The notes below the pieces were generated by a model. The model was not told the origin of the DNA. It saw only the letters and a list, made by a program, of their open reading frames with translations, and did no database searches. Shown in pieces: positions 1 through 64,000 of a stretch of 64,000 nt of DNA; within the stretch, counting starts at the first letter, position 1, and each line of letters opens with the position of its first letter. The stretch is from Phoronis australis (Eukaryota; Animalia; Phoronida): contig NMRA01000454.1 of NCBI GenBank assembly GCA_002633005.1, forward strand, positions 279,733-343,732, read 5' to 3'. A program made the translations under genes and the position numbers.

Positions 1-312
1 TCTCAAAAATGCTCCTTTCTCACGGTTCTTATCATTTTAGGTAGAAAGTTCACCGAAATTTACCATAAAGTTGACAAAAATACAATATTTACTGTTAATT
101 TGCTTTTCATCCCAATAAATATTGCTTCCGCACAAAACTTCCTTTTGATTAAGCTCGACGCTTTACTATAAGTGTGATCAGTGGGGTCCTTAACACAAAT
201 CTGTCGCTGGTAACAGTTGATTTTTTTCTAAACCATACTGTGAATCTTTAACATATAAATTGGGTAAACATTGTGCTTACATTTATAAATATATGTGCAC
301 CTGCCTTTCCAG

Positions 313-561
313 AACTCGTGGCAGCTACTAATGTCAGGGTGGTTGCAGGCGAGACAACAGTTGACGTTAAATGGACTGCAGCAAAGGGAAACAAAGACAG
401 TTACAAAGTGTCTTGCGGAATCAAGGACTTCACCGTTGATAAATTTGCTACGAAAAAACAATGTACTGGCTTGACTCCTGGAACCGAGTACGCTGTTACC
501 ATAACAACCGTCAAGGCAGGATGGGTTGATGCAAATTCATTGCCAGAGACAGTTAAAACAA
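313..561 (+). CDS. FN3 exon 1 (249 nt)
   Basis: tttccAG acceptor, GTgtgt donor; ELVAATNVRV..VKWTAA..YKVSC..GLTPGTEYAVTITTV is an FN3 signature (W, Y, LxPxTxY). Confidence 0.85.
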
Positions 562-3500
562 GTGTGTTTTTTCTTACGCGTCCTTGGCTATAAGCGTACG
601 TTTTTCACGGCTTCTGTGGATGAGTGATGCAAGTTGTAACCGCCAAATGTGTGCCTGGCCATGTTACAAACTTCATATAAAATACACACAACCGGCCCAA
701 TACCAAAACAAAGTACACTGGAACTTTCGAATATCGGGTTACATGTACTTAGCCAGACTTCTGTGTTATCCTTCAGGCACGTTGGTATTTCGCACCATTG
801 GATTCTACATATTCTGTGTTGTTTTTACAATATCTTGACTTTTTATTGGTTGCATTACTGTTCATTTGTTTTCATGCAAAGAAATATTGCTTCCGCACAT
901 TTTTTTGATTAAACTCGATGATATAAGTGTGATCAGTAGTGTTCTTAACACAAATCTGGCGCTGGTAACTGTTGATTTTTTTTCTAAAACACACTGTGAA
1001 TCTTTTACACATAAATTGGGTTAATATTGTGCTTACATTTACACATATATGTACACCTGCCTTTCCAGAACTCGCAGCAGCTACTAATGTCAGGGTGGTT
1101 GCAGGTGACACAACAGTTGACGTTAGTTGGACTGCAGCAAAGGGAAACAAAGACAGTTACAAAGTGTCTTGCGGAAACAAGGACTTCACTGTAGATAAAT
1201 CGGCTACGAAAAAACAGTGTATTGGCTTGACTTCTGGAACTGAGTACACTGTTACCATAACAACAGTCAAGGCAGGATGGGTTGATGTAAATACATTGCC
1301 AAAGACAGTTAAAACAAGTGAGTGTTTTTTGTTACGTGTCCTTGCCTATAAGCGTACGTTTGTCACGGCTTCTGTGGATGGGTGATGCAAGTTTTGACCG
1401 ACCTATGTGTGTCTGGCGATGTTACATATTTCATATTAAAAACAAACAACCGACCAAATTGCATAACAAAGTATATTGGAACACTCCAATTTCGAGTTAC
1501 ATGTACTTAGCCACAGTTCCGCAATATCCTTCAGGCACCTTGGTATTTCGCACCATTGGAGTTCAACAAATCCTGTGTTTTTTTACATTATTTTGACTTT
1601 TTCTGTATTTTTGCTGTATTACTAACTCTTTTTCTTTTGCGTTACTAACCGCGTTGATTGCTGCGACGAGGGCTGCCATTGTTTTAGTATGGTTGGATAA
1701 ACTTGAAAGATATCCGTAGATGAATGATATGGAATTTTTCGCTTTCTCGACATCAATCTAAATGAGAAAATGCCTAGCAAATGGATCAAGCAAGTTCGTA
1801 ATGTTGAATCTGAACCGAAGATGACTTGAACTTGAATTTTTTAAACAGTTAAAATCATTTATTATTGTCAAACATAACGTATGTTTCATAACTGAACTGC
1901 AAAAACATACCTGACAAAGCAAATTGAAGTCACTGGAAATAACTCACAATCTTACCTCCCGAATGAAGGATAGTAATGTTGTGCAATCCGGGATTGCCCT
2001 GTTGTAGGGTACGTTGTCCGTCGCGAGACATTATATCGGAACATCCATATTTGGTAGAGCGTCGTGGTTAACAACGATTGCCTACCGAAAAATAATGAGT
2101 ATGTGAAGAATAAGCATAAAATGAATGTTCTCTGGTATCACAATTGACATTTTACAAATCGCACACTAATTTTAGACTTTTATCTCATCAATTTAAATGT
2201 GAAATTTTCAGTAAAATGGTACAAGTTGTCGCTGAAACTCAACACGTAACATGTGTAATACGGGATATATTGATACAGAAGCGTCCTTTTGTTGCATTTA
2301 GCGGTCCTGGTAGGATTGAAAAACGAGTCCATACCACGTGTCCACATTAGAAACAATGACGTGATGGCCCGAATTTTAATGATTTTTTCCCAAACTCAAA
2401 TTCAAGATCACCTTTAACAATTTCCTTTCCGCCCTCGCACGAACTGAGACATATTTGTCTTATATTTTAGACTAGTAGTCTATGGTTTACCGTCAGGTTT
2501 GTGAAATTTTATATTTTAATGTTCGCCTTTGAGAGTAACGATAAGACCAGGGTCTTGTTCCTATGAATTATAGGGCAGTGAGGTCATAAAAAGAAAATGT
2601 AGAGCAAAAACTTGAATCGCATATGTCTACGTTAGCGTGTAGAAAGTTATTACTGCAAAATGTGAGCCGTGGCCTCTGATAACCAATGAAATTCATGTCC
2701 TTTCAACTTGCCTTGATCGCGCAATAGAAGCGCAGCGCAGCAATACAGCAGAACGTACGTTTCCACGTAGCCGATTAAGAATAGTCAATACTTGTTAATG
2801 TTAGTACGGTGTTAATGTGAGCAAATACATAGTTCTGCAGAAGCATACATGTGTGAAGTGACAGTTTTAACTTTCGGTTCCATTACTTTTTTGATAGTAA
2901 AAGCCTTTGAACGGATGAAGATTTATGGAAAATTTAAAACCTACCCAATGTCCTTTTTTCATCCAAACGAGCGTTCAACAATTTCAAAACGTATTGTGTT
3001 ACCTTAATTAGAAACAATTGGTGACGCCCGTTTAAAACTTTATAGATAGTGTTCCAACACTCTTTAGACATCATTGCCAAAAACACTGTACTGACAAAAA
3101 TCTATCCAACAAATCTGCGTTTGCCATAATTTAGAACAGAGTGACAGTCCATAATTTTAGATTCACTGGCTCAAGAACAGTGATGGCCCTCGAATGCGGT
3201 TTCAATTGTAGTTGCGTTTGCCTCGATATCTACCATGCTCTTGTATACATGTAGGAGTTCGAATAATGCAATTGTGTTGATATCACAGTTGCCACTTTCT
3301 GATAATTACGACTACCATGAGAGCCCCCTATTGCAATTTCAGTTTTGTTTATGGTACACTCTTTGCCAAATACCTCTTTGAGACTGAAGAGATGAGATCA
3401 TGCTGAGAAGATCACGGCTACTATTTTGGGACCTGTCTAGGTCCTTTGGGGCTTTCTACTTGTAACTTCGTTATGGTTACTCTCCCAGCATGTCAGTACT

Positions 3501-6500
3501 TCTTTTTACATTCATTTCTTAATCTATACATTCCTGGAATTGATCTTTAAAAATGGCAACTAAATTAGACTAAACTGCGGTCGCTTGATTTTGGATCATG
3601 TGAATGCTGTGCACTTTCGTGGTAGTCTATTTTCAGGCACGTCTCTACACATGAAATCATGTAAAAGTTATAAGAGACGGTACGAAGGTTGCAAAAGCAC
3701 CTGTAGATTTTGTGGAAATCAATAGTGGTCGTAACCCTGTTTGGTAGTTAATTCATTTGCCTACCCTCCTTGTATGTCAGAAAGCTTGAATTGTTTTGTT
3801 CGCAAGTGAGACAGAGTCCCTCAAACAAATGCCAGTAGTGATGTGCTTTACTGTGGGAATTACAATTGCGTTAATTCATTTTCTTTTCGCCTCTCTATTG
3901 GATAGATTGAATTATGTTGTTTGCAGGTGAGACACAGCCGTTCAGACAAATGCCGTTGTCTTGTACTTCATTGTCTTATTTGCAATTGCTTCACAACATC
4001 CTTGGCATGCACCAAACTAACCGTCGAATGGAATTCAGTTTTAAATAAGATTGTTTTGTGTCTTCACATGTTGTATTGACTACCTAAGTTAAAAAGTACT
4101 GTGAAATCGCTTGGGATTTTTAATCCCCAAGATGAGAGTCTGAGCTGTACATGCTATACAAAGTGGGTGGAAACAAATGCTCTCTGTTGACATATTATTT
4201 TCTTTAATCCGTGTTTTTACATTTGTTCCAGGCGTTACAAAACTTGCTGCCGCTACAATTACCAATCTGGTTGGAAGTGAAAGAACAATTGACGTAAGTT
4301 GGAGACCTGCGGCTGGACCTAAAGACAAGTACAACGTCTCATGTGGCACCCATCACTTCATTGCTGACAAGACAGCTACCAAAAAAGTATGCACTGGTTT
4401 GACTCCTGGAACTGAGTACGTCATTACCGTAAGAACACTCAAAGTGGGATCGGATGATGCAGTTTCGACATCAACGACGGCTAAAACAAGTGAGGGTTTG
4501 TTGCAACATGTATACATGTATGTTCTAGTGCTTATGTACCAAGTAATGCAGTTTGCATTACACACGACACTCAGGTGAGACACTTGTTGCAAGAATCTTG
4601 TTTAAAGAAATAGAAACATTGAAATTTCTCAATACTATGCGATATAACCCCATTTATTCCAAGCAATGGCTTCTGTTTCAATACATTGCCACTCTACGCC
4701 CATATGAGTTTAGATTTGACTTGTGGATCTGATAATCACAAACAAACAGTAAGTCTATATGCAAGCATTGGAGCTCGAGCTCAAAATACATGTACTACAC
4801 GAATGGCACTATATTCATATCTGTTATTTGCTGAAAGTGTTAATTATAGCGACATCTTTTGAGCGACGAAACGTATCCTAAATATGTGAAAATAAAAGGC
4901 ACAGTTCCTTTAAGTACTGTTCCACATACGCAAAAAGAGATAAAATTTAATTGAAAAGTGTAGGGGAATGAACTACGTTCACAACCTCGTGCAAATACTT
5001 TTGCCTATCATGAATCTCGATATAATAGCACACTGGTACAAACACGTACGTTGTGTAACCTATTTATCCTATGCGCGCCACCCAGCATTCTTTAAAGAGG
5101 CGGGTTTACACAGAATGGTCCGCTTGTCTTGGTGTCGTTTGTCATCTCTTATCAATGATGATCGCAGGTCGCGTGACACGTTTACGTGCACGCAATATTT
5201 TCATTAATGATTTTTGCAGCCTGCAAGTTGTATGCTACACCAACTACAGGCTTGGGGTGCATATCTGCTATTTTCAGTATTTTCATCAGAGTTTCAGCTT
5301 AATCAATTTCTAAGTTAAAGCTCAAGTTAAAGTTCTTAAAAATGCTCCTTGCCCGCGGTTCTTATCATTTTTAGGCAGAAAGCCTTCCGACATTTATCGT
5401 CAATTTGAAAAAAATACAATAATTACAGCAGTTGCAGTTTTGCTTTTAGCTCGACGTATTTTGATTGTTTTGAAAACGACTGTAAAAATTTTCTCATATT
5501 TGTCCGTAAAGTGCCTCTACTGGTGTAGTGCAACAAGTGAACAAAAGGAGGAACGCATTGGTAATGCATATTGCTTTCCTACATGTAATCCCAAATATGT
5601 TGTGGCAAGTTCGAGACTTTTGGGGATATAAGTGTTCTGCTCAGGTTCAAAATTGCACGGTGTATTTAAAAAATTGTCAACAATACTTTTATTTCGCTAT
5701 TATGTCTTGTATTGAAAACGCATATCATAGTATTGGCATGTGGGAATATCGCGCGTAAAGCTGAACCCAAAGTGATGGTAAATATTATTATTTTTCCGTC
5801 AATTGTAATGTATTGTGTGCTGAGGAGGGAAATTTGGCGAGAAGGAAGGCATTCGAATTCAACGATCGTAGAATACGGATAATCCATATGCAACGCCCGT
5901 TGAATACTAAAAGTAGTTCTTCCACAACAAACCTCAAAATACGACCTGTAATACATGTCTATACTGTCACGAGTGTAGGATAAAAACCGTTAAGACACAG
6001 AGTGGGCAGATGAAAGGTTGATTTCTGTTTCAGTTGCAGAGAGGCACTTTCAAGTGTATTTCTTGCTGGAAAGCTAAAACATTGATCGGTTTAGTTTTCT
6101 ATTGTCAATTTACCAAGAAAATGATGGTCCAATGGTCAAACAAAACAATGGTAACAAGTCAGGACATGTCAACTTGATGAGTAGTTGCATCGGTTCCGCA
6201 GCCGCTAACGCAAATTACTACCTGTATCTGAAATCATCAAAAGTATCACACGAATGTTGGACCAAAGAGCTGGAGATCGGTTTGTTAAATCAGTTATTTC
6301 GGGATATGCTAGAACCACGTTATTTTTGAAAATATACATTTAAAAACACACGAGAACTGCTAACCATGTAAAACATGGAAGGCAAAACCCTGTTACCCAG
6401 ATCAAAAACCGCTGTGTAAAATAGACTCACATACCCACTGGTGTCCTGAAAAAGGGCTTTTTTCCAACTTCTCGATTGAAACGTGCGGAATTTGATATTT

Positions 6501-9500
6501 TTACCACACCGGGAAATATTTAAGCTGATTTTATCATTCTTTGCAACTGTATTTGTCCTCGATGATTTTTCGTCATTACTACAAGTAAAAAGTTAAAATT
6601 AGTTACAGAAGTGAAAACTGTTTGTAAGACAGAAGTAATAGAAGTATGAGGCATGTTTTACAATGCTCTGTTGTCACATTGTAAACGTAGGAAAAAGAGG
6701 CTGGGTCTCCCATTCGGTAGTCAGGAGCACAAACCACCCAGACACACCGTCGTTTCCGCAGATATTCTTAGTTTGGATACCATATCTGTATTGTCTGGAA
6801 TGCGTTTCGAGATGCAGCTTGATTTCAGTTTGAATCATCGCAAGCAGTGTGGCATCCGCAGAAAACTATCTCTTGATTAGTCTCCCAGTAACACGGGTTT
6901 GATTAATAATGTCCTTAACACAACCGTTTATTTTTTTCTAAAACACTCTGTGAATTCTGAAACATAAAAATTTAATTAAAATTATTCTTACATTTATAAA
7001 TATGTGTGCATCTGCCTTTCCAGAACTCGCAGCAGCTTCTATTGTTAGGGTGGTTGCAGGTGAGACAACAGTTGACGTTAGTTGGACTGCAGCAAAGGGA
7101 AACAAAGACAGTTACAAAGTGTCTTGCGGAAAAAACCAATTCACTGTAGATAAGTCCGCAACGAACAAACTTTGCACTGGTTTGACTTCTGGAACTGACT
7201 ACGCTGTTACCATAACAACAGTCAAGGCAGGATGGGCTGATGTAGTTTCACATCCGAAGACAGTTAACACAAGTGAGAGTTTCTTGTTGTGTTCTTGGCT
7301 GTAGGCGTGCGTTTGGCACATTTTCTTCTGTAACCGACCCGGGTTAATAACCTTTGGTGTGGCGATGGTACTTACATGTAGAAAAGCCCAAAACACATAC
7401 CTTCAAAAGTACAACTACGCAGGGATACTCAAATGTCTGTTTAATTATCCACAACCCCGCATTATCCTTCATGTAGCTATGTATTTTCACATGTTTTTCT
7501 TGTTTGGCTGCGTTACTCTTTTCGTCTTTCCAATACTAATCTCGCTTATTGCTGTGATAAGGGCTGCAATTCCATGAAGCAAATTCGTAGGGTTCATTCT
7601 GAACCGAATATGTCTTTAAACTTCGACTGATATTTTTAAACGGTTGAAATCAGTAATATTTGTAGTATTTAACCCCGTTTGATACCTACATGACCTGCAA
7701 AAATGTACCTCACATGCCGAAACTCGATCAATGGAAATAATGCGCACATTCTTACCTCCTTAATGAAAGCGAGTTCTGTTGTGTAATCGGGGATGGCCAT
7801 GTTGTCCGCTACTTTGTCCCTCGTCATACAACACATGGGAAACCCATCATATTGAAAAACAAAACTTGTCTAAAAGTGTATTTGCTACCGAAAAATATTG
7901 AGCATGCAAACTCAACTTAAAAAGAACGGTTTCCAGGGCCCGGTCTCGAATCTCCGTACTCAGACTCGAATCATGCTCAAACTCACCTTCGTAATCAACT
8001 CGAGTACAGACTCAGCTTTGGTGTATTCTATGTCATACTCGAAAAATCTGTACTCGAAATTTCGAGCACGTACTCAGTTTTCGAGTGCACTCGAACTGAA
8101 GTGTATCTCATCTATATTTCGAATACGATTTTGAGTAAAAATTCTGAGTCTATGCTCAAATTTCAAGTTTGGTATGGCAGTGTGATCGAAATCGTACTCG
8201 AAAATAAATACGAGCCAGAGAACAAAATATCGAAAGGGAACCAAGAAACACAGCAAATCTAAAAAAATAGTCCTCTTAAAGTATCTCAGCACTTCAATTT
8301 CAGTTCAGAGATAACAGTTTTCATCTTAAATCTTCTTATTCTACACCTTATTAACCCGCCGTATTACTGTATGTTATGGCCGCCATTCTACCTCTACAAT
8401 TCCTGGCAACAGGCGCATTGTAATCCCTTGTCGGCGAGTCATAACTAGCGTCGAGAGTAGTTGTGGGAAAAGTCGTGTGAGAAGTTTGTGGTGCCATTAT
8501 TTCGGTATGTGTGCCTACGTTTTGTAGGGTTTCCAAAAGACGAGGAGGGGAGGGAAGTTAAACAAGTTCGCTTCCCTGTCAGGTACATTACTCATCATAA
8601 CTTAGTCATCTGTAATTCCTCAATCCCCAAATGGAATTCCAGATTTTGTTTGCCAATTTCTAAGTAGACGTCTCGTCCCGGTCACTGCCACTGGTGAACT
8701 CTGACTGCCTGCACAAGTATTGTTTTTTTTAGCTCACGTGCCAAATGTCAACTCACTTGATACATCCCGGTAAAATACAAAGATACAGTATCAAAGTTTG
8801 ACATCAGCGTAAGCCAACACAGCAGTGGGTTTTATCGTCAAGACTAAATTAGCAACAGAGATGTGATATGATAAACTGTTACATATTTCTAAAACATTTT
8901 TGGGACTGGGTGAGGAACTCAAGAAGTAAAGCTTAATAATTGCCAAATGTATCCAAGAAATGGCATAAGAATGTTTACTGAAACTAAGAAATGAATAACA
9001 GTTACAGAACACTCAGAATTCCACGTTATAGACATACTCTTGAAGTTGCAACGACAGCAGACGATAATGTAGGCATATTTTTTGGTTCGTCTATTCCAAT
9101 AGGGAGCGATGAATCAGCGCGGCTTCGCGTAATTTTGCATTTCACATCATAAAGAGTTCCATAGCAACTCGAGTATGAGTGTCAGATTTGAGTACGTTTG
9201 GAGTCTACTCGAAATACGACATTAGATACGCTTTCTTGAGTACGACTCCAGTGAGCACGATTTTGAGAATGAAATCTCGAGTATGAGTATGAGTCTGAGT
9301 ACGGAGATTAGAGACCAGGCCCTGATCTCACACCTAATATTTCACATTATAGCGAACATTTCTTTTCGACGTAACTCATGAGTTTAAAATTGAAATTTGC
9401 AGTGAAATGGTAGTTTCTGAAATTAAGAAATTTGTTATTTTTTTTAACACGGGATATATTGATACAAAAGCCCGTTTCAAGTTGTACTTTTGAGGTCCTG

Positions 9501-12500
9501 ACAGGATTAAAAAAAGCGAGTCCGTGTCACGTATCCGCGTTAGAATCAACCATGTGAAGGCCTGCATGTGCCCAGCTCCACGAAACTGTCACTATTTAGG
9601 GACTTAACCAAATTCCCAAACTAGTTAGGGAAGTCCCTATGAGGGTTTTGCTGAAGGACTGATACGTGAAGAGGTCCTACACTCGCTCCTTAAATCAGAA
9701 GAAAAGTTAATTTCCTAATGCCGATGATCGCCGTAGCTAAGGTCGGTTCATGTGACGAATTTTTTTTATCAACGCCAGAATACCTGTCGCATTTACGCCC
9801 TCTGTGCCACTTTTGAATGATTGTTCGAGTAGAGTGCACAGTGAATTTGCACAATCTGACAATTCTAGTTTTCTACTGCTGTTGAGATTGCAGATGATCG
9901 ATTGTTTACTCCCACGCTAATGTATAAAAACAGTAAGTCGTGGAAAACTGGTGAGAATAACACAATCTCCGGTAAGAGTCCCGCACTTTCCAACGCGCTC
10001 TTGAAGTCGTCTGCTCCGGGTATTAAGTGATACCATAGATGCAGGAAGTCACTCGAATTAAGTGCTGGTAGAACAGACACGGGTGCAAGAGCCATGTCAT
10101 ACTTTCAGAGACCAGTCCGCTTGGTGGTGCTTCGACCAAGTCAGGCACTGTTCGTCGGCCAGTCGTGGCTCACGAAAGCAGGTTAGATATACAGGTGGCT
10201 TCCGTTCTAATAGGGCGTGACCAAATTTGTTTGTTACATTTACAAACTTTTCCCGATTACCTTTGCAACCAGCATTTAACTTCATTCTAATTTAGCAATA
10301 AAGGGGACTGTTTCACAAAAAATTAATACCAACAAAATGAAAACTTTACTCCTCCACATCAACATCCAAGTTCAAATGATAGTAAAACAAGAAAGTGGCT
10401 ACATAATTCCGAATCAAATATTAAAGAAACATCGAAATAGCAAGCGGTCAATGAGGGTCAGTTTACTGTGAAAATGCATGAGTCGAGACCATCTCTATGC
10501 CCTGAATTTTATGGCCCAAGGATAATGAGCGAATCCCATACCTCCCCGCTGACCAACTGCTCTACCACGATGACCAATTTTCGCAATTCGGAACATAAGC
10601 GACTTGGTGACACGTTTTAACCGTCCACACCATCTCACTAGGTCACGTCTGTGCGAATATCGAAGATATCCCGTTGTGTCATTTTCGCTCTTGGTGAAAC
10701 CTTCAGTTAACAGAGTAAAATTAATCCGATTTAATGTTGTGTGACATGGATATAATTTTTAACAAAGGCACTCTAAAGCTTTCACCATAGTCCCTTCTGT
10801 ATAATATTTGGCGTTTTCTTGCTGAGACCATGAACAACACCTTTCGCAATGTGTGCTCTGCAAATTCTACAGCACATCAGTGCACGAGTGCCCATGTCCT
10901 GTGATTGGCTGAAACACGTCACAATAACTATCGATACTGCGTAACCTTATTACTGCAGTGGATATGGAATATTAGTTTCATTCGTGCCTCTAAAACGTAG
11001 GATGTTGCTATTTGCGATGTGAAAAAATCTAGACCCTGTAGAAATCATGGGCGTAGGAATCGGAGGATCAGACAGGGGGATTTGAGTACTCCACTCATGA
11101 ATATGGAATAGCGTCCCCCACGAAACAGGGAAGTAGGAATCGTGGTTGGACAGGGAGGCGCATGTGACCCAATAATCTGCAAGGGTAAGGCATGGGAAGG
11201 TGCGTTCGACGTAAGAAAACGCCTCAAGTGAAGTTGAAGAGAGACAATATAGAGAAGATCTGTTAACACACAGCCGAAAGCAAACCTATGTAAACCAGGA
11301 CACAAAGCGATCTGATCATATCAGTATATAAAATAATATAAGTGCAACACAAACTAAGACCCGGGAAAATCAAGGGAAAAGTACACTTGGCCCTGTAAAC
11401 ACCCAATATAGACCGACCCCTCGCGCGTATCGGCTCACATGGACGTCTCTCTTGGTCCACAGAACCTGATGTCGCCCTCGTTGCATTCGTGTGTGCTATT
11501 CATATCACTGACTGGTGGAAACAAGTAAGTGTTGATTACTTTGTGCAACTTGTGCTGTTGAAGAGTGTCCGGATGGATTTTGGGGAGAAAAATGTAAAAA
11601 TCCATGCAACTGTGAAAACGGTGCGCCATGTGAAAACAGCAGAACGGGTGACTGTCCAGGAGGCAAATGCAAGAAGCGATACAAGGGCCCCGGATGTGCT
11701 ACTAGTGAGTAAATTCTGTATAAATTTGACGTGGCGAAGCAACGTTTTTATCTGATTTACCGATAATCCAGTTGGCAGGTGCTAGTAACAGACAACTTAG
11801 GAGTACCAGGACTCATGACACAAAAACTTTAGTCAAGTCTCCACTCGCAAATTGGCCATTGGATGCTATGTCGACTTGAAACAACTTAGACCACGTTTGG
11901 GTAATTTTCACATTAGTATCAAGGTTATCTTTGAGACAACACCATGAACACAATAATACCGTTGATGTCAACGTGTCGTCATTAAATTACTCTTTTTGTT
12001 TTTGGAACGTGAGCCACTGCAGATTTCAGTCTGTCATTTCCAGTTCTCAAAGCCAAAAGCAAACGGGACTGGAGAAAGTTAGTTATGATTCAATGTCCTG
12101 CACATATTTTGATTGTTGGCATGTATCGGCCGTATTTAACTGGATCCTTTCACAAAATACTGTTCAATAAAATTCGTTTTGTCTAGCGAAATACACATTC
12201 CCCTTTCCAGGTTGTCAGTGCTTGCTATTTGCTGGCCTAAATTTTCACAATCGAAAATTGGTGTGAGAATTTGGGCAAATTGGACAATTTGGTCATGCAG
12301 CCCAATCCGTAATTTGTCACAATTTTGAAGTCGCTACAACTTAGGAAGCTGTGACGTTGCACAGTGCTTAGAAACGTCTGCATATCACCTTATGACTTAC
12401 AATACACACACACCTCTAACAGTACCGAAAAACGTGTGGTTTTATTTAGATCGAATTAACACAACGCATGATGGGTTCCCATTGCAGAGATTTCGTGTGC

Positions 12501-15500
12501 AAAGCAGCTTGTATACGGACCAGATTGTGATAAGCCATGCAAATGTTTTAACAATGCACAATGTGACGACTACAGTGGTGAATGTCAGCAATGTCTTCCT
12601 GGGTATTCCGGAGAAGATTGCTCTATAAGTAAGTATAAGAAAAGACGTCGTATGAGGGTTAAGAACAAGTTAAATCAGGTAAACTAGACTATGACACTCG
12701 GGAGCGTGTGGCACCTTTGACGAATGGTTTAATGATACAATGATGGGACACGTGGACCTTCGCGACGTGCTCCGCGAGATGCAATCTCTACTAGCGCTCC
12801 AAGCGGCCACCTCCATATCTGTTGAGCGACTGATTAACTGCCTTTGCCAAGATGGCCTGTTTGACGCCTCGTGTGANCTGAGGACAGACGTGGTGACACA
12901 TCTTGGTGCAAATGCACTGTGTGCGTTGTTATGCCTACCTCAATGGAATGCTTGTGCTGTTCAGAGTTCGACGAGGCCAAGCCACTACTGGACATGGTTA
13001 AGTGGACCTCCGGCATACGGACAGAGGAACAACTGTCCCACTTGCCAGAGTGTCCTGCCACACTCTCCCACTGGATGGTAACCTGAGCACCCAAACTGCT
13101 TACATCGTGTCGTGTGACTCCCTCGCCACACACCTGGCACCTTCTAAATAGCTGCAACACTTTAGACAAGTCCACAATAAACTTATCAAAGTTTTTCTCA
13201 CCGATCTGTTCACTGGACGACGAACTGTCCTCTTCACTGGGTGTCGAACTGAGCCTGTAATCACTCCCACTACTCAATATCGCTGCAGGGCTGCTGAGAG
13301 GCTCTGGGCTGGAGAAAACAGCACAGGGTGAATCACTACTGGTTCCAGGAATTGCACGCTCTGGGGTACGTTCGGAGGCACGGGTGACAGTAGATGAAGT
13401 GCCTCCACTGGCTCCAGTCACTGTACTGGCCACAGCTCGCGAGGCTTCTCGCTTCAAAAACGCACTTCTCGGGGTGGCGACGGGGCACTGCCGGGAATCA
13501 ACACAGACGGAATGGCATCCTTCTTCAGGCGTTGTTTCGCAGGGACCTTCATCAGTTCAGCGTACAAATCCCTTTCGCAACCGGAGGGCAGAAAGTGCTT
13601 GCCGCACACACGGTAATTCTCCACTGCTTTGTACGTTGCGTGGACGGGTAACGCTGCGTTCTTCACACGAACGAGCCAAGTACGGCGAAGTGTGTCATCC
13701 ATCGGAAAGCGATGCAAAGGTACTCCCAAAGCGCGCGTGACCCGATAAATAGTACATTCCGGTACGCAGCAACAGTGTGGCATGTTGACTGACTAGTAAA
13801 TGAAAGCAAACGACGACGGAACTTAACACAACCGAGGTAGAACAATGACTGACTCGTGAGCTCTCACAGTCAGACTATATGAAAAGAAATTGGCGCGAAA
13901 TGCTTGCCTCCTAAAACGTCATTCCGCAGTAGCGGACGAGTAATTAATAAAATTTCGAAAAGCTGTAATTAAGTGGAAAATATGTCTAGGATAACCAACC
14001 AAGCTTATTTTAGCTCAAAATGACATGGAAAAAGGTTGCCTTCGCCTTTAAGAAAGCACTGAAACTATTTGACTTGTTGCCAAGGGCATCTAGAGCATTT
14101 ACTGCTAGGGAAGGGTGACAACGGTCCCGATGCAATGGTCCTGTTTCGCGCAAGAAAGCTAAGTTTTATTAATCTTTCACCGGTTTCGACTATATTGGAA
14201 CTTCCTGGTCAGCGATTATCCGAGTGCCGCAATGCACGGCCAGGTACATTTAAGAAAGTACATAGAATACTTGCAGTGACATTCCCTGTTTGCAACAATA
14301 ACGACTAAATAGTTGTTACTTCATGGATGCTTGTAAATATAAAGCAACACTGCACTGTATTCCTTCAGTAATTGTGTGCGTTTGCAGCATAAAATAAACG
14401 CTACCCACACGTGTAGGGGTGTTGTTTGATCTGCTACGCAGGATATCTAGGGCTGCTATCTAGCAGAACAAAAGTTGGAAATGCAATTTCATTTTTGGTA
14501 ACTTTTGGGGGAGTCTGTTGCTAAAATTATGACGGTTGAATGAACACGTGACTTGAGTCCTGCAATGATAACTCCCCCAAATCTCAACCGGGGACTATAT
14601 AAGGGAAATATGAATAGCCTATTTCATTTGCGTGTATGACTTTTGTTCAATCTGATACCGATAACACTTATTTCTGTCAAAGTTAGGCGGCGCATTATTG
14701 TTTAATTGCAGAAACAGATTGCACGGAGTCATTTGATTTCTACCCAGCTTCCGATAAGTATCCGTTCTCAACCTTTTACTGCGTTGATGGTAAGTACAGG
14801 TTGAGTTTGACCCCAGGAGAGGGCAGTTGCCCTCCTTCAGAGACAGGGTTGTCTAACGTCACTCATTCATTTTCCCGTGGAAGATTGTACTTGTGGTGAA
14901 AGTGGAATCATTGCAACCACTTTAAAAAGGCTTAACAAGTAGGCAACGACTCTGTATGTTAGCGCAGCTAGCTGACGCAGCCTTACATGTACGACATAAG
15001 CGTGGCTGTTGCGTTATACAATATATACAATATGCGCTCTAATTTGCTTGATGTACTTGTGGGTGGCACTAAGCACTGGCCTTATTTCTCATGTCAAAGG
15101 CAAATTGGTACACCGTATGTAACGGAGACTGAAAGTATGTGGGCGTCTTGGCCATTCAGAGTACAGCGATCCAAATTAAAAACAATTGAACTCCTGGATG
15201 GCGTTTTTGGGAACAGGCAAAGTGCGATATCTGTTCTGATTTGAGTAAGAAAGTTCAAAACATATCAAACTATTTGTAAATGATGCCAAGTAAATTGAAG
15301 CTATAAAGATTACAGCACTCCTTAACAACATTACAGTTCCGTTGCTCGAGGTTTCCTTTGGTGTGGTTGACAAAGTTAGTAACGATGCGAACCTCGAAAA
15401 TAAGATCCTCCGCGCACTTGAAGGAGCTGTGAAAGTAGTCCAGGCACGGATCACTTCATTGCTTGTGGTTTCAGGTACTGTGTGACGCTGTACTTGAAGT

Positions 15501-18500
15501 GGTTAACGATTTTAATTAACAACTGTTTTGGTGCAATTAATACTGCTCTTCCTAAGTATACATACACCTGTATTGCAATATAAGTAGAATTCATTGACAT
15601 TTGCGCATGCACAGACTGGAGACATAGGCAAAAATTCTGCTTTCGTGATTGTTGACGTACTGTACATGTATATAGGCAATTCAACGTTGGTATGGTCCCA
15701 AAATATGTTTCTCTCTTACATTATACTAAATTTCATTTTATGATGTCGATGTCACGCTCAAGAACTAGCGAGTCCCTATGCATTCGAAAATAAAAACGCA
15801 GCTCTTGATTGTAGAGGGAGGGGGACAGCGTGTACAGCTTCATATAAGACCGCCTGCAACAAGTTCGGAAAGGCTAAGTTCCGAAGTGATCGCCTCGATC
15901 AATGATCTGGTAAAAGGAGGAAAAAGTGTGATAGAGCATCCCCCCGGGAAACAAATTAATGCCAAACCCGGGCGCCTACATATAAAGCCGGTGCTCGAGG
16001 AGCCGGACAAAGGTTGGAAACTTGTGTGCATGTACGGGGTATAGCAGCTGCTCTGGATTTTATTTACAGAATGTAATGAGGGGTCAATAGAACACTTCTC
16101 GTGATTAGCAAAGCGTAGTTCAGAGGTCCACAGCACTTAACCTAGGTGATCAGGGTACTAACATGTGGTTAGGCCTAAATGATAACCTAGAACGAACACT
16201 AGTACAATGTATAAACATAGATGAATATCTTTGGAAATCAACCAGTCGTGTCGCATGGAGCCCCGAATGAGGAAAGACTGAAAAATTACATCCTGGAAAC
16301 AGTTTTGGAACTGCCTGTTACATCTGGCATGTAAAGCGTTACAGTGACCAATCATGTGACACGGATCAAGCTTTGTTAAAATCGGAGGTGCCATATGCAA
16401 CGCTACTTACACAAGTACGATGTGTGACGATCTGTTGTGTCACAAACAACTCGTCCACTATCTAACAATTCGAAATTTTGTTGTGAGTTAAAACATTTTC
16501 TAAAGTACACTACCTGCGCTCGAAAATACAATGGCCCCCATGTCACTGCAAGCTTCGTTCAAGCAGATTCATTTTCAGCACAAACGTCAATGTAGGTGTC
16601 CTTGTAAGTTTGAAAATAAACAAAAACAGATAGTTGGTATGATCCTTGGTCCATGGTGACCACCATATCGTCTAATTCCGCGAAAGCGTGCACTTAATGG
16701 TCAAGGCTTCGTTATTGACATTGAAATACATACATCTGTACGGTTGATAACCGTCACTCAACTGAGTTTTTACACACACGCGCGCGCGCGCGTGAGCGTG
16801 CGCAAACAAACAAAAACAAAGAAACATGCCCATCATTTGAGATGGATCACAACTCTGACTTTCGGTAAAGAAAAGCATATTTGAAAAAACACGCAAACGC
16901 GTGCATGTCGCATTCCTGCGCGTAATAAGGAACCACATGAATACACCGTAGGTCCATCTCTAAATTAAATTGTGTGCACTGTTTCCAGGCTGATGATTGG
17001 GTCTGGTGATATAACACAATTAAATGTTTCCTCCGGCTATCTTAACTTCACGGTCTCTTTGTACATTCCGTCTTTAATGTTCAGATGCGAAGTAATGTGA
17101 TGAATTTTAAGCTCATTGTGGGCAAATGCTTTGGAAGTGCCCGTTTGATACGGAATTTTAATAGCACATATTGTACGTCTTTGTTTAAGTACAACCGTAA
17201 TGTGATACACTTTAGGAAATGCAGGTTTGCCACTTTGTTTGGAAGCGTTGGATGTATCGGCTTATCACTACTTCACTAGAAGTCAAAATGAATATACAGT
17301 GTATCTATTTCACGTTGCAGTGGAAATGGTGAGAATTCTGGCTGAAATTGATAAGAGGATTGTGGCGGAGGAGACGCTTACATCTCCGGTGGACCAGTTC
17401 TTCCGTCATATCCGCCCAACATTTAGCAAAGACAAGACAAGATATAAGATGCCGTTTGTTTCACCAAGTAAGTCAATACATGTAGATATTAAGCTCAGCC
17501 GCGAAAGACCGAAGTTGGTATTTCAGTTCCACAGTTCTACAGGAATAAATTTTCTCTTCCTCAACAGAGGGTAAGCTAATCGTTGAGCTGCACAAGCCAA
17601 TACCAAGTGCCACGACATTCAGCAGCACCGTTATAAAGCGACTTCAGCACGAATTTCGTAAAGACACAGGAGTCGAGGGTGCGGACGGAAACGTGGTATT
17701 TACTATCAAAGGTGGAACTGTAACTTACGACCTGGGGCCTAAGAAAGTCCCACCTGGGGTTGATGAAAGTGAGTTTATTTGCCGGTTCGGACAGATTAGT
17801 CACGTTGAAAGTGTTCTAAAACACTTTAACCAAAGGCCCGTTACCAATGTTTTATTTGCGACATTTCAAAATGTGAATGCAACTTTGGATAATTTTATGG
17901 AGGCAACATTACCTAACGATATAGAAATCGGGTTGAGCGTCCTGACCTTCTGGCGTCAGGGGATTTTGTAAAACATTTGATACAAGGTTTCAGATGTTTT
18001 CATTGGCTTCCAACTGGTTAGGAAGTCACGCTTCTATACTGTTTAAAACAGCATTAAATTATAGTCATGAATTTAAATCATTGGCGTATCTCCCATATTC
18101 AACTTGAAGTTCTGGAAAAGAGTTGGCGTAGGGTACATTTTGTCTGCACTTCACTATACAACTGTATCAGACTTTCGGTTGATGGCTGTGACACTTTCTG
18201 CCTGTTTAGTGAAACTATTTCAGTATCGTTAAGTCAAGTCTAAAATGTCTTAGCTTTGTTTACTGAAATCTCGTAAGACCCAAATTATACCGATAATTAG
18301 TGTAGGAGCCGTGGACTTAGAGCACAAGGAGTAGTCGGATATGATAAGTTTTCACAAGCTTAGATAACTCTCAATCCGACAAGGCAGATTTATCTTAAAC
18401 AAATATAATGGAATAATAATTCTCGACAAATACGTTCACGTTACAATACAATAAAGATACGGTACACGGAACCCAACAAGTGCATAGAGATACTTACAAA

Positions 18501-21500
18501 TGCGAACTTACCATGAAATTGGCTCTAGGCTCCATGGAAAACATCGTTAGCGTTGTAAGCGTAAGTATACATTGTACGTGTACCGGTTCGTTAGAGTAAG
18601 CCCCGATGATACTGGAACGTAGCTTATAAAGACACTTCCGCCAATTTACACATTTAACGTTACGCAACCCGAAATAAAAATAGTGCATCAACAGTTAGCC
18701 TGTTACGAAGTAGGCTTAGGATCATTTTAGGCCTACATAGCCAAAATGTAATGCCGTTACTATAAACTGCTGAATATATTTTTGGGCAAATGTTTGGAAT
18801 ACGATGTCAAATTGAAGATCGTCTGTTCTGGATTGGAAAACTGACAAGCGCCACAGAAGGAATGCAATCAGTCGTTCCTAAACATTGGCAGTGATATTTT
18901 TCAAACATATCTGAGTACAGATCAGTAACGCAAACCTCGNTAATGTGATGAATTTTAAGCTCATTGTGGGCAAATGCTTTGGAAGTGCCCGTTTGATACG
19001 GAATTTTAATAGCACATATTGTACGTCTTTGTTTAAGTACAACCGTAATGTGATACACTTTAGGAAATGCAGGTTTGCCACTTTGTTTGGAAGCGTTGGA
19101 TGTATCGGCTTATCACTACTTCACTAGAAGTCAAAATGAATATACAGTGTATCTATTTCACGTTGCAGTGGAAATGGTGAGAATTCTGGCTGAAATTGAT
19201 AAGAGGATTGTGGCGGAGGAGACGCTTACATCTCCGGTGGACCAGTTCTTCCGTCATATCCGCCCAACATTTAGCAAAGACAAGACAAGATATAAGATGC
19301 CGTTTGTTTCACCAAGTAAGTCAATACATGTAGATATTAAGCTCAGCCGCGAAAGACCGAAGTTGGTATTTCAGTTCCACAGTTCTACAGGAATAAATTT
19401 TCTCTTCCTCAACAGAGGGTAAGCTAATCGTTGAGCTGCACAAGCCAATACCAAGTGCCACGACATTCAGCAGCACCGTTATAAAGCGACTTCAGCACGA
19501 ATTTCGTAAAGACACAGGAGTCGAGGGTGCGGACGGAAACGTGGTATTTACTATCAAAGGTGGAACTGTAACTTACGACCTGGGGCCTAAGAAAGTCCCA
19601 CCTGGGGTTGATGAAAGTGAGTTTATTTGCCGGTTCGGACAGATTAGTCACGTTGACAGTGTTCTAAAACACGTTAACCAAAGGCCCGTTACCAATGTTT
19701 TATTGGCGACATTTCAAAATGTGAATGCAACTTTGGATAATTTTATGGAGGCAACATTACCTAACGATTTAGAAATCGGGTTGAACGTCCTGACCTTCTG
19801 GGGTCAGGGGATTTTGTAAAACATTTGATACAAGGTTTTAGGTGTTTTCATTGGCTTCCAACTGGTTAGGAAGTCACGCTTCTATACTGTTTAAAACAGC
19901 ATTAAATTATAGTCATGAATTTAAATCATTGGCGTATCTCCCATATTCAACTTGAAGTTCTGGAAAAGAGTTGGCGTAGGGTAAATTTTGTCTGCACTTC
20001 ACTATACAACTGTATCAGACTTTCGGTTAATGGCTGTGACACTTTCTGCCTGTTTAGTGAAACTATTTCAGTATCGTTAAGTCAAGTCTAAAATGTCTTA
20101 GCTTTGTTTACTGAAAACTCGTAAGACCCAAATTATACCGATAATTAGTGTAGGAGCCGTGGACTTAGAGTACAAGAAGTAGTCGGATATGATAAGTTTT
20201 CACAAGCTGACATAACTCTCAATCCGACAAGGCAGATTTATCTTAAACAAATATAATGGAATAATAATTCTCGACAAATACGTTCACGTTACAATACAAT
20301 AAAGATACGGTACACGGAACCCAACAAGTGCATAGAGATACTTACAAATGCGAACTTACAATGAAATTGGCTCTAGGCTCCATGGAAAACATCGTTAGCG
20401 TTGTAAGCGTAAGTATACATTGCACGTGTACCGGTTCGTTAGAGTAAGCCCCGATGGTACTGGAACGTAGCTTATAAAGACACTTCCGCCAATTTACATA
20501 TTTAACGTTACGCAACCCGAAATAAAAATAGTGCATCAACAGTTAGCCTGTTACGAAGTAGGCTTAGGATCATTTTAGGCCTAAATAGCCAAAATGTAAT
20601 GCCTTCACTATAAACTGCTGAATATATTTTTGGGCAAATGTTTGGAATACCATGTCAAATTGAAGATCGTCTGTTCTGGATTGGAAAACTGACAAGCGCC
20701 ACAGAGGGAATGCAATCAGTCGTTCCTAAACATTGGCAGTGATATTTTTCAGACATATCTGAGTACAGTTCAGTAACGCAAACCTCGCTAAACAGAAAAA
20801 CTTCATGAGATTACGTGAAAAGTCGTCTTGTCCCTTTAAGAGGAGAACATGAGTTTGTTTAGATTTTTTCTCGCCTCAAGACAGCCACTGAACTATACCC
20901 TGGTATCCTCAATTAAACCAGACGGCAAATCTTGCAAATCTGACACGTTCAGGATTGAAACTTTGTTTTCAACGGGTTGCAAAAGAATAGTTAATTAAGC
21001 ATGCGTATAAGTGTTGTAGCATACGAGTGCGCATGACGTGCTTTATATTAGAGTAATGCAACTGGAACATCATGTGAAACGACTTTCATAGTTCATTTTC
21101 AGATGCACAGATGTAAACTTGTTTCAGAGAATGATACCCCTTGGAATATAATTCTTTCCTTGCTTTCAGCGATCTTGCTTTTGGTGTGTTCTGTTGACTA
21201 ATGCCAATCGCGCTGAATGCTCATGAAAAGAATGAACGTTGCACTCTCGGGGGTGGGAGATTGGACAATTTGAGCGGTTAGCGTATCTCAAAATATGCCA
21301 CATTGGTCAGCAGTACCGTGAAATTGCAGTCATTTACACTACCCTAGGATGTTGCTTTTATCGTGCTCTAGATTGTTTAATACTCTGGGGGTGACAGCGG
21401 CATCTTTTTGTGTTTTGGAAGTTTTAGTAGGACATGTGAATAGCACGATTGATAAGGTTTAAATTTTGAAAACCGGATAAGAAATGTGATTTTTACCACT

Positions 21501-24500
21501 TAAAAAAGTTTTGTATAATTTCTTCATGCTATGAATCTCATTAACTGGACTGTTTCATCAACATTTTTTATTCCAATAACATAATCACCAGGCAGCAGTT
21601 GGAACACAGCCTTGGGATCGCTACTTGAAACTGGTTTGTCTTACAGGAACTTAACCCTAAATCAGTCTAAGCTACGACTGAAAGTTAGCCAGCTACACAG
21701 TGGGATCAAGGTTGGATTTTTGGTATAATTGACCAAAATATGATGTTTTTGTCCGTAAACAATGTCATATTGAAATTTGTTTGATATCAACACCAGAACC
21801 ACCACAGGCCGTAGAGACTTGCTGGTACATGTGAAAACATATTTTCAATCCAGGGACCTCTGACACCAATACTTAAAATGCAGATGAATTTCAAGAGTTT
21901 CCAAGATACATCTTGGAACCCTATTTCATACATTACCTCGCTTAGTTTACTTTATGCATTTTCACTACAGGACGAAAGCAAAGTTTTTATTCTCATTTAT
22001 GTCAAAACCCGACTGTCTAAGTTAAGACTGGAGACCAAATCAAGCTACATGCATGTGTTCAAGATACGGTCTTTTCGGAATTCTTGTCGTCGGTCTTATC
22101 TTAGGCAATTCGTTCTCATGAAGCGGGCCTCGGACGCGAGCACGTTATATATAAGAGGAAAATTTGGTTCATAGGCAATTAAATTATGTGATTTGAATTT
22201 GCTAATTCCATAATTATTATTTTTTTCATTTATCTGTTCTTTGCTGTAGCGCCTAAAGTCAGAGTGTCGTTCTACATTAAGTGCAATATGCCGGCTTCCA
22301 CTCAGTCTCAAGTTTTCAAGTATATCGCCAAAACTGTGCGGGAAAAACTTGGCGTGTCCAAAGAAAGAATTGTTGAGATGAAGTCTACTGTACAAGGAGA
22401 GGGTATGTCGGTTTCTATACAAAACTTCGTGTGTCTAAACATAACACTCGATCTAGTCTTACTTTGTTCCGTTAAAGTACAGTTTAATGTCACCTCTCTC
22501 TTAACCATCGTAAGTGATAACCTGCAACAGTGACATCTTAAACTTGTTTTACAACAAGAACAGTCACGTTGACGAGTTTTCAGGTTAAAAAAACACCTCG
22601 TAAACATTCCAGTTTCCTTAGTCACATTTGTGCTCCTAAAGCCGACGAACTTGTCTCCCAAAAAAACAAGTGACGCCCTTCGTGAATGGAATAAACAGCT
22701 CTACAAAGGAAAGATTAATGTGGTTGATGATAACGGAAATGTCGTCTGCACCATCCTCAAGCAAGAACCAGCCATTGATCTGATCACGACCACCGTTCCC
22801 GCTATTATAGATAAACGTGAGTAGAGCCTGACACTGAAAACAATCGATACCATCCCAAATTGGCAACTGCGTTAGCCATTAATTTTGTGTTTGTTTACGT
22901 CAAAAAGTGGGAACAAGCATAGGCACGACAAAGAGTTTCTGCTTACTTGCCTGTTTTTTCTCGCTTTTCCGCTTGCCGAGCCATTATTTCAGGCTAAAAC
23001 CTCATTCCACTGTGGTGCAGGTAACACCATTGGTCTTGAAGTGTACTAAATGGCATTAACGAAACAGAACTGATTGAGACGTGTGTTCTTCATATGCTAC
23101 AAACACTGATCTAATGTTAACCTAATACCAGTACAGATTTTGTTGTGTTTCTGTTGAAAATTAGGGTACAGTTTTCTTAATCTCATGTCGCATTATTACA
23201 ACTAATGCCGTTTACCACCGAGTTGATTATCTCGGGTAAGCACTTTGACAAGTGCCAACAGGATCTGCAATACACGTCTGTCGCATTGGGTTAGATGACC
23301 TTGCTCGCTACTTTCGAATTATTTTGGCTCACCGAAGATCGCATGATTACAAACCGGGCGTGCGTTCAGTAGACGCTAGGACCTACGCTAGGACCTACGC
23401 TAGGACCTAGCTAAAACCTAGTCAAAGTCACGTGTTCTCATTTAAAATGCACGGCAATATCTCACGTAATCATGCGAAGTCTTGCTTTTTAGCGATGTCC
23501 TAGCGTTACTAAACGGGAGGCGGGCCCACACGTCTACATGTATGACCTTTGCAGGTTCAAGTATACATGTACGTTGTACATATAAATGTACAACGTATAT
23601 GCTCAGTTTGCTATAGTTCCTACCGAATTCGAATGGGGTTACATTATGCACCTTATGGCAGGTTTCAGCGTTTCCTACATCATCTGAGACTTGAAGTTAA
23701 TGATTTCCTTCACACCTATTTACTTGGGGTAATTTATTGCCGCATAAAATGAAAAAATCACTCGAGAAGCTACACATAAAACTATACACAGTGAGATTCG
23801 GGGGGGGGGGGGTTAATGTAATATGTGCACTCATTATGTTTGCTGGTTGAGTGCCCTCGGACTGTAGAGTGGATGGTGGTGAGAAAGAGGCTATATTGCT
23901 TCATTTGTCATTGATGCAAACTTCCGTTACTGTATGGCGGACACTTTTCAGGATGACGCACGAACGAGTTAAGGTCACTACCTAGCTTCGTTGCCAAAGA
24001 TTTCAGTTGTTTATTTTGTATTTGTCATTTATAGACTGTTCTCCGAGTAACGTCGGTATAGGCGACAGGGCGAAATGCTCAGTGAACTGTGCTTCAGTTT
24101 CCATAACGTTGCTGTCATCTTGGGCAACGATGACGTAAATCGAATGGTCGCTAATGGGAGTCCCTGAAGGATCCTCTTTGAAAAGGTTTCTGAAAGAAAC
24201 AGTTGTGCTGGTTTTTCCCCATTCAGAAACAATAAAATGGTTTGTCAACAGAAGAGGCGCTTGTCTCTGACGGAAAAAAAACGGGTTTGAATGTCTGCGT
24301 GGAAATAACTACGGGGGGAGGGGGGGCTTCAAGATATATTTCTTTGGCTACTGTGTACCACAGTCTAGCTCAGACACAGGGTCTTAATGGCACTTTTTTC
24401 ATCCTTCACAAATCATGATTATTTACAATAATCATAAAAATGTGAAAGTCATAATCATTGTATTTATTAAAATATTTATTAAAGATCCCTTTTGAGAACC

Positions 24501-27500
24501 AAGGAACCGTACCTTGATATGGAAAGTGCACGGCCGTTTCGTCCATATCTCATGACAAGTGCCTTTTTACGGGAAACGAACATCGTAATGTGTAAAAGGT
24601 TGCATTGAAAGTATTATTTATCATGTAGTTTCCAAGGTTAAGGCGAGGTTCACATTGAAATGTACGATTTCCGGAACACAACAATTGAAAAGACATGTTG
24701 AAGACTCGCTATCCCGTGTTCTTGGCGTTCCAAGTTCGCGGATGGAAAAGATCGAAATATCAAAGAAGAATGACGGTATGCCTATGTCTCACTGTATTTT
24801 CTCATCCATTTCCTTAAATCGAATTGTTATTTTCATTTCAAAGTTTCTGTTTTGTTGCATTTTTGTAACATGGCTACCAAGCTGTTTCTGTCTAGAATTG
24901 TTAAAATGCAACGCCCTTTAAAGATTGGCAGGACCTCATCTACGCTCAAAGATGTTAACGGTTATTCTGCTACAATCCTATTAAACAGTACATTCACAAA
25001 TCCATGGGTTTTAGAGCTTGTAGATATTTGACCTTTAAATTTAAAATAATCTGGCTTCAATTGGTCACGTGGCCACGCGCCTATTTATTTAATTTTTAGT
25101 TGAAACACATGTGCATCCGTAGCAAAACAACGGTATCCATCATGACAGAATTTCGTTTGATATTAATTTTCAAGATGAGATTTCAGAAGCAATCTTACTG
25201 TTTTGTACATTGTCATTTTTTGATTTCCTTCATCGACATGAAAAAAATTCTCATTTTGATTGCCACTCATGCAAAACTTGAATATTATGAAAGAATTCGT
25301 CTTGGAAAACAATAATTAAGCACAACGCCTTGAACTTTCATATGCATTGGGGCAGCCATTTCTGAAACACGATGTTCCGAAGTCAGTTCACCTTGCACTT
25401 TTTTCCAGACTTCTATCTAGATTTATTGGCTGGCGTTTTGTTGTTGCGAAAGAATCTTTTTAAAATGTATTTTGGTTATCTTTTCTTTTCTTACAGTACA
25501 CCAAATTGATGTTGTTATTCTTCCACCTACGGCGTCGTCAACAAAAAAATCGAGTGAAATATTGAAGACCTTGAGATACATATTATTCAACGTAGAATTG
25601 AAAATAACGAATGGTGACGGCGAACTCTGTACCAAAGATCCGAAAAGCCCAACACTAACGATTGTACCTGTTGGGCCAGATCCACCCAACGTAAAAGTAG
25701 GTCAGTCGTGCGCATGCGTGATTTTGAGTTTGTGCACAAGTACTCAGTAACTTGAAAGCAGAGTTGAGATAAAGAAACTGATTTAAGTTCATGTTTGACG
25801 TACACATGTACCTGTAATATTTTTTCCTCCACTTTCGGAAAGATCGCTAAAATTCAAGAAAATTTTATATCAAAAGGTTAAGTCAAACTTAAGGTGTCTT
25901 TCTTGAAAGGGACTTGAGACAAATTCACGTTTTATCGTTAAATTGGCTGATATTTAAGATTGGTCTTAGCCAAGTCCATATCTCGACCGGAAATGCAAAC
26001 AATAAATGATAAACTAAATTAAAATAACACCATGGCGTCGTCAGATACATGCGTGCACCCAGCCTAAAATGGGTGGAGGGCTCGAATTTTTGAGAATGTG
26101 GACCTATTACTAAAATTGGCGGCCGACGTTCAGAGCTATGGATTGTGCATTCGCCAACTTTTTGCAGGACCTGCCTTTTTACTGCACTTTTGTCTCGTTT
26201 TCTGCTTAATTCTGAGTGGGACCTCTTTGCCCCTGGGTGCGCGCATGAGAAACGAAACTTTTTTGCAAAAGATGGTTACTATTACAAATATATTTAACTC
26301 ATAGGAATTTCTAATCAGTGTCGTGAAAAAGTTACACATTGTAATAAAGCCCGTTGTATATTATTAAAGCGAAAACTTTAATACCACATTGCAGCAGGTG
26401 CCTTGGGCTGACATCACACCCAACGAATTGAATCGTTACTTTGTGTGGCAATAATTTCGATGTCTTTGTTGGTAATCTTAAGACTATTTATAGCTTAACT
26501 GTAGTAAAGCAACTGCAACAACGCCGAAAACGTACCTGCTGTATTCAAGTACCATTTGAATCTAGAACGAAACGGGGCATTCAGCAATATCCATATCGTG
26601 TCTGCATGCCGATATGCCTGGCATAAAGCTCACTCACGAATTAAGAATTGTGTAAATATTACGTCAGGATCGGTTTCATTGGATTCAGTTCCCCCATACG
26701 TCGGTTTAGGTGAGTCAATCGCACGTGCTTCCCGTAAACGAAAGAACCTCGCACGTAAAGTACTCGACTTCACCTCGCGATATTCCTGCGACTAAGAAGC
26801 GCAGACGCTTTTAAGTCTTCTGGATCCTTGCAAGTCGGGAATCAACCAAACTCTTTGAATTATAGTTCAAGTTGATCAACTAACTAGACAGATGGTATCT
26901 GTGACCGTGATCGAGGTGGCTATGTTGGCTATTGACAAAATGACAAAGATAGCGCCGGTTTAGAAATGTGAGTCAATATCGATGATCTATTTCAGGGGAC
27001 GATACCAAGGTGTCAATTTCCATGAAGTGTGACACTACAACGTTTGACAACAAAGGAGAGCTTGCCAAAAACGCGCTTTTAGAGGTCTTGCAAGTGGAGT
27101 TAGGGAGGATAGCAAACTTAGTGACCAAGCAAAGTGGCGATAGTAAGGAAGTATTTATTTTTTATTAGTTTCACTTGTATTTGTCTGAAGCACTTAACCA
27201 GATAGCGTTTTATGCTCCCACACGTGCAAACCTTTGTGTAGCGTGGACGGGTAGTGCACGCTACTGAAGGCTGTGTGTAGTAGCCACCTAGTGGCAATTT
27301 CAGTTTTTGGAATCCGGATATTTTCTACCAAAGCAAGTGGGTTGTCTGTCTGAATGTTAGCAGTGGACAAGTGGGTTTTATTTAACCTAAGACCACATCC
27401 GATTTTTGATGCCCCGCTTTTGATGTGCTACCCAGTGGCAAGGATATGGTACATGTACATCTGTGCCTTGGTATCTTTTAGACCTCTTGATAAATTGTTT

Positions 27501-30500
27501 GTGAGATGCAGGAACGCCAGGCTAAGGCGATGGCTGTTGACAATACTGTCGATGTTTATATGTTTACTCCTATGTTTCACGGTAGATGCTGCACTGGAAT
27601 TCACGCTCCGCCCACCGACAGCAACGTCACCAATGCCGAGCCTAGAAGCGCTGAAATGGCTGGAAATCGTAGTCAAGGAACAGGCTTTCATCATCAAGAA
27701 CAATAACGGAAAACGAATGTGCATCGGAAAAGACAATGTTATTAACCCAAGTAGGGTAGTTTTTCTGTTAATTCATACATGTATGTAGTGCTTGTAAAAC
27801 ACGATTGCTGCTAAAGAAAGTGTATTGCGGCTCAACGAAAATTTTAACTTAATACTTACGGCATCGTTTGAGTTTTGCATTTTTTTTCAAGCGGGAATCG
27901 ACACTGCCATGAGCGTAATGTTTTCTGGTTCGTGTTTGTCTTTTTGCGGGTAATTTAATCACTTCTTGGTCTAGTTCGGTCATCGAGGCAAGCCTGCATG
28001 AAACCTGCGAATCTTGTTTTTCATGTTCCAGAAACTGAATGTCCAGACGGGATGTACGGTCTAGGGTGTAAAAAAAAGTGCGACTGTGGTCCGGGACAAC
28101 CATGCGACCAGCTAGGAAAATGTGACCTTAGTAAGACACTTAATGTTTACATGCTCACTGAACCATTTAAACAACGAAATTGTGTACGAGCAATTCAAGT
28201 TGACTGTCTGAAATCAACCAATACCGTTAATGAGAGCTTGTTTTCTCCTGTTCTTGTTTAAGAAACAAAATGTCCCGACAAAACTTTTGGCGAAAAATGC
28301 AAATATAGATGCGAATGCACAAACGAGACGGTATGTCCACCCGGTATACTCCACTGTAAAGCAAGATGCAAAGAAACAACAGAGAAATCGTGCAAAGTCA
28401 CGTGCGCTGCTGGTCGTTACGGCGAGGACTGCTCAACGCAGTGCGACTGCAAGATGACAATTGCTTGTGTGGATGGAAAATGTACAAAAGGTGGGCCTAT
28501 GGTAAAATGGTGAGGCACGAAACATGTTAATCTGTAATGACTAACCATAATCGAGTTAAATGTTGCTTCGTGAAGGATTTTTTACTAAACTTTTTGCGAC
28601 CTGTCAAACTGTTTTGTTGAAACACCAGGTTAAATCATATAACCTTGAAGATTATTTTAAGTGGCCAGTAACCAAAAGCAGACGAAATATTTTAAATTCA
28701 ATGTATTTGCATATATATATATTTCTATCACGATATCGACGCACGGTATTGGCTCACATGACAAACCCATTGACAAGGTGTTCTAACAATCAACACAACG
28801 GGAAATCTGGTACTTTACTTCATACCAGCAAGTCAGAAGGCGTTGAACAAGGTGATCATATTACTGTATATTGTACAAGCTCGCCCATTTCAATCCGTTT
28901 GTAGACAAAGTGTGTGAAAAACCAAAGAAGTATGGCATAGATTGCGATTTGGACTGTCAGTGTGCAGAAGGCAGTTCATGTAGTCGTGCTGAGGGTTTGT
29001 GCGACAAGTGCAAACCGCTGAGATACGGAGAGGACTGTGCGAATGAATGCGGCTGTCTTAAGGCCAGTCAGTGTGATGGTACCAGCGGCAATTGTAAAGG
29101 AATATGCCTACGAGGCCTATGGGGACTCGACTGCAAGAACGAATGCTATTGTGAACACTGTAATCCTGTGACTGGCAAGTGTGAGGGCGACTGCCCGGAT
29201 GGGCGCTACGGTCCTCGATGTGACAAGGAGTGTCATTGCAAAGACCAAAAAACTTGCACTGCTTCCGAAGGTTGTAAAGGGTGCGATTTGGGATACAGAG
29301 GACCCCACTGCAATCTAAAGTGTTTCTGTAACGATATGAGCTCGTGCTCGCAGTACGAAAAGTGTCCACACTGCCCGACCGGTCACTATGGACTAACATG
29401 TGAACGCACATGTGATGGCTGTGTGGGAGAGGACTGTGACAGATACACTGGAGAGTGCAAGCGTGGCTGCAAGCCCGAAAGATGGGGGCCAGGCTGCAAA
29501 AACAAGTGCGCATGTCGACTTCCGGGTTCGTGCAATCCTGTACACGGGCATTGTCAAAGCGGCTGCCTCAAGGGGAGGACAGGCCCGGCTTGCAACACCA
29601 CATGCAACTGTGAAAAGGACGAGTATTGTATTGACAATACGTGTGACTTCCAATGCCCTAAGTACCACTTCGGACACGACTGTAGGAATGTGAGCCACTG
29701 TCCACCGGGAGACACTTACGATGTTTACACTGGACGATGCACAATGGGTGTTTGCGACATCGGTTACTACGGTCCCACATGTACTTCTAGATGCCATTGT
29801 AAGGATAAACGATGTAAGTCAACAGGCGAGTGTATAGACGGTGTGTGTGCTAAGGGTTGGTATGGACCGTCTTGTGACCGACGGTGTAACTGCATTAATA
29901 TTGCTAAGTGCGACGCTACTACTGGAGCGTGCGAAACATGTCCCGTCGGCTGGTATGGTATGGATTGCAGTAAACAATGCTTCTGTCGTGAAAGTGTAGC
30001 TTGCGACCGCCATACAGGGTTCTGTCCAAAAGGATGTCCGCCACTGCGCTACGGATTGGCTTGCGATAAAACATGTGCCTGTTATGATGGAGACGTATGT
30101 GAACGCTTTTCTGGCACGTGCTGTAAGCCGTCGGATAACAACAGCGTTTGTTCTAAAGGTGAGACAACAATAAGCCATTTCGGGGTTAAATATCTGCAAT
30201 TCTCATGTTGAGCATGTATACAGTGGTGAGTATTCCAAAAGTATTACATAGTTACGTAACAAGAGTATATAAACGCCATCGCACTCAAAAAATAGTTATA
30301 ATTTGACGGCATTTTATGGGCAGTGCCTCCATCAACTTCAGTTCCTGTTGCCACCCTTTTGACGCTGTGTAGGGTAAACAGTGAATACCAACGCATACTG
30401 TTTTACTCAAATATTTACTTACCAGAGTTTTTGGCATACATTTACATGAACGCTAAGAAAATCGTAAGGGTTTGCAAACTGAAACATTTGGAATAGTAAA

Positions 30501-33500
30501 GACGTGTTTCACGCCGTCCAACTTGGGTAACACGATTATTTTGTATATAAATAATTTTAAAGTTTAGTTGCAAGAAAACACCTTTTCCAATATCATTAAT
30601 CTGCCAGGGTTTGTTGGATATCATCGAAATAAAATGACTTTTAAGTGATATAATTTTGTGTTGTTAAAATCTTTTTAATGCTTAATTTCCTTGCATCTGT
30701 TTATTTTAAATTCCAAATAAATTCCGCATTATGAGATTCATTTTTCGCCGGAGTTAGTTGAAACGACCTTTTGTCATTCCACACATATAGCGGATATGTG
30801 CAGCGATAATTGGTCTCCTTGAGCACATTCATTCAGTTCACACTTTCTTTCACATTCGCGTAAAAATTAGCTGTTACAAAACCCGTTTAGTTACTGTAAC
30901 GTGAATCGGTACGAGCAATTAAGTATCAGTCCACGGATCCACCGACCACAGTACAGCCAACAAGCGGCAAGGTGGGGGTCAGCCATTCAGATCCGTGTTT
31001 AGTCTGATAAATCACATTAGGGATGAGAGAAAATGGGTGAAGTATGACACCACAAAGTTTGGTGGTTTAGGAGATACAAGGGAAGTGTTCTGGGGGGCAA
31101 AATGAGGCNTGAACAGTTAAAACTGGACAGTTTTTATACCGTGAAAACATGGCTGCGAAGCCGTAAAATGTGTTTGAGCCTATAACTTTAGAAAAACGCA
31201 ATATTTTCAAGAAATATTTTACCGCTGTTTATAGATCCCATAGGACTACCTATGTGCCAAATTTGGTGAAAATCGGGTGACCCCCACCTTGCCGCTCATG
31301 GCTGGTGCTCTCGTGGACTAGTACTTAAGTATACGTCATTGTTCACGTTAACGTCGCTTTACGAAGCCTCTCTATAATACAAATATCACCAGCGTGGACG
31401 GCGATGCAGCGCATGACAGTTCTGCATTCACTTATCAAAAGATATTATTTTAAATGAGGTGCAATTCTGACGGGAACATTTTAGTTTAATAGATGACATA
31501 CTAGATTTAGCGTGTATGTCAGTAGAATACCTGTGACTCACCCAATACCTTTACGAAAGGTTGATTGAGCTATCGAAAATAAATGACAATCCAGCTTTTT
31601 TACTGTAGCTGCGTGCGATTCAAACACGTTTTGGAGCTTTTTTTAGCAATGCATTACAATTGACACATGTGTCTGTCAGTCTATCCGTGGAATTGGAAGA
31701 CGTAAAATATTCAGTAACGGTTCACGGACACATACATGTACATGTATTAATTCGCAAGTGGAACGCATTAAAGGCAAATTGGAAGCAAAACGGCAAATGG
31801 CAGTACCTTAGTGATATCTTGAGACTCGCGTATTGACTAGAACACATCTGACCAAGGTGACAATATTCACGAGAGCACCTGAACATGCCGTATAACCCGG
31901 GATCGGTCTCAGCGAACTGAGCGCCGGCACACTGTCAGGCATAAACAAATTAGCATTCACAAAACTCATAGCACAATGTGCAGTAGGCGGAGCTAACTTC
32001 ATTCAAATTGATATTAAAATGGTTCATTTCAAAATTGCATTTCTCCGTTTATTCCACAGATAACCCTGTTTCGTGAACGTCCATTACGTAACAGTAACTG
32101 GTTGAACATTTCCCGGTGTTTAGTCCTAGCCCGCAACGAATCATCCTTAAAGTTGAGTTACAAACTCGAATTAAAATTGTAAATTTCAAGTTCTGGTCTC
32201 AACTTATACGTGTAGCAATGTGGATGGGGTCATTAAGTGCAAGCCATGGTTATGCAGTTTTATAACGGAACTGTGATGTACTCGAGTACTGTAAAATAGA
32301 CACTCATCCCGCATGCGCACTGAAGTAGAGAGCATAAAATTCCAACAGTAATTCCGAGTTGGATTTCAAGTACACAGATCAGACCCAAGTGCAGGGTTGC
32401 ATGAAACGTTCCCAAATTGGGATTTAAGTTAACTAAATATTTCACGTATTTGACTGTGTCGTACATGTATTTACTCAAATATGGAATCGTTTCCTGTCAT
32501 TTTACCCTGGTTATGAGTTCCTCTTTGACATAGGCCTATATGAAATTTTCTAATACTGTTGATTTTCATTGGACTAAGGACTCAGATTTTATAGAGACTT
32601 AGGTCCTTAAAATTGTTATGTTGCAGAAAATGGACCCTACTGATTTAAACATGTAGAATGCAAAGTATAGTTCAATGTGGATATGTATCAAGAAAAAAAT
32701 GGATTAGTATTGAAACTAAAGCGAAGTAATTAAAGACAGTTGCTGTTTTCATAAGTCCAAAAGAACTCAGTAGATTTAGGGGACTTCCATGTAGCTGAGT
32801 CTCTACTTGGGGCTGTTTTATGCAACTGTATCCAGGCCCTTAGCTTACAATAATTATAACGTGTTGTGGTAGTATGAAACGCACCACGGTATACATGTAT
32901 TGGCTGTGACGTTATGTGTGCCTACATTGGTAATAGCGTTCATACATGTGTAGCAAAACAGCACAATGTCTTGACAACAATGAGAGAATCCACAATCAGG
33001 GCTTAGGTATTTTTGTCATATACTTGTATGGTATATATGTACAACCTACTGCAGGTTTCCAAAAATTTTCAAACTTGGAAAGTGCGACTTTGACGGAGCT
33101 CATTATCCAAGGTGTTTATTTTTGTGCCCACTATTTATCTTCTAAATCAAACGCAAGTAATTGCGTGTGTCACACCTCTCACACTCCCTTTAAATCATGA
33201 CCCTCAGCGAAACGTGTCAACATCTTAACAATAATTCCACTTCAGAACCAGTCTGCACAATCAAGGACGCGTACGGCCCAAATTGTGACAAGAAATCGAA
33301 CTGCCAAAGTAATTTCAATCGTTTGAGCGGGGAATGCAGCACGTGCAAGACTGGTTACTACGGGTTTGCGTGTGAGAACCAGTGCCACTGCAAGGGTAGT
33401 GCTGGGTGTTCGGGTGATGGAAATAGCTGCCCTTCCGGTTGCGACGCTGGCTGGTTTGGGTTTCACTGTGAAAAACCGTGTCACTGTTATAAGAAGGCAC

Positions 33501-36500
33501 CTTGTGAGACAGGCAAATGTAAAACAGGGTGTGAGGCTGGATGGTGGGGTACTTCATGCGATCGACCCTGCAATTGTGAAGCCGGTGATTGTAACCAAAT
33601 CACGGGTAACTGTAGTGGTGAATGTAAACCGGGGAAATTTGGATACAGTTGCGATCAACACTGTTTCTGCCCAAGTAATGGGAGATGCAATCGCAAGACA
33701 GGTAAATGCGCCGGTGGCGTGTGCCCACCCAAGAGGTTTGGTTACGGTTGTCAAAAACAGTGTCATTGCCTGCCCGGCAGTGAATGCATCAAGGGTCTCT
33801 GCGAGAAAGGATGCGAAAAGGGATGGAGTGGACCGTATTGTCAAAGTAAGTGCTATTGTCTAGACGGCAATTGCAACAGAGAGAAGTGTGGACAATGTTT
33901 GCCTGGGAGATTTGGACCACAATGTGAAACCAAATGTAGATGCGCCGGGAAGTGCAACGAGCTGACCAACGAATGCGAAAAGTGTCCCCCCGGGAGATGG
34001 GGACTTGACTGTCAACGTGAGTGTCATTGTAGTTCTGCTGCTCCTTGCGCCAGGCTCAGCGGCAAATGCCCGGGTGAGTGCGAAGACAGGTATTTCGGGT
34101 ACGCGTGCGATCAAAAATGTCAATGCAGGAACGGCGAAAAATGTGACCAGTTCACCGGTGAGTGTCTCAGTGGAGTCTGTAAGTATGGCTACTACGGTCT
34201 AGGTTGTCAGGATAAATGTAACTGCGCGCGACCATGTGACCAGAAGACGGGGCAGTGCAAAGACGGGTGTGTTTTCAGACGTTACGGCGACACTTGCAAG
34301 AACGAGAGTAACTGTTCAGGCCCTTTCGACCGCATCACCGGAAAGTGCACGACTGTGTGCCGACCTGGATGGTACGGATACAACTGCGCACAAAAGTGCA
34401 ACTGTGACGAGGAAACTGTCGGCAATTGTCACGCGGTTACCGGGGAGTGTAGTAACGGTTGCCCACCAACCTACTACGGCTACAACTGCAAGAACCGCTG
34501 TCACTGCCTTGACAATAATGGTCGCTGCCCACGAGACACGGGGGAGTGTAGCAAATGTTTGATCGGTTGGTTTGGGTCTCGCTGTGACAAGAGATGCCGC
34601 TGTGACAAAGGCAAAGCCTGTCCTCAAGGAACATGCCCCGGTCCTTGTCAAGTGGGATGGAAAGGGAAGGACTGTTCAGAACGTAAGTCCCTTAGCTTTT
34701 AACCCTCGACATTATTCCGCGTATCGACCGAAACCGAAGGTGGAGGTCGATACACGGAATAATGTCTCGTGGGATATTATTTCATGTACGCCACTCTCGG
34801 TACGTTTTGTGCATATATTTGACATTTTCGTATAATGCACACAGGAACGTGTCATCGGTGTTACATTTTCAGCTTTGACAGAGGTGGCATGCGTTATTTG
34901 CTCATAACACGGTTGTTATTATGTCAAATAAAAGCCGTACTAATTATTAGACGACAGTTTTAGATGTTACGCAGTGGTACATGCATCTTCGACCTGATGG
35001 CAACTATTAAAACGTTTCAGCCACTGCCTGCCTCAGACCCAACAGGTTTGGAACATCATGCACGAGGGCCTGCCACTGTCTGGACGACAAGCCCTGTCAC
35101 CGCTTCACAGGCAAATGTAAAGCATGCAAGCCTAGATGGGAAGGTGACACGTGTTCCCATTGTAAGTAACACACGCTTACATGCATCTAGAAAGACAAAC
35201 CAATCGGATGACGTAAGTCAACCCTTACAAAAATGAACTTAAGTTTTCATCGAAAAACTTAAGTTTTTGGTCTGAAAAACTTAAGTTTTCATTCCCGAAA
35301 ACTTAAGTTTTTGGCGAAAACTTAAGTATTTTGGAACAAGTTTTTTGGAACGAACTTAAGTTTTCATAACTTAAGTTTTCAAAAACTTAAGTTTTTCAAA
35401 AACTGAAGTTCTGAAAACTTAAGTTTTTCAAAAACTTNAAATAAATAAATTAAGCCAATTAGTACGGTTTCCAATTCCGTTTTGTCGAGTCCCAGCGGAA
35501 GTCGTTTTAAAGATGAAACTCGTGTAGGAACAAGAAAACGTGTTGTATCTCCTTGCAGACGTGTCCCCCTGTGATAACCCAAACGTTTACGGAGAAGATT
35601 GCAAGTCGGAGTGTCAGTGCCTGACTCCAGAACACTGTGACAGCTTCACCGGTAGTTGCAGAGGCATTTGTCCTGTCCGACGGAAAGGGGACTCATGTGA
35701 CATATGTAAGGTCGATCAAAAACGCTATGTTTACACGTGCGTGATATACCAAAGTTCATATAACACGAAAGTGAATATGTAACTCAAAGGATTCAAATAA
35801 TATGCCATTCTCTTCGACCTATATCCATCAATCTCGACACTTCATAGAACCTTGAAAGTAAATGGTGTTCATAAATAGGGCAGTATTATATGCGATGATC
35901 TTAATGAACAAAGTTAAAGTTTTCTTATTGGAATAATCCTGTTAAAATTCCGTGTTTTGTTGTTATTGAATTTTCACAGCCAGATGGCGGCTACATCAAC
36001 TTAAAGTCATCAAGCGCAAAACATATTTGCGGGTTTCCATTGTGTTGGGCCGATATCCCCTTGACTATGCACGCATATCTGAATAATATAGAACACTATA
36101 CTTTGGTGGCGGCTAATTTACAGGCCTACATTTCTTTAAAGTTGTTGGGCTTACATATTCAGCAACGAATTTCATGTTTGTCTCATACTTTTCATTGTGC
36201 CTCACGTGCATGCGTTCGTTCTATAGAGGTTACAAGAATGATTTCCTTATGCAACATCGTTTTTTGTTTCAGCCAGTGGCTGCCCTCGGCCAGGAACTTT
36301 CGGCGAGTTGTGCGAGAACAAATGTCACTGCAAGCAACCAACGTGCGACGATAAAACCGGAAGCTGTGAGGGTCACGGCGGCTGCTCAGAATACTTCTCG
36401 GGTGACAACTGCTCCGTATGTACGTAAACATTAACGCCTTTGACGTGATGTGTCCTTAAAGTCCAAGTTGCGTGTGATTTCAAGTTTTACTGCAGAAGCG

Positions 36501-39500
36501 TGCCTGTCCAACAACGCAATGTTCACATTACACATCCAATTTAAAACCTTTAGCACCCCATGTTAATCACATCACTGCAGAGAACGCACTACATCTGACG
36601 AAGTCACCATTCCGCAGAAAACACACAACACTCCCATAACACTGAAAGCACGCCTCAGAAAATAAACGCCGATCCAGAACATGCGACCCCTCAGATTAAC
36701 CACGACGACCTTAACCAAACAGCATCCCCTGTACTGTACATGTAGATTTGCTGTGAACCATGATTGAAATACACGGTACGAAATATGACGCTGAGCCCCC
36801 AGCGGAACATTTCCCAGTCATCTATAGTGTGAGTGATTTTGTCTGTGCTGTGCACGAACACGTAGACAAAATCTTACGGGCTAATATTACAGATTTTAAA
36901 TTATTTGTAGTGAAGTTGGGGATGTAGAAAATACTCTCTTTATGAATGCGCAAGCTTAGAACCTACATGTACTGTACTTTCATCTAACCTTTCCTCTGCG
37001 ACATCAGTACTAAACTTTGTCGTGGGTGCTCACCCGTTAGGCAAAAGTACTCAGCCCTCGTGATGTCTCCGTGGTAGTCTAACCAGTGTAACTCCGCAGT
37101 CGGTACACCTCGCGTATACTGTTACGCTCAAATTTCCCTCAGGGATGAACGCTATCTGCGCAAGTGCATACGTTAAGTTATGCGACTTCCAAAATGATAA
37201 ATCATTGTCTTTATCATCGAAACTCGTTGATGCGCAACACGAAAATGGCGGAGGTGCTCCGGAACTGGATGGGGATGCGTGTTACGGAAATACACGCGGA
37301 CAGTCGTTGAATTTCTGATCGCGGCGGAAATACAAAATTGTGTCCAAATGATTTTTATTTTTGATAGGAAAACATATAACTTACATGTAATGTGGCATGT
37401 ATATCCAAAGTGCGTGATCAACACATACGCTAGGCATAAGGACTTGGGTGTATTTTTGTTCTAATGGAATTATGTCGAAAAATTGCACCTGCAACATATA
37501 AAACGGACGGATAAATTAGGCTTAGTTTGAAATTAAGGCAGATTAATACAGACAATGAAGTTTTTGCTGAGCTTGAAATTTCCGTGCACCGTTTTGTTGG
37601 ATTACACACGCATGTATAAGGCCTGAGCTGAACAAACATATTCTTGTGAGAGTATTGTCTCAGTATGACGTCATGACCAACCGTAGACCAATAGTGTTAA
37701 ACTTGTGTCTTGTGAGGGGTTAGTCTCAGTATCACGTCATGACCAACCGTAGACCAATAGTGTTGAAGTTTTGTTTGTTACAGTTGCACTACCTGACTTA
37801 GAACAAGGGATTAAAGGTACGTTAAAGTTCTTGTATTATTGGGAAGTGTAAAAACAAGATGGAGACGCAATTAAACTTATTTGTCCCCTTTCAATTAAGC
37901 TTTCATATCTCTTCTCTTGTGCCATGCTTTAGGAGTATTTCGATATTGGCTCCACAACTGTAGGAAATATTTAAAAGACATAAATCGCGACTTTGACCTA
38001 TTTATAGATACGAAAACGACTTTACTGTCCAACTCTCTGAACCAAAAAATATGACCTGTAACCCTCTACAACCTTCAAAAATGGAAGGAAATTTTGAAAA
38101 CTCCTTCCAAACTTTGCCAAACGGGCAAGCGTAGCCTTCGCGTTCAGCGAATTACACGGTGACTGTGTGAAAAGACCACACAACAATGACTTTAATGTCC
38201 AATTTGTCCGATAGGGGGTATGAAGTTTTCGGTGCTTCCTGCTTTTATCTTTCAACATTGACATTAAAGATGCATTAGCACTTGACAGAACGACGATTGG
38301 ACGAACCCCTCGGCATACAATGTAGGCTTTACAATCCTTTTAAAGGAAGTGTTTTACAAGACAAGATTTCTTTTTAAACCTTTTATTTCATTTTGTCTTT
38401 CATTGGCCAATTGCTAGTGAGATGTTCAACACTGTATTTTTTCGTTAGGTCTCTGTCGGGCAAAAAAGTGTGCATTGGCAATATCGAGCACGTGCTTAAT
38501 ATACATGTTTTGTGGTCAATTAATGCCACAAGCAATTGGAAAAAATACTTTTTCCGTTCTTGACTGGTACTCTCTTTGTATTATGCATTTGTAATGAGGG
38601 CCGGAGGCATGTTACATGAAATTAACCTACATACGGGTCATTCGAGCTACTCTTATGGTGAACTTTTTGCTCAGTTGTCTTGACGTTGGCAAATTATCCA
38701 GTTACATTTTATGGGAATGGGGGACTTGTGAACATACATTCGCTGTTTTTTGTTGTTGCCATCATTCCGTGTATTTCCTCAGTGCTGTGAGGTTTCTCTA
38801 TTGACTTTTCTTAACTAAGTGGTCGATGGAAAATTGCTGAAGTCTGGTAAATACATGTATAACCAGATATATCTGAGTTCTTTTTGTGAAGAATTTAGGG
38901 TTGAGACACTGGGGATCGCTAACGTCGGATTACGATGTTTGCAGTATCTGTTTGACGTTTGAAGTCGCCCATTTCTATTTTTTCATTGACATTTTGGCAT
39001 TATTTTAGTTTCAGTCTTTCTGTACTACACGGCCTCACTACTTTAGCTGTCATCTGTTACGACACGGTATTTTCACTTACTTGTAATTTCCTAGCTATTA
39101 CGCGTATTGTGTCGCCGAATTCTAATAGGAATCGGGTTGAATTAGAAGCATAACAGTTAAAGTCCATGGACGTTCTCAGAAAATGCAACGTCCCCTGCTA
39201 TATCTCTACAGACTTATATGTGTATTATTGCATCAATCATTCCCATTTTGTGGGACCTAAAACAAAGCCATTTTCCTATTTCGTGTTTCACAAATGTTTT
39301 TTTCACGGACACTTCGTAATTAATTAAGTATTGACTGGCTACATTCTATGTAAGTCCATGTTGAAATCAGTCACTGAAAGGATTGAAAACGATATTAATT
39401 AAAACATTGCCGCCATTTTGGTAAGTTGGTTTAGAAAACCTGGTCCTGACACATTTAAAGGCCAGACGATTGTTTAGATACACCCTAATGGGAAAAACTT

Positions 39501-40226
39501 CAAATCTCAATGTACGTGGAGAATAGTTGCAGGCAAGCTACACTGTTGTAGGCATACTGTGTTCCTTTCTATACCTCTCTATAGTAAGTAGCCTAATTGA
39601 ATGATTTTAGGTTCAGGAAAGTCGGAGGGCAATTGCGTGAAATAAATGGTTTTCCACTTTTTTGTTTCTGTGCTTTTGCCGCAGCAAGAGTCTGTCTATT
39701 GTCCCATTATATGTCGTGAAACCAGTGTAAAAAACAATCGTCTGAATATAAAATGAAGACAACAACCATCTTCATTTTAAGACCCATCCCACCAACGATT
39801 CTACTTACGAAATCTATGTGCAAGTTCTCCTTAACTAAATTTACACGAATTCACCTTTTATTCTTTCCTAAGTCCAATATTACTTGCCTACATTTAGGTT
39901 TGAAACCTAGGGCGACGAAGGGTGAGAGACCAGAAAGACGAATAATTTCTGTGAGCGCTGTGTGCGCCCTGGTCTTCATTTTTTGCGTCGCTCTCGCCAT
40001 TTTCATGTATGTCGCAAAAACTCACAAGAATATCTTTGGAGTGGACGATGGCGAACTGCATGAAGAAGGTGAACTGTTAAGCGGTGAAAGTGATTCGTAT
40101 CTGGAGACGCCGTCGGAAACCAAGTCCGATTCTGATTCTAATGCGTATGATGAAATCGGACACCAGGAGACACCATCGGGAAGTGAAGATGAGGTCATAT
40201 GTGGAGAAGTTGATCACGCCTTTTAA
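313..40226 (+). CDS. Large multi-exon type I membrane protein (FN3 x4 / EGF x2 / SEA-like x5-6 / MEGF10-SREC-like EGF repeats / TM / acidic tail); 5'-partial
   Basis: 28 GT-AG exons found by eye; all internal exons have lengths divisible by 3 and are phase 1-1, joining into one open frame of about 2400 codons (about 2295 without the duplicated exon pair). No start codon or signal peptide in the window. Whether all exons belong to one transcript is inference. Confidence 0.8.
1069..1317 (+). CDS. FN3 exon 2 (249 nt), tandem duplicate of exon 1
   Basis: tttccAG / GTgagt; near-identical to 313-561 at an offset of 756 bp. Confidence 0.85.
4232..4489 (+). CDS. FN3 exon 3 (258 nt), more divergent
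   Basis: ttccAG / GTgagg; VSWRPAAG..YNVSC..GLTPGTEYVITVRT. Confidence 0.85.
7024..7272 (+). CDS. FN3 exon 4 (249 nt)
   Basis: tttccAG / GTgaga; paralog of exons 1-2. Confidence 0.85.
7934..9324. mobile_element. Non-autonomous DNA transposon with about 34-bp terminal inverted repeats
   Basis: Left end cagggcccggtctcgaatctccgtactcagactc; the right end is its reverse complement with 2 mismatches. It interrupts intron sequence whose paralog near 2050-2150 lacks it. No clear TSD. Confidence 0.7.
11564..11704 (+). CDS. EGF-like exon (141 nt)
   Basis: aAG / GTgagt; CPDGFWGEKCKNPCNCENGAPCENSRTGDCPGGKCKKRYKGPGCAT. Confidence 0.85.
12488..12628 (+). CDS. EGF-like exon (141 nt)
   Basis: ttgcAG / GTaagt; ISCAKQLVYGPDCDKPCKCFNNAQCDDYSGECQQCLPGYSGEDCSI. 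Confidence 0.85.
   Translation, partial: RFRVQSSLYTDQIVISHANVLTMHNVTTTVVNVSNVFLGIPEKIAL
12878..12998 (+). pseudogene. KolX / P2X7-cytoplasmic-ballast-like Cys-rich fragment
   Basis: Plus frame not in the ORF track: EDRRGDTSWCKCTVCVVMPTSMECLCCSEFDE, matching the WCxCxxCxxMPTxxECxCCxE motif. Confidence 0.7.
13000..13783 (-). pseudogene. THAP-domain transposase N-terminus (frameshifted near 13455, truncated)
   Basis: MPHCCCVPEC..LHRFP..W..RVCGKHF..RLKKDAIPS is a C2CH THAP domain. It continues in a second frame with KFIVDLSKVLQLFRRCQVC..GAQVTIQWES..H..KWDS. No catalytic DDE region. Confidence 0.8.
14712..14789 (+). CDS. Short linker exon (78 nt)
   Basis: ttgcAG / GTaagt, phase 1-1, open: TDCTESFDFYPASDKYPFSTFYCVD. 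Confidence 0.65.
15337..15474 (+). CDS. SEA-like module 1, exon a (138 nt)
   Basis: ttacAG / GTactg; PLLEVSFGVVDKVSNDANLENKILRALEGAVKVVQARITSLLVVS. Confidence 0.7.
15815..16012 (+). CDS. SEA-like module 1, exon b (198 nt)
   Basis: gtAG / GTtgga; QRVQLHIRPPATSSERLSSEVIASINDLVKGG. Confidence 0.7.
17321..17467 (+). CDS. SEA-like module 2, exon a (147 nt)
   Basis: ttgcAG / GTaagt; EMVRILAEIDKRIVAEETLTSPVDQFFRHIRP. Confidence 0.75.
17568..17768 (+). CDS. SEA-like module 2, exon b (201 nt)
   Basis: caacAG / GTgagt; GKLIVELHKPIPSATTFSSTVIKRLQHEFRK..GADGNVVFTI. Confidence 0.75.
19169..19315 (+). CDS. Duplicate of module 2 exon a
   Basis: Same sequence as 17321-17467; may be the alternative haplotype. 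Confidence 0.5.
19416..19616 (+). CDS. Duplicate of module 2 exon b
   Basis: Same sequence as 17568-17768; may be the alternative haplotype. Confidence 0.5.
22250..22402 (+). CDS. SEA-like module 3, exon a (153 nt)
   Basis: ctgtAG / GTatgt; PKVRVSFYIKCNMPASTQSQVFKYIAKTVREKLGVSKERIVEM. Confidence 0.8.
22613..22816 (+). CDS. SEA-like module 3, exon b (204 nt)
   Basis: ttccAG / GTgagt; SLVTFVLLKPTNLSPKKTSDALREWNKQLYKG..DDNGNVVCTI. Confidence 0.8.
24629..24775 (+). CDS. SEA-like module 4, exon a (147 nt)
   Basis: atgtAG / GTatgc; SKVKARFTLKCTISGTQQLKRHVEDSLSRVLGVPSSRMEKI. Confidence 0.8.
25497..25700 (+). CDS. SEA-like module 4, exon b (204 nt)
   Basis: ttacAG / GTcagt; HQIDVVILPPTASSTKKSSEILKTLRYILF..NGDGELCTK. 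Confidence 0.8.
26996..27142 (+). CDS. SEA-like module 5, exon a (147 nt)
   Basis: tttcAG / GTaagg; DDTKVSISMKCDTTTFDNKGELAKNALLEVLQVELGRIANLVT; not in the ORF track. Confidence 0.75.
27586..27750 (+). CDS. SEA-like module 5, exon b (165 nt)
   Basis: ggtAG / GTaggg; AALEFTLRPPTATSPMPSLEALKWLEIVVKEQAFIIKNNNGKRMCIG. Confidence 0.75.
28032..28130 (+). CDS. EGF-like exon (99 nt)
   Basis: ttccAG / GTaaga; CPDGMYGLGCKKKCDCGPGQPCDQLGKC. Confidence 0.85.
28263..28490 (+). CDS. EGF-like exon (228 nt)
   Basis: ttaAG / GTgggc; CPDKTFGEKCKYRCEC..CAAGRYGEDCSTQCDC..CVDGKC. Confidence 0.85.
28905..30158 (+). CDS. Large EGF-repeat exon (1254 nt, about 10 MEGF10/SREC-type repeats)
   Basis: ttgtAG / GTgaga; repeated CxxGxY/WGxxCxxxCxC..CxxxxGxC. 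Confidence 0.92.
30919..31328. mobile_element. MITE with inverted termini bounded by TTAA
   Basis: ttaagtatcagtccacg ... cgtggactagtacttaa, plus an internal inverted pair agcggcaaggtgggggtca / tgacccccaccttgccgct. Confidence 0.7.
33246..34682 (+). CDS. Large EGF-repeat exon (1437 nt, about 11 repeats)
   Basis: cttcAG / GTaagt; continuous Cys/Gly EGF-like repeats. Confidence 0.92.
35021..35161 (+). CDS. EGF-like exon (141 nt)
   Basis: tttcAG / GTaagt; CLRPNRFGTSCTRACHCLDDKPCHRFTGKCKACKPRWEGDTC. Confidence 0.85.
35236..35437. repeat. Irregular tandem array of the palindrome AAAACTTAAGTTTT
   Basis: About 10 full or degenerate copies, spaced roughly 13-27 bp apart, ending at an N. Confidence 0.85.
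35559..35705 (+). CDS. EGF-like exon (147 nt)
   Basis: ttgcAG / GTaagg; CDNPNVYGEDCKSECQC..CDSFTGSC. Confidence 0.85.
36273..36419 (+). CDS. EGF-like exon (147 nt)
   Basis: tttcAG / GTacgt; CPRPGTFGELCENKCHCKQPTCDDKTGSC..CSEYFSGDNC. Confidence 0.85.
37657..37764 (+). repeat. Two-copy direct repeat (period about 66 bp)
   Basis: gtctcagtat(g/c)acgtcatgaccaaccgtagaccaatagtgtt occurs twice, just upstream of the micro-exon. Confidence 0.85.
37784..37816 (+). CDS. 33-nt juxtamembrane micro-exon
   Basis: ttgttacAG / GTacgt, phase 1-1: ALPDLEQGIK. A same-length exon sits at the same position in the downstream paralog. Confidence 0.6.
39898..40226 (+). CDS. Terminal exon: TM helix and acidic cytoplasmic tail
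   Basis: atttAG acceptor; IISVSAVCALVFIFCVALAIFMYVA followed by KTHK, then an E/D/S-rich tail with SYLET and AYDEI; TAA at 40224-40226. Confidence 0.85.
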
Positions 40227-42149
40227 CATTAGCCCTCCTTTAAAAGAGCATTAATACTTGCAGATTTGCTCCTAACATCACCTTACAATGATCATGGTTA
40301 TCCAGATCACGACGCCATTTCAAGTTTTGGATTATTCAAAGGGCGTGCTAGTTAAATGCATTTATTTATTTTATGTACATGTACATGTTTATGGTAAATC
40401 TTGTTTTACTGAAAGCTGTATTCCCTTTGCACATACGTGCATTTCATTACCAACGACATGGACAAATTAATGATTTTATTTAGTAATCAAATATATATTG
40501 ATAACTGGAGATGTGATTTATAAATGGAAGACAGGTACGTTTCAAAAAGTGTCATTTTTGAATCTTATTCGATATTTTTCGATGTAGTTGGTTTCATGTT
40601 TGATTAAACTGGTGATTTAACTATCAATTTGTTTCATGTTTAACAAAGTGTTTCCAGTATTTTCCCGTCATACCCTGTATAATATTTGTTCTTCCGAGTA
40701 CTGTTGGCGATTTCTGTCAGGAAAACGCACTATATCGAACCACGCCAACCATTTTGGTAAAAAAGTTTACGTAACCGATTAACAGACCAGCTGCTGTGTC
40801 TTTCCCGTGTCAAACCCATTGAGCTGCACACTCGACGGGATGAGCCGCTGCAGATAAGGACGTTGATTAAACAGAATAGCTCACCGGGTGTCCAAAATTT
40901 GGCCTAGTTCTCATGTGTTCAGGCGATAATTTCGGTGCCTAATCGCATGTGGCGCTAATGACAATCTGAACGGAACAACCGCTTTGTCACCATGATGACC
41001 ATTGTGGCTATAGAATGCCTAAACATCAGTTTTGCCATGGGAAGTTCAGACAAAGCTGCTGTGTTAGCCAGCTACGGTCTTGAGGGAAGTCAATATCCAG
41101 AGTTATACATGCACTTTCCGTGCAGCCGTGTTCATCCAGAGCTGTTCATGTTCCGCATTGGTCCATTGTTCTGAAGTGTTTCGACTGAGCTGGGGGATCC
41201 GTGGTCATCCATTTGGGCGCCTTGTTGATTGTTTGTTCCTGACGCGTAACTACACTGTACATGTATACGGTTTCCCAGGTTGGTCCATGTAGCTTCCGTG
41301 TTGCCATTGTTCAACTGTAAAACCCCAAAACGGGATAGGATCATCCCAGATCTTGATCCGAGTGGATCCATCACTGAGTTTACGACTCGTGTGTGAGGGG
41401 TTCTTTTGCCGTTAGCATCGCCCTTTCATTGTCTTGTTCATGAGGGAAGGAAATGGAAAAATGTGAAAAAACGACCCTGTTTTGTAAATTCAGTTGTGTT
41501 TAAATTATGATCAAACCCTATTTTTAAATTGGAGTCTACTGTTTCTACATGCTGTTTCGTCACTCGTGTCGACGAATCACGTGTTTTATTAAATTGAGTC
41601 TCTTTCGTCAATACTATCGACGATTCCTAAAACTAACCCCGCTATGAATGGCTGAGGCCCGCATCAGTAATAACGCCGCGTCTTTCAAGTTAGGCAGATC
41701 CAAAAGCCTCCAGCATAAATTCATAAATTTTCAAGCTTGTCTGCATTTCTTTCATAAAATCCGTCTACAAGGATCTTTGAATCAATATTTTAAATCTCAT
41801 TAAGAACGAGCGCCAGATTAAGCTGCGACATTTTCAGGCACGTGATGAACTAATTTCTTTACCCACAGACTGGATTTGGAAAATTGAATCCCCAAAATAG
41901 GAAAATTGTCTATTCAAATACGACGGGATTGGATAATGCGTGTGGCACGACTCTTTAAACAACATCTGACATTAGAAAAGCAGTGAATCCTCTAAACAGG
42001 ACGGATTTTATTGAATTGAATTGAAATTTGGAACTAAGATGAATTATCAAGCAACTTTGATTTTCGCTTAAAATTGGATTGAATTTATTAAGTGTAATAG
42101 CAATTAAGAATCATGATTTAATTGATAATTAAATCAGATTCACGTAATA

Positions 42150-43170
42150 GCCATGGGTTCACCCCTGGGACCAGTGTTAGCTAATATTTTCATGTGCAAT
42201 CTCGAGGCTGAGGCTCTGGCTAGTTGTCCATCGGATTGTAAACCACAATTTTACCGTAGGTATGTGGACGATACGTTTGTTGTGTTTTTGTCCAAGAGGT
42301 CAGTCAACACCTTTTTTAATCACATGAACAACATGTATCCGTCCATCAACTTCGCCATTGAACGTGAGCGCGAGTCGTGTTTACCTTTTCTAGATGTCTT
42401 GCTTTAACGTGAGAATACATGTAGCACCGTTGTTACAGTTTTACTGGGCTTTATCTTAAATTTGATAGTTTTGTGCCTATCCAGTACAAAAGAGGTCTAG
42501 TCAATTGCTTGTTACACCGTGCCTGGAGAATCTGCTTCACCAATTTAAATTTTGATATTGACGTACATGTGTAGCTATGATTTTTCAGTTATTGCGTGCC
42601 AATGGTTACCCTCTGAGAGTTCTGAATATCTGTAAAAGGCACTTTCTTGCAAAAATGAATGAGGCGGATAAGGAGCTGTTATTGGACCCCAGAAAATGAG
42701 AGTTTTCTTTTCTCATGGTTACACTGTGCCAAGTAGTATAAAATGAAACGTCAATCACCTCGCCTTATTTATTGCATAGACACAGCAGTTGAACTGATAG
42801 TTGTTTTCAAACCCTTTCGGAAACTTTCCAATATGCTGTGTAAACTGAAGTCACCCATCCCGTTATTGAACAAGAGCAATGATGTGTATAAGGTTGGATG
42901 TGACAACTGTAAGGAATTCTATATAGGACTCACACAGAGACGCCTCTGTGACAGGTTGAAAGAACATCACACCTCAGAGAAAAGTAACATATATAGACAT
43001 TGTATTAGCTACATGTACAATCACCAAGCCAACTCTTGTTAGTTTTATCTGCAGAGAAAACTAATAAGGAGTTAATGTACATCAAAGAGTCATTGGCCAT
43101 TCAGAACCAGCATGCCACTGATCCTCTGAATAACATGCAGAGCTCAGTGACCCTGCAACTATGGTGATGA
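42150..43170 (+). mobile_element. Penelope-like retroelement relic (RT plus GIY-YIG endonuclease), 5'-truncated and disrupted
   Basis: MGSPLGPVLANIFM, YRRYVDDTF and LPFLDV RT motifs; VYKVGCDNCKEFYIGLTQRRLCDRLKEH GIY-YIG motif; stops and frameshifts in between. Confidence 0.9.
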
Positions 43171-43268
43171 CCAGATGCTGACTATATTCTATGTATCTCT
43201 CTCTTCACTCTATGGATGTTACCTGAGCTGTATGTTGGCAGTTGTTGTCCTAAATGGTTGTAAATATG

Positions 43269-43305
43269 ATCATGATGATGTCTAATGAAAAGACGAAACG
43301 TTGAT
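43269..43305 (+). ncRNA. Degenerate minimal type I hammerhead ribozyme at the 3' end of the Penelope-like element
   Basis: atc-ATGATGA-t-GTCT-aatgaaa-AGAC-GAAA-CG-TT-gat; core C3 position altered. The location fits the known Penelope pLTR ribozymes. Confidence 0.5.
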
Positions 43306-45289
43306 TTGAAGATGATTTTTTTTATTTGTGCGGCGATCGTCCGGTTTTTAATGATTTAATTGTGTTATAAATAAATGCTGAATTTATTAAATACAGTTGA
43401 ATTTACTTTCACAATTTCTGCCGTTTCCGCCCCTCTTCCCACGCATCATACAGTGCAATGAATCAAGTGCGCATGGCATCGTGTTATTGATTGGTCAATT
43501 AAGAGTGAGGTCAACCGTATAGATCCAAGTAATTTCGTCGTTGCTTGCCACAATTGACCTTACGCCAGAAAATGAATGACAGGTGTGATTGACCAATCAG
43601 AATGCTGCATTCCGGACATCCCTCCAGACTGCAGTTCCAGTCGACATCTTGTCTGACAAGCATTAGCGGCTGTAGGACAAAACACGTTCAAATACGCGCA
43701 TTTTAAATGGCCAAGAGTTGTTGTAGTGTGTGTAATTCAGACAGTCGTGACGTTATACCGACAGAGATGAAAGTCCTGTCAAATTTTGGACTAGAAACTC
43801 ACATGCATAAACTATACTTATTCGAGCACAGTCTGATAACCACTTATCTTGAATTCGCACAAAAGGAGCAGAGGTATTGCCAAAAATAATGTCGGGTTCG
43901 TTTCAAGTACGGGGATTTGAGACCTGGTCCTGGTTTTGGAATACAGGAAATTCAAAGTAATGAATTTTAGAAGATAACGAACCTTCAGAGTAATGGGCAT
44001 TCGGAGTACTGCACCTTCGGAGTATTGATCCTTCGTCATAGTGACATGGAATCTTGGAAATATTTTCCATCAAGTTTGTAGCTCTTATGAAGTCTGCAGG
44101 GTTGTGCACCATTGACATCGATTGACTGGAGAAGATTTTCATTGACCAAAGTTGAGGTCTACGCCCACTTTTCCATCATAACGTGAATATGCTCAACGGT
44201 GTGTTCTCAGTGCAAGAAAACATGGTAGTTGAATGTCTGTTTTTTTGGCACGACGGAGGACTGCCTATAATGAACTTACCGTCAGCGTGTGCTGAATTTA
44301 AAGAAACAGAAAAGTTCAAACGCGTACAGGCATTCATATCAACCCACCAATCCACAATCAAAGTGGACTCTGGATGAACAACATATTCGGATTTTTGACG
44401 ATCACCTTCAATTCAAAATTTGAAAATGCCTACACCTCTACCTTACTGTGCTTGCAATTAAAACCAAAATAGCAGAATAACAAATCTAAAATTTCTGCTG
44501 TTTTGTTTTTTGGGAACTGTTACTAAGGTCGTAGGGTTAGACTTTTATGCTTAGGTATATACATTCACATTTGGACTCACTTGTTACCCTTTGGTTTAGC
44601 CACCACGCGCGTGGTTTATGAATAACGTAAACCCTCCTCTTATCATATGCACTCAGGCGAAGTTTACCGAGTACGACCCGATGACACGTGAAGCGCTTTG
44701 AATCAGAGGCAAATACAAAATTATTACTAACTTAGTTACATGCATCATTGTAGTTAGTAGCACCAGTAGCTGCAACAATTTTGTTGTTGTTATCCATTCA
44801 TATCCAATGTTTAATGAATATGCTGGGGCTGGACCTTTTCGGCGGGGGAGGGATTTGATCGAAACCCCCACGGCTACAGGCCTGTACTATTAATTATACA
44901 TGTTACTTAATGTAAAAAGGTGAAGCATTAACTGCAACTCCCTCCCCCAATGTGGATGCCCGGGCCGTCGCCACGGTGACTGAGCACCATAAAGAAAATC
45001 TATGAATAATTAATTCGAATGTGTTTATAATTAAAGACAAAAAGGGAATAGTTCCATTGCCCGCATACCTTTGTTGTGCAAATGAAATGATTGTCAATCT
45101 CACTGAAAAACTATCGGGACACGTTATACCCACGAACTGTGAATAACATATTCGCAACATGAACAGAATGTTTAATCTACGTTACAGCTTTGATAGTTTC
45201 CACGAAATCTAACACGGCCGTACGTACTCAATATCAGGTGCCGCAGAGGTGTTTTCAGCCTTTTTGGAGAACACCATATCAGACATAAA

Positions 45290-45620
45290 AATACGGACTG
45301 TTCCAGAGAGAGGTCAACAGCCGATCTACTGAAGTTCTTTTCTCGTACGTAGCACTGAGAAAGCACCGTTTTCCAGCACTTTACGTAATCTTGGGTCTGT
45401 AAATTTCAACTTTTGGTAAAACAATGTTCCCCATCTGGCGTAGTTTGGGCGGTTCTGGGCAAAGTATACATCTAACATAGCAGGGGAAATGTTGATACAG
45501 CCACTGACGTCATTGTTCTTGACGCATCTCTGGAGTTCTCTTTGGGCTCGGTTTACTATAAAGACGGAGATTGCCCAAAACTGATAAGTTTTGCCAAATT
45601 TGCCATTAATCACTGGGTGA
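45290..45620 (-). pseudogene. DNA transposase fragment (possibly Academ-like)
   Basis: YFAQNRPNYARW..GAFSVLRTRK, frameshift, then NFSRSAVDLSLEQ. The superfamily assignment is tentative. Confidence 0.55.
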
Positions 45621-48472
45621 AATGAAGGTAGTTGGCGCGCATACATAACGCAGAAGACAGCAAAAGACGGCAAATTAGCAGTTGCATCAAATGACTCGTC
45701 CGAAAACAGAGGGACGCATCTTAGACTGGTAAAATAGGACAGCGAAAAATCGAAATTCGTGCAAACACAATGTGCTATTTAAAAGTGAATCATGTGGAGT
45801 ATTCCGCTGTTTTCGCATGAACTTGTGAGGTCGCTGCTACACCAGGCGCGATGTTTCTGGTTTTCATGCCCTGACGTAAACTTGCGGACAAAAATCTTTC
45901 ACACTGTGTGGCAACCTATGTCGTACGGACTAGGTGGCTTATTAAAAATCGAAGTGCCTGGTTCCTCAATGTGATGCTTATTCATTGTGAATGGGCTTAG
46001 ATGTATAATCAATTTTGTTTCGACTCTTTATTTGTCTGATTGGGGCATCTTACTGTTATGCCCCGTGCATGTGATGTTGAACATCGGACGATTGGTTTCA
46101 AACGGTTACCTGGTGGGTTGATTTAGCTCAACTCAGGTACTTGGGCGTGTCTGGCGGGGATAACCCACCACTAGATTTGTCTGGCAGTGTCCATTCGTGA
46201 TACATGGGCTCACAGTGAATATTTTGAAACTGGTTTCACGCGGTTACCCCTTGGACTGATCTACATGTAGCTCAATGTTTGCACCTTGCTTATAACCGTC
46301 CGGCTGATACTCCCCACCACTGAAATTGTCTGGCAGTGACCAATTTTGATGCAGTGGATTACGTAGGAGGTAACCAAGGCGGTTTGAATTGGTTACCAGA
46401 AAAGTTGATCTAGCTCAATTTCTGAGTGTCATACTCTTGGCTCCCCCAAACACACCCACCAAACCGAACCGGCCAGACGGCCTTTCCCACCATTAGGATA
46501 CCCCCAGAGCACTGTGGCACCAAAGAAAATTGGTTACCTTTTCATGCCCAAAAAAGCTCTGGGATCCCGATCTAGATTAAAAGCTTGGCCAGTGTTAAAA
46601 GCACGTGGCCAGGAAGCGCGCGGTACAGTACATGAATGAACCTGTCATCAAAGACATCATTCGGGAACTATCCATTCATTAAACGGGTACCATAGCATCA
46701 CCAAGAGATGAATATTGGCACTAATTTCCGACAGTTTCTAATACTATAAAAATATTTGCGTCATTTTTAAGATAAATTGTTTGATTAACCATAATTAGTG
46801 TTTTTAATCAAAATACCCAATAAAATGACCACTGACAGTGAATGCTTACACACCCAAATTTCGCCACAAAAATTGCAATAACTTTACACTGCTTGCCTCG
46901 ATTTTGATACTTTTTCGATTTTACTGAGTAGAATGCATTTCCTTTCCGATGATAGCAAAGTACTTTTTCAAAACGAGAAAAAAAATCAAAACGAAAACAA
47001 ATGGTTCGTCTCATATTGGTTCCTGGGTTCGACTGCCTTACGTAAGGAACTAAACACCAATGCTATTTTAACATAATCCGTACGCGTAACATTCCAAAAA
47101 ATTCAACGACCACTAACTACAAACTATAAATATACTACATATACATGTACAAACGAATCACGAGATATTACTAATAAAACAAAATAATGAAGACTTTTCG
47201 AGCAAGCGATAGCACATTCAGTTGCAAGGAAAAAATGGCGGCGTTCAGGACAAGTTCCTGAACTGATGAGCNNNNNNNNNNNNNNNNNNNNNNNNNNNNN
47301 NNNNNNNNNNNNNNNNNNNNNNNNNNNNNNNNNNNNNNNNNNNNNNNNNNNNNNNNNNNNNNNNNNNNNNNNNNNNNNNNNNNNNNNNNNNNNNNNNNNN
47401 NNNNNNNNNNNNNNNNNNNNNNNNNNNNNNNNNNNNNNNNNGCTGTTTATGCCTATCAGTAGATGAGAGACCTTGCAGTTTCGAGAACCTTCTATGCGAC
47501 AGAACAGCCTTTGTTGTATTATGTTGAATTAACTAAAACACCAGGACCGGGTTGCAAAAAACTGCAAAATTATCCCCCGGATAAGTTTCATTGTTGTGTG
47601 ACGACAGGTGCCTTGTTCAATAATAAGAACGTGGCTCGGGATAATGCGTAGTCATTGTTGGTATACGGCGAATGACTTTTACGCAACAGAGCCCAGGCGA
47701 ACATGCTCGCTTAATAGAATTCAGGTTTCTGTTCTGTGTATTCGCGACATTAGCCATGCACTTATGGTGTAATATTTTCGCATATAGATCTGAATCGGTG
47801 AATTATTTCCCATAATGCATGAAGTCTATCCCATTATTTAACATTCCAACCTCATCGACCAATCATGAGAGTGGCTGCTATTTTGCTCGGGTTACTATTG
47901 TCATGTCTCCGGTCTATTTGCGAATCATTCACCTCTCACCTGCGCGATTTTGCGTGATCTTTGTTGCTTGATCCCTTGTTTTGGCTAAAATCGTGGTTCT
48001 ACAACATCCCAGCTTCCTCGGCAGGGCAGATACACCATGGTGGAAATGTGTTTGGTGCTACCAGCCAGGCTCATCTATCTTTTTAGTTATCCCATACGCG
48101 TTGAATCAGTCGTGTGCAATACGGCTATGTGATGTTGTTTTCCGTGTTCACCTCCCGCACTACTGTACTTCAACAGTGCCCTCTGTCATGGACAGTTCAA
48201 AAGGTAAGCCAATTTCGACTCGACGTCGTTAGCCGGTTTGATCGCCAAACTTTCCGAATATAGTTTAAACAGTACACACCATGGATTTTTGCACATTTTG
48301 AATGACCGGTGGCCACAGACTAAATGTATGACGTAAAATTTAGCTAAACCCATGTTTATTTTGTGTAATTAGCTCGAAATTTTGATTTTTCTTTCAATTT
48401 TGCCAATTTTCACATTTCCCGCCATGTGACGTCATGGGTTGAACACAAGAGATCAGTGACTAGCATTGAACA

Positions 48473-48990
48473 ATGGCGGAGACCAGGGAATTTGAAAGTG
48501 ACTACGATTATGAGCAAGAATTGAACGAATACTATGAAGAAACGTACGGAAATGGTGGCCAGGATGAGGAAATGGGGTTGCACGAAAGCGAGAACAAGTT
48601 TAATGTGCTTCCGGCTGCGTACTTTTCTACTTTGAGCCTTATGAACTGGATCCTCCCGCGAGAGAAGCGGCCTCGGGCTCGGCAAGTCAACCCAGTCATC
48701 CAACAGACGATCCTGAATTAAGAGCTGATGTTTCTGAATGATAAATATTGTCCTTTATTGAACCAGGCCTTCATCGTAACGTCTCCTGTGACTGGAGTAG
48801 AAACACGAGTCCTCAAAGTGGGCAGAACACAGAGTGGCCCCGGACCGAATCGCTTGGTCCACGATGAAGTCCCACACTCTCGTTCGGCGCTGGAAGCCAT
48901 GCCACTTCTGCGCAACTTTGGTGTCCTTCGTAACACCGAGACGTTTTCCGCGTGGCTGCTGTTGCTGCAGCCTCCGGAAACACATCTTTT
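48473..48990. mobile_element. Second deleted Kolobok-like relic: acidic KolX-like N-terminus (+) convergent with a degenerate THAP (-)
   Basis: Plus strand: acidic stretch, then FEPYELDPPA..RADVSE. Minus strand: RCVSGGCSN..KW..LCSAHFEDSCF, with a frameshift. Confidence 0.55.
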
Positions 48991-49469
48991 GATCCCTCTA
49001 CGAACCTTCTCCACGCTAAATGTACTTTGCTTTCTCTTCACTCTATATACTTTGTCTCTGATCCGAACAGCATGGCGAACGACTTGGGTTCAACCCATGA
49101 CGTTGTACATAATTATTATTTTTTCAATTTTTGCGTGTTTCTATATGAGCTGTGCACTAAAAGCACTGAAATCAAGTAACATATAATAATAAAATTTATT
49201 TTGAGGTACTAGAGTCATGTTGTGTACACTTTAAAGTAATACATTTGCAGCAGTATGAATAACACTCCACATGCAACCAGATACCAGGCGTACATGTAAC
49301 ATCTCAGTCTCAAATCGGACGGTTGAGTGGCTCTCGCGGCAGTATTTATCAGTGTGTTGTGGTGCGAGATTTGGCGAGAGCGTCTTATTGCATTGTTAGT
49401 AGTCGGAGAGAATCGAGAACTTAGTGTCACATTTTGTCAATATAAATCAGTGCAACGGAGTATCCCAGG

Positions 49470-50476
49470 ACGCTACTGTGTGCCGCTATGCGACATGGAA
49501 ACACGATAGCGGGCATGTCTTTCCGAAAGACAAAGAACTTCAGAAAAAATGGATCATCACCGTCAAGCAATTGGATTCGAACAACTCCCGTAAACTCTGG
49601 GAAAAGCGACCGCATGATTTTTTTACGGCCACTTTACAAAGGACGATTACAGAGCAGCGGAAATTATGGTTAGTAACTGTAAATCTTACGCAGATATTCT
49701 TAGTTTAAATATTTACCGGTAGCGAATGACCATCTGCGCATTTCCTGGTCCGAGATTTCGAGTACAGTGTCCCACAATACACATGTCGTCCTAACAATGA
49801 TGAGGTTAGATTACCTGTTCGTCCGAGAACGCTGAAATTTTATCGGAATAAAAATGATATTTTCAAGTGATGTATTGTTTTTTTTTGCTAAAACTAGTAT
49901 AGTATAGATTAAGGCTATTGCAGACATTGAATTTCAGTTCTGAGTGATCACGATGGAATGGCCTTCTTGCACATCGAGTAGAATGAATTTACATACAAAC
50001 AGTTACGCCTGGATTACAGCTGTAACTAATAGTTAGCTCTGAACATTGGCAGCAGCCTCAGCCTACAAGCACGAACTCTGCATTTAAAAAGTATATATTA
50101 GCGCCAGGTTTCAGAATAACTGTATAATACTGTTTTTTACCAAAGTTCTTTAAGTCGAGTCAGTTCATCCCACATTGTTCTGTTTACTTTTAACTGTTTA
50201 TGGCTTCACACATGGTTAAAAGATAGTTTACCCCCTGTCTACAATTTCACGTAACTGCCAAATCTTAGAACGCGAAAATGGGTTTGTTTTGGCAATTTTT
50301 CTCCTCAACTGATATGGGATCCTATGTTGAAAGTCCAAGATGAGATACTTAACATATGTTGTAACATATTTAGCTCAAAGAAGAAGACTGAAGCCAGGTG
50401 GTGTTCCCACCTTCTTAAAGAATCCAACTTCTGTATCAGCCAGATGTGAACGACTAGCTAAACGACAAAAAAGTTG
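49470..50476 (+). pseudogene. Degenerate spliced THAP-domain gene fragment (transposon-derived)
   Basis: YCVPLC..HVFPKDKELQKKW..HFTKDDY in shifting frames, then GTtagt..tttAG and QRRRLKPGGVPTF. Confidence 0.6.
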
Positions 50477-52489
50477 TAAGTATTTCAAACATGATATTCA
50501 TAGAGTATCCGCTCTGGATGCAACGTTCGGCTAAGCATCCTCCTCGTTTTTCTCGAAAGTTCACTTTAAAACGCCCACGTTTTTTTGTGTCGTTTTTTTT
50601 TAGTTTCGTAGTTTAAACATTGGTGTTAATGGCTACGGCAAGAAATGGAGATTCCCGTAGTCGATAGCTTAAAGCGATAGATGTCTGTGTCCATCATAGC
50701 TGAATTCATTGGCTCATACTAAAGGACAGCAATATTTTTTTCTTTATAGCCAAAATCTCTAGTATTTGTAAACGGCAAACACCTTTTCATGTCGTAGTAT
50801 ATTATGTTTGTTATTCATTCAGCTGATACATAAAATGACAAATTTCAATCAGATACTGGACTTGCTTTAAAAAATGAAAGGTAGTGTCTGCATAAGAAAC
50901 TTTCACAATCAATGTCTGTTAAAACGGGCATTCAAGTCTCTCATGAATCGTCACTTTCATTTCATGAGAGGATTGCTTGGCTTTATCTTAGCAGACAGGG
51001 AAGCCTGTGGCGCAGTTTAGCATGTGTTGAACCACACATTATGTAACTCTCCCATAACATTACATCACAACCCACGTGACGAAAATGCCGATGATTCGGT
51101 ATTTGGTTAATGGAAGACTTCGTGATGGATACACTGTGTTTCATTCTTTTAAAGCAAATCAGTCCAAGAACTTTGGCTCGTATTACTGTTCATGTCAATA
51201 GCAAAACCTTACTAAAAGCCATAATCTTTGTGTAATTCTAGCCTTATCCACTATCCATGTATAATTGAAGTTATCTTTCACATTTAGCTACAATTTATCT
51301 AATTGTTCAACCTAAATATATTCTTGAAATTAATTTGTTTCCTCAGAAAATAATTGTTATCACAGTTTTTCTTTTATTCTTTTTCCCTGCTCTTTTTACC
51401 AACTAGTTGTAAAAAAGTCGTAATAACGTTACTTTCCGGAGGAACCAGTCTTTGACGAAATGACAGTCGGGGCTATGGTAGAAGGTGTCCTGTGTGAGTT
51501 GATTCTTCTTGCTGGTCACTGTCTCTCGTGTCGCAACATCTGCAGGCACTTTCTTCTACCAACGATTCCTCTCATTGGTCACAGTCCCTCGTGACTCAAC
51601 ACGTGTAGTCAGTACATGTATCTTACTACTCACGATACAAGTGACAAGGCCTCAGTAACCTTCCTGTTCGTTAACACTTGCCCATTCCAAGATCCTCTTT
51701 AGAATCTTCCACGGCATGACAATTCCCTCTGTACACTGCAGCAAGACTTCCAACTTCAACTACTATACCTCATTTGAATATCCTATTATTTTCAGCCCAT
51801 ATTATAATATTTTACTTATTTAGCGATTGGCTAATAAAAACCACATGGTCTTATCTAATCTTATCATTGGCTGTTACGATTTGCTCTCAGGAATTTCTAG
51901 AATCTCTAGAGTGCTTTGACCTCAGAACCAAAGTACAAAAAACATCTAAAGTAGATTTTGACGTTAACATACATGTCAACAAGTTTGACCCAGGGATTAC
52001 ATATGCACAAATTTTGAACAACAAAAAATGGATCTATTCTTACTAACTTAATCAATATTTATTATGACTATTTTTAAAACCACTTAAACATTTGTAGATT
52101 TTACTAATACACTTCTGTGTTCATTTTCAGAAGATATTTTGAAATTATAATTTCTTCATATGCGACACAAAACAGGATCCGGAGCGTGGTTATGCGATTT
52201 ATCTTTTTTCTAGGCACGAGTAAGATTTAGAAGCGCAAAGGAAAAACCCACACACAAATGCAAAAGGGTGGGTGCTTAACATTTTGGCCTCACGCATTGG
52301 CCATTTAAGTGTTTTCTATTTGGTTTTTGTTGGTAAATCACATTGCAAACTCAAAAAGCAAAAAGAACAGTGAAAGTGGCCTAATGCCATTTGCTGTGCA
52401 TTGGACGTGCACAGGGGTCATGGTTGAGCCCATTGCATGAAACACCTGAGCTACAGTGTATAGCACGAGAGCTCCATTATGGTTCTTCA

Positions 52490-52910
52490 GGCACAAAATG
52501 CAGAACGCTTGCTCCTATCTTTGCGACTACGTCTTCATTCTCACTGCCATCAATTCCCAGATGGACCATGAAGCAAAGTTTATTGACGGTTCTTTCAATT
52601 GCAAGCTTGTTAAGCTCATCAGTACAAGCATTAACACAACGAGGGTTGACCCTTAGGTTCTTTAGGACTTTTACTGCTGCCTGGCTATCTGACAAGATGG
52701 TAATTGGCTGAGTGCCAAGCTCGGTGTGTATATCGTGCCATTTGAGCATCTCTTATTTACAGTGATCTCAGCCTGGAACACCGTGGCAAAATTGCTAAGC
52801 GATACCCAGCCAAGTTTATGCATCTAAACAGGAAGGCTTGGAAAATAGACTCCAGAACCAGCCTGGCCATTTTCCAGATGGGATCCAATCCGTATAACAA
52901 ACCATCTCTT
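52490..52910 (-). mobile_element. RNase H fragment of a non-LTR retrotransposon
   Basis: CYTD(G)S with a 1-nt insertion, ATVFQAEI, ILSDSQAA and HLGIDGSENEDVVAK. Confidence 0.75.
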
Positions 52911-53724
52911 TCTTGTGTTCTTCGGTAGGCCAATCATCACCAATTCCCTTCACTTGAAGAAATTGTTCGTGTGATTTAAAGCTGTGATCTGGACATCACT
53001 AGGCATGTTCCATAATTGCCCAGTCTTGGCCATTAGCTTATTGCAAACATTCCTGTGGCTTCTGTGTGCAACGGAATCAGGGGTGTGAATTTTCACCCAC
53101 TGACCGAAGTGCAGCTCCTGCAACTTCACCCTCAAGGTACATGTATATGTACAGTGGTGGTAGAACGATTAGCATGTCTAGGGCTGCAGAAGGCGTTCTT
53201 GGAAAAGCAGAGGTTATGCACAAACAAGCTGAACGTTGCAGCTGATTAAGTTTGTTGAATTTTACTGCCTTTTGTTTAACACTTTCACAGCTAATTTCTT
53301 CGCATAACCGGTTTGTATACAGTGCTTGTCATGCATATCACGTCATATAACAACAAGCCGGAGCACACGGCAACAAGATATTGCAGTCATGCAAATAAGT
53401 CCATAGCTATGGAATAAATAGGTTATCCAACATACATAGGAATACTACTGCGATATCCTATGTCGACTTCATTTCGTATGGGAATGTTCGAACTGGACCT
53501 TCGATCTCGCTGGCACATTCCCAGATGAAATAAATTCTCGATAGATTATGGCAGTAATTTTCCTATGTATTTGGGATAACCTATACATGTATACAGTGTA
53601 CATGTATGATCGTAAATTTGAAAAAGTGTCTAAGCTTTCTTAGATTATCGTGAACTGATATAATTCAGCACGCTTTACAAACACGTGAATACTGTGAGAT
53701 TTCAAAATGTAGAAATGATGTGAA

Positions 53725-56700
53725 ATGGTATCTCTGCATGGCTGTTTTATAGGTAAAATTGTAATTGAATGCCTCGGGTCATCATCATGCTTATTCAGTC
53801 GACCATTGTACTTTCAACTGATTATCATCACATTATGTTACAGGAAGAATACTAAGGGCGTTGATGCTTCTAGGATATTTCAAATATATAGGTAAGGCTT
53901 CAACAACGTATTCGTAGATTATAATTTGCCGATTTTCAAAAATGGTGCGCTGACTTTGTGTGACACTTAGGCCTAGTACTGGATGATAATTTAGTGTTAC
54001 TTTTTCTTCACACTACTAAATGGCATTACTTGGAAGATATTCCATGCAGTCTACTAATACCATACATCAATTAATTTGAATTGCAGACCACAAATCCTCA
54101 AATTAGCCAACATTTGAGCTTGTCGGAAAATCAGCCTCTCGGATATCCGCCGTCTTCGGAATGAGCTTTCGCAGAGAGTTCGAACTCAATGGTCTGTCAA
54201 CGTGAGCTCGAGAATATTATAGCTTACGTAGCAAAGTTAATAAAGGCAAGTTTCCTCCTGGTGGCCTTTAGTGTCGAGGAACTTACTTGAGGTTAAACTC
54301 TGAGCATCGGTTTCAATCTCTAGCTTACAGTTCTAATGCGGGGGCCATCAAGAGGATTGCACTTGCATTTATGTAAACTGTGATGAAGTTGAGCGCACAC
54401 GAACGAACAATTATTGCCCGTCAATTGATATCTTAGAATTAAGTATCATACATTTACATGTCAAATTCGAGATGAACATCAAATATTAAGCTGCGCACGT
54501 CGAAATAGCGATGGCGTGAACACAATTTATCTCACGGCCGAAGTAATACTGCGCATATAACTACACAGGAACCAACTTATTCACTTGAAGATTAGACTTT
54601 TTACTTTTCACTCAACCATTTACGTTTTTGTGAATTCGTAAATTGAAGCACTCATTTGCCTTATTGGCTGGTTTTAGGGTCATTATATGACGTCATTTGA
54701 TCAAAACTAAGATTACAGAATGACAGACAATTTGATTAGTGGTTGTTATAGAAACGTGAAAAGAGGCGAAATATAGCAGGTAATACCGTTTGCGTCTCCC
54801 TTAATATGTCAAAGGAATTTGATTTGGTTAGTACTGACAAAGTGTACAAGAATTTTCCTCTCAATCTTTTGGTTTATACCCATCACACCAATCGGCGAAA
54901 AGCCATTCAATGGCGCTTCTCCTCTCTTTAAGAGCAGATTGGCTAGATTGAAGACTACTCTGACGATGAACTACAGCGCTTCTGTTTTTGACTGAATACT
55001 TTTTGCATGTACTGTTTATGTTGGCTATGTCTACGAACAGATTAAAAAGTAATCGTTTATATTACGCAGTGGTGGATCCCGTTTAAGTTAAGGTATAGCT
55101 ACTGGGTTCGTACAACCCAAGCGTGCGTTCTGTAGGCGGGAAAATCTCGCGAAAATTCAAAATAACGCAAGACTTCGCGAGATTTGGCTATGCATTTTAA
55201 GTGAAGCATGTGATCACACGTACTTCAGGTACAAAACGCTTCATGTTTGCTAATGGGTTATCAATTGAAACTTGGCACGTTATTTATCAAAACGGAGTTA
55301 TTTAGTTATAATTGCACACAACTGATGGCAGATTGGCATAAAATCAAAGAGAAAGCCTGCTTGTTTCTACTCTTAGAAAGAAAATATTTACTTTGAAAGA
55401 CTTAGTTTAGTAGATTTTTGCTTGTTCTATTTGTCGCTTAGGTCCTACATAACCTTAAAGAGTTCTCACCATGTACTGTCCTAGTTTTTGAGGTTTCAGT
55501 TTGCTAATGTGAAATGGATATCATAAAATGTATTTAAGAAAGCAAATTTTCTGCCAAATACATGTAGTCGCGATTTTTTGTCTTGTTAGTTACTTCCAAT
55601 TTTTCCGTCAAATGATGTGATACGTGGAAAACGTTCGGTCACTAGACAATCGATTGCATTGGCGTCCCACAGCAGATCAGAAGACGCGGATGATTATGAG
55701 TGAAAACTGGACAATTACTATGCAGAAGGAGAGGAAAGTGGGCACGGGAATCAAACCCAACACATGAAGAATCAGGCAATGAATTCGATTTCCCACTTAC
55801 AGTAAAAACTTTCGTCGGGTTCAGGGGCGGATCCAGTATTTTAGGGGGGGGGGGGGGCGGGNATCTGGGAGAGTCTTAGGGGGGGCATGGCCCCTTGGCC
55901 CCCCTCTAAATCCGCCACTGGGGTTTTAGGCCGTATGAACTCGACCCACTTGCACGAGAAATGCCGCAGACTTGTGTGAACCACAACCAATTGAATCACG
56001 GAGTGGCCAATATTAAAGAAATAGACACTTAATAATCAATGACAAAATACTTTTATAACATGTAGAAAATCCACACACGCACCTTTTCTTGTCTGAAAAA
56101 GGCGATTCTCTGCGGACTTTCCTCACATTTCCTCAGTATCGCATCAAAAACGGCGGAGAGACGGTCTTCCACTCTCTACTTACAACCACGATAACAACAA
56201 AATGCTTTCAAAATAATTTTGGCTTGTTTCTTAGCAACTGCTATGAAATCTCTTAAAAAGTACATGTATTACTAAAATTCTTTTTGAGTCACAGAGTCTT
56301 GGTAAGAACTATTGTAGGTCATGAACAGAAACCAGATTGTGACGTCATTATTTGGTAATTGCTACATGTAAGTTTCAACTCGTTTCAAGGTTTACTAATT
56401 GGTGGTCAACACCATGATTTAAGTACAATCCTGAGATCCCGGTACATTCCAGTGCATGCCTGTGAGCCCGGAAGATTTGGAGAAAACTGCAGCAAAATGT
56501 GCCACTGTATTAACAACGAGACGTGCAACGAACACACAGGCCAGTGTAACGCAGGCTGCCACAAACGCTACACGGGTGACGCCTGCCAACAGCGTAAGCA
56601 TGACCTCACCATAATCCCAATAATTTTTNNNNNNNNNNNNNNNNNNNNNNNNNNNNNNNNNNNNNNNNNNNNNNNNNNNNNNNNNNNNNNNNNNNNNNNN

Positions 56701-59700
56701 NNNNNNNNNNNNNNNNNNNNNNNNNNNNNNNNNNNNNNNNNNNNNNNNNNNNNNNNNNNNNNNNNNNNNNNNNNNNNNNNNNNNNNNNNNNNNNNNNNNN
56801 NNNNNNNNNNNNNNNNNNNNNNNNNNNNNNNNNNNNNNNNNNNNNNNNNNNNNNNNNNNNNNNNNNNNNNNNNNNNNNNNNNNNNNNNNNNNNNNNNNNN
56901 NNNNNNNNNNNNNNNNNNNNNNNNNNNNNNNNNNNNNNNNNNNNNNNNNNNNNNNNNNNNNNNNNNNNNNNNNNNNNNNNNNNNNNNNNNNNNNNNNNNN
57001 NNNNNNNNNNNNNNNNNNNNNNNNNNNNNNNNNNNNNNNNNNNNNNNNNNNNNNNNNNNNNNNNNNNNNNNNNNNNNNNNNNNNNNNNNNNNNNNNNNNN
57101 NNNNNNNNNNNNNNNNNNNNNNNNNNNNNNNNNNNNNNNNNNNNNNNNNNNNNNNNNNNNNNNNNNNNNNGCCACCACAGTCACAACCACCGTCGTCATC
57201 ACCACAGTCACCACCGTCACAACCACAGTCACCACCACTTCCACCACCACCAATGCCATAACCACCACCTCCACCGCCACCACCAACATCACAACCATCA
57301 CCGCCATCTCAACTACTACCACCATTGATGTCTCTTCCTTTCTCCTGGAACTCGCGACTTCCTTTCCGCTCTCTATCTAACCTAAAGCTGTTATTCCAGC
57401 TATCCAGTGCCCACTCAAGGACACGTTCGGATTGGAATGTAACAAAACGTGTCACTGTGTTGAAGGTGGAAAGTGCCATCCCATCACAGGCAATTGCACT
57501 TCCGGTTGCATGGAAGGTTGGGAAGGGGATGGTTGTCAAGGTGAGCGTTTGGTTAAAAGTACAAATAACGCTAACTGTGCAATAACATTCTTCTTCATCA
57601 ATCCAAGCTTTAGTTTCTTTCTGCCGCGACATCCCGAGTAAATTCTCATAACATCTACATGTAGTTCCATACATTAAAGCATTCCTCGTTTTACTTAAAC
57701 AATATAGCAATCGCCGAGCTTAGTATGTCTCGGATTCTCAACCGATGCTCATGGTTTTCAGTCAATACCGAAGACGACGAAACGGGCCAGTTGGGTAAGT
57801 TTACGTTACAACTCACTGCTTATGACGCATATTCACGAACGTAGGCAAAAGTCGCCTCACAAACCTTGCTAAAGCAGTCACTTGTGCGCCAAGAGTTCAA
57901 CCTGGACTCGGACGGTTTGATCTCCCAATTTGATCTGTAAATATTCTGGGGGTTCGTATCTGCTATTAAAATCATTTAGATTAAATGTATCATTTTAGAA
58001 ATGGTGTTTTCAATTCCTTACCCCACAATGTGGGTGCAGCCATTAAAACTAACATTCTACGTGACCCAAGAGCAGAAATATTGAACAAAATGTATTTTAC
58101 GGGCGCTTTTTGTGAAATTTCAAGATGGCCACCAAGATGGTCACCAATAAAATTAAAATTTCCAATTCACTGACCTCAGAACTGCAGGTGCAGCCATAAA
58201 ACCTAACATTCTCAGTGAACCAAGAGCTGATATATTGGGCAAAATCCATTTTTAAAAATCCAAGATGGCCTCCAAGATGGCCACCGAAAAAATGGAATCA
58301 ATTATTTTCTGATTCGTCTCTCCATGAGGTTTCCAAAATGTATTGTTTCTACTTTCCGCAAAAAAATTCAACGAATGTCAAAATTTGGATATAGTGAACC
58401 TGACTATTGTGTTGTTAATTGCCATTCTACTTTAAACGGGGATCAAGAGGTGTGTCTATGAATGAGTGGTCAAGTTATGAAAGAGGCAAGGGACGCGAAA
58501 ACTAGTCAAAATATCTTCTTAAACAACTACTGACGAAATTACAAAGCCGCAACGTCTACTGCAGCGTTGTGCACTTTTCCATATGGTGGAATTTCGAGAA
58601 ATTATCATCAAATTTACAGTTTTTGAAATACGCGCTAAAGAAAACTCTGTAGTCACCACAGAGATTCTAATCTCGCTCCCACAAATGCGCGCACGCGCTC
58701 ACAATCATTCGCGAAGCATCTGACTGACAAGATGGAAATAAATGTCAGATTATGATATGTGATTACACTGCGAATCTTATGTCGACATTACAGTACGAGG
58801 CAAGCAAATAAACCAAGCAATCTCCCGAAATAAGAATTCCAAGCGAATTTCCAAATCTATTAGAATATTACTGTACATCAATCATTAAATTTAAACACAA
58901 CTTACATCAACTGCTTTTAAATTTATCTGGCTGCTGGTTGACGTCAAAGGTTAAAGGTAACAATTTCCATACACGTGGTGATGCGTCTATGTCTTGCCTT
59001 GCCAAGTAACAAAAAGTGGTTTGCCCCATGTGTCCGAGAAATCGACAAAATGACTAGGACTTGACAGATCGATTTTATTTTTGAAATTTGAAATTAAAGA
59101 AAAAACTTTGACATCAACAGTATTTCATTTTTACGAGCAAACTGTAAGAACCTTATATATATATATTTATATATACATGTATATATGGGGTGGAGGATCT
59201 CAAATCACTACGATGGCCTTGTCTATTGTATAGATCAAATATTTTTTTCGACAGAGGCGTTTTTGACATTGTTTATTACTTTGAAAATAAATGTGGTCAT
59301 GTGAATATCGTGTCGAGTAGACAGTTTGGGCAGGGAACTACTTTGACCAATGTAACTTAGCCTGTCTTTCGCATTCCATGCCTATTTAGGATAGACTACA
59401 GTGAGTTTCTACTCCATTATCGCACTTGATAAGATTAAAGTAGGGCCGGGTGTGAATACGTTTGCTACCAAAACATTTTCCAGAAAAAAAAACGCTATAG
59501 GCCTACTGCTCTCTTCTACGTCTTTGTCTATACATCAAGTGTTGTAGTACGTCTATTTAATAATCTTCAATAGCAAAAATTTATTCCAGTCTCAGACGAA
59601 ACTGCTGTCTCAAAGGACGATCTGCTTATATTGTTAGCCGCTGGTTTACCCGCCGTGTTTATCATCATTGTCGCTATCATAGTGTGCACGTGCTGTCGTA

Positions 59701-59876
59701 AGAAACCACAGTCGCTCGCACCGCCGAGCGACAACATAGCAATGAGCTCTCACATGACGGAAGAGTCAGTTGCAGACGTTCAGTCCGCCATGACGGAGGA
59801 ATCCGAAGAGTCGATGACAGCGTCGTCTGCGTCCAGTTTCACGAGTTCGATGACCGGCTTTAGCTCATCATACTAA
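53725..59876 (+). CDS. Small EGF-like type I membrane protein gene (about 225 aa): exons 53725-53752, 53844-53891, 56453-56593, 57400-57540, 57762-57794, 59590-59876
   Basis: All junctions are GT-AG phase 1 and sum to 678 nt. Protein: MVSLHGCFIGRILRALMLLGYFKYIVHA (signal-peptide-like, ending VHA), 2 EGF-like repeats, NTEDDETGQL, TM LLILLAAGLPAVFIIIVAIIVCTCC-RKK, Ser-rich tail. The first two exons are less certain, and an N gap lies in intron 3. Confidence 0.7.
55822..55920. mobile_element. Short MITE with CAGGGGCGGAT..ATCCGCCACTG termini
   Basis: Imperfect terminal inverted repeats around a G/C-run hairpin core. Confidence 0.65.
57171..57324 (+). repeat. Degenerate (ACC)n microsatellite bordering an assembly gap
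   Basis: Imperfect acc/cac triplet array directly after the N run. Confidence 0.85.
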
Positions 59877-60060
59877 AACGGGTATCTTAAATGTAAATTC
59901 GTGAAACTACAATAAGGAGTGGGGCGTTCTTTTAGGCCAGCGGAGTATGATGCTTTTTGTTTTTTAAGTGTGCGATTTCCGTTGAAGTGTCGTACCTAGC
60001 ACCACTTTACTGTGCATCTCCTATAATTTATCAAAATCGCCATCGTCAAAATGTATGGTG

Positions 60061-60120
60061 AAGTCGACTCTGTTCTGACACGAACAGGAAAAGTCGACTC
60101 TGTTCTGACACGAACAGGAA
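60061..60120 (+). repeat. Exact 30-bp tandem duplication
   Basis: aagtcgactctgttctgacacgaacaggaa occurs twice in a row. Confidence 0.95.
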
Positions 60121-62989
60121 CGCTCTGCACGGCATGAGACGGGCATAACACAAATGAGCTTGCGAGTTGAAAACCGGAAGACCTTATTACACAAGTAATT
60201 CGAGAAGTATTGCTGAGGTGATGGAAATTACAGAGAGCTAAAAGAAATTCGTGATTTCCATCATGTATGGATAGCAGTTGCGTGGATTATGTGTTCATCA
60301 ACCGATTTCACGAACGTGTAGTCTAGTCTAAATGGCCCGCTGGATGTCGCTGTCCACCCAATTTTGGCATTTACTTACAGGTGGATTTCGTCGTGGCTAA
60401 GTTGTCATTGTTGTTTTCTTAACCAAATCGCTTGAGGGTTTAAAAGTAACTGTCTGGGAAATGCATGCAATACCGAAAACACATGTCTTTGGAATTACTT
60501 GTAACTTGTAACACATTCTTAGTATAGAAATGGACACTCCCCAAAATATCGGTTTATTCCAGAAAATGCTATGGTCTTTCATTTTCAGCTAAATTTGGCA
60601 GGTCTGGCGTCATCTGTATGAGGTATTTTTCAAATAAAGATTGTAAAAAGTAATCCATATCCTGCTAAAGCATGCCTTCAACAGCACTCAAAAATCAAAA
60701 ATAACAGATCGTGTCAAAGGTTTCAATTTGAATGTTTGGACTGGGTAACCGCTGGTGTTCACAGGTCGTACAGAATTAAACAGATTAAGGACGCAATATC
60801 TGCCAATGCCGAAAATCATCAGATAGGAGACATATACGGTTTTATCCTCCAATGACTTACAAGAAACGCAGCCGCCGTTGTGTGAGTAATTCCGCTACCT
60901 CGTGCCGTAAAGGTTCTTCAAACACACTCTTTGTTCAAAGTCGGCACTGTAGGCCGCCACTGTTCTGTTATTACTAAAATAGTAGATTTTATAGTGCATT
61001 TTGTACTGCGTACAGTTGTCACTGCTATAAACCTTGTTATCAATCGTACACTTAACAATCAACTGTGAATTGGCCACGCTAGGACCACAAAGAAGATTAC
61101 TTCCTATCACAGCCGCTAGGGGGCGCTGACTTCTAAAGCATAAATGACAGGGGCTTAAACGACGGGCAACGGGCCTGTTTGGTAAGAAATTCGCTCTCAC
61201 GTTCCACACAATTATTTCCGAAACATACTTACATGTAAATCACACTGAGAAGTGCCAGCGTAAGACTGAATTTCTGTCCTACGTGTAGGTCATCAGTCAC
61301 TATGAAATTAAACTCTGGTCAAATGGGCAGCTCAACATTATTTTGTACCTGAAGTGAGTTATCCTGAAATAAAATTGTAAATTGTCGAATTCATGACTTT
61401 ATAGAGTGTCATATTTCAGGGCAAACAAGATTGATAATGTTCTGATAGTTTGTAGCAAGTGAATGGTGCCAACTGAAGGTGTGGGCAATAAATAATGTCT
61501 CATACTTTTACGAAAATGTCTTCAACAAGAACACCAAACAACTTCAAATACGCATGCGCTCCTCGAAGTCCAACATACACCAACACTGAAAGGACAGGGC
61601 ATAGGAAAACATCAGGTGTCCGTATACTACCACTGGGTTAGGCATTATTGTTGTGATAATGAACGCGAGTATGGTTACATCAGCAATGTGAAGTATTTTC
61701 CACTTGTTAGGGATTCGCTATTGAACTAACACGTATTTGAAAAGCGAGGCACGAGAAAGGTCAAAACAAAATTTTGCATATGTCAGATTACTGGCACTAA
61801 TGCAGCGTGACTGAACTTCTTAACATGACATGTATGTCTCATTAAATTATCAATACGCAAATGAAGTACAACTTTACAAACAACCTCGGTGTGCCGGAAA
61901 CAATCCGAGATCCAATTACAACTTCGTGAAAGTCTCGTTCTGCGAAAATATTTTTATGTAAATGAGTATGGTAATAGGTCATTGTTGACCCTAATGAAAC
62001 AAGGCTTATTGTTATTGCTTGTTCACTGATTTCACTATCAACGAACGATTCGGTAATATTTGGAATTACTGGGGTTTTCTATATGTTCGCACTTGTTTTT
62101 CAGTGCATCATTTGTTATGTTGTCTTGAAAACCGCAATTTATTTACAAATTGTTTCTATTCCTGATTATACTTGTACATAGGATTCTCCAAAAATTCACA
62201 AAGTGGCACGTGCTGCAAATTTAAATATTCGCGGTTTTATTTATCTTTAAACTGATACTTGCACGCCAGTTCCATATCTCTATGTGACTGCCTGATCAAG
62301 TTACATGTAGTTAAAAACACAACATATACTGGCGACATGAAAGTAGGTCATTAGTGAAAAGGTCATCTATTTGCAGATTTTTTTTTGTTTCCAATACAAG
62401 TTGTAAATGAATACAACTGCTCTTTGTTCAGCTGAGATGATGTTCGAACAACATTGTCGTTTAGTTCCAGCTATACATAAGCATAGTTAGGAGCATGCAA
62501 ATACATGTTTAAAGTCGACGCAAAAAGTCCTCATGGTCCAATGAAGCCTCGACCGATTTGCAATGTTCACGTATTTACTTTTGAGGGGCATCATAGATTA
62601 TAGACAACAGATTCGCAACTCCGGCATATTCTTACGAGCTGAGTTGAACTCTCCTGACCTATCTGCTGCAGTTTCCGGTCAGTGTAATTTGACGAGAAAT
62701 ACTTGCATCTACTTTATTGTCCAAAACAGCGAAAAAACATTAATTTATATTAATTTCGGTATTGAAACGCTTTTCAAAGTCTTTCAATAGTAGAAGTGTT
62801 GGTATTGTGAGTACTTTTGCCAATGCTACTGGTAATTAATTTCAAAATTCAAACTTCGGTTCCGACCCTTTATGTCGTCTGCTTGCCCAATAGCAGCATA
62901 GTTATCGGACAGTTTTTGATTTACGGTTCACATAGGCCTACTGAGAAAACTACGAAAGCGTGTTGATAAATCAACATTCTCAAGTGAGC

Positions 62990-62998
62990 AGTTCTTCT
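62990..62998 (-). promoter_or_regulatory. Candidate histone downstream element (U7 snRNA-binding HDE)
   Basis: Purine-rich AGAAGAACT begins 14 nt 3' of the distal stem-loop. Confidence 0.5.
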
Positions 62999-63012
62999 GG
63001 GAAGTGTTGAGT

Positions 63013-63028
63013 GGCCCTTAAAAGGGCC
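63013..63028 (-). terminator. Histone-mRNA-type 3' stem-loop (distal)
   Basis: Minus strand CCAAC-GGCCCT-TTTA-AGGGCC-ACTCA: 6-bp stem, 4-nt loop and A/C-rich flanks matching the SLBP consensus. Confidence 0.85.
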
Positions 63029-63053
63029 GTTGGTTGTAGGTATAGCGTGAAAT

Positions 63054-63069
63054 GGTTCTTAAAAGAACC
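63054..63069 (-). terminator. Histone-mRNA-type 3' stem-loop (proximal)
   Basis: Minus strand TCAAC-GGTTCT-TTTA-AGAACC-ATTTC, starting 10 nt after the TGA stop. Confidence 0.8.
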
Positions 63070-63079
63070 GTTGAATAAT

Positions 63080-63396
63080 TCAACATAAATCACACAGTAT
63101 ACCATGCTCACTCAAGTACTGAAGGTCCTCTTCATTCAAGTTTTCATCTGGGAAGGTTGGATGAAAACAGAGGAGATGACAATATCGATGACAGTTGTAA
63201 CACCTTAGATAGATATTACCGTTCACCAACGTTGTCACGAACCCTGCATCGTTCAGTTCTTGTTCCTGTATCCACAAATAATCCTGAACTGTAGGAAAAA
63301 ATGACAAACAACACAACGAATCAAATTTCGAAAATCATCGCCTTCGTGCGATTCCGTGTTGCTGTCACCAGACTGATGTTCTTCTCCAACGTCCAT
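63080..63396 (-). CDS. Small PHD-finger-like (C4-H-C3) protein of about 105 aa, requiring a -1 frameshift near 63296-63301 (or a pseudogene)
   Basis: MDVGEEHQSGDSNTESHEGDDFRNLIRCVVCHF/FPTVQDYLW..IYLRCYNCHRYCHLLCFHP..GILCDLC* gives Cx2C..Cx2Cx4Hx2C..Cx2C only when the two frames are joined. Confidence 0.65.
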
Positions 63397-63889
63397 CGTA
63401 AAAAATCGACGTTGCAAGTGATGGAAACTTGTCTACGCTCTCGTCCTTTGTTTCTAACCTTTAACCCATTTTTTAATAAAGGGGTGTACTGTTTTTGTCT
63501 CATGTTGATAGTGCATAATCTATGGTTTTACAATGTATTAATCGTGTTAAATGCATATATATGAACTGGTCTCATTGAGGTGCACAGCAAATAAATTAAC
63601 TATAACAAATTAAAGTTTTGAAAATATAAAGAGCAGTAACAGACTCCCTAAAAATCAGGCTTGTTTTCGAAAGGTTTGCGCCATTGGTGATCCGATTAGT
63701 TCAATCGCTTGCGGCGGGAAAATGATAGACCCAGTTATTGTGCGCGTGTACACTGTATCAATGCTTTGTATCTTATTCTTATTTGTCTAATCTGTTGATA
63801 CAGTAAATTTCCTTATTTATGCCCATCCTGATTTAACCCCGACTTGAGCTCCTTGGGTTCTACCATATTGGGGCTGTCCAGGGACTCAC

Positions 63890-64000
63890 GTGCATGCGCG
63901 CACCCAGTCTTCAAAATGGGGGGCTCGAATTCCTGACGTTATGGACCTGTTGTTAACAAGAGAGCGGGCAGACTTTTTTGCCCACTTCGCCAAGGGGGGG
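63890..64000 (+). repeat. Interspersed repeat also present near 26045-26170
   Basis: catgcg(t/c)gcacccag..aaaatggg..gggctcgaatt..tggacct is shared by both loci. Confidence 0.65.

Follow-up and report, generated by a model that had tools for sequence, protein, structure and literature searches.

How does an open reading frame (ORF) for a non-histone protein come to end in the 3′ signal of replication-dependent histone mRNAs, and could the signal be used there? The question is raised by positions 62990–63396 of the window, by which we mean the whole 64,000-nucleotide stretch analysed here, where a PHD-like ORF on the minus strand runs into two tandem hairpins of the histone type. According to the passages available from PMC4604434 and PMC5054213, no mRNAs except histone mRNAs are known to end in this stem-loop.

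Histone-type hairpins behind a non-histone ORF

Re-reading the minus strand bore out the arrangement described in the sequence-only reading, including the CAAC flanks, the spacings of 10, 25, and 14 nt, and the purine box. The TGA stop of the ORF (63082–63080) is followed, after the 10-nt spacer, by the core of a first histone-type stem-loop (SL1, 63069–63054) and, after a further 25 nt, by a second stem-loop (SL2, 63028–63013), which lies 51 nt past the stop and has its predicted cleavage site near 63008. The HDE-like purine box AGAAGAACT (62998–62990), assigned at motif level, is located 14 nt beyond SL2, and no such box follows SL1. The motif AGAAGA is likewise found 14 nt behind SL2 and not behind SL1; its chance of occurring in such a slot is 0.003, that of AAGA 0.064. 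In both SL1 and SL2, a 6-bp stem with G-C at position 2 carries a 4-nt loop with U at position 3. Their likeness extends to the stem ends, the loop, and the CAAC 5′ flank that precedes the stem, but not to the outer flanks.

A scan of both strands of the 64-kb window for strict hairpins (GG..CC, 6-bp stem, UYUN loop) returned SL1 and SL2 only, with a mean of 0.09 per window expected by chance (100 dinucleotide shuffles). The sequence-only reading had assigned both hairpins to the histone class, and comparison with Rfam RF00032 (Histone3; gathering score 34 bits) upholds this for SL2, which at 36 bits is the sole gathering-level match in the window, whereas SL1 stays below the threshold (22.8 bits, E 0.0018) and fits the core only. 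In a folding computation, each of the two folds into the hairpin as drawn, and the 161-nt region around them yields a z of −5.2. A third perfect hairpin (62976–62961) was dropped because nearly all other copies carry a different, pair-breaking base at 62965.

The four differences between the SL1 and SL2 stems add up to a full exchange of the base pair, from T-A to C-G, at each of positions 3 and 4. These compensatory swaps had been put forward as a sign of selection on structure. Correction of palindromes can also yield paired changes. Further, Y-R variants of the stem at these positions occur among histone genes as well, for example the GGUCCU stem of fly H3 RNA in the excerpted source. Thus, the swaps stand as such, but selection within the element is not required to explain them, and the covariation may predate capture of the signal.

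In histone mRNAs, the conserved sequence lies 25–60 nt from the stop, stem position 2 is G-C, loop position 3 is U, and a purine box is present, as given in the available parts of bioRxiv 10.64898/2026.10.14.759114 and PMC5435866. Measured from the stop to the 26-nt conserved core, SL2 falls inside this range (46 nt) and SL1 outside it (5 nt). With the histone mRNA 3′ end (RF00032; SLBP, U7 snRNP, CPSF73), SL2 has in common the 6-bp stem, the UUUA loop, the A/C-rich flanks, the canonical distance to the stop, and a purine box ~15 nt downstream. Unlike histone mRNA 3′ ends, the signal of the window stands behind a non-histone ORF in a repeat, and its hairpins occur in tandem, the first only 10 nt past the stop. 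The accessible text of PMC5054213 gives a conserved UCUUU in U7, with which GAAGA of the purine box could pair, forming one G-U wobble. The first AATAAA/ATTAAA occurs only at 62718, ~295 nt past SL2.

No histone gene lies near the locus within the window, and none of 53 frames (at least 22 aa, 62300–64000) matches a histone family. As histone stem-loops lie a median of 30 nt behind the stop, random capture should often bring histone coding sequence along; here there is none. The hairpin signal beside a non-histone ORF, without an adjacent histone remnant, is thus confirmed as real, in agreement with the sequence-only reading.

A frameshifted copy of a multicopy element

The window holds one frameshifted copy of a multicopy element with a small PHD-like gene. 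The 5′ part of the ORF (63396–63298, minus strand, 33 codons) comprises the ATG, the acidic N-terminus, and the first CxxC, while the 3′ part (63295–63080, minus strand) contains CxxC-x4-HxxC ... CxxC and ends with the TGA. A one-base frameshift at a T6 run (63301–63296, minus strand), where other copies have one more base, splits the two parts, and the window copy is therefore not intact. In P0001, which is 91% identical over 81 residues, the T-run site is read through and both parts are continuous. The apparent loss of one base from the homopolymer explains the shift; a programmed −1 frameshift was considered as the alternative. By contig depth, the extra base at 63295 is found in 152 of 288 (X1), 438 of 734 (X3), 31 of 31 (X6), and 0 of 4 (X5); X1 and X3, which are DNA runs, are the same sample, and ~40–47% of their depth is without the read-through base. 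The intact product would be an acidic protein of 105 aa with C4HC3 spacing. All eight zinc ligands are present over the two frames of the window copy and are conserved in the family alignment, and the window ORF fragment scores 13.5 bits against Pfam PHD (curated cut-off 24).

A single stretch of 80 bases is overlapped by five X3 pieces, more than two alleles could yield, which marks the window copy as multicopy. Among the contig pieces listed for the X1/X3 sample, 10 of 16 overlap the ORF, with 12–47 differences each. Depth itself is no copy number, but the contrast between individual contigs at 152 and 438 and others at 2–14 suggests tens of collapsed copies. In the main X6 contigs with the read-through form, both hairpins are unchanged. 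The six differences of X6 record 28 (62971–63266) all lie outside the stems, the purine box, and the zinc ligands, and the read-through form is seen in record 29. With ~0.65 stem changes expected in 32 nt, their absence from X6 does not reach significance. Organism B has 62961–63087 with two differences. One copy has lost SL2 by a 57-nt deletion (joint 63000–63058), and one diverged piece aligns only to just past SL1. X6, guessed to be RNA, was dropped as expression evidence because its depth follows DNA repeats and does not fall past the hairpins; X7 (share 0.07) was left out.

The left end of a dispersed repeat (62592–62690, plus strand) starts with CATAGA. In 64 X3 contigs the letters before 62592 disagree (agreement 0.41), and most of 62655–63983 is spanned by X6 contigs whose depth is similar (19–54); we therefore take 62592 as a likely end of the element. 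Its other end lies past 64000 or is masked by a separate high-copy short repeat, MITE-like, which starts at 63893 (63893–64000, plus strand) and has a second copy at 26048–26108. As a candidate far terminus, CATAGATTAT at 63524 was rejected, being a 10-nt inverted match without target duplication across which contigs run. A further high-copy short repeat, ending in TTAA, is situated just outside the left end (62395–62512).

Upstream of the ORF, an E2F-like site and a CCAAT box (63683–63721, minus strand) form a possible promoter. The evidence is weak, and the pairing is not specific because a CCAAT lies no more than 120 nt from four of the window's eight E2F-like sites; it recurs upstream in the relative loci L002 and L003, and not in L005. 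Several upstream ATGs lie between these motifs and the ORF start. Directly before the ATG, relatives show an apparent splice acceptor (L002, 800–825), and the window has a T run ending in ACG, without AG (63397–63410, minus strand). Losing a 5′ intron would suit histone-type processing.

The surroundings are of mixed character. Large exons with EGF-like cysteine repeats and a transmembrane exon (28856–30211, 33194–34702, and 56359–59876, plus strand) look by eye like a MEGF-like receptor gene, and the element is located ~2.7 kb past the last visible of these exons, on the opposite strand. Four repeated FN3-like exons, 68–91% alike, occupy 221–7286 (plus strand). Read by eye, the EGF-like and FN3-like exons mark the host as an animal. 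At 7934–9324, 34-nt inverted arms, 94% complementary and 1323 nt apart, likely belong to a non-autonomous DNA transposon. Two ORF fragments resemble decayed transposases; that at 12834–13556 (minus strand), which we take to be Kolobok-like, has no Pfam match, and that at 45326–45778 (minus strand) a weak one to DUF6589. A near-identical 1848-bp tandem duplication (17093–19819) with a single N at its junction (18940) may be an assembly artefact; within it, ORFs of 122 and 140 aa overlap, neither with a clear Pfam family.

Relatives of the protein and their transposase-like neighbours

A homologue search returned seven representatives and, with the family profile, 29 proteins, mostly of 107–111 aa and unnamed, one of them annotated from Dreissena polymorpha (zebra mussel). 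Judged by sequence, the family is one of ~110-aa stand-alone PHD-like proteins; no fused longer forms were found among 7994 candidates, which is weak evidence, and none of 114 candidates in prokaryote genomes was confirmed as a member. The C4HC3 ligand spacing is shared with PHD fingers (PF00628, PF22908 PHD_NSD), from which the family differs in standing alone and in a ~30-residue helical insert that separates the first Cys pair from the second. Against PHD_NSD (PF22908; cut-off 23.9), the relative P0003 scores 27.7 bits and P0016 20.2 bits. The predicted models of P0003 and P0016 (pLDDT 69 and 80) have PHD fingers as top VIA structural neighbours, at low scores (Z 3.8–4.0, rmsd 2.6–3.6, 52–64 aligned), and Foldseek matches are weak (E at least 0.28), with the Slx1 RING ranked too. 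PHD clusters in the ESM Atlas at 0.84–0.88 serve as a lead only. On balance, the label "PHD-like" is fair, and the earlier description of the upstream protein as non-histone, PHD-like, and acidic holds.

Within the family, the window copy groups with P0001 and with P0002, which is 65% identical, in a subfamily on a long branch (support 100/99 in a 28-row tree whose bootstrap was not fully settled). Its branch length of 2.12 changes per column also fits relaxed selection. Damage marks each of the three subfamily members seen in full: the window copy has its frameshift, P0001 has lost the His ligand and the C-terminus, and P0002 the first CxxC and one Cys. The P0003 cluster has five members, 88–98% alike, on five contigs of 0.7–9 Mb and thus appears spread as a mobile gene would be.

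A metagenome scan for relatives gave five loci, of which L002–L005 were kept as animal-like; L006 was a false 19-residue match in a prokaryotic contig and was dropped. In all four animal-like loci, the PHD ORF is directly followed by a long transposase-like ORF, starting within ~35 nt of the stop, that carries a DUF7869 domain or its N-terminal part. As L003 and L004 are 87% alike, the four loci represent three distinct families. L004 scores 27.7 bits against PF25273 (DUF7869; cut-off 26), and the atlas clusters for the transposase-like ORF fall in the same family, one of them with 11% DDE_Tnp_ISAZ013. By its motifs, the DUF7869 ORF is presumably a Sola1-type DDE transposase. The two-gene layout, unannotated, occupies 820–3170 in L002, 3088–4099 in L003, 1–2465 in L004, and 2740–3530 in L005. 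The PHD stop nearly abuts the DUF7869 start (the gap is 2 nt in L003 and L004), which hints at a single transcript or at coupled translation.

The DUF7869 (PF25273) elements of L002–L005 and the window element have in common a C4HC3 protein of ~105–110 aa (34–44% identity) with an acidic N-terminus, encoded by an ORF without internal introns. In contrast to the relatives, the window copy has a shorter C-terminus and carries the hairpins where their transposase stands. A search of the 64-kb window found no DUF7869 transposase (tblastn best E 1.4), and no termini shared between the window element and L002–L005 were found. Histone stem-loops are absent from L002–L005, both in Rfam (no match at E ≤ 0.5) and in a pattern scan. 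The sequence-only reading had named homologues without hairpins as evidence against histone-type processing, and the distant relatives are such homologues. Since they lack the hairpins, these are a lineage-specific gain rather than a family trait, and the protein does not need them. The adjacent transposase-like ORF in four of four loci, together with the P0003 cluster on five contigs, favours a transposon origin. The mobile-element origin proposed earlier thereby gains support, and the PHD-like gene likely goes back to the first gene of a DNA transposon of the DUF7869 type.

Origin and possible use of the hairpins

We lean, at slightly better than an even chance, towards the reading that the element is a DNA-transposon derivative whose first gene gained a histone-type 3′ end in the transposase's place and likely uses SLBP/U7 processing. 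Use of the signal is favoured by its sense orientation right behind the stop and by the canonical spacing of SL2, the purine box after SL2 only, and the distant poly(A) signal. Against it count the damaged copies, the copy with SL2 deleted, the long branch, the upstream ATGs, and SL1, which is too near the stop and below the Rfam cut-off. In the main rival reading, repair would have supplied a broken non-autonomous derivative with histone 3′ ends, and the derivative would have spread in trans, with idle hairpins and a decaying gene. Such passive capture, which we regard as unlikely but deserving of real weight, accords with the many damaged copies, the relatives without hairpins, the long branch of the subfamily, and the Y-R variants among histone genes mentioned above. 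However, it needs luck to produce two hairpins in sense, canonical spacing, and a purine box with neither a histone remnant nor a nearby poly(A) signal, and the read-through form is the main form in X6 and makes up about half in X1/X3.

It is rather improbable that the host took the PHD-like gene of a transposon, gave it a histone-type 3′ end, and amplified it, perhaps close to histone loci, for use as a chromatin factor coupled to replication. The repeat end with many different flanks 400 nt downstream, linked by contigs, speaks against such domestication, as do the many damaged copies and the lack of a nearby histone gene, although no transposase is in view, the divergence from the transposon-borne relatives is strong, and the family is common to organisms A and B. 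The sequence-only reading had offered a Maverick/Polinton or viral cargo gene as an example of mobile origin. As the window does not reach the element's far end, larger cargo could be attached, but the relatives are tied to the DUF7869 ORF and the viral collections (IMG/VR, BFVD) hold no real match, which leaves this proposal very improbable. IMG/VR gave one chance phage match for the protein and none for the family profile or the two hairpin patterns, and BFVD none at E ≤ 0.001. The match L001 (E 1e-3) was dropped as a sign of viral origin because it falls inside a large unrelated ORF of a phage locus. Polymerase, integrase, capsid, and ATPase genes were not seen among the ORFs of the window or of L002–L005, where Pfam was applied to selected ORFs only.

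If the favoured reading, a transposon derivative with a working histone-type 3′ end, is correct, exchange of the transposase for the histone 3′ end would have yielded a short mRNA. SLBP would bind SL2 and perhaps SL1, which may serve as an additional SLBP site or represent an earlier signal since superseded. U7 would pair with the purine box, and CPSF73 would cut ~5 nt past SL2, so that the mRNA of intact copies would likely carry no poly(A) tail. This mRNA would then be translated and removed like histone mRNA, in S phase or with storage in the oocyte, and the element would move by a transposase encoded elsewhere or past the window edge. RAG2-PHD is a helper of a recombinase. By conjecture, the element's protein might help the parent transposase in trans by reading chromatin, being made available while chromatin is copied.

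The stronger claim is that a transposon family took over the SLBP/U7 pathway. The natural non-histone mRNA of intact copies would then end in a histone stem-loop and would supply a PHD-like chromatin reader during S phase or in the egg, bypassing poly(A)-dependent control. We rate this claim, the first known case within the reach of our search, at slightly short of an even chance. Pack-MULE-type and other non-autonomous DNA transposons likewise carry an accessory gene or host-derived piece, according to the available part of PMC12477816, whereas the captured piece here is an RNA-processing signal, in register behind the element's own gene. Within the literature searched, to which subscription papers, Repbase, and supplements do not belong, no transposon or non-histone gene with this signal is reported, including the portions at hand of PMC13525598, PMC3597683, PMC4455052, and PMC12477816; PMC12210499 has no term matches, and a PHD ORF in Sola elements was not found reported. 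The component parts are already known, their combination is not reported in the portions of the literature searched, and the function is a putative one.

Even if the hairpins are idle, the analysis establishes, for transposons, an unannotated family of accessory proteins that are PHD-like and stand alone. If they are used, the element would be a natural exception showing that the SLBP/U7 pathway can be borrowed. Such an exception would suggest how transposons could tie their expression to DNA replication or to the store of maternal mRNA, and poly(A) RNA-seq would overlook transcripts of this kind.
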